DNA of 63,639 bases, the filler included, from Folioceros fuciformis (lineage: Eukaryota): NCBI GenBank assembly GCA_049999805.1. It is 10 parts of 10 records of this genome, joined end to end, with 100 filler letters (N's around TTAATTAATTAA, not from the genome) between each part and the next. Parts side by side here need not be neighbours in the genome. Positions count along the whole stretch, not along the records: positions 49,546 to 55,317 come from JBNGIO010001568.1; 9 more parts are not named here. One strand, given 5' to 3'. A program made the translations under genes and the position numbers. Below the pieces are notes generated by a model. The model saw only the letters and a list, made by a program, of their open reading frames with translations. It was not told the origin of the DNA and ran no database searches. Below are positions 1-63,639 of this stretch, piece by piece. Numbering within the stretch: position 1 is the first letter of the stretch; every line of letters starts with the position of its first letter.

Positions 1-148
1 GGGGAGGGATCTCCTGCCCTGACTCAAGATCGAAACTTGCAGCAGTTCCGATCCTGTAGTGGCATTGGCAGGCTGCACCCCAGCAGCTCACGAGAAGCCT
101 AGCTGGATCTGCATCCGTCCGTCGTGATCTCCAGCACCTGGTGTCGAC
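1..148. repeat. Dispersed repeat, near-identical to 55433-55579
   Basis: Both copies read ...gactcaagatc(g/a)aaacttgcagcagttccgatcctg...gcatccgtccgtcgtgatctccagcacctggtgtcga with scattered substitutions. Confidence 0.9.
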
Positions 149-325
149 AACTGTGGAGACCACATGGTAGATAGGCCTCTTAGAAAATGGGTGGTATTTG
201 TTTTTTTTGGAGTTTTGATAGAATTCCTTGGAGAGGTAATTAGGAAACTATGTTAGATAAGGCTAGATTAAATAGGATATCATGAGATAGTGGTGGTGCA
301 GTTTAGAAAGTCAACAATCGTCTAG

Positions 326-3050
326 CTAACCCGTGGCCGTGGAAAATGTGAAGTAGGGGGTAGGGTGTGCCCGTGGAGAGGGATGCCGGCGTGTGTGGAA
401 CCCTAAGTCGGGCGTGTGAGGGTGAGTTGGGGCCTCGGGAGCGTGCAGAAGGCGGTTGGGCATAGGCATGGAGGTAGGGTGCCTAGGCCTACCCTGGCCT
501 CCGTCCAGGTGGCCGGGGCTGAGGATCCTGGCCGGTAGGCGGGCCGGCCTGCTGTTGGGATGGATCCTGAAAGGCGGACGGATCGATGGCTGCAAGCCCA
601 GGCAAGATTCAACAGGCCGGGTGACCGTAGGGCAGCTCCAGGCAGGCTGGGTTGTGGTGGTAAGGCAGCCGAATCTAGCCAGCCAGCAGATGGGCTGGCT
701 GGTCGAGGATGGGCTAGACAGGGGCTGGCTGGGCAGGAAGCAGCCAGCCCGAGACGGCGGCTGGCAGCCCTGTCCGGCTATAGGCAGGCAAGTAGCCGCT
801 GCATGCACCAGACCTAACCAGGCAACAACAAGACAGCGGGAGCCGAATCAGCGACTACTATGGAGGGGACAGCTAGCCCAGCTTGCTGGCGGCTGGTCAG
901 CCGGGCCTTGGAGGATGGCCGGGCCAGTAGCAGCCGGGTGGGGGAAAGTAGGTAGGTAGCCGAGGTCAGGCAATCCAGGAGCCGAACCGATCCACAGGGG
1001 TAGACCGGGACGAAGGCAGGCGAGCCAGCAAGCTGGTTGCCTGGATGGGACGGTCATGGCAGGTGGTCGGCCAGCTAGGGGCGGCGCTGGATCCGCCCGT
1101 GCTGGCTGGCCGATCCTGGGGTCAGCCAGGGGCTGGCTAGCAGGGGAGGCCCCAGTCAGGTGTAGGCCGCTCCGGCAGGTTGTGGCAGGCCGGAGCGGAT
1201 CAGGCACGGCGACTGGGCTGGTCGGGCGGCTATCAGGCAGGCCGCCCAGCTTGGTAGAGGAAGGGGGATCGACCGGCTGGCCGACCTTGGAGCAGGCAGG
1301 TCGGCCAGCTTGTAGGGGCTGGCCAGGGTGGATCTGAGCCAAGCCGGAGCCAGGAGCAGGCCAAGGGCCGGCTGGCTACTAAGGAGCCCGGCCCAGCTGC
1401 AGGCAGGCTGCAGGCGGATATGCTAGGCTAGCTGCCTGGCCAGATCCAGGAGGGCAGGCCGGCCTACAGGGTGGCTGGGCCAGTGGGGGCCTGCCTATGC
1501 GACCAGCTGGGCTGACCGGCTGGATGCGGCTGCGGGCGGACTAGCGGTGGGCAGATCCGACCAGACAGCCAGCCCGGCCCAGCAGCAGAAGGGTCGGGGA
1601 AGGACTAATGACTGGATCTAGAGGCCGGAGACCAGCTAGCGGTCTCTGGCCAGTCGGCCTAAGCAAGTAGGTGACAACCAGGGGAATCAAGCAAGCGGGC
1701 AGGCTGGCAAGGGGGGCCTGCCAGATCCGGCTGGCTTCCGCCACCGGATCTAGCCAGCTAGCAAGCTGGCCAGGCGGCTGGCAGCAATGGCTGAGGCGGC
1801 TAGCCAGCGGGCTCAAATGGTCCCTTGGCTGGATCAGGTGACAGGCCTCTGGAGGCATTGGCTGCTTGGCCAGATCCGGAGGGAGAGCAGGCCAGCTTGC
1901 GGCCTCTGGCAGGCGGATCATACTTAAACCAGGTAGGCGGATCTAAGAGGCCAGGTTGGCGGCGGGCTGGCTGGCAAGCAGCCGGCAAGCGATCTTGCAG
2001 GCGGATTTGGCCAGATAGCCGCCTGGGACAGGCCGGCTGGCTGAGGGAAGTCCTGGCCGGAGGGAGTGTCGGATCGGCTGGCTGGCTGCCTACCAGATCC
2101 GGAAGGCAAGAGGCCGAGGTGGGGCCTCTGGGTACGCTGGAGACCAGGCAGCGGATCCTGCCAGTGGCGGGCTAGGCAAGGCTGCCAAATCCAGGCAGAT
2201 GCTGGCCGGATTGCCAGACAACCCAACCCAGCCTGAGCAATAGGAGGTCGGCGGAGCTAGGCCAAAGCTAGGAGCAGGCTAGGAAGGCTGGCGGCTGGCT
2301 GGCCGGCTGGATTTGGACCAGCAGTACAGGCAGGCCAGGCGGGTGCGGTCGGCCTGGCGGGGTGCTGGAGGCGGGCTGTCGACAGGGCGCTCCAAGCATG
2401 GCAAGCCGGGGCAGGGTTGAGGCAGGTAGGCTGGTCGAGGCCGGGCAGAGCAGGCCGGCTTGCGGGCGGCCTGGTTGGTCGGCGGGTAGACCGGTTGCAG
2501 GGAGAATTCAGCCACATAGCCGGGCTGATCCGGTTGGCTGGCAGGTGAATCCAAGCCCAGCCGGATCGCTAAGACTGGATGGGGCCGGGATCACAGGATC
2601 CAGGCAACCATGGCAGGCTGGCTAGGATCGCGTTTAGCAGGTTGATTGGCTAGACGGCACTGAGCGACCTAGATCGGGATCTAAGCTAGCGGCTGCTAAA
2701 GCGGGCGGACTGGATCTAGGTGGTTGGCTAGCCTAAGCGGATGACAAGGCGGCTGGCTACTAGTGGCTGGATAAGCGGCTAGCCACGACTAGAGCCAAGC
2801 ACGCGGCCTGGCTGATCGCCTAGCAGGGGTGGCTGCAGAGGACGCGCATTTGGATAGGCGGTCCCCTGGCGGGCGGCTGGCTGGCTGGATCTAGCCATAC
2901 ATCTAGTTGGCGAGTTGGCCGAATCAGGGCCGGATCGCCAAGCAGCTGGCAAGCGGGCCAGCAACGCAGGCAGGCCAAAGGTGGCGTCGGATTGCCAGGC
3001 AGCCAGCGGGCTAGTCGGAAGTAGGCTGGCAGGGCTGGCTGGCGGAGCAG
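326..3050. repeat. GC-rich, G-skewed low-complexity repeat (GGCTGG/GCAGG/GGATC/GCTAG motifs)
   Basis: Short motifs are reiterated throughout, and the six-frame ORFs are compositionally biased and unrecognisable. Similar sequence occurs at 62270-62600. Confidence 0.75.
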
Positions 3051-3059
3051 AAGGAGAAG

Positions 3060-3900
3060 GGAGACTTGCCTAACATGTCCATGCTGCCCTCGCACCTTCA
3101 CATTACAAAAGACGACTCTCATGTTGATGGGGAAAGGTTGGTTGCACAGGTTACTACCTTGAGGTGGCTGGGGCTAGAGATTCCCAGGTTGCTCTGCCTT
3201 TGGAATCAGATAGTGAGAAGAATCGCAGGGTTTGACGTCAGTGCGTATTCCTCTTGAGTGGGGTGGTTGTGGCCAGCTCTCTTTCCAGGCGATCACAGGT
3301 GCTGGGAGACCTGTTGGAGCCGCTTGGTTTTGTTGGCAGGGGAAACCCCAACCTGCAGGATTGGGCCCAACGGGAGAAACTGTGCAGGAACTAGGTTATT
3401 CCATGATGGTGTTTTCTTACAGGGAAAGTCAGTGGAGGGAGTGTGCCTTATCTGCTACCAGACGATGGTTACAAGGTGGATGGAAAGCAGCTCAAGTCTG
3501 GCTTTGGGCAAGAAGGCCACAGTGGCCTAGACAATGGTCGGTGGTGCAGCCCTCTATAAGAATGGGTGTAGGCAGAGTTGAGACAAGTTGAGGGACCTGC
3601 AACCTACCTGATGATAATTATGGGGACAAGGGATTGGGGGAATGCCACCTCAAGTGCCATGTCTACAAGGCTACCTCGTCAAGGGTACTAGAAGGGCAGC
3701 TATGCCGGGTCATGGGCTCCTTGGCCAGTAGGATAGGGAGTAGACAACTGGAGGAAGGTGGAGTCTCTAAGGATTGTAGATGATTTGAGAGAAAGGAGAG
3801 GATCGAAGAGAGAGGAAGAGAGTGTCGAGAGGCACTAACGATTTTGGCAGTCTTGAGAGGTTGGTCAATTTTGGTAAGAGCACCCAGTGGTGTCTAAGGG
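3060..3900 (-). mobile_element. Possible highly degenerate L1-type LINE remnant (ORF1 and start of ORF2)
   Basis: Minus-strand fragments HWVLLPKL, ALEVAFPQSL and IEGCTTDHCLGHCGLL resemble plant L1 ORF1 motifs in the expected order. They are followed by MRVVFCNVKVRG, resembling the endonuclease start (xxxxWNVRG). Many stops and frameshifts. Confidence 0.35.
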
Positions 3901-4757
3901 ACACAATCATCGGGGTTAGAGTTAAGTTAGGTTAGAGTTGTGTTAGGTCAGAGTTAGAGTTAGGATTAAGTCAGAGTTAGGTTTAGGGTTTTGACGAGTG
4001 GAGGGTTCTATCTGAGGCCTGCTGACCTGGTTAGGCAGTGATAGGGGGTTCCTGGCCAAGGGAGTATAAGAGGCCAGGCCTGTCACTGAGGGGGGAGGCT
4101 TTTTTGGTGAAGAGTGCCCTTGACCTTGTGTGCAGCCTGCTGGGTTAGAGGGATTAATCCAGTGTGCAAATGCACCTCGGCCTTGATTCCCCATGCCACT
4201 AGGGGAACGTGGTGGCTCCCAAAATCGCTGAGATCTGGGTGGCCAGATCCGTAGGGGCTGACTTTTCTTGCAGGCTGGTTGGGTGGTTGGGATACCTTGG
4301 TGTCCCTAAGGGATTTCCAAGGCGACGGATTGTAGGGCTGTGAGCCGAGGAGGCTATCCAGCTTGGGTCTGCACATCTCGGCCTCAAGGACTGCAAGTGA
4401 GGGGCTACTGTGTTCCAAAATCCAGGAGTGAGACGTGGAGGCGAAGGGTTGAAGAGTTGAAGTGCTGGGGCAGAGATTTGAAGTGCTGGAGTAGAGACTT
4501 GAGGTCTGGAGTTTGGAGTTGTTGTGCTGGGGCTGAAGTTCTCAATCAGCTGCTGAGGTGGCTGGCATTTAGGGCTGAGAGTGGTGGTCGAGGACAAGGC
4601 TAGGGCCTCCTCTCAGCTACTGAGGCGGCTGATACCAGGAGCTTGAAGTGAGAGCTGAGGATGATGCTGAGTCCTCATTCAACTGGGGTTGTGGTTGGTG
4701 TTGAAGACAAGGTTCTGATCTTTTTGCTGTAGTGTGGTTAGGTCTAGGAGCCGGCTG

Positions 4758-4857
4758 NNNNNNNNNNNNNNNNNNNNNNNNNNNNNNNNNNNNNNNNNNN
4801 NTTAATTAATTAANNNNNNNNNNNNNNNNNNNNNNNNNNNNNNNNNNNNNNNNNNNN
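4758..4857. other. Artificial contig linker; identical linkers at 9429-9528, 16606-16705, 34873-34972, 39509-39608, 42599-42698, 45170-45269, 49446-49545 and 55318-55417
   Basis: N44-TTAATTAATTAA-N44, which places stop codons in all six frames, occurs nine times. Confidence 0.98.
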
Positions 4858-7800
4858 GTTATCGGGATCTCCTGAATTTTATGTGGATGCTGGTCTTGAG
4901 CTGGTGAAGTCATTGGAGGTTCCGGAACACGAGCTGCTGGAGGGGGCTCACGAGGGGGGGTCTATGCCCTTGGGCACGGAGCAACAGCTTGCGTCGGCGG
5001 CAGCAGCAGCTGCGCTTACTGAGGCTGCCACTGAATCTGCGTACGAGCAGCATTTCATGGAGAGGAGGAAACCTCGCGAGGCTAGTGGACCCGAAGCTAG
5101 CAATGACATGCAGCCACATGTTCAAAAAAGTATCATCGATCAGATGCGTGAGATCATGGTGTTTGCTGGGCCGGCTCTGGGAATTTGGCTGTCGGGACCT
5201 CTTATGAGTATCATTGACACTGCTGTTGTTGGGCAAAGCAGCTCCCTGGAGCTTGCAGCGTTGGGTAAGGTCATGTTGCAGGGTAGCTAACTGCTACACT
5301 TCACGAGAAGGTGTGACCGTGATGACAATTCATTGTCTTTTTCTGTGCCTGATGATTGCGCAGGACCTGGAACTGTGCTTTGTGACCAGCTTTGCTATAT
5401 CTTTATGTTCTTATCGATTGCAACTTCTAATCTCATAGCCACATCTTTGGCAAGAAAGGCAAGTGGAAAGATGAAAAAGGGCCCTGCTGGTTGCCCGGTT
5501 GCTGCAACCTGGCTTCTGCAGATCACGTTGTGCTCTTTGAAGTAGTTCGAGATTGTTATTGATAGTCAACAAGCAGCTGTGACTATGGGCTTTAACAGGG
5601 TTCTTCGCTGTCCAGGATAAGGCTGAGGCGGCAGGGCATCTCTCAAGGCTATTATTTGTCTCCTTTGCATGCGGTTGGATCATGTTTGTGTTCACAGCGA
5701 ATTATTCTACATCCCTCTTAAAAGGTGCCCTTCTCGTCCTGGGACATGTGTGGACGTTGCGATGGACTAGGGTGTAGCAGTGTATGTTGACAGGCATTGT
5801 TACTTTCGTGCAGAAGGACCCGGAACGTCCACAGACTAAACGTATGTTGATGAATGAACTTTTTGGCACATGTAACAGCTTTTGTTGGGGCGAAGAACGT
5901 CGGTATGGTTCCTGCAGCACAGTCATATGTGAGGGTAAGCAATTGTGTTCGAACGGTGTTGTGTGCTGTGCCCTAAGGTTGTAGAACCTCGCCGGCGATT
6001 GGTGAGGGGACCGGCATGGACTTCTGAAAGCAGATTGAAGAGAGCTGCCCACCATTTTCATCCTGCTATCATAATTAACAGTACTCTTTTGCAGATCAGG
6101 GGCTTTGCCTGGCCAGCAGTGTTGGTGGGAATGGTTGCCCAGAGTGCATGGTACCAATCTGAACTCAGGAGTATCCATCATGACATTCATGCTAAACCCT
6201 GGGTGTAAAGTACGATCGTAATTGACTTCGCCCGGTTGAATTGCAGCTTGGGCATGCAGGACTCATGGGGCCCTCTTAGGGTTCTCTTTGTTGCAAGTTC
6301 TGTGAACTGCATGGGTGACATCATTCTATGCTCCTTTCTTGGATACGGAATCGCTGGTGCTGCCTGGGCAACAATGGTTTCACAGGTGTGGAACGAAACC
6401 CTGTTCAAAGTCACAGCATTGACATGAGGAAATTTTCCTAGCCCTGAGGGGAGATGCAACTTCTTGACCCGCTGTCTTGTGGATTGTGAACCAGTACGTG
6501 GGTACTTTTATGATGTTATGGTCACTGAACAAAAAGGGTTATAATGCACTGGCTATGTCTATACCCTCCATGGAAGAGTTTGTTCAAATGGTTGAGCTCG
6601 CTGCTCCTGTGCTTTTGACAATGTTCTCAAAGGTACGAACTTTCTTCAATTTCCAAAGTTCAGAGGAGCCCTCGTTGTAGAAACTTTGACAGGTGCAATG
6701 AAGTAGTTTTGACTGGTGATTATGCTACGACGTGTTAGTGCTGAACGTTGTGAAGTCTCTGACACAGGTGTCATTCTACACTCTGATAACGTACCTGGCA
6801 ACGTCTCTAGGATCCAGCACTCTTGCTGGGCATCAGGTATGAAGATACTGCTGAGTCAAACTGCAGACCTTGCTTCACATCCGACTGAAACGAACTTCTC
6901 TTCCGCATTTGACAGGTGATGATAGGAATTTTTTCCATATGTACCGTATGGGGTGAGCCCCTCTGTCAAACAGCGCAGTCCTTCATGCCTGCACTTATTC
7001 ATGGTGCTAAGCGTAACCTGGAAGAGGTGACGGCGCTTGTTTATTTTTCTTCACATTGCTCTCTCCTGCGCCTGGTCTGTTTATGCTAATCTCCGGTACG
7101 GGTTGCAGGCCAGGTTACTTTTAAAATCTCTCTTAATTATCGGAGCCATAGTGGGCAGCAGCTTGGGCGCCATATTTGTGTTCGTCCCTTGGTTTGCTCC
7201 ACAGATCTTCACCAAAGACTTGGCTGTTATCTCTGAGGTCCAGCCAGACTGTCACTTTCCAGTGCATCGGTCTTTTTGAACAGCCGAAAATCTGAAGCAC
7301 GTCATGTCTCATGCTTCTCGTGTCTCGTCATCTCATCGGACACCTGTGGGCTTTTTCAGATGAGGACCGTGACACTGCCATTCTGGTTTGCCACGGCCTT
7401 GACTCCACCAACCCTATCCTGCGAAGGCACTCTACTTGTAAGTTGTTCACCTTCTCCAAACTCGTATTACTTTCCACTCCCTTGATATGGGAAGTTATCC
7501 ATCTAATCTATGGCGTGCCATTTGTGCAGGCTGGCAGGGATCTTAAATTTCTGAGCTTCAGCATGGTTTCGTGTTTTTTGGGCGGCAGTCTTCTCCTTCT
7601 GGTTCACACGCCTAGCCAACCAAGACATGATTCCCCAACACTAGAGAGCTTCATGATCAATTACCGTTACAGATTGACAGTACAGGGAACTAGTTCCTCA
7701 CTCCTTGTCACGGTTTCTGCTGCAGATGATGAACAAGCTTGGCTGTGGCCTTCGTGGAAGCTGGTGGACTCTCGCATGCTTTCAGTTGGTACGACTCTGC

Positions 7801-7980
7801 GCGCCTCCTCTTTGCTGCTTCCCATCAATCACTCAGAGGTGTCCTTCGTCGTTACAAGTGTTCCGTCTGCTTGGTGTGCAGTCTCGGTTCTTGCAAGCGT
7901 ACACGAGACTCAACTCTCGAAAAAGCTTTCTGCGAGACGATTCCCCCAAATACCAGGACATGAGCCTGAAAGCAGCCTGA
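4858..7980 (+). CDS. MATE efflux family protein, DTX46/EDS5-like (plastid type); multi-exon, 5' partial
   Basis: Exons encode [117 protein letters not shown] and [14 protein letters not shown]. Stop TGA ends at 7980. Confidence 0.93.
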
Positions 7981-8645
7981 AAACAGAAGACATGTTCTCG
8001 GGCAAAGACCTCCCGTAAACTGGGAAAGGAGGAAGAAACCTAGAGTTCCCTGTACTCTGCACTCTAGTGTACCAAAAAACAATCGGGTTCTCCAGGCATC
8101 CGATTCAGCCACCTGATGACAGTGGTTCAACGGTTCTTAAAGCAGGTACCTGGGTATTATTTGTTTGCAGCAAGCTCCTGCTGCTGAAGTGCTCTCCATC
8201 TATCTCCTCCTTCCTTCGACAACCTTCCTAGCGGCCTGGATTCGAAAATTGCCGAAAACTTTTACGGGAATGTGTTTGACCTTTGGAAATTTAAAACCCT
8301 GCTGGCTGTTCGGGAGGTGGCTTTTATCGCGTCAAGAGACCTCACTCCAGTAGCGTTAGGGCTCGGCTCACTGCTTTGTTCCCGGCCAGCCCTGCGGGTC
8401 ACACTCGGGGCTCCGGCACGAACGGAACGGAACAGAACGTGAGAGTGGGACGGGTCGACGGGGCGATAGTAGCGGAACATATTCGGTTTCCCATTATATA
8501 TATGTGGAGCACCGAACGTGCGAGTATAGATTGATACAAGCGCGTTGCTGCATAGACTAAAGTTTGTATGTATTTGAGTTCGGTTTCATGTCCGCCATGG
8601 TTTGAGGTGTAAGTGTTTCCATGTTGGAGGTAGGCTTGCAGCAAA

Positions 8646-9428
8646 ATGGACGAGAGGAAGACTCGCCTGATGGCAAGAAACATCCAGAAACAGCTGCAGC
8701 CTGAACCGGAGCAGCCCAAAAAGAAGAAGAGCAAAGCCGCTCAAGCGGAGCCAGCACCCCATGCGACGACCAAGAACGAGGTCGGCATCGCGGGCGGCAG
8801 CGGGGACGAATATGGGGCACCAGTAGCGCGGCAGGAGAGGGATGTGCCGTCGGTTGGAGTCGATCTCAAGAGGAAGCGGGCTCCAAGAGGAGCTGCCAGG
8901 AACGTGAGGCCGAAATTGGATGCTGACGCGCAAGGGGAGACCAGGGTCCCCGGGGAGGCCACCGAGGTTTGTTCCGTGCTTGTAGTGGAAGATTTGGGAG
9001 ATGAGGCCAGGCTGCGGGAACTGGCGGCCGACGAAGGGCCAGCCAAGGATGTAGCTGAGACCCCCCCCGGCGGCAAGGCCAGGCGCGAGAGCTCCAGGTT
9101 GCGCGGGAAGCCCGTGAAACTGCGGGATGTTGTTCCCACGTTGGGGACCAAATTGAAGTCGAGTGAGGACGGCAAGCTCAAAGGCCTGGAAGTGGTTCTG
9201 CCTGTTGATGTGCAAGCTTTGGATGAGGGCGACATAATTATCGGCAACAATAATCGGATATCGGACGTCTACCGACGGAGGGATAAGAAGAAGGTTCCAC
9301 CGGTCAAGCCGGCGGACAGGATACCTGGTGCTGATCTTAAGGGAGGGAGGACCTCGCCTGATTTGGGAAAGGAAGCGGAGGAGGAGGAAGCGAGGAAGGA
9401 GAAGGAGGAAGCGAGGAAGGAGAAGGAG
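8646..9428 (+). CDS. Hypothetical K/E/R-rich protein, 3' partial, possibly TE-associated
   Basis: Open frame from ATG to the contig end, with NLS-like KKKKSK and terminal EEARKEK repeats. No recognised domain. Confidence 0.45.
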
Positions 9429-10069
9429 NNNNNNNNNNNNNNNNNNNNNNNNNNNNNNNNNNNNNNNNNNNNTTAATTAATTAANNNNNNNNNNNNNNNN
9501 NNNNNNNNNNNNNNNNNNNNNNNNNNNNCTCTCATTGTTTTAACGTCCTTCGTGCTTAAACGTATAGAAAGAAGCAAGGGAAAACAATCTTTTGAACGAA
9601 AAAGAAATGACTATACCGTACCAACGAGTCCAAAAAGATGTCCGTTTCGTCCTCTGGTAGATCAAAGCATTCCTAGCACATAGACGCACTGTCTGATCAG
9701 GTTGAAAGACAGAGATCTGCGAGTTCGAAGCACATGTGTATGCATATCGATTGTTCAGAACGTGGGACAGGGTTGGACATTTTGAAGACCCTGTTTACCC
9801 GCGGTCGGTCGGCCTGCAGCAGGGGTCCACACGTCTAGAAAGCACCGTCGTATATGGCAGAAGCAAGCTGTGTTTGGATCTGGGCCAGCTGTCCAAAACA
9901 AGGATGACTTGTTGTCTGATAACCACAACCAGCTGATCAGCTCCTGGATCTTGGTTGTATACTCGCAGCTGGTCTAACACCACGACTCCTCCAGGGCCCG
10001 AGACGCTGTGACCCGATCCTTAAAGACATAAGTCAACTCAAAAGTAGAATCTCAAGTCCTGAGCCTAAA

Positions 10070-10737
10070 TCATGATCCTTGATGATGCCTGCCGGCTGCT
10101 TCTAGAGCCTCCTTGGCCCGTTGCACCTTTGATTGAATGTAGAAACTTCCCTTTACAGCATTCTTCTCAAACAGATGATTGTATTTCTACAAAGCATACG
10201 ACGTTGTCAGCGGACGGAACAAAACCTCCTTGCAGTTGCATACAAGTGCCGACAAGACAGACAAAATAGTACCAAAAGCTGCTCAGTGCTCAGAAGTACA
10301 CCCACCTGCATAACTTCCTTCCAAGTTGCATTCTCACTGACGCCCAGCACAAGCCTTGCCTCCTGTTCTGTCATCCCAGTGGGAACTCTATGCGCCATAT
10401 TCTGCACGACTCGCCGAGCAGGTTCCGAATTTCCGGCATCTACAAATACGGAAGGGAACACCACATCTTCACATTCGTCAACAAGTTCTCATTCTATCCT
10501 AACTGCGGCAAATTTTGTGTCAACTATTGAACATACTATTAATTGCCTGCTTCCAGGCTTGCGTGATCGCCCTCGCAACAACGCTGGAGCCAACGGCAGC
10601 TATCGCGGCAATAATCTTGGCCGCCTGCACCGACGTCCACAATACCGCTTACAGGCCCAAGTGTAACAGAACTCAGACGTCACACATACTGTAAATCACA
10701 AACAACTTGGCCAACACCACGGTGCATCCCCTACCAT
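10070..10737 (-). CDS. PAM16: Mitochondrial import motor subunit PAM16/TIM16-like (4 exons)
   Basis: ATG|GT at 10737, then AAKIIAAIAAVGSSVVARAITQAWKQAI, MTEQEARLVLGVSENATWKEVMQ and KYNHLFEKNAVKGSFYIQSKVQRAKEALE. Confidence 0.92.
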
Positions 10738-11478
10738 TCCTCCTGCCGCTCTGTAAAGCCTCGATTCCAGGAAGCCCGGACGTCACAATTCGCAACTACA
10801 GCGCAATCGCAGCAGAACAAAACCTAGGCAACTGGCAAATGTCCTGTTGCAGCACAAACAGCAGATCAAAACGTTCCGGAGAGCAGGCGAGAGTCAAATT
10901 CTCCGCACCACCGCGGCCACTAGGAATAACAGCATTCGTAGAGTCTTGCAGGACACGGAGTCCCACGAGATGCCCTTCCCTGCCACCGTCTACCGATCTC
11001 CCAGGATCCATCCAGAAGAGTCGAGGTAAGACAAAGCTCAATCAAGCCATTAGGAAAATCTAAAAGCCCCCAGCTGGTCCAGCGAAATCTTCGAACATTC
11101 CTAACCCATACGTTGCGTGTAGACCAAGTATCTACATGAATAGGGCGGGAAAAATAGGAGCTGCTAATTAGGTCCAACACTTTCAAGGCAACAGGCCGGA
11201 TTGTGCTCTAAGAAACTTGCACGTAATATAGTTTGAGCCCCGAGCGGTTCTCCGATCATTCATGCGTGGTCGGAGACTGGCGATGTCGGAGGAAGGCACA
11301 AACCTGACGTTGGACCGCTGGAGACACTAATACGTCTCTCTCTGTGAGGGATAATTGTTCACATACGCCTAGGGTTAGGGCGGGGGTTGTTGGACAAAGG
11401 GCGCCATGGCATCAGTCTGACCCTTTGATTGGTCACTTTTCTGTTGGATCGGCGAGGGTTCTCAAGGCGCCAGGGGGG

Positions 11479-12053
11479 ATGACGCAAAAGAGTGGGCTAT
11501 TCAAGGGCCAGCAAAAGAAGTCTACCGCAGCTAATCGTCACGGGAAGGGGACGCACATCCGGAAAGGTCAGCCTTGGCTTCTAGATTCCCTCGTGTTTCC
11601 ACTGCTTCAATCTGGTTGTTCTTTCGCTGATGCTATCTTGTGTCACGTGCCTGGGAAACCATGGTCTTCAGATTCTGCTGATTAGATGGTCTTACTTCTT
11701 GGTCGCAGGGAAGTTGTTCAAACCACCTCTGAAGAAGACCAAGGACCTAGAGCAGAGCATCGTAAGTGGCTCAATTTTCTGTGGTGGTCCGAAATTTGTG
11801 GCTTTGCGGGTCATGGCCATATGCTGGGTTTGAAGCAGTGATGTGGTCCATGTTTCTCATCGAGTGAGCTGCTTCGGGGTGGTATCAGGAAGTTGGGAAA
11901 TTTATCAACCAAGCCAATGAGATGAAGGCCGCCGCAGCAGCTAGCAAAGAAGGAGCTCAGCTAAGGCTGGTCAAGGCACCCGTGGATGATTCCCAACCTA
12001 AGAAGGTCACGTCTGTTTTGGCGAAGTCTGTAGCTGGGAAGACGAAGCACTAG
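11479..12053 (+). CDS. Small basic UPF0390/DUF2462-like protein (3 exons)
   Basis: MTQKSGLFKGQQKK...ANRHGK...IRKG|KLFKPP...|EVGKFINQANEMKAAAAASKEGAQLRLVK, with GT-AG introns. Confidence 0.75.
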
Positions 12054-12403
12054 TCGAGCTTTGGGATGGTGTGGATATGACGTAGCACCTGGCTTTGAGT
12101 TCTCGGCGGCGCTTGAGCTCGCGTCTCTCGAATTGAAGCAGTTGTTAGCAGGTTGAATAGCCTGACGCACTCTCTGCGTCATGGAAGGCAGGCCGGGCTC
12201 CGGAATCTCACGCTAATAGAAACCGATTCTGTTCTTCACCAAGGGCAGGAAAACGTGCCTCGGAACTGACCGAGATTCTTGCGGGGTTCCATTCTGTAAA
12301 CATATTGATGAAAGACGTTTCTATCATACAACGAAACCGATTTGGAATTTGGCACATGGCGTTACTGGGCTTAGAACATGCGACTTGCTGAGGCGATCGA
12401 GCT

Positions 12404-14287
12404 ATGGCGACCTGCCTACGGATTGCCTTCGATTTGGACGCCGAACTTCTCCGATATCCAGCTGCAGTTCTGTGGCTGCTAGGCGCGCCGTGGCAGCCGC
12501 TCCTGATTTTGGCACCTTTGCGCTGTCAGCACTTCCTTGCACCTCTGGTCCCGGACGTGAGTGCTGAGGTTGAGGAATTGCGAGTTCTGGTGCCCTCAGG
12601 ATTGGAGGTGGTGGGCGCTCTGGTGGTAGGCGGATCGGAAGCAGATGATACACTTCGGAGAGCTGCCAAGGCGGCCTTGAGCATCAGGGCCAAGCTGGGA
12701 TTACGGGAGGGCAGCCCTAGCCATGTAGTCGCTGGATTCGGCTCCAGGATCGGGGAACGGTGGAATTTCGTCCACAGATTGTATGATGCCGGACTGGCTT
12801 CGGTTGTCGACTGTTTGCAGGTTTTGAATGGTGGTGGCAATTTGGGAGATGAATTTTGGAAGGCTACACGGCTTCTGCGGTGCCAGATGCAGCTCAATCT
12901 GGATTTGTACCTTCCAGACGCTTGTAGTGCGTCAGACTACGATGAGCAGGTTGGTAAAGCGCTGACAGAGGTTGTAGCAGATCTGAAGAGTGGGAGAACT
13001 CTTTTTTTGATTGAGAATTTCCCGCAGGGAGGGAATGTGCTGGTTGAACCACATAAGTATCAAGGGTCCGCGGGGCTTGATGGTGGGAAGGAGGACCCAG
13101 TACGGAATAGCCACGACAGCATCCCATACTTTGGCTCAGGCCAGGTGGTCACGGTTGGCTCTGGTGTTAGGGTATCTGTGCCGGTGTCTTTCACTCCGCT
13201 TATAAGGCAAAGCAGTGCTGGAAAGAAGATTGAGGCCCCTCTCTTGCAGTACCTGCCAGCGAGAGGTACCGTGACGTTGCTGCCTTTGAACCTGGACTTG
13301 CTTTGTGTGGAGAGCGTTGGTGCTTTGCTGTCTCATGCAGTGGCTGAGCTAGTGCTGCCTGCATTGTGCAACCAGCTGGTGGCTATGCAGAAGGTATGTG
13401 CAAGAAACGCCATGCTGAATCCCAAGGTCGCTGCCTACCACTTCTGGCCAGAGGGCTTTCTGCATCCAGTGACTGGCTTGTACGATTTGAGCTACGGGGA
13501 AACTGAGCTGGGGCAAGTGGAACAGAGGAAGAAGCTGCATGAGCGGCTTGGGTTGCCTTCGGACAGGCCCTTACTTCGTGTGGCAAATGCCCTGGACTTC
13601 ACTGTTCCCGATGCCGTTCGATCCTCCAGAGCCACGCGATTGAGAGATGTTCATGCAGCTGCGACGGCCTCTCCTGTGAAAGGCGGGACCAAGAGTTTTG
13701 TCCAAGGCTCATATGAGTACTTCCATTACCTTCAGGATCATATTGATGACAACGGGTGGGGCTGTGCGTATCGTTCATTGCAAACTATAGTCTCCTGGTT
13801 TAAGTTGCAGCAGTATACATCTCTTGACGTTCCCTCGCACCGAGAAATACAGGAGATTCTAGTGGATATTGGAGATAAGGAGCGTTCCTTTGTTGGGTCG
13901 AGGGAATGGATCGGGGCCATTGAGCTAAGTTTTGTTCTCGATAAGCTTCTAGGTGTCTCTTCAAAGATACTGAATGTGAACTCGGGGGCAGAACTTCCAG
14001 AAAAGTGCAGGGAGTTGGCGTTGCATTTTAAGACTCAGGGAACGCCTATCATGATAGGTGGGGGTGTGCTTGCCTACACACTGTTGGGGATCGACTTCAA
14101 CGAGTTCACTGGGGAAAGTGCCTTTCTCATATTGGATCCCCACTACACCGGAGGAGATGATTGGAAGCCCATCATCAGTGGGGGATGGTGTGGATGGAAG
14201 AAGGCTGTGTCGGACTCGGGTGAGGAGTTTTTCTTGCGGAACAAGTTTTACAACCTTTTGCTTCCTCAGCGCCCTATTACTGTATGA
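12404..14287 (+). CDS. UFSP: Ufm1-specific protease (peptidase C78), single exon
   Basis: 627-aa ORF with YFHYLQDHIDDNGWGCAYRSLQTIVSW (catalytic Cys) and LILDPHYTG (Asp/His). Confidence 0.95.
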   Translation: MATCLRIAFDLDAELLRYPAAVLWLLGAPWQPLLILAPLRCQHFLAPLVPDVSAEVEELRVLVPSGLEVVGALVVGGSEADDTLRRAAKAALSIRAKLGLREGSPSHVVAGFGSRIGERWNFVHRLYDAGLASVVDCLQVLNGGGNLGDEFWKATRLLRCQMQLNLDLYLPDACSASDYDEQVGKALTEVVADLKSGRTLFLIENFPQGGNVLVEPHKYQGSAGLDGGKEDPVRNSHDSIPYFGSGQVVTVGSGVRVSVPVSFTPLIRQSSAGKKIEAPLLQYLPARGTVTLLPLNLDLLCVESVGALLSHAVAELVLPALCNQLVAMQKVCARNAMLNPKVAAYHFWPEGFLHPVTGLYDLSYGETELGQVEQRKKLHERLGLPSDRPLLRVANALDFTVPDAVRSSRATRLRDVHAAATASPVKGGTKSFVQGSYEYFHYLQDHIDDNGWGCAYRSLQTIVSWFKLQQYTSLDVPSHREIQEILVDIGDKERSFVGSREWIGAIELSFVLDKLLGVSSKILNVNSGAELPEKCRELALHFKTQGTPIMIGGGVLAYTLLGIDFNEFTGESAFLILDPHYTGGDDWKPIISGGWCGWKKAVSDSGEEFFLRNKFYNLLLPQRPITV

Positions 14288-14901
14288 GTTGAGGTCACTG
14301 CAATGGTCTCTGCACAACTCAGGTAGAGGTCCTCGACTTCATAACCGAGCTCTTTCAGTTCTGTTGGTCACATGTTTCACTCCGGGTACTCAGACTAAAG
14401 CAACAGTTTGCCCCATAATACTGCAGCACCCCGTAATGTGGATAAGAGAGCTGAAAATGTCTTTCTCGCTAGTGGGGCCAAGACTCTTGTGACCCTGGAG
14501 GAAAAGACGACTTCTGCGCATCAGTTCCAAGAAGATCCCTTTTTTTAACTAAGAGTACAGAAATCTTGGCCTTTCCGGCCAATCTGGTGAAATCAAATCA
14601 TTTTGAAAGAGCAGGAATTTGTCGAATTCTGCACCTTCGCTAACAAGCCTCCGCTGACACTATTCAGCGGCAGCTGACGCATCTCTACTATTAACAATAA
14701 TGTACATCCTTCGTGACGTGACAGCTGAGACACTTTTTCCCATGCGGGTACTTCGTGTCCTCACAAATAGTCCTACACTGGAATGAATGACATTGAATAA
14801 CATGTACTGCTAAAGAGGAGAGACGGCAACAAGACAGTGATTGTTCTTCCTGCCAAGAAAGGTCACCTACTAGTACAGTGCTGCAGAGGCAACATCTTAT
14901 G

Positions 14902-16605
14902 TTATGTATAGTTCTCATGCTTCACTTTGGCCTTGAGTATACTCGGTACTGGCGGAGATGTCGAGCCTTTGTTGAAAGAAGAGTACGGACCTCCATAAGC
15001 AGCCCTCGGCGTGTGATTGCATGCATGAGGAAACAAGTTAGAAACAGGGGATGCCTCTTCCTCGTATGGGCCGTCCAGGCCATCCTCCGAGTCCACACGC
15101 CCAATCCCCTCAGGACTGCCCGCGTGCTCACAAAAATTCATGGACTTCAGCACGTATGCATCATCGTGAAGCTCGAATGGAGTACTGCAATGCCCAAAAG
15201 AGAGACAGGGTTCAATCTCACAAAACACTATAGATCCCTTCCAGAATCCCATCACGAAACATACTCTCCCGGCAAGGTGTAGTACCAGAAATGGAGATCT
15301 GGGTGTAGTACCAGAGATGGATCCAGGCGGGAAACCAACCTGTTGAAATCAAAGTGTACAAGCTGCATGTCCTCGGATATCTCCACTTCCACTGTGGCCT
15401 GTGGCCGAGTCTGTGAGCAAGATAAACACCGTCAACTGGAGCACAAGGTACAATTTAATTACTCAAATACATGTCACTAGGAAACAGTACTTGGACGAGA
15501 ATAAATGGCAACGCAACTCCTCCAGCAGGAAAATTTCCAGTGCCGTTATATAATCTCTCATTCCGCTGTACAAGGTTCTGAATACCTATAATCTGCAGGG
15601 CGAACCACAAAGACGTTCAACATAAACCATTGTGCATGATACCATCGCAACCGCATATTGCTTGCTGCATACACACTCTGAACAATGCATGGTAAGGACT
15701 GAAGGGAGAAGCCCAGCACGGACAGGACCTTTATTCCAATAGTGTTCGGGATTGTCATATACCTGTTCTTCTAACTCCTGCAAGTAAGCTGCTTTCTTCT
15801 CTATCCTGCTCCTGACTCGGATTCGCTCAGCCTGTGAAGTTCATGTAGATTCAGTAAGGTCTACAAGGAATCCCGTGAAGAGCTTGTTAACACAGCTGAA
15901 CAATCTGAGAAGCGAAAACTGAAATACACCGTACCTTCAGCTGTTCAATGTCATTGACACTTGTACTGGGCAAACCCTTCCATTGAATTTCCTTTTTCTC
16001 CTTGGAGATGATCTCCACCGCCATGAGCACATTGAGTGCATCATAGACCCTTCGCCTGATGTTCTTCTCATCATATTGTTGCTGGACAGGACACAGACAT
16101 CGACATGAAACACCTGCATGCGAGGGGAGTACATGTAGCAAACACACTACTACGGGACAAACAAAAACCCGTCTTCTACTTCCCATGGTGAACGAGCTCT
16201 GGGGTCGTAAAACATGTAGCCTGCAAAGACTACCCTTGACCGCATAAGTGACGAAGACAGACCTGGTCAGGAGATACCAGCATACTATCTGGATTGGCAA
16301 ATTCGGCCACCAGCTCATCCGCAACCTGCAGAGAACACACTCACCGAATCAGCATCCCCTGCCAATTCTCTCCACCACCCAGGTCACGGAAGATACATCT
16401 CAACACTTGCCTCGTTGTACGAAGTACGACCTTTGCTCTCTACCTTCTCGCAAACTAGAAGCACAAAAGCGCATCCAAGTTTCGTTAGGGTATAGCAAGT
16501 ACGCAAAGGCTCAGCCCGAAGCCAGTCACTGAGTAACATAAAGCAAAGGCAACGAAGAGCAGAGATCCGCTACTACCTTTCATGCTAAAATGGCGAAGCC
16601 CTTTC
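14902..16605 (-). CDS. DP: E2F dimerization partner (DP) transcription factor; multi-exon, 5' partial
   Basis: [36 protein letters not shown] box [38 protein letters not shown] and TPFELHDD. Confidence 0.94.
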
Positions 16606-16705
16606 NNNNNNNNNNNNNNNNNNNNNNNNNNNNNNNNNNNNNNNNNNNNTTAATTAATTAANNNNNNNNNNNNNNNNNNNNNNNNNNNNNNNNNNNNNNN
16701 NNNNN

Positions 16706-19700
16706 AGTTAAACTCACACCTGCTCAACAACGAGAGGAGGAAGAGAAATTGAAAAAGAAAGAAGTAGAACTACAAGCAAAGGCAAAGGTTGAAGAAGAAA
16801 AACGATTGAAAGAGCTTGAACAAAAGCGAATTGACGATGAAAAAAGAGCAAAAGAACTGGAAATTAAAAGGAAACAAGAAGAGGAGCGACAAAGGATCCA
16901 TGCAAAAAAGAGGAGAGCATCGCTGTTAAATAAAGCAGTGTTTCAGATTACGTTCTTGTGCATTGAGGAGGAATTTGAAAGTCGAGCCATTGATTTCCTT
17001 CAAGCAGCGTTTAAGGTGAATATATTTCAAATCTAAGTATTTAGCTGAGAAAGTGGAGTTTTAATGTGATTAATTTTTTCTGAATGTAAGCTCACATATA
17101 AGCATGAATCCTGATTTCCAACTTGTTCAATGAAGCTAGAGAAGAAAGAGTTTTGCATGGTTGAGCTGCCGTACACCTCTGTATTTATCCCTCTACTTCA
17201 TTATTTTACAAAGATATCCTTGCGAAATAGCAGCAAAGAAACCCCTCCTCAACCGTTGTATGATCGAGCGATTTATTTGATGCACAAAGGAGCAGTTGCC
17301 TCAGTTAATCTCATTACCTGCTTGCATATTAGGAACATAGCTTTTGTTTTTGCAACCAAGTTGATCTTCTAGAAGATGGATTGCAGCATTTTTCATCCTT
17401 GAGTGCTAAGTAGCACTCGTTGTTGACAGGGGTTTGAGATACGGCCAGCAAAATCCATAGACGCCAATGGAATAGGGGAGCTGGTGGACGATTTTGTCGA
17501 TGGGCGAAGCATAGTTGAATCCATACACTACCCAAAAGAAGGATGTAAGTGGAGAGTGAGACGATACGAGGGCACAGAGTGAGATGTTCGTAATTCAACG
17601 ATTTGGTGAAATTTCGTTTGCTGCAGGCATACATATGGTGGCTACGTTGTCGACTCAGATCGTGGGGTACGCAATGCTTGAAGAATCTGCTCCCGTGGAT
17701 GCCTTGTTCAGTCACTTCAACCTGGCATCCTTTCTCACACGGGAAGACCATCCTGATGGTGCTCATGCCATCATCATCCTGTTTGTTTTGAATCCCATCT
17801 TTCGGTACAAGAGGAAGTTCTTCCTGCGAGAGATCATGCAGCAGACTGGGAAGACTGTCCTGTACTATCCCATGTTTGCCAACCAAGAGCTCCCAGACGT
17901 ACTGGATGATTTGTTCTTGTTGTCTGGGAGGCAGCATGAGCAGATGGCACCTTCTTGCATCTGGGGCAAGATACCCATCAAGTCTACAAGAGCCTTATCA
18001 CACTCTGAACTCCCTCGTCCCCAGAGAAAAACCAGTCTTATAGCTGGGATTCAACCGGGATCTGGTGAGCACAGAGGTCCCAGACAAGCGCGCGGGCAGT
18101 TTCAAGGCTTCGACTGCGCCCTTTACTGCACCACTCATAGGCTCAATTGCCAAACCCGAGCTCTGGTGAGTGCCCAGATCGTTGTCGTTGGAGCTTCTCG
18201 AACCGCAGCTGCGTTCCTGCATAGGTTACTGGCGGACCGTCAGCTGCAGTTCGCAAATCTGACACTCATCTCATCCAAAGGGTTACAAGCCCTGTCATCC
18301 TCAGTGTCGTCCTCCTTTGATATGGATCCGGGTCCAGGTGAGAGTTTCTACAAGTTGGGGATAGACTGCCAGGTGAATGTGATCACAGCATCGGTTGTGA
18401 AAATGGACAGGGAGAATCGGCACGTGCTCCTGTCCACCGGAAGGTATGTTCCCTTTGATTATCTCATTCTCACGACCGGAGTGCAAGATCAAACCAAGTA
18501 TAAGATCAAACAGGCTGGGGACTGCAAGTACGTTGTTCGAGCTGAAGACCTGTCTGTCCTGGAAAGTTCCTTGGGCGGAGACAGACTGGCTCCTGAGGGC
18601 GAGCTTGTCGTGCTGTATGGATTCTCTTTGGAGGCCTTCAATGTCATGCATATGCTGCTTAGGAGAGGAATCGAAGGCAAGAACATCATTCTCATATGCC
18701 CCGAAACCAAGGCACTTGTAGAACTGGCAGGAGCTTGCTTTGGCGATCCAGCCATCGGCAAACTCGTCATGGATAGAGTACAACAAGCAGGGGTGGTGTG
18801 TAAAACCAACTGGTTACTAACCAGCTTCCAGGTGAACATGGGAGACGGGAAACTGGAAAGCCTCACATTCGAAAGTATCGTGAAGAAAGAGGAAGTTCAA
18901 ACTGACGACGAGGACGACGTGGTGAGCAGAAGCTCAAGGTCCACCAAAAGCTCCATCTCCACGACTCCGGAAGGCCCACCTCCAGAAATCTATGTCCAGG
19001 CATGCACGATGCTGATCACCTGTGACAAGAAGCATGTTGACTTCCCTCTGTTCCAGAGTATTAACCAGGTACCCGCCTCGCTCTTTCCACGAAGCTCTTC
19101 CCCATAAAACAAGTCACCAGCAAGTGGCAGATAACTTACCTCCATCTGCTACAGGCAAGCATAATCTACGATGGTAGGATCGTGGTGGATGGAAGATTCC
19201 AGACAGTGGATCCTAACATTTTCGCAGCGGGGAGTGTGAGCAAATTCAGCCGTCATTGCGGAGATATTCCTAAGCTGGAGCACAACAACTCCTTGGAAGT
19301 GGGTGTGGCCCTGGCCGATTCCGTCCTGTCCAGATTTGCGCACTACATCCCTCCTCCTGCAATTGTGTGCCCTAGCTTGCCAGCGCTGTGTCCAGGGCCA
19401 GCAGCACCACAGACAGATTCTGCAGCAACGGCATCACCGAAATGGCCATGCGGAGCTGTCCCATCACTGTCTCGGGCCAAAGGCGTGGGCGGGCTCCTGC
19501 CCGGGGGACTGTGGTACTTTTGCATCAGTGCGCCGGAGTGTTTCACGAGGCAGTGGGAGGTGGTGAAATGTGAGCACACGTTGGCGTCGCAGGTCAGTGA
19601 CTGCTACTTCCGTATGGACCTGGTGGAGAGCAACCAGGTTGGCAGGATCGTTTACTGTGGATCCAAGAAGCTTGAGGCATGGAAAATGCTCCGGATCGTG

Positions 19701-20046
19701 GGCTTGTCGGAATACCTGCTGAATTTCCTGGTAAAGAGGTAAGTTCACACGGGCTTCCATGGATTAATTTTGTGACTTCCTTTTCAAGACAGTCACGCTT
19801 CACTGACAGAGTATCACTGTTGTGCACAGAGCTCCGCCAGTGCAGGATGTCCCACAGTACCTTCTCCAGCCTTGGGCTGCTGCATTATTTCATAACAGCT
19901 TCCTGCCGTTTTACAACGAGCTTCTGCAACAACTGGTGAGCCAGGAGGAGCAGGACAAAAGGACAGTCGCCAGGACTGTTAGAAAAGAATTTCTCAAGTT
20001 TATCAAGCTGCACAAATCCGATTTTCCCATGTACCGTGATTCCTAG
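16706..20046 (+). CDS. CFAP61: Cilia- and flagella-associated protein 61 homolog; multi-exon, 5' partial
   Basis: FQITFLCIEEEFESRAIDFLQAAF, FVLNPIFRYKRKFFLREIM, IVVVGAS, FDYLILTTG and DGRIVVDGRFQTVDPNIFAAG match the CFAP61 architecture with its C-terminal Rossmann-like region. Confidence 0.85.
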
Positions 20047-20344
20047 AATCCCAGGTACAGGACACTACCAGGCTACTTTTGAAAGAGTGGATCCTGGCAA
20101 CAGGGAACCAGAAGAGACAACGACCTCTTGCAGTCCAACAGACTGATATTTTGTCCCCACCGCCGCCACCGCCTTCATAACACGAGCTACGTATGCATCT
20201 AAATATGTAAATACAAGCTCAAGATGGAATGACCACCGAAGCAAGGAAACGTCTCACTTCCACGCGGCGAGTTGCAGGGAAGAGCAGAGAAACGAAAAGA
20301 TACAATGGAGAAATACTTTGAGTGCACACATTCCCCTCCGTGCG

Positions 20345-22229
20345 TCAGTCACTCATGTAATCGAAACTTGCACCCAGAAGCTGATCGAGATCTTGGTCAA
20401 GGTCCCAGCCAGCTGCCTTTGCAATAGCTTGCATCCTCTCAGCGTCGACAGCTTGTGACGTGGTCAGCTCTGAAACGGCTGACCCGCCATGATCAGGCAA
20501 CTTGTTCGATCCTGCTGGCCCAGCAGATGAGGATACAGCCTCAGTGGTGGAGCCGGAGTATCCTCCTTCAAGAGATTGGACACGATCAACGACGGCTGGC
20601 AGGAAAAACATGGCACTCCGGAGTTAGCATAGCATCGTGCTTGTACGCATGATGAAGCGCTATATTTAGTACTCCAATCCCCGAGCCAGGCCTCACCTGT
20701 TTCGGAAGATTTCTTGACTCGGGCCACCGTGTTTGGAACGTGCACAGTCCCCCTTTTTAACACCTGCGCTCACATAAACCGAAAAACTATCAGCATTTCT
20801 TGGACATTTGGACACGAAAATCCTTGACAAACACTTCAATCGAAGCCATGTTGTAAGTTCAGTCACAACAAAGCAAACATAAAAAAGAGGTAAAGAAATG
20901 CAAGAACAGAAATGCGAAGAGAGTACAGAAATGCTCAGAACAAAACTTCAGGGTCTGGCGAGGACAACCTGAACCACATTTGCGACAGTTATGTTGAGAT
21001 ATCGCGCTCTTTGTGTAGGGCGGAAGACGGCCACCTGCTCACCAATTGCAGCAGTGTGCCTGCCTCCTTAGAGCATTGCCTGAACGTATTGAAAGAGCAG
21101 GACTATTTCAGACAACCACAGCATGGCCACATGCTCGGCGTGGCACGGCAAATCAAACACACAAACGGGAGAAGGCGCGGACGAATACTCACATCCTTAA
21201 GAACCATAACGGTTCCCACCTCTATATCCTTGCCGAAGGATGGCTCCCTTAACACCTTCCTATGTATTGTACCGCTGATTTGTCCAGTAGGATCCTGCAT
21301 CAGCAACCCATGCCACAGTGTTCATCCATTCAATACCACTGCCAACAGACCGAAGCCTGAAAAAACCTTCCAGAGAAGCAGCCCACCTTCAGGGTAACAG
21401 CGGCGTCACCCCAGCCGTTCGGGGTGAAAGTCTCGACAATAGCAACCAGCTGAACAAGCAAATACATATCAATGCCAGCTAAGAAGCAAGCTGCCAACGG
21501 CCCCAACGGTGCACAATGAACTAGCACCCTCACTTTAGAAACACGCCCTTCGAAGTTCAAATCCAAAATTTCTTCCACAGTAAATCCATCACAATCCACA
21601 GCCTTCACAGCTCGCACCCAATGATCTCCCGCAAAATCATCATCTCCCTCACCCGAAGTCATCTCTCCACATAGGTTGGAGTCCTTCTTCCCGGAGACAC
21701 TGTCGTAGCCCATACCTGTGGCCAAAGCCTTCTGCACGGCCCGCGCTGGACCTGGAATGGTGTAAGGAAGGGTGGGAGGTGGAGGCTCCGATGGGGCTGG
21801 CAATGCCGGTGCTGGTGGCCTAGCAAGCTGCAAGGAACCCCGCTGTGGAGGCTCCGAAGGAGCTGACAAAGCAGGTACTGGAACCCTCGCAACCTGCAAT
21901 CCACCCCGCTGTCTTCCATCAAGACTGCCATGTCCAACCCCGACTCTCCGACCCCATCCAAAATCCGGCGACCCCTGCCTGCCCGGGCTGCTCCGAGACG
22001 CCTGACTGATGACATCACGCTGCTCAGGAAGCCGCACCGACAAGTCTCGAACCTCCGATCTCTTGAGCTTGCTCCACAGAGCAGCCGAGTCGTCCACCCG
22101 CGTGCAAGGCCTCAGCGGGGGCTCGGAGCCAGCAGACCTGCTGCCCTCTCGTACAGAGCCAGAACTCCCTTCAAGGATTTGGAGAATGTCGGAATCGTCG
22201 ATCTCGAGCCCGTCATCGCACGTATCCAT
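20345..22229 (-). CDS. HROB: Homologous recombination OB-fold protein (HROB/MCM8IP, DUF4539); multi-exon
   Basis: IPGPAR, VTLK|DPTGQISGTIHRKVL...IEVGTVMVLKD|VAVFRP...YLNITVANVVQ. The 3' exon structure is inferred. Confidence 0.8.
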
Positions 22230-22631
22230 GTCACAGACCAATCCGCTCCGTGGACCGCCCTGAAATTGCTGCCGAACCTCTCCAGATCAAATGAAAAACA
22301 CGTAACACGGAGAGCAATATTCACGGTGTGAACGTGCTTCGTGAAACTGGAGTTGGATTTTCCTTTGAAGGAGCTCTTAGGGTGATCGCCACCGCCTTCA
22401 TCCGGGTAGCGCCCTGTTGTGTTGGTTGAGGTTCTCACAATCCGGATCCGGTGGGGAATTCTCGTGGCAAGATTGCTTCTTGTTGACCATTATTTGTCGG
22501 AATCGCGTTTTGTTAGCGCAAAAGGTAAGGGTTTCTGCTCACGTTGCTTTGCATCTGGAGCAAGCGCGATTGCGCGTCACCCGTGCCGGTGAATTTCATC
22601 TCTTTTTTTGTGCAGGCGGGAGGGGAGTGGC

Positions 22632-23111
22632 ATGGCGGGTCGCATGGCTGCAATCCGGAAGGCTTTGGTCAGCCGTCACCACTCTGTTGCTCTCGCAGAA
22701 TTGCGTGCAGCAGAGTATCCTAGTTCCCGCGCTTTTCCGGCACCGCCTCTGCCTCAGTTGCCGCCGCAGCTGGCGTGGGCATGTCGTCTCCATCCGAGAA
22801 ACATGACAGATCACCCTGTTCTGCCACCTCCCGAGCCAGCGCCGCCTCCAGTTAATCCTGCGGAAGGCTACAATCCGCCTGAGAAGGAGATCCCGGACCC
22901 TGTTACCTTGGCGGAGCAGTGGCAGTATGCGATCAGGTTGTATAGCACGTTTAGCTCTCAGTCCTGGGCCCTGGCGATCCTCGCAGGATTGTCCACCTTT
23001 GCACTAGGCTGGGCAATCAAGGGCATCAACCCCCTGTCTTCTGGTGCAGGGAAGGATCCTGACCATGAGCATCAGGATGGGGAGAAACACCCTTCACAAG
23101 TTCCGGAGTAA
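22632..23111 (+). CDS. Conserved small plant membrane protein with a putative N-terminal targeting peptide
   Basis: Arg/Ala-rich N-terminus, then PDPVTLAEQWQYAIRLYS...WALAILAGLSTFALGWAIKGINPL, containing one hydrophobic segment. Confidence 0.7.
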   Translation: MAGRMAAIRKALVSRHHSVALAELRAAEYPSSRAFPAPPLPQLPPQLAWACRLHPRNMTDHPVLPPPEPAPPPVNPAEGYNPPEKEIPDPVTLAEQWQYAIRLYSTFSSQSWALAILAGLSTFALGWAIKGINPLSSGAGKDPDHEHQDGEKHPSQVPE

Positions 23112-23549
23112 CTTGTAACATCACCTTCTGCCTGTCATTCGTGGCCGTCACATGAGAGTGTCACATCAAAGATCACCGCAATGAGTTTACAACGGAATCG
23201 GAGAAGGAGGGTGCGCTGTGGGGGAACTCACAAGCTGTGTCCGAGATGACGGACGACTCTCCTCACATTTCAAAGGTTTCGATGGAATGCGATGATAAAA
23301 CCTTCATATTTGGGCAAATTGTGCTCTTTGCACCTACAGCCAGTTTCCTCTCCCCAGTATTCATGGCTTCCTTAGCATGGTCTGTAGGTCGTCATAACTT
23401 CCAAAGTCATCTTTGCTCTAGGACTACAAAATCGTGAAGGCCAGCAAAACAGTTTTTGCCCCTTGCGGACCAGCCTTCTGCTTGCTACTGCATCCTAGCT
23501 ATCAAATGGCACCTCAGCCTACAAAACTCAAGACTTTTCAGAACTGCCG

Positions 23550-24976
<1,427 letters not shown>

Positions 24977-25345
24977 CTTGAAGGAGCTCCGGATGCGGAC
25001 ACAAGCACAAGGACAAGGACACCTCCGATCCTCCTTGGCCTCCGTGAAGTGATAACAATCCCAAACAAAGTGACCGGAAAAGGCCTAGGTCTAGGTCACG
25101 TTTGGTGTCGGTAGGTGTGTGTCTAGGTCACACGTATCAACTTGAGCTAGGGTTAATTTTTCCTACATTAGCTACTTGGAAATATGATGGAGCAATAAGC
25201 AATATGCACTTGAATTTCATTGATGGCACAGCAAACAAAGCAAATCAGAGCTTGCAAAGTATATACGGACCAACATTTAAAAAAAAAAAATTATATATAT
25301 AAGTATTATAAAAATAGAACACCTAGTTTCTCGACCAAATATTCA

Positions 25346-25472
25346 ATATTATGTTATGATAAGCATTAGTTATTATTGATACTAGATGTTGTATTATAGT
25401 AAGTGTTAGTTATTATTGATACCCAATATTATGTTATGATAAGTGTTACTTAGTTAGTTAGTTAGTTAGTTA
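25346..25472. repeat. About 3 copies of a ~41-bp AT-rich tandem unit, plus a (TTAG)n microsatellite
   Basis: atattatgttatgataag...tattattgatac is reiterated and followed by ttagttagttagttagtt. Confidence 0.75.
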
Positions 25473-25594
25473 TAAATCGTAGCATACTTGTGTTTGAAGT
25501 ATTGTACATCTTTTTGAATTTTCTATCCTAAATATTTTTTTAATATTATTATTATTATAAAAATATATAATTGAATATGATATGGTAATCATTG

Positions 25595-25716
25595 TGAGCA
25601 TTGTGAGAATCGAACTCACGCCTCTAGGGTGTATTAGGAGGACTAGGAATTATGTACAACTAGTAATCCTCATAAATTACAAGAGCCCTAACATCCTACC
25701 ACTAGACCAAATGCCC
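25595..25716 (-). tRNA. Non-canonical intron-containing tRNA-like gene, copy 1 (apparent anticodon CTT; 49-nt insert at 25631-25679)
   Basis: GGGCATT-TG-GTCT-AGTGGTA-GGAT-G-TTAGGG-CT-CTT-G-[49 nt]-A-CCCTAG-AGGC-GTGAG-TTCGATT-CTCAC-AATGCTC-A. A and B boxes are intact and a T-run lies downstream. Amino-acid identity is uncertain. Confidence 0.75.
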
Positions 25717-26379
25717 ATTACTATGTTATGATAGATATTAACTATTACTGTATATGGTATCATACTTGTGCTTGGACCATTTTACATATTTTTTGATTGT
25801 CCAAGCACAAGAAAGGTTAACAATGCGTATAATCCTTGAAATATATATAGTCAATAAACACAAGACCTACAAAGGTTAGTGATGAGGTTAGTGATGAGGC
25901 TCCACATTAAAATAACACAAGGACTCATCATGTATTGAAAAGGGAGACAAGCTACTATACCGATTTGTTGGTGCCTTAACAACATAGTATGGAGTTGCAA
26001 AGCATAGAATATGCAAGCTCCTTCCTAAATTGATGTCTAACTTTTGAGTGGAGATGTGAATCCCAAAGAGCAGAGCTACTTGGGAGCTTGAAGTGTTTTG
26101 GATGTTATTTTTTTGATGTTATTTTCTATGTATAGCAGTAGATGTGTGAGAGCCCATAAGATTTAGCCTCTCTTTGTGGGGGAGAATGAAACTCCCACAC
26201 TAAGAGGCATAGGATCAGCCATCAACTTCCTCAGCCATGTAGAGATGCATGAAGCTTATAAATATGTATATATATATAGCTCACAGAAGGAAGAACTACA
26301 TAGGATCTCTTGTTGGTGGAGTGTTTAACACATCTATGAGTCTATTCTTGTATATATTATTTAAAAGTAATAATATATA

Positions 26380-26496
26380 TGAGCATTGTGAGAATCGAAC
26401 TCACGTCTTTAGGGTGAGGGTGAAGGATTAGGATTTTGATTATATTTCCCCATTGAATATGAGAGCCCTAATGTCCTACCACTAGACCAAATGCTC
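26380..26496 (-). tRNA. Non-canonical intron-containing tRNA-like gene, copy 2 (apparent anticodon CTC; 44-nt insert at 26416-26459)
   Basis: GAGCATT-TG-GTCT-AGTGGTA-GGAC-A-TTAGGG-CT-CTC-A-[44 nt]-A-CCCTAA-AGAC-GTGAG-TTCGATT-CTCAC-AATGCTC-A. All stems pair and TTTT lies downstream. Confidence 0.78.
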
Positions 26497-27040
26497 AATG
26501 CTGTATTAAGATGAGTGCTAGCTTACTTATATTTTATATCGTCCACAATTATTAGGCATTTTACATATTTTCTAAGAAATGGAGTTTACATCAGAATAAA
26601 TTTCCAGATTCCTGAAGACATTTTTCGATACTACCTGTTAGGCTCCACTTGGAGCTTATAACTGTATTTTTTAACACCCCTTTTTGGTATTAAACTTTAG
26701 GTTCCAGGTACAACTTTATTTCTTTTCTTTTCTGGAAAATGCTCCTTTTTCCCCGAAGTTTGGGGCCATGTTGTCGCTTTCCCAGGCGGTCTGACTTCGT
26801 CTTAGTCTTTCCAGGCTTCACATGCATGCCCTCGGACATGCGACGGGTTACATACAGTATGCCATTCCCACCATCTCCAAATCCGCTTTGGCGTTTGTCA
26901 GGAACCCGTTTCCTCGGACCCATTGCGGCATTTCGAACTCGAATATGAGCAGGACCTTGGCCCACTTGTTCAGGCTTCCAAGGTCATACCGTCTTCCCGG
27001 CCTACAAAATCGTACGGGCGAGCAAAACACGTAGGTTCCA

Positions 27041-30000
27041 CTACTGGCGGGGCAGTCTACCGTATTCACCCAGAAGGGTATGCAGTCTCTTCGCCTCAGG
27101 CTGAAGATTCTTGAACGTAGTTGACTCGCCAACTCGCCAACCCCAATTTCCCGCCTGCAGGGTGAAGTTAGTTAGCCGGGGAGATTAGCCCCAAGACCTT
27201 CAGGTTTAAGCTAACAGATAACTAATACAGCTTCCTGGAAATTTGCAGGAATACCTGGACAGCAGGGATGTTCATTCTGGCGGAGTTATCCAGACCCATC
27301 ACATCCTGCATAGGAATGACTGTCGTTCTTGCCACGGACGCCAGACAGGCCCTGATGAACTCCCAAGAAATATCCTCATCTCCTTCGAATCGGAGGTAGT
27401 GTCTCACCTGTGATATGTTTCAAAAGAACCATCAGTAAGCCAGGACCATTCCAATCTCGCAAGCAGAAAGGGAAAACGAACGAGTCGCACACCGTCCCAA
27501 CGTACCCTGTCCTTCTCTGCTGCCGGCGCTGCATGCCACCACCCAAGGGACTGTCACAAAGAACGAACGTATCTGTGTGAGCTGCGTTGCAACGTTGCGC
27601 GTAATAAAGCTTAGGGATGGTGGTGAGGATAAGTCAAGGACCGTATCGTTGTCATGTGTTCCCGGGTACACAACTTGATCCACTTCGTGATTGTGAGGCA
27701 GGTGAGGATTCTTGGCGTCACTTCCGAAAGCTGTCACGACACAATCGAATGAAGATAGGTAAGGAGATCGAAACCAACGAAGACGACGTACATCCACCAT
27801 GCAAGAAGCCGTACCAAATTGCAAGACAGCCATCCCAGGAGCTCCGATAGCTTTCCTCAGCTCCACAACGTCCCTGGTTATGATTCCCTGATTCCCCAAA
27901 TGCTGGGCGTTAACCAACGACGTAACAAGGGGTAGCGACCCAAAGCTGATCCGCTTAAATTTCTTACGGCATACCAGGTCCTCCGCAATGATGTCTATCT
28001 TCCCGACTGCTGCCTTGATAGCATTGAAGAAACCTTCTCGTGGGCCCACCTGCAAAGCGTTCAATCACAAGACATCAGCTCTCAAGTGTGAAGGGTGCCT
28101 GGCATGTTATTCATCTCACAAGGCCAGAAACAGTGGCGCAGATGTTTGCCTTCCAGGTCCCCTTCATCGCTGTTTCCGCATCTGCACGAAACGATGCACA
28201 CCAAGAGCAAATGATGCACATCAGAAAACCAGGGGTGCAACATTCAGTCAAGTGGAAGAACCGGCTGAAAAATTGCAAAGCAATCCGAATAAAATTCTCA
28301 CCAGCAGGTATAGCCCAATAGCCTGCAAGACCCCGGAAGTGGTCAATACGGAATTCATCGTACAGCTCGAAAGCTCGTCGCATACGCTTAGCCCACCATG
28401 CATATCCATCTTTTGACATCGCTTGCCAGTTGTAAAGTGGGCTGGAAGCGTTAACAAATGGCACGAGATTTCAACAGAGGGAAGGGCAAGTACACATTCG
28501 AGAGAGACAACTGGACATGGAAAACGAAAAATGCTGTCATCGCATGAGGCAGGTTGCACAAGCCAACCTCCCCCAGAGTTGACCAGTTGCGCTAAATGCA
28601 TCTGGAGGAACGCCACTAACAAGGGCAGGCACTCCTGTTGTTTTATCCTGGTGAGATAATGAACATTTCATATGATGAGAAACTGTACAACAACACTAAA
28701 TATCTTGCAGAGTTGAACAAATGGTAAATATAATATCCTCACCAGCATGAACTGAGCTCGATTTGCCCACACATCTGCACTGTGACCTCCCACATATATC
28801 GGCATATCTCCAATGATTTTGATGCCTTTTGAGTTAGCATACTTGTGCAACGCCTGCCACTGCTTTTGAAACAGAAACTGTTGTGCAATGAAGTTGTCGA
28901 TCTGCATGACATCACATGAGACAACCGAAATTCAGTATGTGAAAGTAGTTACTGTGTTAAATTCAAATTCAAATTCCCTGGTTTAGTAGGAGGTAAGGAA
29001 CGAAGCTAACGAATTGCTTGTGCTCTTTCCGAGCTCTTTCCAAAGCAGACCCATTTCTGTCTCGAAGCTCCACCGGCCAATCCCACCAGAAGCGAGCATC
29101 AATGCTATGATCTATAGCAGCGAAAAGAGCAGCCTCCTCCAGCCAGGCTAAAAGCCACATCACAGTAAAAATAGGTCACAAAACTCGAACAAAACCTACA
29201 TTAAAAAAAAAAATACAAAAGACTTGAGCCTGGTACCTGATATTCTAGGATTCTTTCTAAATTTCTCCATCTCATCCTGCAAGGGACCTTTCGTCCCACT
29301 CACAAGTTTCTTTGCAGCCTGGACCACCACACACACAACCGTTAGCAGACCTTTCACCAACCACTGAACCTAGAGCTCTTGAGATAGCTTGCAGGGATAT
29401 TTGAGTGCAACGGTCGACAACCAGAAATCAGCTCCATGACCGAACGAAGCGCAAAGGCATACCTTGGCTATGAGTGGGTCCTTTAACTCTGCCACAGCTA
29501 CATAATCCACTCGCTCCACAGGCCTGATTCAACACGTTCAGTTAGAAGGATCCAAAAAAACTATGCCAACACCGACAGTGCACAGATCATAGTCCACGTA
29601 CGAAACATCCAAGAACCAAAAGGCACACCAGGCATGAATCTTACACGGCACCGGGAAGATCAGACTTATCTAGGAGGCCATCCTTCACCAGCTCCTCAAG
29701 GGAGATCAGCAGAGTATTCCCACAGTTGGCATCCTGAAGTGGTTGGTGTCAACGATTGAAAAGAAATATCACCAAACGAACATGACATTCAGTCACAGGT
29801 AGGCAGGCAGAAGCCACTCACAGCTCCTGAGTATGGGGATCCGTCTTCACCAGATTTCCTTCCTGGTGGTACAAGGGGAAGAACCTGAACATTCCACAGC
29901 AGCGATTCTCAGAGTCCAGGTATTACATGCTAGTGTGCTTCGCAGAAATTTCTGGCATTGCATGAAAAGGAGAACATGCCTCCACCTATACTAGGCTTTG

Positions 30001-31022
30001 AAACAACGGCCCTCCCTCCTGAACAAGGCAAACCTTCGGGTTCAAACGAAATGCATTCATCCTGCGAACGGGTGCATTTGCTAGGGGAAGCAGCCTGACT
30101 CATTGTGCAGCCACGGCATGAGCATGCTTGACAAAATGCATGTACGGCAAACAGCTCAAAAAGGAAGAAGGGACCATACTTGCCAGACGGTGCAGCCAGT
30201 GGACTTGAGCCAGTCCAAAAATACGTATGCCTCGTGACCCAGTTCCCCAATTCCATATTTGCCAGGCAGGGACGTGGGATGCAGCAGAATCCCAGCCCTT
30301 CTTTGCGGAGCAGTCTTGTTGGGATCATCGTTGACGTAATCGGCAGGAAGATCGTCCCCAGCCTGAACCTTCTTCTGCGGGGCCAGAGCCATGGTCGGAG
30401 AGGCAGCAGCACCCCGGGCCCTGACCTCCCTGCCCTGCAATATGGACGCAGCAGGCAACTTCCCTTCCCTGCCACACGAAAACGGCTTCCCTCTGATAAC
30501 CTGAGATCCCAGGAGACCACGGGCACCAGAATTGTGGACACATTTGTCGAGTTGCGTCACTCTTGCGCCAGCGGCGGAGCGCCGTTGTTCGCACTGGCAG
30601 AAAGTGGGGCCCGATACCAGCGAGCTAGTCCCATGCTGCCATGTCCTCCCATCGGAGTTGTGCAGCTTTTCGAATCTGTAGGATAGCTCCTCCGACAGCC
30701 TTTTGACGTAGGCGCGCTTGGCTGTAGCAGCGCCGCACGTGGACGCCGATGCCGCACTGCTCCAGGGGCTGGGGCACCTGGCGGATCGGCAGTAGATGGC
30801 CTGCTGCACCCTCCGCACTTGGCTGCATGTTCTGGGTGTAACGACGTTCAAACAAGTGTTTGGCGGCCTGGTGCAAGGGCATTCATTGCAGGACTCGGTT
30901 GCAGAGCGCGACATCCATATAGCTCTGCCGGAAAAGCCGTCTCTATCCGCACAAGGCGAGCACAGCCGGACGGCTGGAGCAGCCGTGGTAAACATTTGCC
31001 TAGTCAGCCCGTCGAAGGACAT
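27041..31022 (-). CDS. DPE1: Plastid 4-alpha-glucanotransferase (D-enzyme, GH77); multi-exon, start uncertain
   Basis: RRAGILLHPTSLPGKYGIGELG, IGDMPIYVGGHSADVWAN, FRIDHFRG, IIAEDLG, YPGTHDNDT, ARMNIPA and GNWGWR. Stop TAG at 27041-27043. Confidence 0.95.
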
Positions 31023-31217
31023 ACACTGTCCTGCGCGACAGAGATCCTTCTACGACCGCCGCTTTTGGATCATCTCGATGTGCTTTCCCGCAACACCTTC
31101 TGCACAGCGCACGATGCATCAATCAGTGGGATTACCATCTCATCCATTGATTCCTACAGTATCCATCTCCTTTGTCTATTGAATGACACAGAATCTCTCC
31201 CGCCTACCTTGGAACTT

Positions 31218-31790
31218 TCATCCTAAGCATTCTGTCTTGTCATCTCACGCATTATGTCCTGCCTTGCTCGTCATTTTCCATTCTTAGCGTTCTGCCTTGA
31301 ACAGCAAACATGCTACTGTCATCCTAAGCATTCTGTCCTGCATTGCTTGTCCTCTGTCATTCTACCCGTCCTGTCTACCCTTGCTTACTCCTGTCATCCC
31401 AATTTTTCTGTCCTGCGTTACTTGCCGTTTGCAATCGGAAGTGTTCTTTCTCGCCTAGCTTGCTACAACAACTGTCATCCTAAGCATTTTGCCCTGCGTT
31501 GCTACCCATTTGTCATCCTACGCGTTCCATCTCGCCTAACTTGCTACAATAACGGTCATCCTAGGCATTCTGCCCTCCGTCGCTTGTCATCGGTCATCCT
31601 AAGCGTTCTGGCTTGCCTAGCTTGCTACTGTCATCCTAAGCATTCAGATCTGTCTTGCCTAGCTTGCCACTGTCATTCTAGGAGAATTTTATCTTAACTA
31701 GCGTTTTCTCATCCGGACATGTCAGCCTAGCTTGGTACTGTCATGGGAGGAAGCATCGAGATCTATCTTGCATAGGTTGGTAGCGTCATA
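31218..31790. repeat. Degenerate tandem repeat built on TGTCATCCTAAGCATTCTG-like units
   Basis: More than 10 variants of ctgtcatcctaagcattctgtc and cttgcctagcttgctac. Confidence 0.8.
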
Positions 31791-33687
31791 CTTCATACAT
31801 TTTTTTCAAGATGCAGAACCCACAGTACGCTATTCCTGAACTCGCCACCGCAGCTGTGCGCAAGCACATTCTCACCTCAAATCAGAGCGCCACAGATCGT
31901 TGGAGAAGAGTGCAAGTAGAGACCTTGGATTTCTGACACGTTTTCCTACTCTGATGGCGGCGAATGTTCGCCTTGAAGCAGCTGTACCGAGCTGCTGGTA
32001 GCTGCTCTCGGGAAACGTGATACAGGCAAGGGGCCACAATCTTGGGCAATATGCTACCTGAGGACCACACGCGCTTTCGCGCGGTGCAGGCGACTGATGG
32101 CGCCAAAAGGGCCGAAAAGACGCTGCCGCTCCGAAATCTCTTTCCATGAGTTTCCAGCATTCGCCACCACCGCGGCGCAATCTGTTTCGCCAAACAGGAT
32201 GACGACCAACCGCCCCTACATTCCGGTTAGTATGACTCCCTTCTCCCCCGGTGAGTCGGGTAAGCGCACACTGTGGACTCTTGGATCAATTCATGTAGCT
32301 GCTTAAGGGAACGGAAATCTTCTTTGAGGAGCAACAATAAATCCTTTTGCAGATCATGATCAAGGAGATCCTCGGCAGGTAACCCTCGGGCCGCAAGGGT
32401 GCAATCTTCCCTTTCTGAGCTGCCCTCAGTTCAAGATCAGGAGGAAGAAGACGACGACGACGACGAACCATGACGTCCTTCACTGTGTACTCTTAGCGGT
32501 GCTCAAACTCGTTGCAAAATCCCGCATTCTAATGAGATCCTGTCCTTTAGTGCAGTGTTTGTTCCTCTGAAGCTCCCTTCTCCTAAACCAACTCCCAGGC
32601 GTGACTCCCTGTTCTTCATGTGCCAACATCCAGGGGCTGAAGCGAAGAAACTTTGTAAGAAAGGCATACAAGCATCACGGTTGAAAACCAAGACAAGAGA
32701 TGCGTTTCCTGCATTGATGTCCTTTCCGCCTTGTCACAGCGGCTTAACCAACAGCAGATCATCATGAGCAAGTGGCTGCATCAGCTGGAAGTGGTTGGAC
32801 AACAAAGCTAACCATGGCAAACGTAAGGTCGTGCTGACGCTGCATATGCTGGAGATGTGAGAGGCAGAGCCGTGAGTGGAACAGGAATAGGACAGGGACA
32901 GGGAGCCTTTCAAATCTTGCGTCATCTGAAGTGTTCAACACCGAGCTGGCTCAAACACCTGCAGTCTACCAGCTGCCGTCTCGGTGGCTGGAGATGCAGC
33001 AAATGGCAATGAGGCTGGCAGTGGAGGCTGGCTGTAGCATATACAACGATGGAATACAATGCTGCACAAGAAATGAAAGTACGATCACGATCAGCATCTG
33101 GCCAAAGGGGAACTGCAACCTGTCCCCCGACACGTTTTTTGGCCCTGATTCCCGGCCCCGATGCAAGTTGGAGTTTGAAGCTCTGGTTCCGCAATTCAGA
33201 TCAGAGCTCTGCCTCATGGAATCATTCCCAGAAAAGTTGTGAATCCGGTGCTTTGCAGCTGGCATGCTTGCCACCCTGGTCCACCCAACACCATTTCGAC
33301 AAACCCCCAGTTAGCGCCTGTTAGTCTCGCTTGCTCGCATATTCAGTTTTGAAAAAGCCGTTGGCAGTTGTCGCCTAAATTTAAAAAAAAACAATTAAAA
33401 AGAAGAAAAAAAGAATCCGCTGGCAATAGAATCTCACCCGGATGGCAGAACGCTCTCCTTTCATCATTTCCTTCTTATACCCTCAACATGTTTATACTAC
33501 ACTATTTTCATTGCTTCTTCTCTCATCTTGAATTTTTATCAAATATTACTTTATTAAAATTAAATCTTTTAAATTTAATGTTACTTTAAAAATCTTGAAT
33601 AATAGAATCATGTACAAAGTGGACTCACTCATTCAAACTACATGCGAGTGAGTCCATTCTACGAGTAGATCACCATTTGAAGTTTCA

Positions 33688-34143
33688 ATGACAAATTATA
33701 GAAATAAGTTATGTTTTTTCATCAACTTACTTATCTATATGCCAATTCTTACTGTGGTAACACAACCTGATCCAAACACAGATGAAATTAGTTACACATG
33801 TGGGCCAATGTTTAACTTCGGTGATCCATTTCAACTTATGCTAACACCGTGCATGAATTATCTCGTATTGAGTGCAGCCACACGGTTTCCTCTTCAACAC
33901 CCATATTATTATGATTTGAAACTGTACGACGAAATTAGGGTTTTATGGAGTGCTGTTATATGCTATCCAAAGCTTCCTACTATGGTAGGTATGATACAAT
34001 GCCTACAATGCTTAGAAACCATTCGTGATAGAGTTTATGAGTATTGCCCACAATCTCGTTCTACTATCTATCACGCTGTAGATTGTTCTCTTACATACAG
34101 TTTTGATCGACCTGTACATTTAGACTCAGTTGGCTGGAGTTAG
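33688..34143 (+). CDS. Secreted single-domain Gnk2/DUF26-like cysteine-rich protein
   Basis: Hydrophobic signal peptide, then PDPNTDEISYTC and AVICYPKLPTMVGMIQCLQCL...YCPQSRSTIYHAVDCSLTYS, the DUF26 cysteine pattern with a longer spacer. Confidence 0.72.
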   Translation: MTNYRNKLCFFINLLIYMPILTVVTQPDPNTDEISYTCGPMFNFGDPFQLMLTPCMNYLVLSAATRFPLQHPYYYDLKLYDEIRVLWSAVICYPKLPTMVGMIQCLQCLETIRDRVYEYCPQSRSTIYHAVDCSLTYSFDRPVHLDSVGWS

Positions 34144-34249
34144 ATAGATTCAAAACATGTTTCCAAAGTTTTGAGTCTAGAGATTGCATGTTTTGAGTCT
34201 AGAGATTGCATATTGGGAAGAGATGTTTTAAAAGTTTAAAGGTCTTGTC

Positions 34250-34715
34250 TTATAATGAAGTAACCTTCTATAATTGAAAAAGAGATGGAAAGTTTATGTA
34301 CTCCAAAGATTGAAAGAATAACCATTATAACGAAGTAACCTAGGAATAACCATTATAATGAAGTAACCTTCTATTATTGAAAAAAAAATGGAAAGTTTCA
34401 TCTACTCCAAAGATTCAAGGAATAACCATCATAATGAAGTAACCTAGGAATAACCATTATAATGAAGTAACGTAAGAATAACCATTATAATGAAGTAATC
34501 TAAAAATAACTATTATAATAAAGTAACCTTCTTCTATTATTGAAAAAGAGATGAAAAGTTTTATCTACTCCAAAGATTCAAGGAATAACCATTATAATGA
34601 AGGAACGAATAACCATTATAATGAAGTACTGAATAACCATTATAATGAAGTAATTTTTTATTATTAAAAAAGAGATGAAAAATTTCATCTACTCCAAAGA
34701 TTGAAGGAATAACCA
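34250..34715. repeat. AT-rich nested tandem repeat (GAATAACCATTATAATGAAGTAACC units within a larger unit)
   Basis: ataaccattataatgaagtaac and tactccaaagatt(c/g)aaggaataacc recur. Confidence 0.85.
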
Positions 34716-34972
34716 AACATGACTAAAGGTCAGAAAAAGATAATAGCAAAAAGAATCTTATAATTATCAAGTATAGAATATTAAAAATAAAATACCGAAG
34801 AGAAAAAATAAAATAAAAATCAGATAATATTGGAACGATAGAGAGGAGATAAGAGCTTGGAAGGAACTCTGGNNNNNNNNNNNNNNNNNNNNNNNNNNNN
34901 NNNNNNNNNNNNNNNNTTAATTAATTAANNNNNNNNNNNNNNNNNNNNNNNNNNNNNNNNNNNNNNNNNNNN

Positions 34973-36593
34973 CATACTCTCCCCCATTGTCTGTCCTTAG
35001 ACACTTCAGTCGGAGGCCAGACTAATTCTCCACAAGGGTGACGAATTTCTGAAACACGACCAGAACATCATCCTTTTTCCTCAAAGGATAAACCCACACC
35101 TTGTGTGAGAAATCATCTATGAAAGTGGCAAAATAGGATGCCGTTACACAAATCACATGATCCTTGACAGTGGTTACCTGAAAGTGAGTACAAAGTGCCA
35201 CACTTCGATCCACGAGCTAACACAAGAGAACCTTTGGAGATCTTCCAAGAACGATCTCCAAACCAACAGTGGTAGCCAGCGTCATCCAACTACCCTGCGC
35301 TAATCATGCTTTTGGTCAACTTCGGAACATGCCTAACATCCTTCAGTACGAATGAAGATCCATTGTCGAACTTCAGCTGCACATCACCAATGCCTGCAAT
35401 CTTGCATGTGTAGTTATTTCCAAGCCGAACACATCCTTTCCTAGTAGCATCATAAGTGCTAAACCACTCTCTATGTTGAGTCACATGAAAAGATGCTCCA
35501 GAGTCAATTATCCAATTAGAGAAAAAGTGAGTTTCCACGGCTGTCAGTTGTGCAGAATCGAAAGAAGAAGAGGTAAGAACATCTCCATCATCAACAGAGT
35601 TCACCTCGTCACGCTTGACACTCGGACTTGCTTTGTTGTCTCTTTGCTTCTTCTCCTTTCCTTTGTCCTTTTTGAACTTCTCGCAGTCCCTTCTGATGTG
35701 ACCCTTCTTGTGACAAAGGTAACACTCAACATTGTTACGACTACGAGACTTACTATGGGAACGACTTCGCTCCTTGTACTTCCGCTTTGAAGTGGACCTT
35801 CCTCTAACCATGAGGGCATTGGAACCTTTCAAAGGTTCCATGTTCTTCCTATTCACCTCCTTTGTTAACAGGCTACCTTCTACATTTACAATGGTAAGAC
35901 CACTGGCAAGAGCGGAATTACTCAGAGCTAGATGAAAGGTGTCCCAACTCTGTGGTAATGTGACCAACACAAACATGCACCGCCGGGGCCTGGCACTCTG
36001 GCCTGGCCGACTGCGCCTGCCCGCCCCCCACGAGCTTGGCGGCATGGCGCCCTCCTAGAGCCCCGGCGGCCTGTCCGCTGCAGCTGCCCGTGCCCTTCTG
36101 TGCCCTCTATGGGGTAGCACCCCGAGCTGCGATGTGGCACAATGGCGCCCTCCTCGGTGCGCCGCGTTGCTAGGCTGTGCACACCGCCATGTGCGCGAAC
36201 AAGGTAACAGCGCCTTGACCAGGCTTCACACTCCACTCCTGCATAACACACACCTTGTTGCTCCACAAAACCAAGCTCCACAGCCTAGCTCTAATACCAC
36301 TTGTAGGATCGCTACAGGAGCTACATGGTGAAGAAGGAGAGGAGGAGGCAAGGAGGAGGAGAAAGAGAGGTCACACTCTCACAATGAGTCTCTCTATATG
36401 CAAGGGAGCTCAAGGGGGTATTTATACCCTCTAGAAGAGCTCCCTAGGAAGCTTCACAAGAAGCGCACAGGAAGCTGCGCAAGAAGCTTCCTACAGATTA
36501 GCTTAAGCTAATCTAAACTAATGATACTTAACTAGACACTATTCTTAGACTAAACACATTAGTCTAAGCACATTGGGCTTTAATAACCCTACA
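34973..36593 (-). mobile_element. Ty1/copia element, internally deleted: LTR 36302-36593, PBS 36288-36299, gag/protease/integrase remnants
   Basis: TG...CA LTR followed by TGGTATTAGAGC (Met-i PBS). Zinc knuckle CYLCHKKGHIRRDC, protease WIIDSGAS, integrase FIDDFSHKVWVY. Confidence 0.9.
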
Positions 36594-38008
36594 CATAGCA
36601 GCCTGATTTCGTAGCTGCTCTAACAGATAGCAGGTTCTTGGACATAGCAGGTATGTACAAAACGCCTTCAAGCTGTATATCCTCACCTTCCAGCAATGAA
36701 ATGGTAATTGTTCCTGAACCCTTCACAACTACACCTCTCGCATCCCCCACATACACTAACTGAGGTGATTTTTGTGATGTGAAGGTGGAGAATAGACTCT
36801 GATTATTGCACACATGTGATGTAGCACCAGAATCCATGAACCAAGCAAAAGAAGAATCCCTGGTGGATGTGAAGCAGACTATAAGAACAGTAGAGCTACT
36901 CTTACGAGAAGAGGTTGCAGAGCCCTTGTCCTTTGCAGCGACATGAGCCTTTGACTGAACCTCCTTTTTTGGCTCTCCAGCTTTCTTTTTACGACAATCT
37001 CTCCTCCCAATGTCCATGCAGTTGACACCAATGAAAATTTCCTTGTCTCTTGGTAAGCGAATCTCCTGTACCACCAGGTATCTTCTTACCTTTGCTCTTC
37101 ATAAATGGTTTCCCTCTGGCAGCAAATAACACCTTCTCACTCCTAGCTTTTTGATGCTGTCCCCCAAGTCTTTGGGGGGACTATTCTTCTTGAAAGAGTG
37201 CAACAGTCAGTTTGCTGAATGTAAGTGTTTGTGCCTGCCCAACGGAGACTGTAGCCACAGAAAATCTCAAGGCAGCATCCTGGGTTGAAACAAAACTCTG
37301 ATAGGAGGGAGGAAGGCTGGACACCAGCTAAGCAATTGCCTCGTTCTCAGTAAGTACACTGCCCAAAGAAGCTAGTTGAGCTCTTAACACCCTGAAGCGG
37401 CTGATATGTACAGCAACATAATCACCTTCCTTCATCCTCAAAGAGTGGAATTCATTCCTAGCAGTAACCAGAGTAAGGAGATTCTGCACCTAATAAGTTT
37501 CTTTGAGCCGATTCCACATTGCTGCTGCAGACTCTAAGTATTCAACTTCTGTCACCGTGGCTTCATCTAGGCCAGATAGAAGAATAGCAAAAGCAATTTT
37601 GTTGCCTTTGTTCCACATAGTAATCTCATCAGCAGTTGGTTGGACTGGGGCTAATGCTGGAGTCTTGCGAGGATCAGGCAGAGTACCATTAACGTACTCC
37701 CACACATCCCGCGCATCCAAGTAGGCCTTCATCCGAGCTCGCCAACTCTCATATTTGGTTGGTTTTCCATCAAACCGATCCTTTTCTTTGAACTCTCCTC
37801 CATAGCCACCAGGAACAGCAATAGGAACAGAAGAAGACACAGACGTGTTAGCCATGACTGCAGCTAACGGAGGTTGTGATACCTGACTTGCCACTGTGAC
37901 TTGTGAAGAACGGGATACAAAGCCTACATCCTCAACATAGTCTGATGCTAAGACTAGGCGGGCTAAAGACTCGGACAAGGAATCAAGATCTAAGTCATCC
38001 TCATCCAT
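36594..38008 (-). mobile_element. Degenerate Ty1/copia gag-protease interrupted by the LTR at 36593
   Basis: KYESWRARMKAYLDARDVWEYV (gag), WFMDSGATSH (protease) and KNLLSV; contains stops and a frameshift. Confidence 0.88.
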
Positions 38009-38947
38009 CCAACAAGCATAGAGGCAGAAACATCAACCAACAACCAAGTCAGGTAAGACTTACTCCACTGTTCCATGTTAAGTTTCAGCCGGCAATAGCA
38101 AGAGCCAAAAAAAACAACTTAAACTTTCGAAACGACAAGCCAGTCTAAAGACACGAACCCATAAATTTACTGTTTGTCCCTGTCCATTCAGCTGCAGACA
38201 TTCCAGGCACCGAAACGACAGCAGCTGTACTCGCGCCTGTCCCAATCTGCCAGGAATTTTTCACAGCGGAGGCTTGTCGCGATGACATTTGGGCACGGGC
38301 GCGCATGTGATACAGGATGCGCCTTGCCAGATCCACGCAACGGGTAGGAGCAATCTCAAATTGCTGATGAAGATTGACCCAAGGTGCTAGCTTCACCAAA
38401 ATCTTCAATCAATCCAGCAATTCTAACCGCAAAACTGTCTAACCTTGACTCTTGTTTGATCTTGCTGTCCAACGAATGCCTGAGGAGGAACTCAATGGAT
38501 TCAAGGCGAGAAATTAGTGTCGATAGCATGGCGTCAAATATTTTATGTCTGAAATTTTTGTGAACAACTTTGCTTGAATGAAATCCAGTATTATTTTGCC
38601 TCTCTGAGTCACCAAAGAAATTTTATCACACAGAGTAGCCACCCTATCTACTTGCTTGATCCGGCCTTCTAAGATCACAACGCTGTCTCCACAAAAATTG
38701 AGGCAGCAAATCCTCATAAGACCTCCTCCCGCCTCGTGCCATTGAACCAATAATTCAGAACCATCAATCACTAGAGTGGATTTTCCATTGAATTCCTCAT
38801 TCAAAAAAAAAGACTAAACACAAAAACATCTACATAAGATGTATATGCCCAAGCATATATAGACACAGCTTATATATGCATAAATATCAACCACCAAGGA
38901 CTAGAAAAGCCATCACCAGTACTCAACAGCATTTTCAAGGTCCAAGG

Positions 38948-39508
38948 TGTAGGGTTATTAAAGCCCAATGTGCTTAGACTAATGTGACTAGTCTAATTAA
39001 ACTAATGTGATTAGTTTAACTAGACTAATGTAATTAATTTAAGATTAGTGTCTAATTAAGTATCATTAGTTTAGATTAGCTTAAGCTAATCTTTAGGAAG
39101 CTTCCTGCATAGCTTCCTTGGGAGCTTTTCTAGAGGTATAAATACCCTCTTGAGCTCCCTTTGCAATAGAGCTGTGAGAGACACTGTGAGACCTCTCTTT
39201 CTCCTCTCCTCCTTGCCTCCTCCTCTCCTCTTCTTCACCATGTAGCTCCTAGCGATCCTTCAAGTGGTATCAGAGCAGGTGGTGGAGCAGAAGGATGATG
39301 TCCCTGATGTTGCGAACAAAGTAGCTGAAAGAGAGACATTGGAGTGGCTGTATGCAACATCCGGAGTGCAAGGGCCTCTACCCCGGAGAGGAAGCCAGGA
39401 GCGGGGCGACCTCCAAGCCTCGGGACGCCCATCCACAGGAGGACGAACGCAGGCGGCATTGAGCGCGGCAAGCGCACATAGCAGCCCAGGCACACAAGTC
39501 CCCCCACT
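38948..39508 (+). mobile_element. 5' end of a copia element: LTR 38948-39262, PBS 39265-39276
   Basis: TGTAGGG...TTCA followed by AG-TGGTATCAGAGC. The LTR is homologous to 36302-36593 in inverted orientation. Confidence 0.9.
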
Positions 39509-40878
39509 NNNNNNNNNNNNNNNNNNNNNNNNNNNNNNNNNNNNNNNNNNNNTTAATTAATTAANNNNNNNNNNNNNNNNNNNNNNNNNNNNNNNNNNNN
39601 NNNNNNNNGTTGTAATGTAAGCAACTGGGCCAACATAGGGTACGCGCGTTGGCTAGGAGTTTGTCAGTCACACCTTCGCACCAATCCGAGGGGCACACGA
39701 AAAACCAACTCTATAATCTGGACACACGAGTACAAGGCCTTTCTCCTCTAGCTATGGCGCTCTTCAAGTGCAACTTCAAAGACTAACTTCCTTTCACCTT
39801 GTCTCCTGGTGTTAGTGCCTTTCTAGGGTTTTTCCAACGTGTTCACAATTTCGGGGTTCTAGCCTTTTTCTAGCTACTTGAATCTGTCTCTTATTCGTTA
39901 TAACTATGTTCCCAAATTAATAAAATAAAAGGGAATAATAGCTATTATCCATACTATACTAAGGGACAAACTTAAAACTATGGATGTGAACTTGCCTTAC
40001 CTTCCTTCTTGTGCTCGAGCATAGCATAGTAGTAGAAGTAGTCTCAGGACTCCCAATAGTCTCTATTGCAAAACAAACATGTCACCTATCTCGACCTCCC
40101 TAGCAACTTCCTATCAAGGGGACTGAAGCACCACCCAAACAAATCTTCTCTCTCACAATTTTGCAAACAAATCCAAACAAATCTTCCTCGCTCGCAATTT
40201 TGCAAATAATCCATAACCATCTACTTGGATTTGCTTAGAAGATTATAGACAACATTAGGATTGAGAGGTCTAGAGCTAGTCTTGTTCATAAGAGGAGTCA
40301 AAGAATTGTTTGCCTCAAATACTTGAGACAGATTTTGAAGGCACTTTGATTTATGTAGGGCCAGGGCAGCCTTGTTGAATGGACTAGGAAGGAGCCTACT
40401 TGCAGCACTTCCTTCCTCTAACAAAAAAATCCTTTCATTATCTTTCACCCATGGAGCATCCCTAGCCAACACCATTCAAGATTAAGAGGCATACTTAGTC
40501 CACAAGCTTCTCTAAGGTGGAAGTCAACAAAATAATGAGAACCTTCTAGGTATGTTCATTGAAATGTTCTACTTTCTTGCCTTCATTATTTCTAAGGACT
40601 TCCCTTGACACAAGAGTAGTAAAGATCTTCTCTTACAATTGTGGTTTAGGGTTTTTACCAGTAATTATAACTTATACCTTCTCAACACTTAATTTTAATC
40701 TTTTTGCCTTTAACACTTTGTGCATTGTTCTATGACATGCATTTAATTGAATAGAAGATCTAGAAAAGTCCATTTAAGAAAATACATAGATATATAGATT
40801 AAATCATATATTTGTTCAATGACCCAAAGCTACGGTTTTAGTTATATAATCTAAAGACTGTATAACTAATTCCATTTG

Positions 40879-42010
40879 GTTCTTCTTCTTAGTGAAAAGA
40901 AGTTTGGCTCTATGTGGAACCCTGTTGCGCAAAGTATATGGACACTCCCTATATGGAAGAAACCCACACTCCCTAACCATTGAGAACATGACATCTTGAA
41001 TTGCATCATGGGTGGCAATGCAGTGCCCCTCAACGAGACAAGGCACGAGATGGGACCCTGTATCGACAATGGCAACCCCACAACTGCATGTAGAGAGAGA
41101 AAAAGCTAAGGGGTGGGCCAAATTTAAGCAAAATCTCATTGCGGTAGCGAAAGTTGTTGGTGCGATTTGAAATGCCTAGATACGAGGTCGAGCCAAAAGC
41201 CAAGAGCCCACTCCTTTACTTGAACAAGAGCAAATACGAGCCCAAGAAAACCTAAGGATGGATAAGTTTGAAAGAAGGGCTCTTAATGCTAGGCCATATT
41301 GCTTTTCCAAGAGGAAAGCCCTCTCCTTTACCTGAACAAGAGCGAATATGAGCCCGAGAAGATCTAGGGATGGATGAGTTTGAAAGAAGGGCTTTCAGTG
41401 CTTCGCCATATTGCTTTTCCAAGAGGAAGGCCTGGAGACTCCTCAACCCTTCCTTAGAAAATGAGGTGAAAGGAGGTAGAGCCTCATGAGCCTCCAAAGG
41501 TAAAGAGTCCCGCGCTTGTTTAAGAGATACCTATAAAGGAAAAAATCTTTCCTCAACGCTTAAGATAAAATCTTCAAGAAAAGGGAAATCTTGCAGCAAA
41601 AAAGAGAGGGCTTAGAAACTTGGATTTAGGGTTCTCCAAGAAAGGCAACTTAGGCTGAGGCCTCCATGATCAAAAGGCCAACCCCACCAAAGGCAACCGA
41701 CAAGGATACCTGCTTTTGAGCCAAATTACTGACGACACACTCAAAGGTGCAAGGACCTATGATGTCCCCAAGAACTTGCATACCTTGATAGTTGAACTTC
41801 TTGAGAGTTAATAAGAAAATTAAAGAAGGTGCAACACATCTAGTGAGGTAACTTGGTTGTTGCGCAAAATAGAAAGAAAGAATACCAAAAGCAACATGAG
41901 GGTCACAGATTTGTGAGAGGTTTATGATATGAGCCAAATCTTCATCCAACGTCGCATCCACAAACCTATGAACAAAATCAAGAGGTCTCACAAGAACACC
42001 CAAGACTCGA
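40879..42010 (-). mobile_element. Degenerate CRE-like non-LTR retrotransposon 3' part (post-RT region, zinc finger and RLE-type motifs)
   Basis: DPHVAFGILS...SYLTRCVAP, QVSLSVAFGGVGL, RAHIRSCSG and CSCG...DTGSHLVPC...HCIATHDAIQD. There is also an internal ~112-bp tandem duplication at 41221-41428. Confidence 0.65.
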
Positions 42011-42698
42011 TGCTGCTAAACCCCATGTTGCTAAACCATAAACCCATTTTGCTCCGCCATGCCACTAAATGTAAACCCCTGTTGCTCTATCATGCAGGTA
42101 AACCCTAAATCTTAATTGTTTGCTCCATCATGTTGCTATTCCATTCTCATATGCTATGTCATTCCTACAACCCTCTTACCCTACCCCTACACCACTCATA
42201 CTATTGTTGTATATTGCTCCTATAGCATACTATCACATCGCTCATTCCCCTTCTATGGGAGATCAATCATATTGCCTCTCTTGCGCCCATTTCTCCATGC
42301 CGCTCTCCTCTACAACACTTCTACACTCATTGCTCAACATCCCTCCACTCTACACCCACACCTCTTCCTTGTTTCACACTCCTCCACCACACTCCACCCT
42401 ATTGCTCCACATCGAACTGTGATATGCTTTTTATTGAATAGAAGATCTCGAAGAGTTCATTATAGTAAATACTTGGATATATGGATTAAATCATATCTTA
42501 TTTGTTCAATGGCCCAAAGCTATGCTTTTCAACGTTTTACAATCTTGAGATTGCACAACTAATTCTATTTCAAAAGCTCTTCTAATATTGTATTATATNN
42601 NNNNNNNNNNNNNNNNNNNNNNNNNNNNNNNNNNNNNNNNNNTTAATTAATTAANNNNNNNNNNNNNNNNNNNNNNNNNNNNNNNNNNNNNNNNNNNN

Positions 42699-43016
42699 CG
42701 GGGAGGCGTGAAAGCTAACATTTTTGAGGATACGCGGGCCTGCAGTCCGGGCCTCCGGGTCCGGCTCTCCTTCATACGCCTGGTTGTTGTGTACGCTCAG
42801 CGCCGTAGCCCTCGCCAGCGATTTCTGTGTCTCGGCTATCCTGCTTAGCAGGCGCGGGAGGATGCCAAATTGTCGGCGCGTGTAGCTCAGGTCTGTGACG
42901 CTGATGTTGAAGGTGGGCGTGCCACTGGGCGGGACGACTGTCACTACTGTAGCATTGCCATCCCCATCGCCTTGTTGCTTCCCCATGGACGCTGCGCAAG
43001 GAGGAGTCCCGTCCAT
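42699..43016 (-). CDS. N-terminal fragment of an ABCG transporter, cut by the contig end
   Basis: FNISVTDLSY...RILKNVSFHASP, the segment that precedes Walker A in ABCG half-transporters. Confidence 0.65.
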
Positions 43017-43302
43017 CCCGACAATTTGTGTTCCCCCCGATTTACCCACCAAGTGGAGTTTGTTACCAACCGCGCGCAGGAATTGCGACAACTGGTCTTG
43101 GTAAGAGGTAAAGTAACAAATCGGTTAGGTGAACATGTGTGCATGCGTGCTGCTCTCGTATCAACCATAAAGATCTAAATGTCATCCTTCGAAGGGGCTA
43201 GATATTTTTACTCGTATTACTTAATGTAGATATATCTAGATAACGTATTATAAAATTTAAATATGTAGGTTTTTTCACTTAAGTGTCTTGGGAATCTCAT
43301 GG

Positions 43303-43982
43303 TTAATATCTTCCTCTTTACAAGTGTTTCTATTAAGAAGGGTAATTTTTTGTCCTTAAATCTTGAGACCGTTTTTATCAAAGTTCAGTGTTGAGTTTTC
43401 ACATTCAAAGAATTATTTTATTCTACAGAGAGAGAGAGCAAAATAACAGTTTCTTAATCAAAGACACTAGTTCGTGTCCTTACATGGTTAGAAAAGAAGT
43501 TAACTATTATTCTAGAAAGAGGCTAATCTTAGTTTTTTGATATATATATTTAGAGGAACCCTAGATCATAGAAAGCTTTCTCGACTCCAGGAGTACCTTA
43601 CTTTATATATGTGTAGACTGGTGATCAACCTTATCGTTAATATCTTTCTCTTTAGAAGTGTTTCTATTTAGAAAGGTAATTTTTGGTTCTTAGATCTTGA
43701 GTCCATTTTTATCAAATTTTAGTGTTAAGTTTTCACATTTTTTCTCTCTCTATAAAAGAATTCTTTAAAGAATTCTATTATAGAGAGAGAAAAATAGCAG
43801 TTTCTTAATCAAAGACATTAATTGGTGTCCTTACATAATTAGAAAAGAAGTTAACTATTATTTTAGAAAGAGGCCAATCTTAGTTATATATATATATCTA
43901 TGCTTAGAGGAACCCTAGATCATAGAAAGCTTTCTCGACTCCAAGAGTATCTTGCTCTATATATGTGTAGACTGGTGATCAA
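43303..43982. repeat. Tandem duplication of a ~335-345 bp AT-rich unit (43303-43628 and 43637-43982)
   Basis: Both units begin ttaatatctt(c/t)ctcttta and end gtgtagactggtgatcaa. Confidence 0.9.
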
Positions 43983-44225
43983 TCACATTCTATGGTAGGG
44001 CACTATCTTGCGACTTAGGAACACTCCTAATGTACATGTTCATATATCATACTCCTACAACATATTAATATGCACCAAGAGTTGTGCCTTACTACACAGT
44101 AGATGAGGAGACAGTAGGATTAGGAGACGAGTTAAGCGTGTGAGACAAGGTTATATTTTCTTTTATGGTTGGAATATTGTGAGGGGATTCACCACCAATT
44201 GGAAAGGGCTCGTCTACAATTCAAT

Positions 44226-44999
44226 ATGTCGTCGATCACATTTCAAGGACCTAGCTATTCTATCTCTCATTGGTATTTCACAAGGGAGCAGATAGAGTGC
44301 AATTCCCCCTCCAGAAAGGACAATATTAATTTGGAGAGAGAGACCTATTTCCGGAAATCCTATTGCGACTTTTTGCGACATCTTGGCAAGCAATTGAAAC
44401 TGCCCCACAATGCTATCGCATCAGCCATAGTTTTCTGTCATAGATTTTTCCTCCGCCAATCACATTTAAAGAATAATAGACTTACAGTTGCTACTATTTG
44501 CATGTTTCTGGCCACCAAAGTTGAGGGTGTCCAACGTGGTGTTGTTGAGGTAATTCGTTGTAGTTATCCATTACGATTTAAGGGTGATGAAAGTGCTCTG
44601 GAGCGGATGAAGTTGAAGCAAGAACAGGTGATTGAGGAGCAAAAGCAACTTATTTTGTGTGGTGAGCACCTCGTATTAAAAACTTTGAATTTTGACCTAG
44701 AAATTCATCATCCGTACAAGCCACTTTTAACTGCAAGCAAGATGTTAAAAGTATCAGATTACAATCGCATCCGACTAGTCCAATTAGCTTGGAACTTTGT
44801 GACTGATGCGTTGTGTACATCACTTCCAATGCAATTTGAACCTCATCACATTGCAGTTGGGGCAATCTTTCTTGCAGCAAAGTTCCTTAAGATTGATCTA
44901 TCCATTAATAGTGAACACCGACTTTGGTGGCATGGATTTAATGTCACCTTACGACAATTAAACGAAGTGAGTAATCAAGTCCTAGAAGTCTATGAATAA
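44226..44999 (+). CDS. CYCT1: Cyclin T1-like protein, intronless and lacking the C-terminal tail (probable retrocopy)
   Basis: WYFTREQIECNSPSRKD, ASAIVFCHRFFLRQSH, TLNFDLEIHHPYKPL, AWNFVTDALCTSL and PHHIAVGAIFLAAKFLK. The frame stops right after the second cyclin fold. Confidence 0.88.
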   Translation: MSSITFQGPSYSISHWYFTREQIECNSPSRKDNINLERETYFRKSYCDFLRHLGKQLKLPHNAIASAIVFCHRFFLRQSHLKNNRLTVATICMFLATKVEGVQRGVVEVIRCSYPLRFKGDESALERMKLKQEQVIEEQKQLILCGEHLVLKTLNFDLEIHHPYKPLLTASKMLKVSDYNRIRLVQLAWNFVTDALCTSLPMQFEPHHIAVGAIFLAAKFLKIDLSINSEHRLWWHGFNVTLRQLNEVSNQVLEVYE

Positions 45000-45269
45000 A
45001 TATAGTTGGTGGATAATTTTATTTTACAAAGTATAATTTTTTTTGAGATTCTTGTATAATCTATTTATATATAATTTTTTCTTGCAAGGGTGTATTTAAA
45101 TTATTAAAAAGAAATTAAAAATTCTATCTATTCTAAATATTAGAGGAACAACCGAGCACAGCCATAAGGNNNNNNNNNNNNNNNNNNNNNNNNNNNNNNN
45201 NNNNNNNNNNNNNTTAATTAATTAANNNNNNNNNNNNNNNNNNNNNNNNNNNNNNNNNNNNNNNNNNNN

Positions 45270-48200
45270 CATATTGACAACATAGTCTGGCTTCCATTCA
45301 TCTATTGGACGACGAGCTCTTGTTGAGCGACGAAGAGGAGGGTCGACGGGTTTATCTTCTGCAATGGCAGGACCAGCAACAGTGGGTGAGAGCACTAGTT
45401 CAACAACTTCATCATCAGCAATGCAGGAACTTCAATAGGATGAGTAGCTTCTGCTAAAACTGAATCTTCAGATGGGTGGTTTTGCACAGCAGATGAAGCT
45501 CGCTATGCAGACTGTGCTGGTGCTGGCTTGGGCTGCTAAATGGAGCTCCCCCTTGAACCCAGAGGCTCCTCATCGTCGTCATAGGTGGTCAAGGAAAGAG
45601 AATCAAGGGGCTCATCAATTTGAACACCATAAATCGAGGAAGAAACCTCAGTAGGTGTATGCACCAATTGCAAGTGGCGTTGAAGAAGGGCATTCTCGTT
45701 AAAAACTACGCTTCGTGAAATAGTCAGTGAGCGGGAATCAGGATCAAAAAGCTTATAGCCCTTCCCATCATCGGAATAGCCAACAAAGATACGTCGATGT
45801 GCCTTGGGATCTAGCTTGGTACGCAACTCAGAGGGAATAAAAGCATATGCAGGTGAGCCAAACACTTGTAGGTGAGAAATGCGAAGTTTCTTGCTTGTCC
45901 ATCTTTCATATGGTGTGATTGATCCCAACTCCTTCGTAGGCAGCCGATTCTGGATGTAGTTGGTAGCCATGAGGGCCTCCACCCAATAACCACGAGTGAG
46001 GCCAGCAAAAAGTAAACTCGCCAAGGTGGCCTCCTGCAGTGTTCTGTTCTTCCGCTCAGCAAAGGAGTTTTGTGCTGGAGTGTAGGGCACAGTGAATGGA
46101 TGATGAATCCCTTCAGCTTCGCAAAAATCCTGGAAAGCTCGGCTGGTATACTCACCACCGTTGTCTGTGCGAAGAATCTTCATACGGGCACCAGTATGCC
46201 TTTGTGCATACCTCATAAGAGACTAGAAGCACTCAAGGGCTTCACTCTTGTGCTTGAGCAAATATATGGTGCAGTATCCGCTCCACTCATCTACAAATGT
46301 GATAAAATATGATGCACCTCCAAACGAAGCCGTCAATATGAGGCCACAGATGTCACTATGAATTGTTTCAAGAACTGCTCTTGCACGGGTAAGGTGCTTG
46401 TCCCGGTAAGCCAAGGAATGTGCCTTGCTCACATGAGTCACAGAAAGGGCTAGACTCTGGGATGAAGTTGAGGGTATCTCTAAAACTACCACTATGAGCT
46501 AGAGACGGCAATTTCTGAAAATTAACATGGCCAAGGTGATAGTGCCAGAGATGCATGGTGGGTTTTGCCTGGAGGGCATGTGCAGATGGAATGGTAGGAG
46601 GTTCCAAAGTTAAGACATCAAGCATGTACAAGTCATTATATGGGTGGCCAGAAAACAACTTGTGATTGAAGTTGGGGCTAAATATATGACAACCTGTGTG
46701 GTCGAAGCAGACTTGACACAAGTGTTCTTGGGTGAGTTTGTAAACAGACATGAGGTTCTTCGTCATAGTTGGGACATAGAGTACTCCTGATACGGTGAGA
46801 CTCCCATGCCCAGGTAGTTGTATCATGACACAATCTGTGCCCTTTATTGATAAACCACTATCATCACCTAACAGCACAAACTGCTTATCATCTTTAGAGG
46901 GAACAAAAGATGAGAAGGCACGCTTGTCTAGACATATGTGACTTGTAGCATCTGAATCTAGAAACCACTTATCTTGCTGGACAGTGACAGAATTCACACA
47001 AACAGCAAGTATTGAAGGCGACTTGACTCTGCCCACGGCTACATTGGACTCTGGAAGAGCTGACTCCTTTCTGGGTTCACCATTGCTCTTCTTTCTGCAG
47101 TCCCTCTCATAATGCCCTGGTATTTTACACCAAATGCATATTAAAGTTTTCTTCTGGAAGTTGGGCAGCCTTGATGAAGGTGGATTGAACGAGCCTCTTC
47201 CACGACCTCGTCCACGATATCCTCCATGCCCACGTGAGGCAAATAGCACCCGATTGCTGTTGTTGCTTGTAGAGCCTCTATTCTTATGAAGAGTCCTTGA
47301 CCTTTCTTCCACCAAGAGTGCTCCAAGGACTTCCTCCAAGGTAACAGTAGGCATGCTCCCAGCTGTTGCTGCCTGAACTGCTGCTCGAATAGTTGCATTT
47401 TGTGAACTCACCTATTGTCCGTAGGCGTCTGGCAGAGAAGCAAGAAGGCTTACAGTAGCCTGAGCTTCTGTTAAAACAGTGCTACAACAAGCCAAGTTAG
47501 CCCTCAAGGTCCTAAACTTGTGTATATAGCTCTCGACGGGCTTAGAGTTCTTCATCCGCAAGTTGAAAAAATCACGGTATGCATGCACCATCGAGGCTGA
47601 GCTTTTGTCTTCATAAATGAGTTTGAATGCCTTCCACACAACATTAGAGGTGGCTGCACCTATTGTATGAGGCATCATAGTTCTATCCAGGGAGGCAATC
47701 AATATTGATCGAGCCCTCCTATCCTTCCACTGCCAAGCTAGGACATTTTCTGGTGGGGATGCAGGACAGGCTTCTGAGCCGTCTACAACGCCCATCAACT
47801 TATCCTCATCAAAGATCTGCGTTAGTCTCATGGACCAAATAGCATAATTGGTCCCATTAAACCTGTCTTTGTCCCTGAACTCTATTTTGAGAGGAACTAC
47901 ACTACGAGTTGCTGTGAGGATAGGGGCAAGAGTGCCACCTGACATATTTGCTAAGACAGTGTTACTCACCAACCTAAACTGCGACCTACGCTCGAGAAGC
48001 AACCTAGACTGCACTGCCTGAGGAGAGAAATCAAAAAGTGAGTAATCCACAAACTCGATGTCAAAATCGTGAAAAAGAAAAGGCAAATCAGCAGTGTTGT
48101 CCTCCTCAGGTTGCATACGACATGGATTCTAAGAGTATTGAAGAACAATGCCCAAACATTGAGACCTGTTTGTCAAGACTCAAAGCAGAAAGATGATCCA

Positions 48201-48792
48201 GACGAATCTCATGAAGAATCTGGATAGATTCAGAAAGGCAGTCAATCAACTCCTTTTGAGTGTGCAGGCGTTGTAGATTGGTGACAGGGAGGTGTACCAA
48301 AGATCTGGCAGTGACGTGGGTTGAAGATAGTGTTCTTCGCGTTCTCGCAAAGGGGCTAGCAACAGGTCGAATCTCAAACGGCTGTACGCTCGTAAAACAA
48401 CTCGCTCTCAGGCCATGGTGCTGAACAATGGAAGGCGGTGTTGGGCGTGATGTGCACTTTTCCTCCTCTCTGCACTCGGGGCAAAGCAAGCCGGAAACTG
48501 CAACTAGACGAGGCAGTTGGGCACGCTTATCACCGGCCTTTGTGTAACGCTTCGGCATCCTGGAGATTGGCTGGTTGATCACTCATATACAGAGAATCAA
48601 GGCTCTGCTACCATAAAGTATTCCTAACCCCATCTACTAGAAGCACCATGAAGCAAGCAAGCGGACGATCGTGAGAAGCCAAAAATGTCTTCAGAGAGAG
48701 AGCGATTGATGCACAAAGATGTTCTTAAGTACAGATGGATGAAGACGGTTTTCATAACCGCTGTAACTACACGAGCAGCTACACTAACTACA
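45270..48792 (-). mobile_element. Degenerate Ty1/copia element: short LTR ~48614-48792, PBS 48602-48613, gag-PR-IN, cut by the contig end
   Basis: TGGTAGCAGAGC PBS; NGTNYAIWSMRL; CIWCKIPGHYERDC; IHSDICG; RTDNGGEY. In-frame TAG at 47412-47414 plus frameshifts. Confidence 0.92.
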
Positions 48793-49545
48793 AGGTAAGT
48801 CCTATGCTTCTTTTTATCTACCATTAACTAGGTCTTTTTGGGATGGAGTCTATTGTTCTTGTATTGTTGTCTTCCTATATTATCAAAGAGCATTTTGCAA
48901 TGCTCCTTCAACCCTTAGTATTTTGCTTGCTTTTGTTGCTAAAGATATTATTTTATCCCCAAGATTTCCTTCTCTCTTTAAGGATTTTTTTGGCCACCAT
49001 TGGTCACCTTAGATTAGGAGATTGGGAGCTTTTGCAAGAGGAGATGGCTACACACCAAGTTATAAGTTGGATTTTGCTATAATGGATTTTGTTCATCTAG
49101 ATCGGGTAAAGATGTATTTCGAGAGATATTTATTATCAAGCTAGGCTAGAAAATTTCAAAGTTCCTTCTTTGTCTTGGGCTCCTTATTTGCAATCGGTGT
49201 GACTCTTTTTTAATATAAATCAATGGCTGATTAGTTGTCATATCAAAGTTGAATTGGCTCTTCTAAAGTAAATTAAATCTACTTAAAAAAGATATTATCC
49301 AAACAACTTCTCTAGCAGCTTCTACCATGATATCATATTTTATTTATGTAGAGAGAAGACAAATTTACTTCTATGATATCTTATCTAGTCCATCTTGGTA
49401 CGTGAATTAAGTGATTAATAGTTTATTGATGAGACTTTCTTCTTANNNNNNNNNNNNNNNNNNNNNNNNNNNNNNNNNNNNNNNNNNNNTTAATTAATTA
49501 ANNNNNNNNNNNNNNNNNNNNNNNNNNNNNNNNNNNNNNNNNNNN

Positions 49546-52500
49546 AACGAAACCCTAAGCAATGATTCAATACACTATCTTCCATTAGTTTGGAGGTCAG
49601 GATTACGACATATGGGTAATCCGCATGAAAGGGGCCTTACAAAATAGGAAGTTGTGGAAGGTAGTCACTGGGGAAGAGAAGGCCCCAGTGACCCCCACAC
49701 CTCCCACGTTACCTACAGCTGCTGAGAAAAAGTTAATTGATGCATGGGATGCAAAGGATGAGGCAGCTATGTTCCTCATCAAGAGTGGTCTTACCTCAGA
49801 GATGTTAAGACAGACTTCAGGATGTACAACCTCAGCACAAATATGGATAAGACTTCAAGACCTGTATGCAGGCAGCAACCAAACAAGTCAAATGACAGCT
49901 TTGAGAAATTTACAGTTATGTAAAATGAGAGAAGGAGAATCAATCGAAAAGCACCTTCGACACTTTAGGACACTTGTGTCCAGACTTGAAAGTGCTTCAA
50001 ACGAGGTTGTTAAAGATGATACACTAATACTTTACTTCCTCATATTCTTACCAGACTCTTGGTCACATTTTGTGACCTCCTTCAATGCCTCGAGACTCCA
50101 GACTGAGAAGCTTGCAAAGGCAGCAGGTGTAATCCTGCCGGAAACCAGCTTTGCAGAGTTAGTGGGAGCCTTATTGCAAGAGGAAGCAAGCAAATCTTAC
50201 AACAGACGAGCTGGTAAGCAGCAAGCCCTCTATACATCCAACAGAGGACGTGGAGGAGGAAGACCCTATAACAGGGGTGGGGGCAGTACCTCGAGAGGTG
50301 GTGGTTCACAAGGACGTGGAACCAGCCAGAGAAAACCCAAAAGGACAGGAACTTGCAACTGGTGCAAATTACCTGGTCATTGGGAGCGTGAGTGTAGGAA
50401 AAAGCAGGCTGGTGTACCTCGCAAGGAGGGTTCGACCAGTGCTGAGACTCACATGGTTGTTAAGAAGCAACCAACCCCCTCTGCCCTCACAGTTGGTACA
50501 ACTGTGTTTGCCACAAGTTCATCCTTGTCACCTGCTTGTTTGTCTGCAAATACAAAGGTTAAGTATACCATAGATTGGTACTTAGACACAGGGGCTACTG
50601 CCCATATTTGCCTAGACAGAAAAGCATTTCAAACGTACAAATCAGTTAAGGATCAGTACGTATACCTGGGGGATGACAGATCTCTGGTGTCTCCTGGCAT
50701 TGGAACAATAGAACTGCCTGTTCCATCAGGAAATGTATTAGTGTTGCATGACGTGTACTGTGTACCAGACATGACACGTAACCTCATTTCAGTCAGAAAG
50801 CTGAATTCTGATAATCACTGTCACATTCTCTTTACTCAAACAGAATGTCAAGTATTAGATGCCTTTAATCATACTAGAGTACTTGCCTTTGGGTCTTCTG
50901 AGAAGGACTTGTTCCGTCTACATACAGATAGAAGTATACCATTTTCTCATTTGACCAAGGATGCTACTCATGCACCTGCACAGCAAATAGAAAAGTCAAA
51001 ACTATGGCATTTACGATTAGGGCACCCACATTCAGCAAAATTACAGAAATTAGCTGTAAGTGATCTTTACCAGCATGGGCAGATAGGTCCTCTGGTGCCA
51101 CTTCCTTTGTGTGAGTCTTGTGTTCTCTCAAAGCGGCATCAAGCAACCTTTAAGAACAAAGAACTACACAGAGCTACAGATGTCCTGGAACTTGTTCATA
51201 CGGACTTATGTGGACCACTCTCACAAGAATCCATTGGTGGTGGCAAGTATTTCCTGACATTTACAGATGACAAGACAAGGTTTGTAACAACCTATATCTT
51301 AAAGCAAAAGAGTGAATGCTTCAGCTATTTTAAAGAATATCTCAAGTATGTTGAAAGGTGGACTGGAAAACAACTAAAAACCCTAAGATCTGATAACGGG
51401 GGAGAGTTTACCTCAAAGGAGTTTCAGGACTACTGTTTAACTGAGGGTATTGGACGCCAGCTTACAGTTGTCTACACGCCTTAACAGAATGGCATGGCTG
51501 AGCGCCTCAATCTTACGTTGCAGGAGATGACATCTTCTCTCCTACATCATGCTCAGCTGCCCCAGCCATATTGGGCAGAGGCCATTATGACATCAACCTA
51601 TCTCAAAAACAGACTGCCTACCACTTCAGTTGTTGATCTTACCCCTTATGAAGCGTTCACAGGGCGCAAGCCATCCATACTTCACTTGCGTATCTTTGGT
51701 TGTAAAGCATACGCCTTTGTTCCTAAGGAGAAAAGAAAGAAGCTATTAGACAAGGCTAGAAAACTTCTGATGTTAGGCTATACAGAGGGCATCAAAGCAT
51801 ATAAACTTTATGATATACCTAAAAATAAAGTTATCTATGCTAGGAGCGTTACTTTTGATGAAGGTAGCACTTGGGCCTCAGTGGGAGTATCCCAGGATCC
51901 TCCTCTTGGTGACGAAGAGGCATCAGCGTTTCAAGATTCACACTTTGACCAGACTGATCATGGCACTCAAGTTGTTCCTGTTGAGGATGTTGCCCCTGTG
52001 GGTGGGGTAGATCCGGCTGATGATATTGATGATTCAGCAGGTTTTGATGATGTAGCTGTAGAACCTGCACAACAAAATGTTCCAGACAATCATCAGGATC
52101 AACAGGACCATCATCCTCCAGAACCAATTGCTGATCCGACTGAGCCTACCTTAGATGCTGAGCTTGTTGACCCTCCAGTTGCTGAAGAACCAGTTAGAAG
52201 GTATCTCACCCGCCAGCGACAACCTCCTGACTACTACCGTGCTCCGGATTTCCGAGCTTCTTCTTCTCATGTGACTGTCAATGCTACCACTTCTCTTGAT
52301 CCCATTGAGCCTCAATCCTATGAAGAGGCGTTGCGTAGACCTGATCACAAAGAATGGGAAAAAGAAATTCAATCAGAGTATGACTCATTAATGGAGAACG
52401 GAACATGGGAACTAGTGGAGTTACCTCCAGAAAGAAAGCTAGTTTCATGCAAATGGGTTTTCAAACTGAAGGTTAAGGCAGATGGTACCTTCGATCGTTA

Positions 52501-55234
52501 CAAGGCTCGTTTGGTGGCAAGGGGATTCTCTCAGATCCCTAGCTTGGACTATCTTGAAACGTTTTCTCCAGTAGTCAAGTTGTCCACTCTTCGAATTATC
52601 CTTGCCATATCCACACATTACGATTATGAGTTGCAAATGTACGATGTCAAAACAGCTTTCTTATACGGCAAATTAGACACAGAAATATACATGCAGCAAC
52701 CGCCTGGATATGTAGTGAAGGGTAAAGCAAACTATGCCTGTAAGCTGATCAAGTGTATATATGGGTTAAAGCAGTCAGCTATGAAATGGAATGCTGCCCT
52801 AGATACAGAACTTCTACAGCTTGGATTCACAAAGAGCCAGGCAGACAGCAGTCTATACATATACTCGAAAGGAGAGGTTATATGCTATCTGGCAGTCTAC
52901 GTGGACAATTTGATACTATCCAGTAACAGTCAGGCCTTTATAACAAGCATTACAGATGTGTTGGCCACTAAGTTTAAAATGTCCTGTTTGGGACCCTTAC
53001 AGAGCTGCCTTGGAATACACATTCAGAGGGATAGAAAACAACGGGTTATGACTCTTACTCAACCACGTTACCTTCTTGATTGTGTTGAACAGCTAGGTTT
53101 AAAGGATGCCAAGCCTGCATCGACACCCATGGCAGCAGGTCAGAAACTTAGCAAGGCTATGTCATCAACTACACGTGATGAGAAAGAACAGATGAAGGGC
53201 GTACCTTACAGACAAGGTGTTGGCAAGCTTATATACGCTAGTAACACGACGAGACTTGAAATAGCTTATTCTACAAGTGTACTCTCCCAGTTCTTGGAAG
53301 ATCCAGGACTGGAGCATTGGACAAGTCTTAAGCGTGTGTTCAGATACCTGAAAGGAACACCCAGATTAGGTATCACGTACAAGTATCAAGAAGGAAAAGC
53401 ATTGGACCTGGAAGTCTTTACTGACTCTGATTATGCAGGTGACATTGATAGCAGAAAATCAGTATCTGGTTACCTGATTACAATTGCTGCAGGGCCAGTT
53501 TGCTGGTCAAGCAAAAAGCAGCCTACAGACGCTCTTTCTTCGACAGAAGCAGAGTATCGTGTACTGACTGCAGCAGCAAAAGAGGTAGTTTGGTGTAAGC
53601 TACTGTTTAAGGAGTTAGGCATCCCGATCCCAACTTGTACCACAATACAAACCGACAACCAAGGTTCGATGGCTTTAGCCAAGAATCCAGTGTTCCATGC
53701 ACGAACGAAACACGTGGAGGTGGAATACCATTACATCAGAGGACTGGTAGCAGAAGGAAAGATTGAACTTCAGTATGTCTCAACTCAAGAAAACCCGGCA
53801 GACATACTTACAAAGGCTTTGAGCAGAGATGCTCACAACAAGCACATTCAGCGTCTTGGTATGGGAGAGCCACAAGCCTTCTCATCCAGTACAATCTAAC
53901 AAGAAACCTAGCCTAAAACACCGGTGACTCATAGCCATCAAAATAAGCAGAGCATCCAAAGTCTATCTCGTCTCCAGACTGCTGGGATTCGGAAGTAGAC
54001 TCATCTTCTACTGGGTAAGGGTTGTGACAGCCACCAGGTGACAGATCTCCAGGAAAGCCAGGATGGACTCTTTTCTTGAGAGGGGTTTCTTCAACTCTCA
54101 GCCTTTCTTCCTTCTTAGCCTCCTCCCTGAGTCTGAGAGTAGACTCTGTATGTAAACTGAGAAACAAGAAGATTGTAAGTAATCCTGCAAAAGATAACAG
54201 CAACAAAAGGACTTGATACAACAAGCAAGAACAGCAGCAGCTACTTACTGTACGTGCTGACCACATGGACAGGGATGTTCTCACACACTTCGACCTTCAC
54301 GCGCTGCATCTTCAGTTCAGTAAGACCGACCCACACCAAATACCAGAAAGGTGAGCAAGGATGCTCCAGTGATCCACAAGTGACAATATGGGTCTTCATG
54401 AAGCCGTGCCTTGGCTTTGGGAACTTCGCAGGCACACGCCGTGCTGGGCCATCTTCGTAGTAAGCAAAATCAAGGTTCAGAACTCTAACCAGAGGGGTGT
54501 ATCCAGTCTGTGGCGGCGGAGAAGACTCGTGAGTGTCCATATATTGCTGACCAACAGCAAGTTCAACATTGCGCCGCTCCAAGACTTTTTTGGTTGTCCC
54601 CTTCGGCCTGTTGACAGCTCGCTTGCTACAGGAAGCCTTCGTCTCAGCGTTTTGATCACTTCTGGTAGTTGTCTTAGTCGCAAATCTTCCTAGGGCGTCA
54701 CGCTTGTGACGGCGGCGGTGCTTGGGAGCATCGGAATCAGAACCAGAAGACATGATGAAGAGAAGGCACGAGATCCAGCACTCCAGCAGCTCAGACAATG
54801 CAAGAGACAAGAACCAGCTGAGTTTTATGAAAGCGGCGGCATCACCACCAGAACTCATCATGCTCAGCTGGAGAACATGGAGCACAACTGTGTACAGATG
54901 TCTTTGGGACGTAACACGCAGTTGAAGTAACGTTCACGAGGACTGAGCGGCGGCGTACCGTGCGCCGGAACGTACACCTAAATCATTATCAGCAAGTGGG
55001 AGTGTTAAAGAGTATTCGCATACGTATGCTGATGATATTTAGGGCACGTTTGGTTAGCTTAAGTGAGATTAATAAGGTCACAACGCTTGGTTAGGGTTAC
55101 GCCCATTAGACGTGTCTTTTGAGTTCATTAATAAAAAAAACTCACTTTAAGAAATTATTAATTAATGTTCTTTAATATACATTTCAGATGTAATTGATCA
55201 ACATGTTGATTTAATCTGCATATTCATTTAATCA
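49546..55234 (+). mobile_element. Near full-length Ty1/copia element: gag-pol 49562-53899, PPT ~54994-55002, LTR 55003-55234
   Basis: Domain order gag, zinc knuckle, PR, IN, RT, RH (CNWCKLPGHWEREC, LDTGAT, HTDLCGP, SDNGGE, ADILTK). Stops at 49586-49588 and 51482-51484; RT motif reads YVDN. Confidence 0.96.
53913..54753 (-). CDS. Putative spliced antisense gene inside the copia element (exons 54753-54249 and 54184-53913; 258 aa)
   Basis: A 64-nt GTAAGT...TTTTGCAG intron (54185-54248) joins the 214-aa and 123-aa minus-strand ORFs in frame. Confidence 0.65.
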
Positions 55235-55238
55235 AAAA

Positions 55239-55250
55239 TGGTATCAGAGC
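55239..55250 (+). promoter_or_regulatory. Primer-binding site (Met-i tRNA) directly after the LTR at 55003-55234
   Basis: ...AATCA-AAAA-TGGTATCAGAGC. Confidence 0.85.
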
Positions 55251-56229
55251 AGGTTATATGCAATCTTCATGTTATTTGATGCATATTACAAAATGCATTT
55301 AAAAAGAATGTATTTACNNNNNNNNNNNNNNNNNNNNNNNNNNNNNNNNNNNNNNNNNNNNTTAATTAATTAANNNNNNNNNNNNNNNNNNNNNNNNNNN
55401 NNNNNNNNNNNNNNNNNTGGAAGGCAGCAATAGGGAGGGATCTCTTAACCCGACTCAAGATCAAAACTTGCAGCAGTTCCGATCCTGCAGTGGAATTAGC
55501 AGGTTGCACCCCAGCAGCTTACGAGAAGCCTGGCTGGATCTGCATCCGTCCGTCGTGATCTCCAGCACCTGGTGTCGATAGCCTAGCTGTCATCCCTACC
55601 TGCAACTTGGATCCAAGGAAGAAACAGGGAGGGAGATTGAGAAGAAAGGGAGGAAGAAGAAGAAGGGGGGACAAGAGGAAAATGGAGGAGGAAGGGAGAA
55701 AGGGAGGGAGGAGGAGAGGGAAGGGAGCGGCCGCAGCCCCTGCCTCTAGCCCTAGCTAGGGCACAGCCTCCATGACCATTCAGGCCAGCCTGGCAATCAG
55801 CCAGCCTGATGTCAGACTCTGACCCCTGACCCTGACATACCCCACATATTCCCGTTCCTATGTTCAAACCATTATTTATTATTCTATTATTATTCTATTA
55901 TTATTTAAATCATTTAATACTATATACCTTCAATTAATATTAAACCAATCCCCAAACCTATATACAAACTTTCCCGACCCTATGGCCTGGTACTAGACCT
56001 AAACTTTCCCAAGTCTGGGACCAAACCTATACCCACTCTTATAACCAAACCAACTATTTCCTAGTTAATTAACTTAATTAGCACAAAGAGAAAAATAAAA
56101 AAAGACCAGAAAATAAAGGAAAATTAGGGAAAAGAAGTAGAAAAAGAAAACCAAGGCACACCACTATTAACCCTTTTTCAACCAAAACAAACCACTACCC
56201 CAAGCTTTGGAGGTTCACAGCTAGGGCCA

Positions 56230-59200
56230 AGGCAAAGGGTCTTTCACCTCTCGCCCATATACAAATCCCCCTCGTGGATTTGTATATGGGCGATATTAAC
56301 CCTCGTGGAGATATTACATCTTCTTCTACGCTTGCAAGAGGTAAAAAGAAGATTATTTGCAATTGGTGCAGAATACAAAATCATATGAAGAAGGATTGCA
56401 ACAAGAAGAAGAATGGCAAGCCTAGAAAGAAGGCTGCACCTGGAGCACATGCTGCTGTGAAGAAAAAATCTTCCACAACACCCTCAGCTCTCACTATATG
56501 CTTGGCATCATCAAAGTCAACAAACCCAAATTGGTACTTGGACAGTGGAGCTACCTCACACATCTGTCACAACAAAAACTCTTTTGAGTCCTATTTGCCA
56601 GTATCTGGACACCATGCTGTCCTACTGGGCAATGACCATAACCTCCCCATCTTTAGTGTAGGTTCAATCGCTCTCAGATGTTCTTCAGGCCAAGTTCTTT
56701 CTCTCTCTTATGTCCTTCATATACCATCCATGTGTAAAAACTTAGTGTCAGCTGTCAATTTATGTTCACAACATAATTTGCACTTCATTTTAGATGCAGA
56801 TAGTTGTATCATCTCTTATTTTCCAAGTGAATCACTAATCGTCTACACAAGCACTTTAGAGGATGGGTTATATAACTATCGGTGCGAGTGGGAACTACAC
56901 ATGATGGGATACATGTAGCTTCTCAAAATTCTGTCACTTCAAATACAACAGTACTCTGGCATTGTAGATTAGGTAATCCTAATAGCCAAAAACTTGTACA
57001 AATGTCTAAGGGAAATTTTTATAGAAACCCTTCCCTTACAAAGATAGAACCCCTATCATGGTGTGAAGCAAGCTTGTGTCATCACCAAAAGACATCAAAA
57101 TCACTCTCCCCAGTGGGCTAAAGTACCCCTTGAGTTAGTTCACACCGACATTTGTGGCCCAATCTCTGCACCCTCCTTTAGCGGTTGCAGATATTTTCTT
57201 ACCTTTATTGATGATTTCTCCCGCTTTACCACAACATACACCCTTTCCATCATTTTAAGCATTACATGATGTGGGCGGAGAGACTTACAAAGAAGAAACT
57301 GAAGACAATTCGTTCAGACCATGGTGGCAAGTTTACTTCCAATGCTTTTACCAATTTTTGTCGAGCACAAGATATAGCTCAACAACTTGCGGTGGTCTAT
57401 ACACCCTAGCAAAATGGCGTAGCCAAAAATAAGAATCTACGCCTTCAAGAAATCACAGGTTGCTTGCTCACCCAAGCAAGGTTATCTAAACCATATTGGG
57501 CAGAAGCAATGATAACAACAACCTAGATCATTAATCAACTTCCAACCTCAGCGGTTAAAGGTATGACACCGTAGGAAGCATTCACTGGCACAAAACCTTC
57601 CATCGACCACCTTCGGGTATTTGGCTGTACGGCATATGTTTATATTCCTAAATCACAACGCAAAAAGTTAGATGACAAGGCTGCCAAGTATACCTTTATT
57701 GGATATATCGAAGGTATCAAAGGATACAAATTATTTGATCCAGATACTAGGCAACTCATATATGCCCACAGCGTTACTTTTCATGAGTCTCCTATATTAT
57801 CTCCTTCAGTGGATTCCCCTATTTTTGTTCCTGACAATCATCATTTGCCTTCGTCTTTTGATAATGATGAATTTGTTACCCTACATTCCGCCCCTTCCTC
57901 TCCTCCGGTTGCGCCTAGATTGCAAGAGGAGGAGGAGCCATCTTCTCCAAGACAACCAACTACTCTAGATCAAGATATGGAAATTCCTCAACACCTTGAA
58001 GATCTTCCTGATATCCCGAACAATGAACTTTCCGAGCCTAAGTATCCGGATGAAGATGAGCCGGTTCCTCCTATACATGAACCAACTCTTGAAGAAAACG
58101 ATAACACTTGAGAACAAGTTGTCAACAAAGATGTACAACATGCACCAAGGTACAACCTAAGATCCATACGTGCTATCTCTGGACCTGCAAGATGGAAGGA
58201 ACCATCTATGGGATACCTTACTACTTTTGATGATCCCTTCTCACCTTTCTCCCATTTTTATCAAGCTGTTTATAAAGCCAATGTTGACCCTGAAGAGCCA
58301 CTAACCTTGAAACAAGCTTTTCCTCTCTTGAGAAAGACTTATGGAAAGCCACAGTGGACTCTAAGTATGACTCCCTAGTTAAGAACTGTACATGGGAATT
58401 AGTCAAACCACCCAAAGAAAGAAAAAAAGTTGGGAGTAAATGGGTATTCAAAATTAAACGCAAGGTTATGGTTCCATTGAGAGATATAAGGCAAGACTAG
58501 TAGCCAGAGGTTTTACCCAAATACCAGGTTTAGATTACATACCTTGGGCTACTTATGCTCTAGTAGCAAAATTTTCTTTCTTAAGAATGATAATTGCCTT
58601 GACCGCTCAACATGATTTACACCTTCACATGATGGATGTCAAAACTACTTATTTACATGGACGCATTCAAGAAGAAATATACATGAAACAACTTGAGGGT
58701 TATGAGGTCAAAGACAAAGAAGATATGGTATGTAGACTAATTAAAGGTCTCTATGGCCTAAAGCAATATGGAAAGGAATGGAACAAAGATATACATGACA
58801 AGCTTATCAAGTATGGCTTTATTCAAAGCAAAGCTGATGCAAGTATGTATATCTTAAAGTCAAAACAACATACACTTTACCTATTACTTTATGTGGATGA
58901 CCTATTCTTAGCATCATCTTCACTCTCCCACCTAGCGGAAGTTAAAGCTTGGTTAAGAAGTCACTATGAAATGACGGACTTGGGAGAGCTAACCTATGTC
59001 CTTGGCGTCAATGTTATAAGGGATAGAGGTAATAAATCCATCAGCCTAGTTCAAACAAAATATATTAAAGAAAGTTTAGCCAAGTTTGGACTTGAAGATG
59101 CTAAACCTGCTGCCACACTATTCCCTAGTGGCACACGACTCACTTCTTATATGAGCCCTAAGACAAATGCTGAAAAAGAAGAAATGTCAACAGTACCATA

Positions 59201-62200
59201 CAAACATGTTGTTGGTACATTAATATACTTAAGCAACTTCACTAGACCAGACATATCTTTTGAAGTTAGTGCAGTCTCACAATTTTTGGAGAATCCTAGA
59301 AGACAACATTTGCAATGCGTCAAACGCATATTCAGGTATCTCAAAGGCACTATGCACACAGAACTGATGTATAAGTATACACCCGGCATATCCAAATCAA
59401 ACTTAAGAGCATATGCTGACGCTGATTATGCTAGAGACCCAGACAGCCGAAAATCTGTATCTGGCACATCTTACTACTTGGAGGAGCTCCTATCTCATGG
59501 TCAAGTAAGAAACAACTAACTATTGCTTTGACAAGCACCGAGTCAGAGTATAGGGTTCTAACCTCAGTCTGCAAAGATATAGTGTGGAGTAGGTTAGCAT
59601 TGAGTGAGTTGAACTATTCTCAAAATGAGCCCACACCTCTGTTCAGTGATAGTTAGGGAGCCATAGCCTTAGCTAGAAACCCTGTCTTCCACTCAAGAAC
59701 TAAGCAGTAGGCAGTTGAATATCATTACATACGCGAAATGCTAGAAAATAAGACCATAGATATCATTTACATCCAAACACAGCTATTTAATGACCAAGTC
59801 ATTGGGCAGGGACTTACATCTAAAACACATGAAAGGTTTAGGAATACATGAGGTCAAGATTAACTTAGCTAGCTAGTGGAACTAACGTAATACTACAATC
59901 CACAAAGTTGATCCAACATTTCAAGTTCCGCCTCTAGTTCTAAGTAGTCCTCACTATACTCCTTATCCTCCCACTCCAATGCCCAAACAAATTCTATACA
60001 TAAAACTTAGAAGTCAAGTTTGGAAATAATGAAGAACACTTAAGTTACTAACTTGTATGTTAACTTACTATAAAGGTGCTTTGTATGTCCCTCATACTCT
60101 TCACATGGGGAAGCACCTAGCCACATCATCTTTATTCCCTTTTTGTGGCATATGTACTCAGTGGGAGCCTTATGATCATTAGGACCCCCTGGAAATATAA
60201 AGTAGGTAGCCTTAAATAAATTCCTGGTTGGTAGATAGGAATCAGGTGCTTTCTTCCCGGTACCTGCCTCTTCATGGGATGCACGTAGTGGGATAGGAAA
60301 CCTCACATGGCTTGTGCCCACACGCTTATCCACATCTGCATCCGAAACAATTTTTCTTTATTTACTTATAGGATGTAAGCCACTAATTTACAAATAGGGG
60401 AACCGCTTCTTATTTTCACTTACATTTCTTATTTTTACATTCTACTTCACTGCCTTTTGGGATGGTATCGGCTTCATCAACATCTTCGAAGTCTTCACCG
60501 ACACAAGAGTATATGATCTCTAGCTTGGGCTCCCCTCGCATACTGCTTGGCGAGAGGTCTTTATCAAATTGGCAGTGAGCACCTCTTCATCAAACTCCAC
60601 CTCAAGGTTGTTATCGTTTGGTGGATCCAGTGAACTAGGCGGTAAAGCACGGAGCCTACAAGAATTGGGCATCTCTGGTACATTATGATCTTTACTACGG
60701 CTATTTAATTAAGGAGGTGAAGGTTTTTGACAAGGAGTTACATCCATGGCACCATCTTCAACTACAAAAGGCAAAAATAGGCATTAGAATATTCAAAGCA
60801 TTATTAACTGATCAAGACCAAATAAAAGGGCTTTTACAACTCACTTTTAAGAATAGGAGGGCCTATATGCGAGTCATGATTTTCAACTCGATATGCACTA
60901 GCAAATCCAGCTCTATTGGTCCGAATTTCGATATCGATGTTGTCCCAATCCTCATCATACAGAAGCGTTGCATCGCCATCCTCGGCATTCTCACTGATTT
61001 TATAAAAAGGGCTGGCTGGAGGAGAATATTCTGGAGAAGAAACATTTGCATTTGCTAGGCGATTAGCATTTGGAGAATATTTTGGAGAAGAAGAAACATC
61101 TGCATTTGACAGGGCCTTTGTATTTGCATTTGAGTCGCGGATTCCCTGTAAGCAAGGAGGCGCTCCTGCACGGCCAAGGCACTCAGGGTAGAGCGCTCTC
61201 GCTGGGCTGCAAACCGGGCACGCCTCCATGCCCGAAGGGTGTGCGCTGAGGAGGAACCTCGAGGGTGCGCCATCTCCGCCTGTTTATGGTGCCTGATAGA
61301 GACGGGCGTGCTCCTGTAGGGGGCCTGGTCGGCCTAACAGTCGCACCTACCCCTGGTTGTCCACCAATCGGTGGACAGGTACGAAGGCGGTTAATGCCGG
61401 GATATATCGGTTTCGGCTTACTCATGATAGAGACGGGCGACGGAGGTGGTTAATGCCGGGATATACCGGTTTCAGCTCACTCATGACAGAGACGAGCGAC
61501 GGAGGCGGTTAATGCCAAGATATACCAGTTTAGGCTTACTCATGACAGAGACGGGCGACGGAGGCGGTTAATGCCGGGATATACCGGTTTCGGCTTACTC
61601 ATGGCCTATTATTCATTTAGGCCTTTATTTTTCAAAAGGGGGCCCGGCCAGCCTAACGGTCGCACCTACCCCTGGTTGTTCACCAATCGGTGAATGGGGA
61701 CGGAGGCGGTTAATGCCGAGATTTACCGGTTTCGGCTTACTCATGGCCTATTATTCATTTAGGCCTTTATTTTTCAAAAGGCACACTCATAGGTCCCCCC
61801 AGCCCAGTAATGATCCGGGCTTGGGGTACTTAAACGCGGAGTTTTGATGAACCTTTGCATACTTGCGCCCTATGACCAAACGGTTAACAACTATGAAACG
61901 ATTTTGCTATAGATTTTCTTTCAGCTATCAGGTTTAATTCTTTTAAGCTTATAGCTTCTCATTAAGTGGGAGCTTAAGCATGTTCCAGGCCTCTTTTTGA
62001 AGCTAGCTCTCACCCCTACATTCATAGTGAGTAGGAGTGATGAAATATATCTAGGTTAGGACACCTCACTTAAACATTATTTAGGGCATAAAGTAGTTAC
62101 TTAATTAGTTGCTCTAGGTAGTTAGTTGTTATATTAGTTGCAACAACCTAGTGGTTACAACAACTTATGGTTGTAACCACCTAGCCTATATATTGGCTTA

Positions 62201-62266
62201 TACTCTTTACTTTCTTAATTCAATTGAATTATATCTCTTCTACCTAAGAGCTATTGATTCTCATCA
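56230..62266 (+). mobile_element. Degenerate Ty1/copia element, 5' truncated: pol ~56340-59865, long 3' region, PPT, LTR 62038-62266
   Basis: CNWCRIQNHMKKDC, WYLDSGAT, HTDICGP and YVDD, with many stops. GAGTAGGAG precedes an LTR bounded by TGATGA...TCATCA. Confidence 0.9.
61382..61780. repeat. 59-bp tandem array (units at 61382, 61441, 61500, 61559) plus a fifth copy at 61701 in a larger duplication
   Basis: Unit consensus cggaggcggttaatgccgggatataccggtttcggcttactcatgacagagacgggcga. Confidence 0.92.
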
Positions 62267-62824
62267 ATCAGGAGGGCCCTTTAGGCTCAAACAGGCGGGC
62301 GGTGGCCGATCCAGCTAGGCAGGCAGGTTGGCTGGATTGGCTAGCGGGTTGGCAAGGAGGCAAGCAAGCCAGGGTGGATCGCGATAGGCTAGCTGGATCT
62401 AGGCTGTAGGTGGCGGGCGGACCGAATCTAGGCAGGTGGCGGCGGATCCGAATAGGCAGGTGAGCTAGATCCAAGCGGGCTGGTTGGATCGCTGGAACGC
62501 TAGCTGGGCGCTGGCTAGAATGTGAGCTGGATCACGGCAGGCTGGCAAACAGGTAGGCATCAAGGTGGCGCTGGCAGGATCAAGCTGGGGTTGAGCCAGG
62601 GGACCTCTGTAGGCAACTATGACAGCAGCTGGAGAGTGCCTTTGCTGGTAGGGAGAAGGTCCTCACTAAGGGTGAACTGGAGTTGAAGGAAAAGTTAGAG
62701 CAATTGGAGGCCAAGAATGTGGCATTGGATCTGAGGGAGCAGACTATTTGGGAGTCGTTTGAAGAAAGAGCCCGATTGTTGAACTTGAAGGAGCAGAGTC
62801 TGGTTCAGAAGGTGACAGCCGCAT

Positions 62825-63639
62825 TGTAGATAGCCAAGACGTGCCCAAGCCTACACGGCACCGTGGCAAGCGTTCAGAAAAGAAGCTACAGAGCAGAAGA
62901 TGCAAAAAACAAGTTTCTGTGGAAGTAGCACTCGAAGAAGACTCACCCGGGTTGTTGGAGTTGTATGGGAAAGAGGACTAGGAAATGGTTTGCAGTTGTT
63001 CGACGAGGATTTGGAGGATGAATCGAACACGAATACTCTTGCAGATGATGCTTGTGAAGAGCTATCATGAAGGTGACCACCGATTAGGCAAGAAGCCCTC
63101 AACCAATATTGTGTAGAATAGGATAGCAAATATATTTCTTAAGTAAACCAATGCTAGGATAAATGAACCTAGCTTAGCTAGATATGTCGCAAACTGGCTT
63201 AGAAATAGCTAGATGTTTTTAGGCAAGTTGAGTCGGAACACATGTTGGGTATTTCCCAACTTGTTATTAGTGTAACCTTGTTGCCCAACGTGGGAAGACA
63301 GACATCAGAACTTAGGGTTGTAGTGTAAAAGTATTCCCAGATAATCAAACACAAGGACTTGAGAGAGATCTTGGTGACCCGTGGAGGGTTTTGTGAGTGT
63401 TAGAAGGAGCATAAACTTGAGTGTTTAATAAGAGAATTGAGTGTTGTGTTTGTGTTTATGAGATTGTGAATGCTTTTGCGGCGTTAGAATGAAGTTTGCA
63501 TCTTCTTCATGCGAGTCCTTGTCTTATGCGAGTCCTTGTGTTCGATTACTAGGGAATACTTCTACACTACATTTTGGTGCCGTTGCTGGGGATTCGTCTA
63601 CAAGAAATGCAAACATGAGTTCATCATGAATGTGAATAT
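62825..63639 (+). mobile_element. 5' LTR (62825-63571) and tRNA-Asp PBS (63575-63592) of an Athila-like Ty3/gypsy element
   Basis: TGTAG...CTACA inverted termini followed by TTT-TGGTGCCGTTGCTGGGGA, close to the Athila PBS TGGCGCCGTTGCCGGGGA. Confidence 0.75.

Follow-up and report, generated by a model that had tools for sequence, protein, structure and literature searches.

Among standard tRNAs, a 6-bp anticodon stem is found in tRNA-Sec. The available sections of PMC13578239 report that land plants have lost tRNA-Sec and, together with the accessible part of PMC3531208, describe the nuclear tRNA introns of land plants as short and confined, in curated sets, to Tyr and elongator Met. Rare predicted intron-bearing plant tDNAs go beyond Met and Tyr, with Lys and Glu among them and introns of 3–261 bp (PMC11700998 and PMC12652284, in the portions available), and curated surveys treat such predictions as rare oddities. 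A plant tRNA look-alike is described in the accessible text of PMC6152437: the Arabidopsis GUT15 tRNA-like RNA is stable, CCA-tailed and possibly charged, has canonical acceptor, D and T arms, and has a non-canonical anticodon region that cannot form a 5-bp stem and 7-nt loop. Its source is a Pol II lncRNA intron; it is not Pol III-transcribable and has a disrupted A box. The Helenus elements (TRIMp3), in the sections of PMC10886601 that were available, are non-autonomous LTR retrotransposons whose LTRs each carry a tRNA-like sequence, and the one plant in which they are reported there is Selaginella moellendorffii.

The two tRNA-like genes of Folioceros fuciformis described here (copies A and B) share features with each of these systems. 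As in GUT15 (compared by its description in the available text), the acceptor, D and T arms are canonical and the anticodon region is not; unlike GUT15, both copies have an undisrupted A-box segment and T-runs, and neither shows a host transcript. The 6-bp anticodon stem is shared with tRNA-Sec, and possibly an upstream promoter element is too, whereas the variable region is 4 nt rather than a long arm, the acceptor and T stems are 7/5 rather than 9/4, and the anticodon is not UCA. Two co-oriented tRNA-like copies lying a few hundred bp apart, with isotype calls that misfit the body, recall Helenus as it is presented in the available part of PMC10886601.

Two co-oriented tRNA-like copies and their structure

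The window, that is the whole 63,639-nucleotide stretch analysed, contains copy A (122 nt) at 25595..25716 and copy B (117 nt) at 26380..26496, both on the minus strand. An earlier note had placed the two cloverleaves correctly, though they lie on the minus strand; its spacing of ~780 bp and its co-orientation agree with the start-to-start distance of 780. Each copy was recovered with the Rfam tRNA model, with ARAGORN when introns were allowed (-i), and with R1, our own covariance model. Copy A comprises a 5′ part (25716-25680), an insert of 49 nt (25679-25631) and a 3′ part (25630-25595); copy B likewise comprises a 5′ part (26496-26460), an insert of 44 nt (26459-26416) and a 3′ part (26415-26380). 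Scoring with Rfam, which the earlier note had proposed, gave 47.3 bits for copy A and 55.2 bits for copy B with RF00005, both above the gathering score of 29 and over the full model (1-71 of 71). ARAGORN made no call at either copy under default settings; with -i it called copy A as Lys(ctt), with the apparent anticodon CTT at 25683-25681 and an intron of 49 nt, and copy B as Glu(ctc), with CTC at 26463-26461 and an intron of 44 nt, the same insert sizes as those originally given. R1 scored 147 bits at copy A and 139 bits at copy B. Within the window, a 21-nt string of the 5′ part and a 23-nt string of the 3′ part have exactly two occurrences apiece, where 100 shuffles predict 0; the likeness of the halves of A and B is therefore not due to chance. 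The surroundings of the pair are an AT-rich intergenic stretch with tandem repeats.

In both copies the acceptor (7 bp), D (4 bp), anticodon (6 bp) and T (5 bp) stems are 100% paired, and all 27 pairs of the cloverleaf with its 6-bp anticodon stem and 5-bp insert helix form in A and B. Five pairs differ between the copies on one side only, with pairing kept, two of them in the insert helix and three in the tRNA stems (A/B: acceptor stem G-U/A-U, D stem G-U/G-C, anticodon stem U-G/U-A); the claim that differences within the stems preserve pairing holds for all three. Double-sided, compensatory changes number 0/27, because only two sequences were compared, and a pairing shuffle control is uninformative for such a two-sequence comparison. 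Direct reading in tRNA numbering finds U8, A14, G18-G19, A21, G53, T54-T55-C56, A58 and C61 in both copies; the variable region has 4 nt in each, and the discriminator is A.

The anticodon-arm stem is TTAGGG/CCCTAR in both copies, with all six of the pairs previously proposed, and is equivalent to one extra nucleotide, with 2 nt between the D and anticodon stems. Measured against a canonical decoding tRNA, whose 5-bp stem follows a single nucleotide and whose 7-nt loop carries U33 and a purine at 37, both registers are non-canonical. Read with 6 bp, the loop of both copies retains U33 and a purine at 37; read with 5 bp, it has C33 and a pyrimidine at 37, and the anticodon becomes TCT. The apparent anticodons differ between the copies (CTT versus CTC), and in copy A G37 follows U36. 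When the insert was removed in silico, copy B took a cloverleaf as its minimum-energy fold, with 6 bp in the anticodon stem and U33 and A37 in a 7-nt loop; the minimum-energy fold of copy A was not a cloverleaf.

For comparison with known intron-bearing tRNA genes, an environmental metagenome was scanned for the A-box and B-box letters separated by a 55–85-nt gap, which yielded 32 loci. Of these, 25 read as intron-bearing tRNA-Pro with the same 12-nt A-box and 13-nt B-box letters and were used as controls; they are non-independent and represent ~7 distinct genes. ARAGORN called tRNA-Pro for 22/32 loci, all 22 among the controls. The A and B boxes of the copies are intact, as had been noted, with letters identical to those of the tRNA-Pro-like loci, although the search pattern itself demanded this identity. 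The Pro-like body of the earlier note stands only in part: in the A-box and T-loop the letters agree with those of environmental tRNA-Pro, whereas the NGG anticodon of tRNA-Pro is absent (CTT/CTC, or TCT in the other register), the discriminator is A rather than C, and the 3′ halves match those of the tRNA-Pro loci at 14–17 of 25 positions. With intron-bearing tRNA-Pro(CGG/AGG), whose introns measure 29–52 nt, the copies share the cloverleaf, the 12-nt A-box/D-loop letters, the 13-nt B-box/T-loop letters, the T-run and, within the anticodon loop, an insert of comparable length. Besides the discriminator, they differ from canonical intron-bearing tRNA-Pro in the 6-bp stem or extra nucleotide and in the missing 32:I-3 pair. 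Their isotype lies outside the land-plant Tyr/elongator Met intron rule as given in the available sections of PMC13578239.

Insert, unequal divergence and flanking elements

The anticodon-intron pair (32:I-3) was not found in A or B in either register, while position 32 pairs with intron base -3 in 25/25 control loci; the usual C32:intron pair is absent, as had been stated. Only 1/4 of the central-helix pairs form in each copy in both registers, against at least 3/4 in all controls. Eukaryotic tRNA endonucleases also measure distance from the tRNA body, and some cleavage without the 32:I-3 pair is conceivable. ARAGORN, in its own numbering, puts the insert at 37-38 of A and at 39-40 of B, a placement that shifts with the counting of the extra nucleotide. 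The inserts are largely divergent, as described before, with 29/49 alignment columns alike, yet still homologous, as only 5/1000 shuffles scored equally well; on this alignment, both descend from a single ancestral insert and have since diverged, and they do not represent different cargos. Their folds are not common to the copies: the insert arm of A forms a long hairpin (-18.4 kcal/mol), and that of B is nearly open (-8.1). Inspection of the insert by eye found no C/D-box guide. The motif CCCTAAA in B raised the idea of a telomerase template; with these letters base-paired in the stem, and an RNA much too short for that role, the idea was dropped.

Divergence between the copies is strongly uneven. 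The tRNA-like parts match at 66/73 positions, and the 7 differences are all transitions. By comparison, 64/108 columns (59%) are alike in the upstream 100 nt, and the downstream 100 nt is at random level (794/1000 shuffles score as well). The tRNA-like, or exon, parts differ significantly in conservation from the insert (Fisher p = 9e-5) and from the upstream flank (p = 3e-6). Transitions and transversions number 7:0 in the tRNA-like parts, 6:9 in the insert and 12:16 in the upstream flank (Fisher p = 0.0096), and the acceptor and anticodon stems carry 1 difference/14 nt and 1/12, respectively. With the tRNA-like parts nearly unchanged and the insert and flanks far more diverged, this one pairwise comparison indicates that selection acts on the tRNA shape of A and B, and the constrained body (66/73 versus 29/49 in the insert, transitions only) fits what a working tRNA-shaped RNA would be expected to show. 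Conserved bodies with fast-diverging flanks have been reported for transcribed tRNA genes (10.1101/229906, in the part available). Gene conversion confined to the two exon-like blocks is formally admissible as another source of the likeness.

A truncated, decayed third copy (copy C, minus strand, 25330..25378, direct-repeat family D1) serves as an internal control. It retains ~34 nt of the 5′ flank and then 15 nt from the start of the tRNA-like body (25344-25330), beyond which the likeness ends; its 49-nt stretch is 76% like copy A, and its tRNA part, only 11/15 alike, has decayed. Two further 40-nt tandem repeats of the 5′-flank/start region (D1 copies, minus strand, 25370..25458, 40-nt spacing) give way to a (TTAG)n run that extends to about 25472, and from their arrangement the repeats and the run are read as marking a local tandem duplication.

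Upstream of both copies, at a distance of about 61–77 nt, lies an identical 15-mer, AAAATATGTAAAATG, at 25778..25792 for copy A and 26557..26571 for copy B (both minus strand), within flanks that are 59% alike. Only these 2 matches occur in the window with up to 2 mismatches, against 0.29 expected, and the 15-mer is a candidate external promoter element. The downstream T-runs mentioned in the earlier note begin at +32 of A (TTTTT) and +14 of B (TTTT): these candidate Pol III terminators, both on the minus strand, are a T5 run 32–36 nt downstream of copy A (25559..25563) and a T4 run 14–17 nt downstream of copy B (26363..26366). A GH77 gene (4-alpha-glucanotransferase) lies upstream on the same strand as copy B. 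Contigs from a sequencing run guessed to be RNA cover 26552-26800, including the 15-mer of B, and stop 56 nt before B. Among other contigs, those of a DNA run cover the locus, one of them, 884 nt long, spanning all of B, and a 199-nt contig (25731-25936) from a further run stops before A; this coverage has no bearing on expression.

Copy number and relatives

A covariance-model search, as the earlier note had suggested, was run across the window with R1 and yielded A and B only; the next best matches, at most 18.8 bits, were on the antisense strand or noise, and a 15.9-bit match at 23231-23342 was read and dismissed. Rfam at E values up to 10 returned, within 23000-29000, only the two tRNA matches and two sub-threshold chance matches. 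The members visible in the window are two intact copies and a decayed remnant, which all sit within a single 1.2-kb locus. On this count, and with the shared ancestor of the inserts, the proposal of a family carrying variable cargo is not supported as it was worded. The anticodon-arm stem of the family occurred in 0/32 environmental loci, and a family-specific 19-mer gave 0 matches in viral contigs. A literature search found no description of the element, and the intron-bearing tDNA tables of PMC12652284 (S3, S6) and PMC11700998 (Supplementary Table 3) may hold similar genes. In an exact-string search of the literature, two family-specific strings were absent; an 18-nt 5′ string occurs in one paper.

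Likely product and competing explanations

Copies A and B are probably not ordinary decoding tRNAs, because of the 6-bp stem or extra nucleotide, the differing anticodons and the insert without anticodon-intron pairing; the earlier judgement that these are not ordinary tRNA genes held up against controls that show this pairing in 25/25 cases. The reading that we favour, at roughly even odds, makes A and B a small tandem cluster of tRNA-like genes that are of Pol III type and under selection, with a product other than a standard decoder. The copies would be old tandem duplicates of a tRNA-derived gene, each putatively transcribed from A and B boxes that would serve it as an internal Pol III promoter, up to a T-run terminator. 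Selection would preserve the acceptor, D and T arms and the 6-bp base of the anticodon arm, and the insert and flanks would drift. The insert would replace the anticodon loop, and because it lacks the pairing used by the tRNA splicing endonuclease it would probably be retained, so that the most likely product is a tRNA-shaped RNA of ~117–122 nt with a long, poorly conserved anticodon-arm extension. Its ends would be matured like those of a tRNA, presumably by RNase P and RNase Z, and its role may be that of a non-decoding tRNA look-alike rather than a Lys or Glu decoder. GUT15, as portrayed in the available text of PMC6152437, is adopted by analogy as a possible functional model. A further-reaching proposal, offered tentatively, is a lineage-specific class of selected Pol III tRNA-shaped RNAs in a non-seed streptophyte, with an unspliced, fast-evolving arm and a motif ~70 nt upstream that would aid expression, amounting to a small-RNA gene of a new kind. 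In a weaker variant, the copies would be the first tRNA genes with long introns and 6-bp stems outside Tyr/Met in a land-plant lineage, with non-standard splicing.

The pair suggests that some of the intron-bearing predictions beyond Tyr and Met are not plain decay, with a body under selection and an insert that drifts without splice signals. If expressed, the copies would represent a plant tRNA look-alike with its own Pol III promoter, while GUT15, the sole comparison here, is Pol II-derived, and they would offer a tractable case for what such RNAs do. For annotation, the pair is a warning against listing such loci among the Lys or Glu decoders.

Several explanations compete with that of a selected, non-decoding tRNA-like cluster. 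We consider it unlikely that A and B are working intron-containing tRNA genes, with B a tRNA-Glu(CUC), A an anticodon-shifted tRNA-Lys(CUU) duplicate, and a long spliced intron at or beside the canonical 37/38 position. ARAGORN -i makes exactly these calls, Rfam scores reach 47–55 bits, the tRNA body is constrained, insert-free B folds cleanly into a cloverleaf whose 7-nt loop, with U33 and A37, would also suit a genuine, if odd, tRNA-Glu-like gene, and rare Lys and Glu intron-bearing plant tDNA predictions exist in the portions available of PMC11700998 and PMC12652284. Against decoding, however, stand the 6-bp stem (or the additional nucleotide that separates the D stem from the anticodon stem), the lack of the 32:I-3 pair and of all but 1/4 central-helix pairs (25/25 controls have the pair), and G37 beside U36 in copy A, whose insert-free minimum-energy fold is not a cloverleaf. 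One body with two anticodons would also need two different synthetases, and curated land-plant introns are short and only in Tyr and elongator Met in the accessible sections of PMC13578239 and PMC3531208. Distinctly unlikely, too, are dead pseudogenes, that is, tandem tRNA duplicates with an insertion, whose likeness would stem from a recent duplication or from gene conversion and not from function. In favour of this, the anticodon region departs from the canonical form, decayed copy C adjoins, copy A has G-U for a Watson-Crick pair of B in three stems and scores lower, and the locus is AT-rich and intergenic, with tandem repeats. Neutral decay should nevertheless strike the tRNA parts equally, and these differ at 7/73 positions against at least 20/49 in the insert (p = 9e-5), by transitions only (p = 0.0096); conversion would have to hit two ~36-nt blocks and spare the 44–49 nt between them, and it is copy C, truly dead, that shows decay (11/15 alike).

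A mobile origin, with A and B as parts of one element, appears highly improbable. Its appeal lies in the co-oriented copies 780 bp apart, whose likeness extends over ~220 bp (-100 to the tRNA 3′ end), an LTR-like size, in a unit that begins near TG and has CA at its end; the window holds plenty of Copia elements, copy A lies between the two halves of a 13-of-14-nt direct repeat (at -48 and +3), and Helenus is known from the plant Selaginella moellendorffii in the accessible part of PMC10886601. The initiator-Met primer-binding-site motif, however, has 0 matches in 25300-26700 (4 in the window, at 36288, 39265, 48602 and 55239); direct reading of the sequence shows neither a polypurine tract nor a 5-bp target-site duplication round the pair, nor a SINE tail; and the longest flanking common word is 8 nt at A and 6 nt at B. 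LTRs of one insertion should diverge evenly, which A and B do not, and the lack of any sign of many copies also sets the pair apart from Helenus; an unbroken 884-nt DNA contig runs through B with no high-copy identical words evident, which is a weak point. The copies resemble tRNA-derived SINEs in their tRNA-like A and B boxes and in a Pol III terminator, here putative, that lies beyond them. Typical SINE heads do not keep the full 3′ acceptor strand and discriminator. Copies A and B retain both, and indeed the whole cloverleaf; after the 3′ acceptor strand comes only AT-rich flank, unlike between the copies, in place of a SINE body or tail. The A/B homology reaches ~100 nt upstream of the transcribed part, also unlike SINEs, and the SINE heads with tails and target-site duplications that the earlier note had considered find no counterpart here, with no SINE tail and no target-site duplication at B. 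Least probable of all is a unit acting at the DNA or precursor level, either a TFIIIC-bound boundary element between two Pol II genes or an RNase P-cut tRNA-like 3′-end or mobility signal of the 4-alpha-glucanotransferase mRNA. Copy B does lie on the GH77 strand, starting 56 nt past 26552, where the contigs of the run guessed to be RNA stop, and the boxes are intact. For an mRNA signal, these putative RNA contigs should end at the tRNA-like 5′ end, not 56 nt before it, and copy A, 780 nt on, has the same upstream motif without a neighbouring mRNA. A boundary element would need only the boxes, whereas the acceptor stem (1/14) and the anticodon stem (1/12) are equally kept.

Identity, architecture and setting of copies A and B

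Two tRNA-shaped elements, copy A (25716..25595, minus strand, 122 nt) and copy B (26496..26380, minus strand, 117 nt), matched the Rfam tRNA model end to end with 47.3 and 55.2 bits, respectively (gathering score 29), and accounted for all above-threshold matches in the 63.6-kb window. The alignments pass over 58 nt (A) and 53 nt (B) in the anticodon loop. Neither copy was called by ARAGORN under default settings; when introns were allowed, A was called as Lys(ctt) with a 49-nt intron and B as Glu(ctc) with a 44-nt intron, reproducing the insert lengths and anticodons of the earlier note. The copies lie 780 nt apart, start to start, and every detail of the co-oriented cloverleaf pair described there was borne out, the minus strand of both genes being the sole addition.

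Read on the minus strand, both copies contain a 7-bp acceptor stem, a 4-bp D stem with a 7-nt loop, a 4-nt variable region and a 5-bp T stem with the loop TTCGATT, as well as the 6-bp anticodon-arm stem (TTAGGG/CCCTAR) and the discriminator A that had been noted before. By direct reading, both have the full set of usual tertiary-interaction nucleotides. The previously observed T-runs were located downstream on the minus strand, at +32 of copy A (T5) and +14 of copy B (T4).

The setting is an AT-rich intergenic stretch, with a GC content of 47–51% in the exon-like parts (37 + 36 nt either side of each insert), 31–34% in the inserts and 15–29% in the flanks. The pair lies just downstream of a multi-exon 4-alpha-glucanotransferase (GH77) gene on the same strand (~26552-31022, minus). 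In a sequencing run guessed to be RNA, contigs over 26552-26800 correspond to the end of the GH77 gene and none covers the tRNA-like copies; these contigs stop at 26552, leaving 56 nt to the start of copy B. A DNA run spans the entire locus. Between A and B, two tandem units of ggttagtgatga form a 12-nt duplication at 25873-25898 (+). A 199-nt contig from a second organism is 90–95% alike over 25731-25936, without 12 letters at this duplication, so the spacer upstream of A is common to a relative.

Unequal divergence of the copies and their flanks

The tRNA-like parts of A and B match at 66 of 73 positions, compared with 29 of 49 columns in the insert (Fisher p = 9e-5; exon versus upstream flank, p = 3e-6). 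All seven exon-like differences are transitions, a significant excess (p = 0.0096); the insert differs by 6 transitions, 9 transversions and 5 gap columns and the upstream flank by 12 transitions and 16 transversions. Three of the seven fall in tRNA stems, where the pair is kept each time through a G-U intermediate, in agreement with the earlier note; two are at unpaired purine positions and two at loop positions 36 and 37. One gene-conversion tract cannot explain this pattern, because the diverged insert splits the conserved blocks. As only two sequences are compared, there are 0 double compensatory changes and a shuffle control on pairing carries no information; the case for constraint is one of unequal divergence, not covariation. 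Transcribed tRNA genes are reported to have conserved bodies and fast-changing adjacent flanks (10.1101/229906).

Likeness between A and B begins ~100 nt upstream and breaks off after the final base of the tRNA-like part. Of the 108 columns aligned for the upstream 100 nt, 64 are alike, a score matched by 2 of 1000 shuffles; for upstream positions 101–200 and for the downstream 100 nt, the score of the region concerned was matched by 509 and 794 of 1000 shuffles, respectively. Inside the diverged upstream flank, 61–76 nt before the 5' end, is a 15-mer, AAAATATGTAAAATG, identical in A and B and without another occurrence in the window at up to two mismatches. It is a candidate external promoter element, placed much as the upstream elements are in plant type-3 Pol III genes.

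A truncated third copy, C (25330-25378), of this small tandem cluster comprises 49 nt that are 76% like their counterpart in A, with the 5' flank kept and the tRNA-like body reduced to its first 15 nt, which have decayed (11/15 alike). A truncated copy does decay, as C shows. Before C come two tandem 40-nt repeats of its 5' flank, adjoined by a (TTAG)n microsatellite (25440-25480, +) that was flagged as a skipped repeat in read mapping. Searching the window with a covariance model of A and B returned no further copy.

The insert compared with canonical tRNA introns

Scanning metagenome contigs for the identical 12-nt A-box and 13-nt B-box letters spaced 55–85 nt apart yielded 32 loci. ARAGORN called 22 as tRNA-Pro with introns of 30–52 nt; three more were intron-bearing and read as Pro(AGG), but ARAGORN put their introns at another position and so miscalled them as Thr or Ile. 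One was a Val gene with an intron, and in six the pattern bridged two adjacent intron-less genes. The 25 environmental tRNA-Pro(CGG/AGG)-like loci have introns of 29–52 nt. The TTAGGG/CCCTAR stem was found in none of the 32 loci, which are therefore not members of the A/B family.

The Pro loci are good positive controls for intron pairing. In 25 of 25 loci, representing only ~7 distinct genes, position 32 is paired with the intron base third from the end, and the four following pairs are all formed in 8 loci and three of four in 17. In A and B just one of the four is formed, in the 6-bp/inner-5-bp register and the Rfam 5-bp register alike, and the 32:I-3 pair is absent, save that B has a G-U there in one of the two registers. 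The missing C32:intron-purine pair of the earlier note is confirmed against these controls, each of which has the pair and at least three of the four that follow.

With the outer stem enforced, the inserts gave no common fold: the A arm formed a long near-continuous hairpin (−18.4 kcal/mol), whereas the B arm was almost open (−8.1 kcal/mol). In the two sequences compared, a candidate 5-bp helix within the insert is kept in both copies with two one-sided changes, and RNAalifold favours a rival candidate pairing of the loop with the insert start. After in silico removal of the insert, B folded at minimum energy into a cloverleaf whose stem has 6 bp and whose loop has 7 nt; the minimum-energy fold of A was not a cloverleaf.

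Nature of the pair and other features of the window

In promoter layout and fold the pair is like a tRNA gene; tested as a canonical decoder, as carrying a canonical intron, or as tRNA-Pro, tRNA-Sec, SINE or Helenus, it failed each time. The 'Pro-like body' of the earlier note is only partly borne out: the box letters are those of environmental tRNA-Pro genes that look genuine, an identity which the scan pattern itself required, but the anticodon is not NGG and the discriminator is A, not the C of those genes. Together with the T-runs and the conserved L-shape scaffold, the box letters suggest that A and B would be transcribed by Pol III and processed at their ends like tRNA. A decoding role is disfavoured by the stem, which is non-canonical or has an extra nucleotide beside it, by apparent anticodons that differ between the copies (CTT versus CTC), by G37 following U36 in copy A and by the absent intron signature. 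The earlier note is thus supported in that these are not ordinary tRNA genes, but not in its proposed family with variable cargo: the window shows two intact copies and one decayed remnant, and the two inserts are diverged versions of one ancestral insert.

What is new is sequence evidence that the pair is under selection and that its insert is not intron-like. We give roughly even chances to selected tRNA look-alike genes whose product would keep, or poorly lose, the insert; the boldest reading, in which the pair would represent a novel class of functional Pol III RNAs, tRNA-shaped and specific to this lineage, is a tentative suggestion. The kind to which the pair belongs is already known, if loosely defined, as tRNA-derived look-alike genes or 'odd intron-bearing tDNA predictions'; no description of this pair was found in the literature searched. 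The closest plant precedent, the CCA-tailed tRNA-like RNA of the Arabidopsis GUT15 locus, combines an anticodon region that is non-canonical with acceptor, D and T arms of canonical form (PMC6152437); it is Pol II-derived, whereas A and B would probably be Pol III products.

Real, spliced Glu/Lys tRNA genes would agree with the ARAGORN calls, with the constraint on the tRNA-like parts and with plant surveys, in which predicted tDNA introns outside Met and Tyr are rare and reach 261 bp (PMC11700998 Table 2; PMC12652284). This reading is unlikely, as the stem geometry, the 32:I-3 pair of all 25 controls and the curated land-plant intron rule (as given in PMC13578239 section 9 and PMC3531208) conflict with it. 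That the copies are dead pseudogenes is quite unlikely given their unequal, transition-only divergence. The A/B geometry is also reminiscent of Helenus, a miniature LTR element whose LTRs each contain a tRNA-like sequence and which among plants is known only from Selaginella (PMC10886601). A mobile element is nevertheless improbable: no purine tract was found, neither the pair nor B alone showed a target-site duplication, even LTR-like divergence was not seen, and no initiator-Met primer-binding site lies near the pair. All four exact or near-exact motifs of this type in the window (36288, 39265, 48602 and 55239) are in its Copia part, where coding regions of Copia-type LTR retrotransposons (gag, integrase, RVT_2) occupy 49625-53899 (+), 56274-59519 (+), 45536-48116 (−) and 35290-38008 (−). 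A boundary element acting on the DNA level, or a signal for 3' processing of an mRNA, would leave the conserved acceptor and anticodon stems unexplained and is highly improbable.

Elsewhere in the window, positions 1-3000 (64% GC) contain long overlapping ORFs on both strands with proline/glycine-rich translations and look like low-complexity or repeat sequence, not genes. ORF translations run into X at ~9430-9476 and ~42651-42700, so the window holds runs of N, read as assembly gaps. An ORF at 44169-44999 (plus) encodes cyclin N-terminal and cyclin-T2-like C-terminal domains. A single uninterrupted 627-aa ORF (12404-14287, plus) encodes a Ufm1-specific protease 2 homologue, whose best named relatives, from liverworts, a moss and a lycophyte, share only 48–51% identity. 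This points to a streptophyte host, probably of a non-seed land-plant lineage with sparse coverage and no near sequenced relative in named databases. One unnamed Logan protein is 62% identical to the homologue.

Follow-up and report, generated by a model that had tools for sequence, protein, structure and literature searches.

Grande, RIRE2, and PvRetro13 are LTR retrotransposons of the Ty3/gypsy type. Antisense ORFs located between pol and the 3' LTR (aORF-3R) have been described in maize Grande (gene23), rice RIRE2, Silene Retand, and PvRetro13; they are present in most copies of their families, are conserved, and have an antisense transcript of their own, their function being an open question according to the excerpted text (PMC7264820). 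In maize Grande, the antisense protein localizes to the nucleus (PMC7264820), and TRP28 of Retand, also a Ty3/gypsy element, is predicted to bind DNA (PMC11963269). An antisense gene, brtn, is carried by Boty, a gypsy element of Botrytis (PMC8365987). Among the copia elements, the REXdb survey gives SIRE values of 74% for eORF-3'F and 1% for eORF-3'R; in its excerpted tables, where the rows for Bianca and Ikeros are incomplete, no antisense-3'-ORF value is given for the other copia lineages, and its cut-off was 250 codons (PMC6317226).

The window analyzed here is a stretch of 63,639 nucleotides from Folioceros fuciformis (GCA_049999805.1, an assembly of 87 Mb). Its part 49546-55317 was identified, based on Pfam matches (Retrotran_gag_2, Pol_BBD, gag_pre-integrs, rve, and RVT_2) and sequence reading, as one Ty1/copia element: gag, protease, integrase, RT, and RNase H occur in this order, along with a PPT, an LTR, and a PBS. 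As in the aORF-3R class, a conserved antisense gene lies between pol and the 3' LTR in most copies of the main clade (55/78), whereas the Ty1/copia host, the conserved intron, and the non-homologous domain set it apart, and the pol-LTR interval amounts to about 1.1 kb, as compared with 2.9–6.6 kb in the aORF-3R elements (PMC7264820). Like the gene of TRP28 (PF04195), for which DNA binding is predicted, it is lineage-wide and antisense; no Pfam match to PF04195 was obtained with the protein of the window's type (type A) at E values up to 1. Its host differs from Retand in having the copia domain order, and the word intron does not occur in the excerpted main text on Retand (PMC11963269). Boty brtn, which was likened to the present gene by description only, likewise sits as a third gene on the antisense strand of an LTR retrotransposon, but in a fungal gypsy host. 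The env-like ORF of SIRE, a copia element, is likewise an extra 3' ORF with a possible membrane helix, but is in sense orientation. VANC proteins are anti-silencing proteins. A functional analogy with VANC of VANDAL/MuDR, a fast-evolving, family-specific accessory factor, is possible (PMC13547354); VANC belongs to a DNA transposon and is of MAIN-related origin, and no similarity with it was found here. No comparable spliced antisense copia gene was found in the literature covered, including the excerpted texts of PMC12786077, PMC13547354, and PMC12477816. Antisense ORFs behind pol were thus known, mainly in gypsy elements, whereas the copia host, the conserved intron, and the domain family, which was not found in the libraries searched, appear to be new. 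Except for SIRE with its sense ORF, plant copia elements have been treated as having nothing beyond gag-pol; the spliced antisense gene described here is lineage-wide and selectively maintained. Since a cut-off of 250 codons misses a spliced gene with exons of 168–204 and 77 codons, further genes of this kind may be widespread without having been annotated.

An earlier note on this DNA had described a pair of minus-strand ORFs located after the pol stop (53899) and before the PPT and LTR, an antisense stop 13 nt from that of pol, and a product with a basic KHRRRHKRDALGRF, an NRPKG motif, and an acidic tail; all these features are present, as is the donor (GTAAGT after an A, at 54249/54248). 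The proposed fusion of the ORFs into 258 aa by a 64-nt intron does give an open, stop-free GT..AG join, but the acceptor is not the conserved one and the length is not supported. Since the frame is closed across the 64-nt acceptor region in the diverged relatives L013 and L014 (by eye), and since exon 2 begins at the equivalent of 54145 in every subfamily in which it was placed, the acceptor was corrected by homology to 54146, which gives an intron spanning 54248-54146. The segment LLTIFLFLSLH, formerly taken to be a central hydrophobic part of the protein, is therefore the pyrimidine tract of the intron. The AG at 54185, in frame and 39 nt upstream of the conserved acceptor, could be a minor alternative. 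The product consists of 245 aa from ATG 54753, or, the frame being open up to ATG 54861, of 281 aa including a hydrophobic leader (Table 1). We regard the gene itself as almost certainly real.

Table 1. Positions of the antisense gene and of its host element in the window.
Feature	Position	Strand	Basis or remark
gag-pol (gag, protease, integrase, RT, RNase H)	49589..53899	+	defective copy
Exon 2: charged helix xSxxRLxEE, then Ser/acidic tail	53913..54145	-	stop 53915-53913
Phase-1 intron, 103 nt, GTAAGT..TACAG	54146..54248	-	homology
64-nt intron of the earlier note, possible in-frame alternative acceptor	54185..54248	-	not conserved in diverged subfamilies
Exon 1, coding	54249..54861	-	in-frame upstream ATG 54861, conserved second ATG 54753; 101 genome matches
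Conserved domain of ~70 aa, predicted small beta sheet	54250..54474	-	alignment, selection, AlphaFold
NRPKGT	54595..54612	-	family form GRP[RK]GT; RGRP core in some subfamilies
Basic cluster KHRRRHKR and conserved RDxxGRF motif	54682..54723	-	sequence, alignment
Conserved hydrophobic/amphipathic leader helix	54754..54840	-	5 in-frame stops vs 27-81 in other frames (34 rows)
Polypurine tract (PPT) AAGTGGGAG	54994..55002	+	sequence
LTR, AT-rich, TG..CA	55003..55234	+	
PBS-like TGGTATCAGAGC	55239-55250		directly behind the window's 3' LTR
LTR end belonging to a sister element of type B; adjoins gag where the contig begins	49546..49587	-	42 nt identical in L135, L136, L137, and L140

A genome search with exon 1 yielded 111 candidates, 101 of which were matches, the most divergent being about 26% identical. 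The donor lies at the same place throughout the family, one base past a shared Tyr codon (phase 1); in 73 distinct junction regions, it reads GT in 64 cases, TT in 5, AT in 2, GC in 1, and CT in 1. The acceptor is AG in 52 of the 61 cases scored, AA in 8, and deleted in 1, exon 2 having been placed by protein similarity, which is partly circular. With this same homology placement, intron lengths range from 76 to 262 nt, and read-through is blocked in 61/61. In the two distant clades, 14 of 16 copies share this phase-1 donor. Collecting the copies of the family, as had been suggested, thus shows a conserved intron position, with a dN/dS of about 0.2. In the sister clade (L107, L114, L121, and L167, the RNase H of which is 53–57% identical to that of the window), the gene apparently has at least three exons, with extra upstream introns.

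In run X1, taken by guess to be RNA, letters of a contig of 1450 nt match the paralog L016 exactly; aligned with L016, the contig covers 105-850 and 989-1341, and the predicted 138-nt GT..AG intron of the antisense strand is exactly missing. No intronless type-A copy was found among the 73 junction regions, and splicing is therefore the simplest reading of this joint. The window's own gene has no cover in run X1. On L016, the contig starts some 50 nt inward of the PPT, which fits a transcript start at the LTR edge, although contigs cannot show a start; no antisense TATA box was found at a fixed distance. At a conserved Trp, both L016 and L030 have a stop, and since the contig is identical there and lacks 8 letters nearby, the transcribed copy is probably non-coding and unlikely to give a full protein. 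The claim that the element encodes a spliced antisense accessory gene under purifying selection is nevertheless borne out, the homologous intron being skipped in the contig.

Selection was assessed on the last 66 codons of exon 1 in 57 rows, 53 of which were distinct. The ML omega was 0.235 in the gene frame and 1.03–1.60 in four other frames, while the opposite-strand shadow frame, which has the third positions in common, gave 0.375. There were 15 stops in the gene frame, as compared with 69–241 elsewhere (139 in the shadow frame), and the frame is conserved far more than by chance. Pairwise dN/dS was 0.17–0.25 at 60–85% identity and 0.37–0.44 in closer pairs. In 40 matched elements, omega was 0.196 in the domain vs 0.083 in RNase H, with 4.9 and 2.1 stops per 1000 codons, respectively. 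The first 20 codons of exon 2 (51 rows) show 2 in-frame stops, as compared with 40 and 144 in the shifted frames. The introns carry a further signal: CTCCCACT, the complement of the PPT core, was found in 43 of 61 type-A introns vs 0.5% in shuffles, mostly 17–21 nt before the acceptor, and reads on the sense strand as the PPT-like AGTGGGAG. This sequence points to sense-strand constraints in the region, and the ORF might be a by-product of sense-strand cis elements having no protein function; the dN/dS values, the depletion of stops, the frame-keeping splice sites over varied intron lengths, and the joint in the X1 contig make this hardly credible.

From the near-invariant second Met (54753), the protein shows a basic region, a GRP motif, a variable linker, a domain of ~70 aa, a charged helix, and an acidic Ser-rich tail. 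The cluster KHRRRHKR follows what we take to be an NLS-like pattern, and GRP[RK]GT is a motif that we label AT-hook-like; RDxxGRF is present in 44 of the 69 loci with enough upstream sequence. According to our main reading, the probability of which we put at about 0.4, the protein enters the nucleus, binds the DNA or chromatin of its own family, and keeps the family transcribed. The transcript would start near the edge of the 3' LTR and the PPT, be spliced once, and run into the 3' end of pol. It is established in LTR-retrotransposon biology that an antisense intron is not removed from the sense genomic RNA; the argument in the earlier note that the intron survives retrotransposition follows from this, and, being unseen by the sense RNA, it would be copied at every round. 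In the 245-aa form, the basic cluster would serve for import, while RDxxGRF and the AT-hook-like motifs would hold the AT-rich LTRs, and the beta domain, charged helix, and acidic tail would recruit or block host chromatin factors. Action partly in trans would allow subfamilies with a dead gene to spread as well. Since selection acts on the elements during retrotransposition, the protein must help its family, and the nuclear, DNA-binding reading is based on the basic cluster, the RDxxGRF and GRP motifs, the AT-rich LTRs, and the nuclear Grande protein and predicted DNA binding of TRP28 mentioned above. Several points speak against it: the NRPKG of the window is not a canonical AT-hook, the leader is hydrophobic, the only transcript seen is probably non-coding, there are more stops in the domain than in RNase H, a subfamily with a dead donor has multiplied, and the gene has been replaced in 8 elements.

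The leader forms one hydrophobic helix in the upstream extension; it is weakly constrained (dN/dS 0.45–0.67 in 34 rows) and absent in one subfamily, and may possibly be the membrane anchor of a long isoform. If this long form were the main product, it might tether particles or integration complexes to the ER or nuclear envelope, or aid cell-to-cell movement in the manner of env-like or movement-protein-like factors. The conserved hydrophobic leader points to such a membrane role, which we consider doubtful.

AlphaFold modeling of type A without exon 2 gave a small beta sheet with a mean pLDDT of 73.6 and a core at about 90 (88–94 over residues 41–95). There was no significant fold match among the matches listed from PDB and BFVD, and Pfam, PDB-profile, and sequence searches yielded no relatives of the predicted beta domain, which would therefore be a family absent from the libraries searched. 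The spacing TKIV..WYK..P.HVVSFY.R.L presumably resembles that of chromo shadow domains, and an anti-silencing variant in which a divergent chromo-shadow-like module dimerizes and decoys HP1/LHP1 partners can be envisaged. We hold this to be quite improbable. In tests that covered type A up to the end of exon 1, both AlphaFold models give the terminal HVVSxY as a strand and not a helix, no chromo or chromo-shadow entry was present among the matches listed, and no Pfam or PDB profile matched. No chromo shadow (PF01393) sequence for comparison was found in G000. A chromodomain gene lies beside a copia insertion at L227:1522-2586 (C5635); no chromo shadow domain was detected in it, and its KRKSGSVKR is what we assume to be an LHP1-like motif.

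A survey anchored on RNase H covered 149 distinct copia elements. Type A was present in 74 of them, 150–700 nt behind RNase H and antisense to pol in all 74; the other 75 comprise 21 cut by contig ends and 54 without a type-A match, and include 24 with type C, 8 with type B, and 27 full-length and 16 short flanks that are empty, some of which hold type-A remnants. The type-A elements span three clades, with RNase H 49–100% identical. On a quick RNase H tree of 144 rows, the main clade (support 99) contains, besides its 55 type-A rows out of 78, 8 of type B, 8 cut short, and 7 with none; type A also occurs in 12/16 rows of the sister clade (support 98) and in 4/6 of a distant group. Type B nests within the main clade and type C occurs in two other clades. 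Type B (L132 and L134-L140, e.g., L135:1210-1827, minus strand) is a non-homologous, helical antisense gene with GTAAG donor sites that replaces type A, with an omega of 0.10 (8 rows). Type C (L119:1162-1572, L178:1685-2092, L195, and L183) is a short antisense ORF with an omega of 0.15 (12 rows). Its alignment with type A is nearly gapless, but the profile comparison supports it weakly (hhalign P 0.002, probability 13%), and among 14 copies matched to the terminal Tyr, a donor-like site occurs in the same phase in 5, and the other 9 continue without it; type C is a probable distant homolog of type A. An antisense ORF with RDKRGRF, in which no beta domain was detected, was also observed in L109 (C6374), 750–1300 nt behind RNase H, in an element with an uninterrupted gag-pol of 1465 aa.

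In type-B elements, a copy of the PPT core lies just behind pol, and L139 joins a type-A exon-2 remnant, the PPT-core motif, and a type-B gene; the window's subfamily is without the intronic copy. These arrangements suggest that the intronic copy might serve as an additional primer for the plus strand or as the site of crossovers by which the cassette is exchanged. Tentatively, the type-A gene could be an accessory gene of ancient origin: most copia clades of this plant lineage would carry it in antisense, with the phase-1 intron in common, and its beta domain would define a new family. It would occupy an exchangeable slot between two PPT copies, in which non-homologous spliced antisense genes can take its place, and its nuclear and membrane-anchored isoforms would counter host silencing or steer integration. 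If so, copia elements would possess an accessory-gene locus like that of retroviruses, overlooked by surveys based on ORF length.

The identity of the domain tracks that of RNase H (Mantel r 0.89, 59 elements, 0/999 permutations as high), and the gene has therefore been inherited together with pol. This co-divergence, along with the basic and AT-hook-like motifs, would also suit a cofactor of integration or nuclear import that would attach to integrase or cDNA and direct insertion to particular chromatin, as chromodomains do in gypsy; plant copia integrases are described as having no conserved targeting domains in the excerpted text (PMC12786077). Such a role seems rather unlikely, since elements with a dead or replaced gene were still amplified. 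In the subfamily L023-L029 (C3222, C2813, C178, C6032, C6113, and C6109), a recombinant with RT 93–96% and RNase H about 80% identical to the window, the donor is TT in all 5 distinct junctions; this subfamily has multiplied, and the gene is therefore dispensable in cis. Its spread would also fit a self-limiting system in which the protein or a pol-overlapping antisense RNA restrains copy number, as would the X1 contig, which continues past the joint into RNase H with an antisense overlap of several hundred bases, and the restraint of Ty1 by antisense RNAs (PMC12786077). We consider self-limitation improbable: a role of the RNA only cannot explain a dN/dS of 0.2 or in-frame exon joining, and the carriers of a gene that only restricts them should lose it. 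The role of antisense accessory genes could be probed here by means of a protein that is compact and has a new domain, and of natural variants in which whole subfamilies have lost the function or another gene has taken its place.

The window's copy of gag-pol is defective. The change of YVDD to YVDN reported previously is present at 52898; of the two stops counted, the internal one (51482-51484) stands, while the other (49586-49588) lies at the junction with a foreign LTR end. Pol is 31–46% identical to the best 150 matches among 1.8 billion representatives. Of the 12 fetched loci scanned, 5 had paired LTRs with 95–98% similarity. The PBS-like motif behind the window's LTR suggests a tandem unit or a collapsed assembly. 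In L105 (C4366), units are arranged head-to-tail at a spacing of 6925 nt, which suggests tandem arrays with a common LTR. The LTR end at 49546-49587, the type-B LTRs, and several type-A LTRs start with TA and not TG, and frequently contain ACCCTAA motifs, which we take to be telo-box-like. Spacers of the form N44-TTAATTAATTAA-N44 join separate contigs at 9 places in the window (e.g., 49446-49545), and adjacency across them is unsupported. Host-like genes with a long single ORF occur elsewhere in the window, at 12392-14287 (UfSP2 peptidase C78) and 44136-44999 (cyclin T-like).
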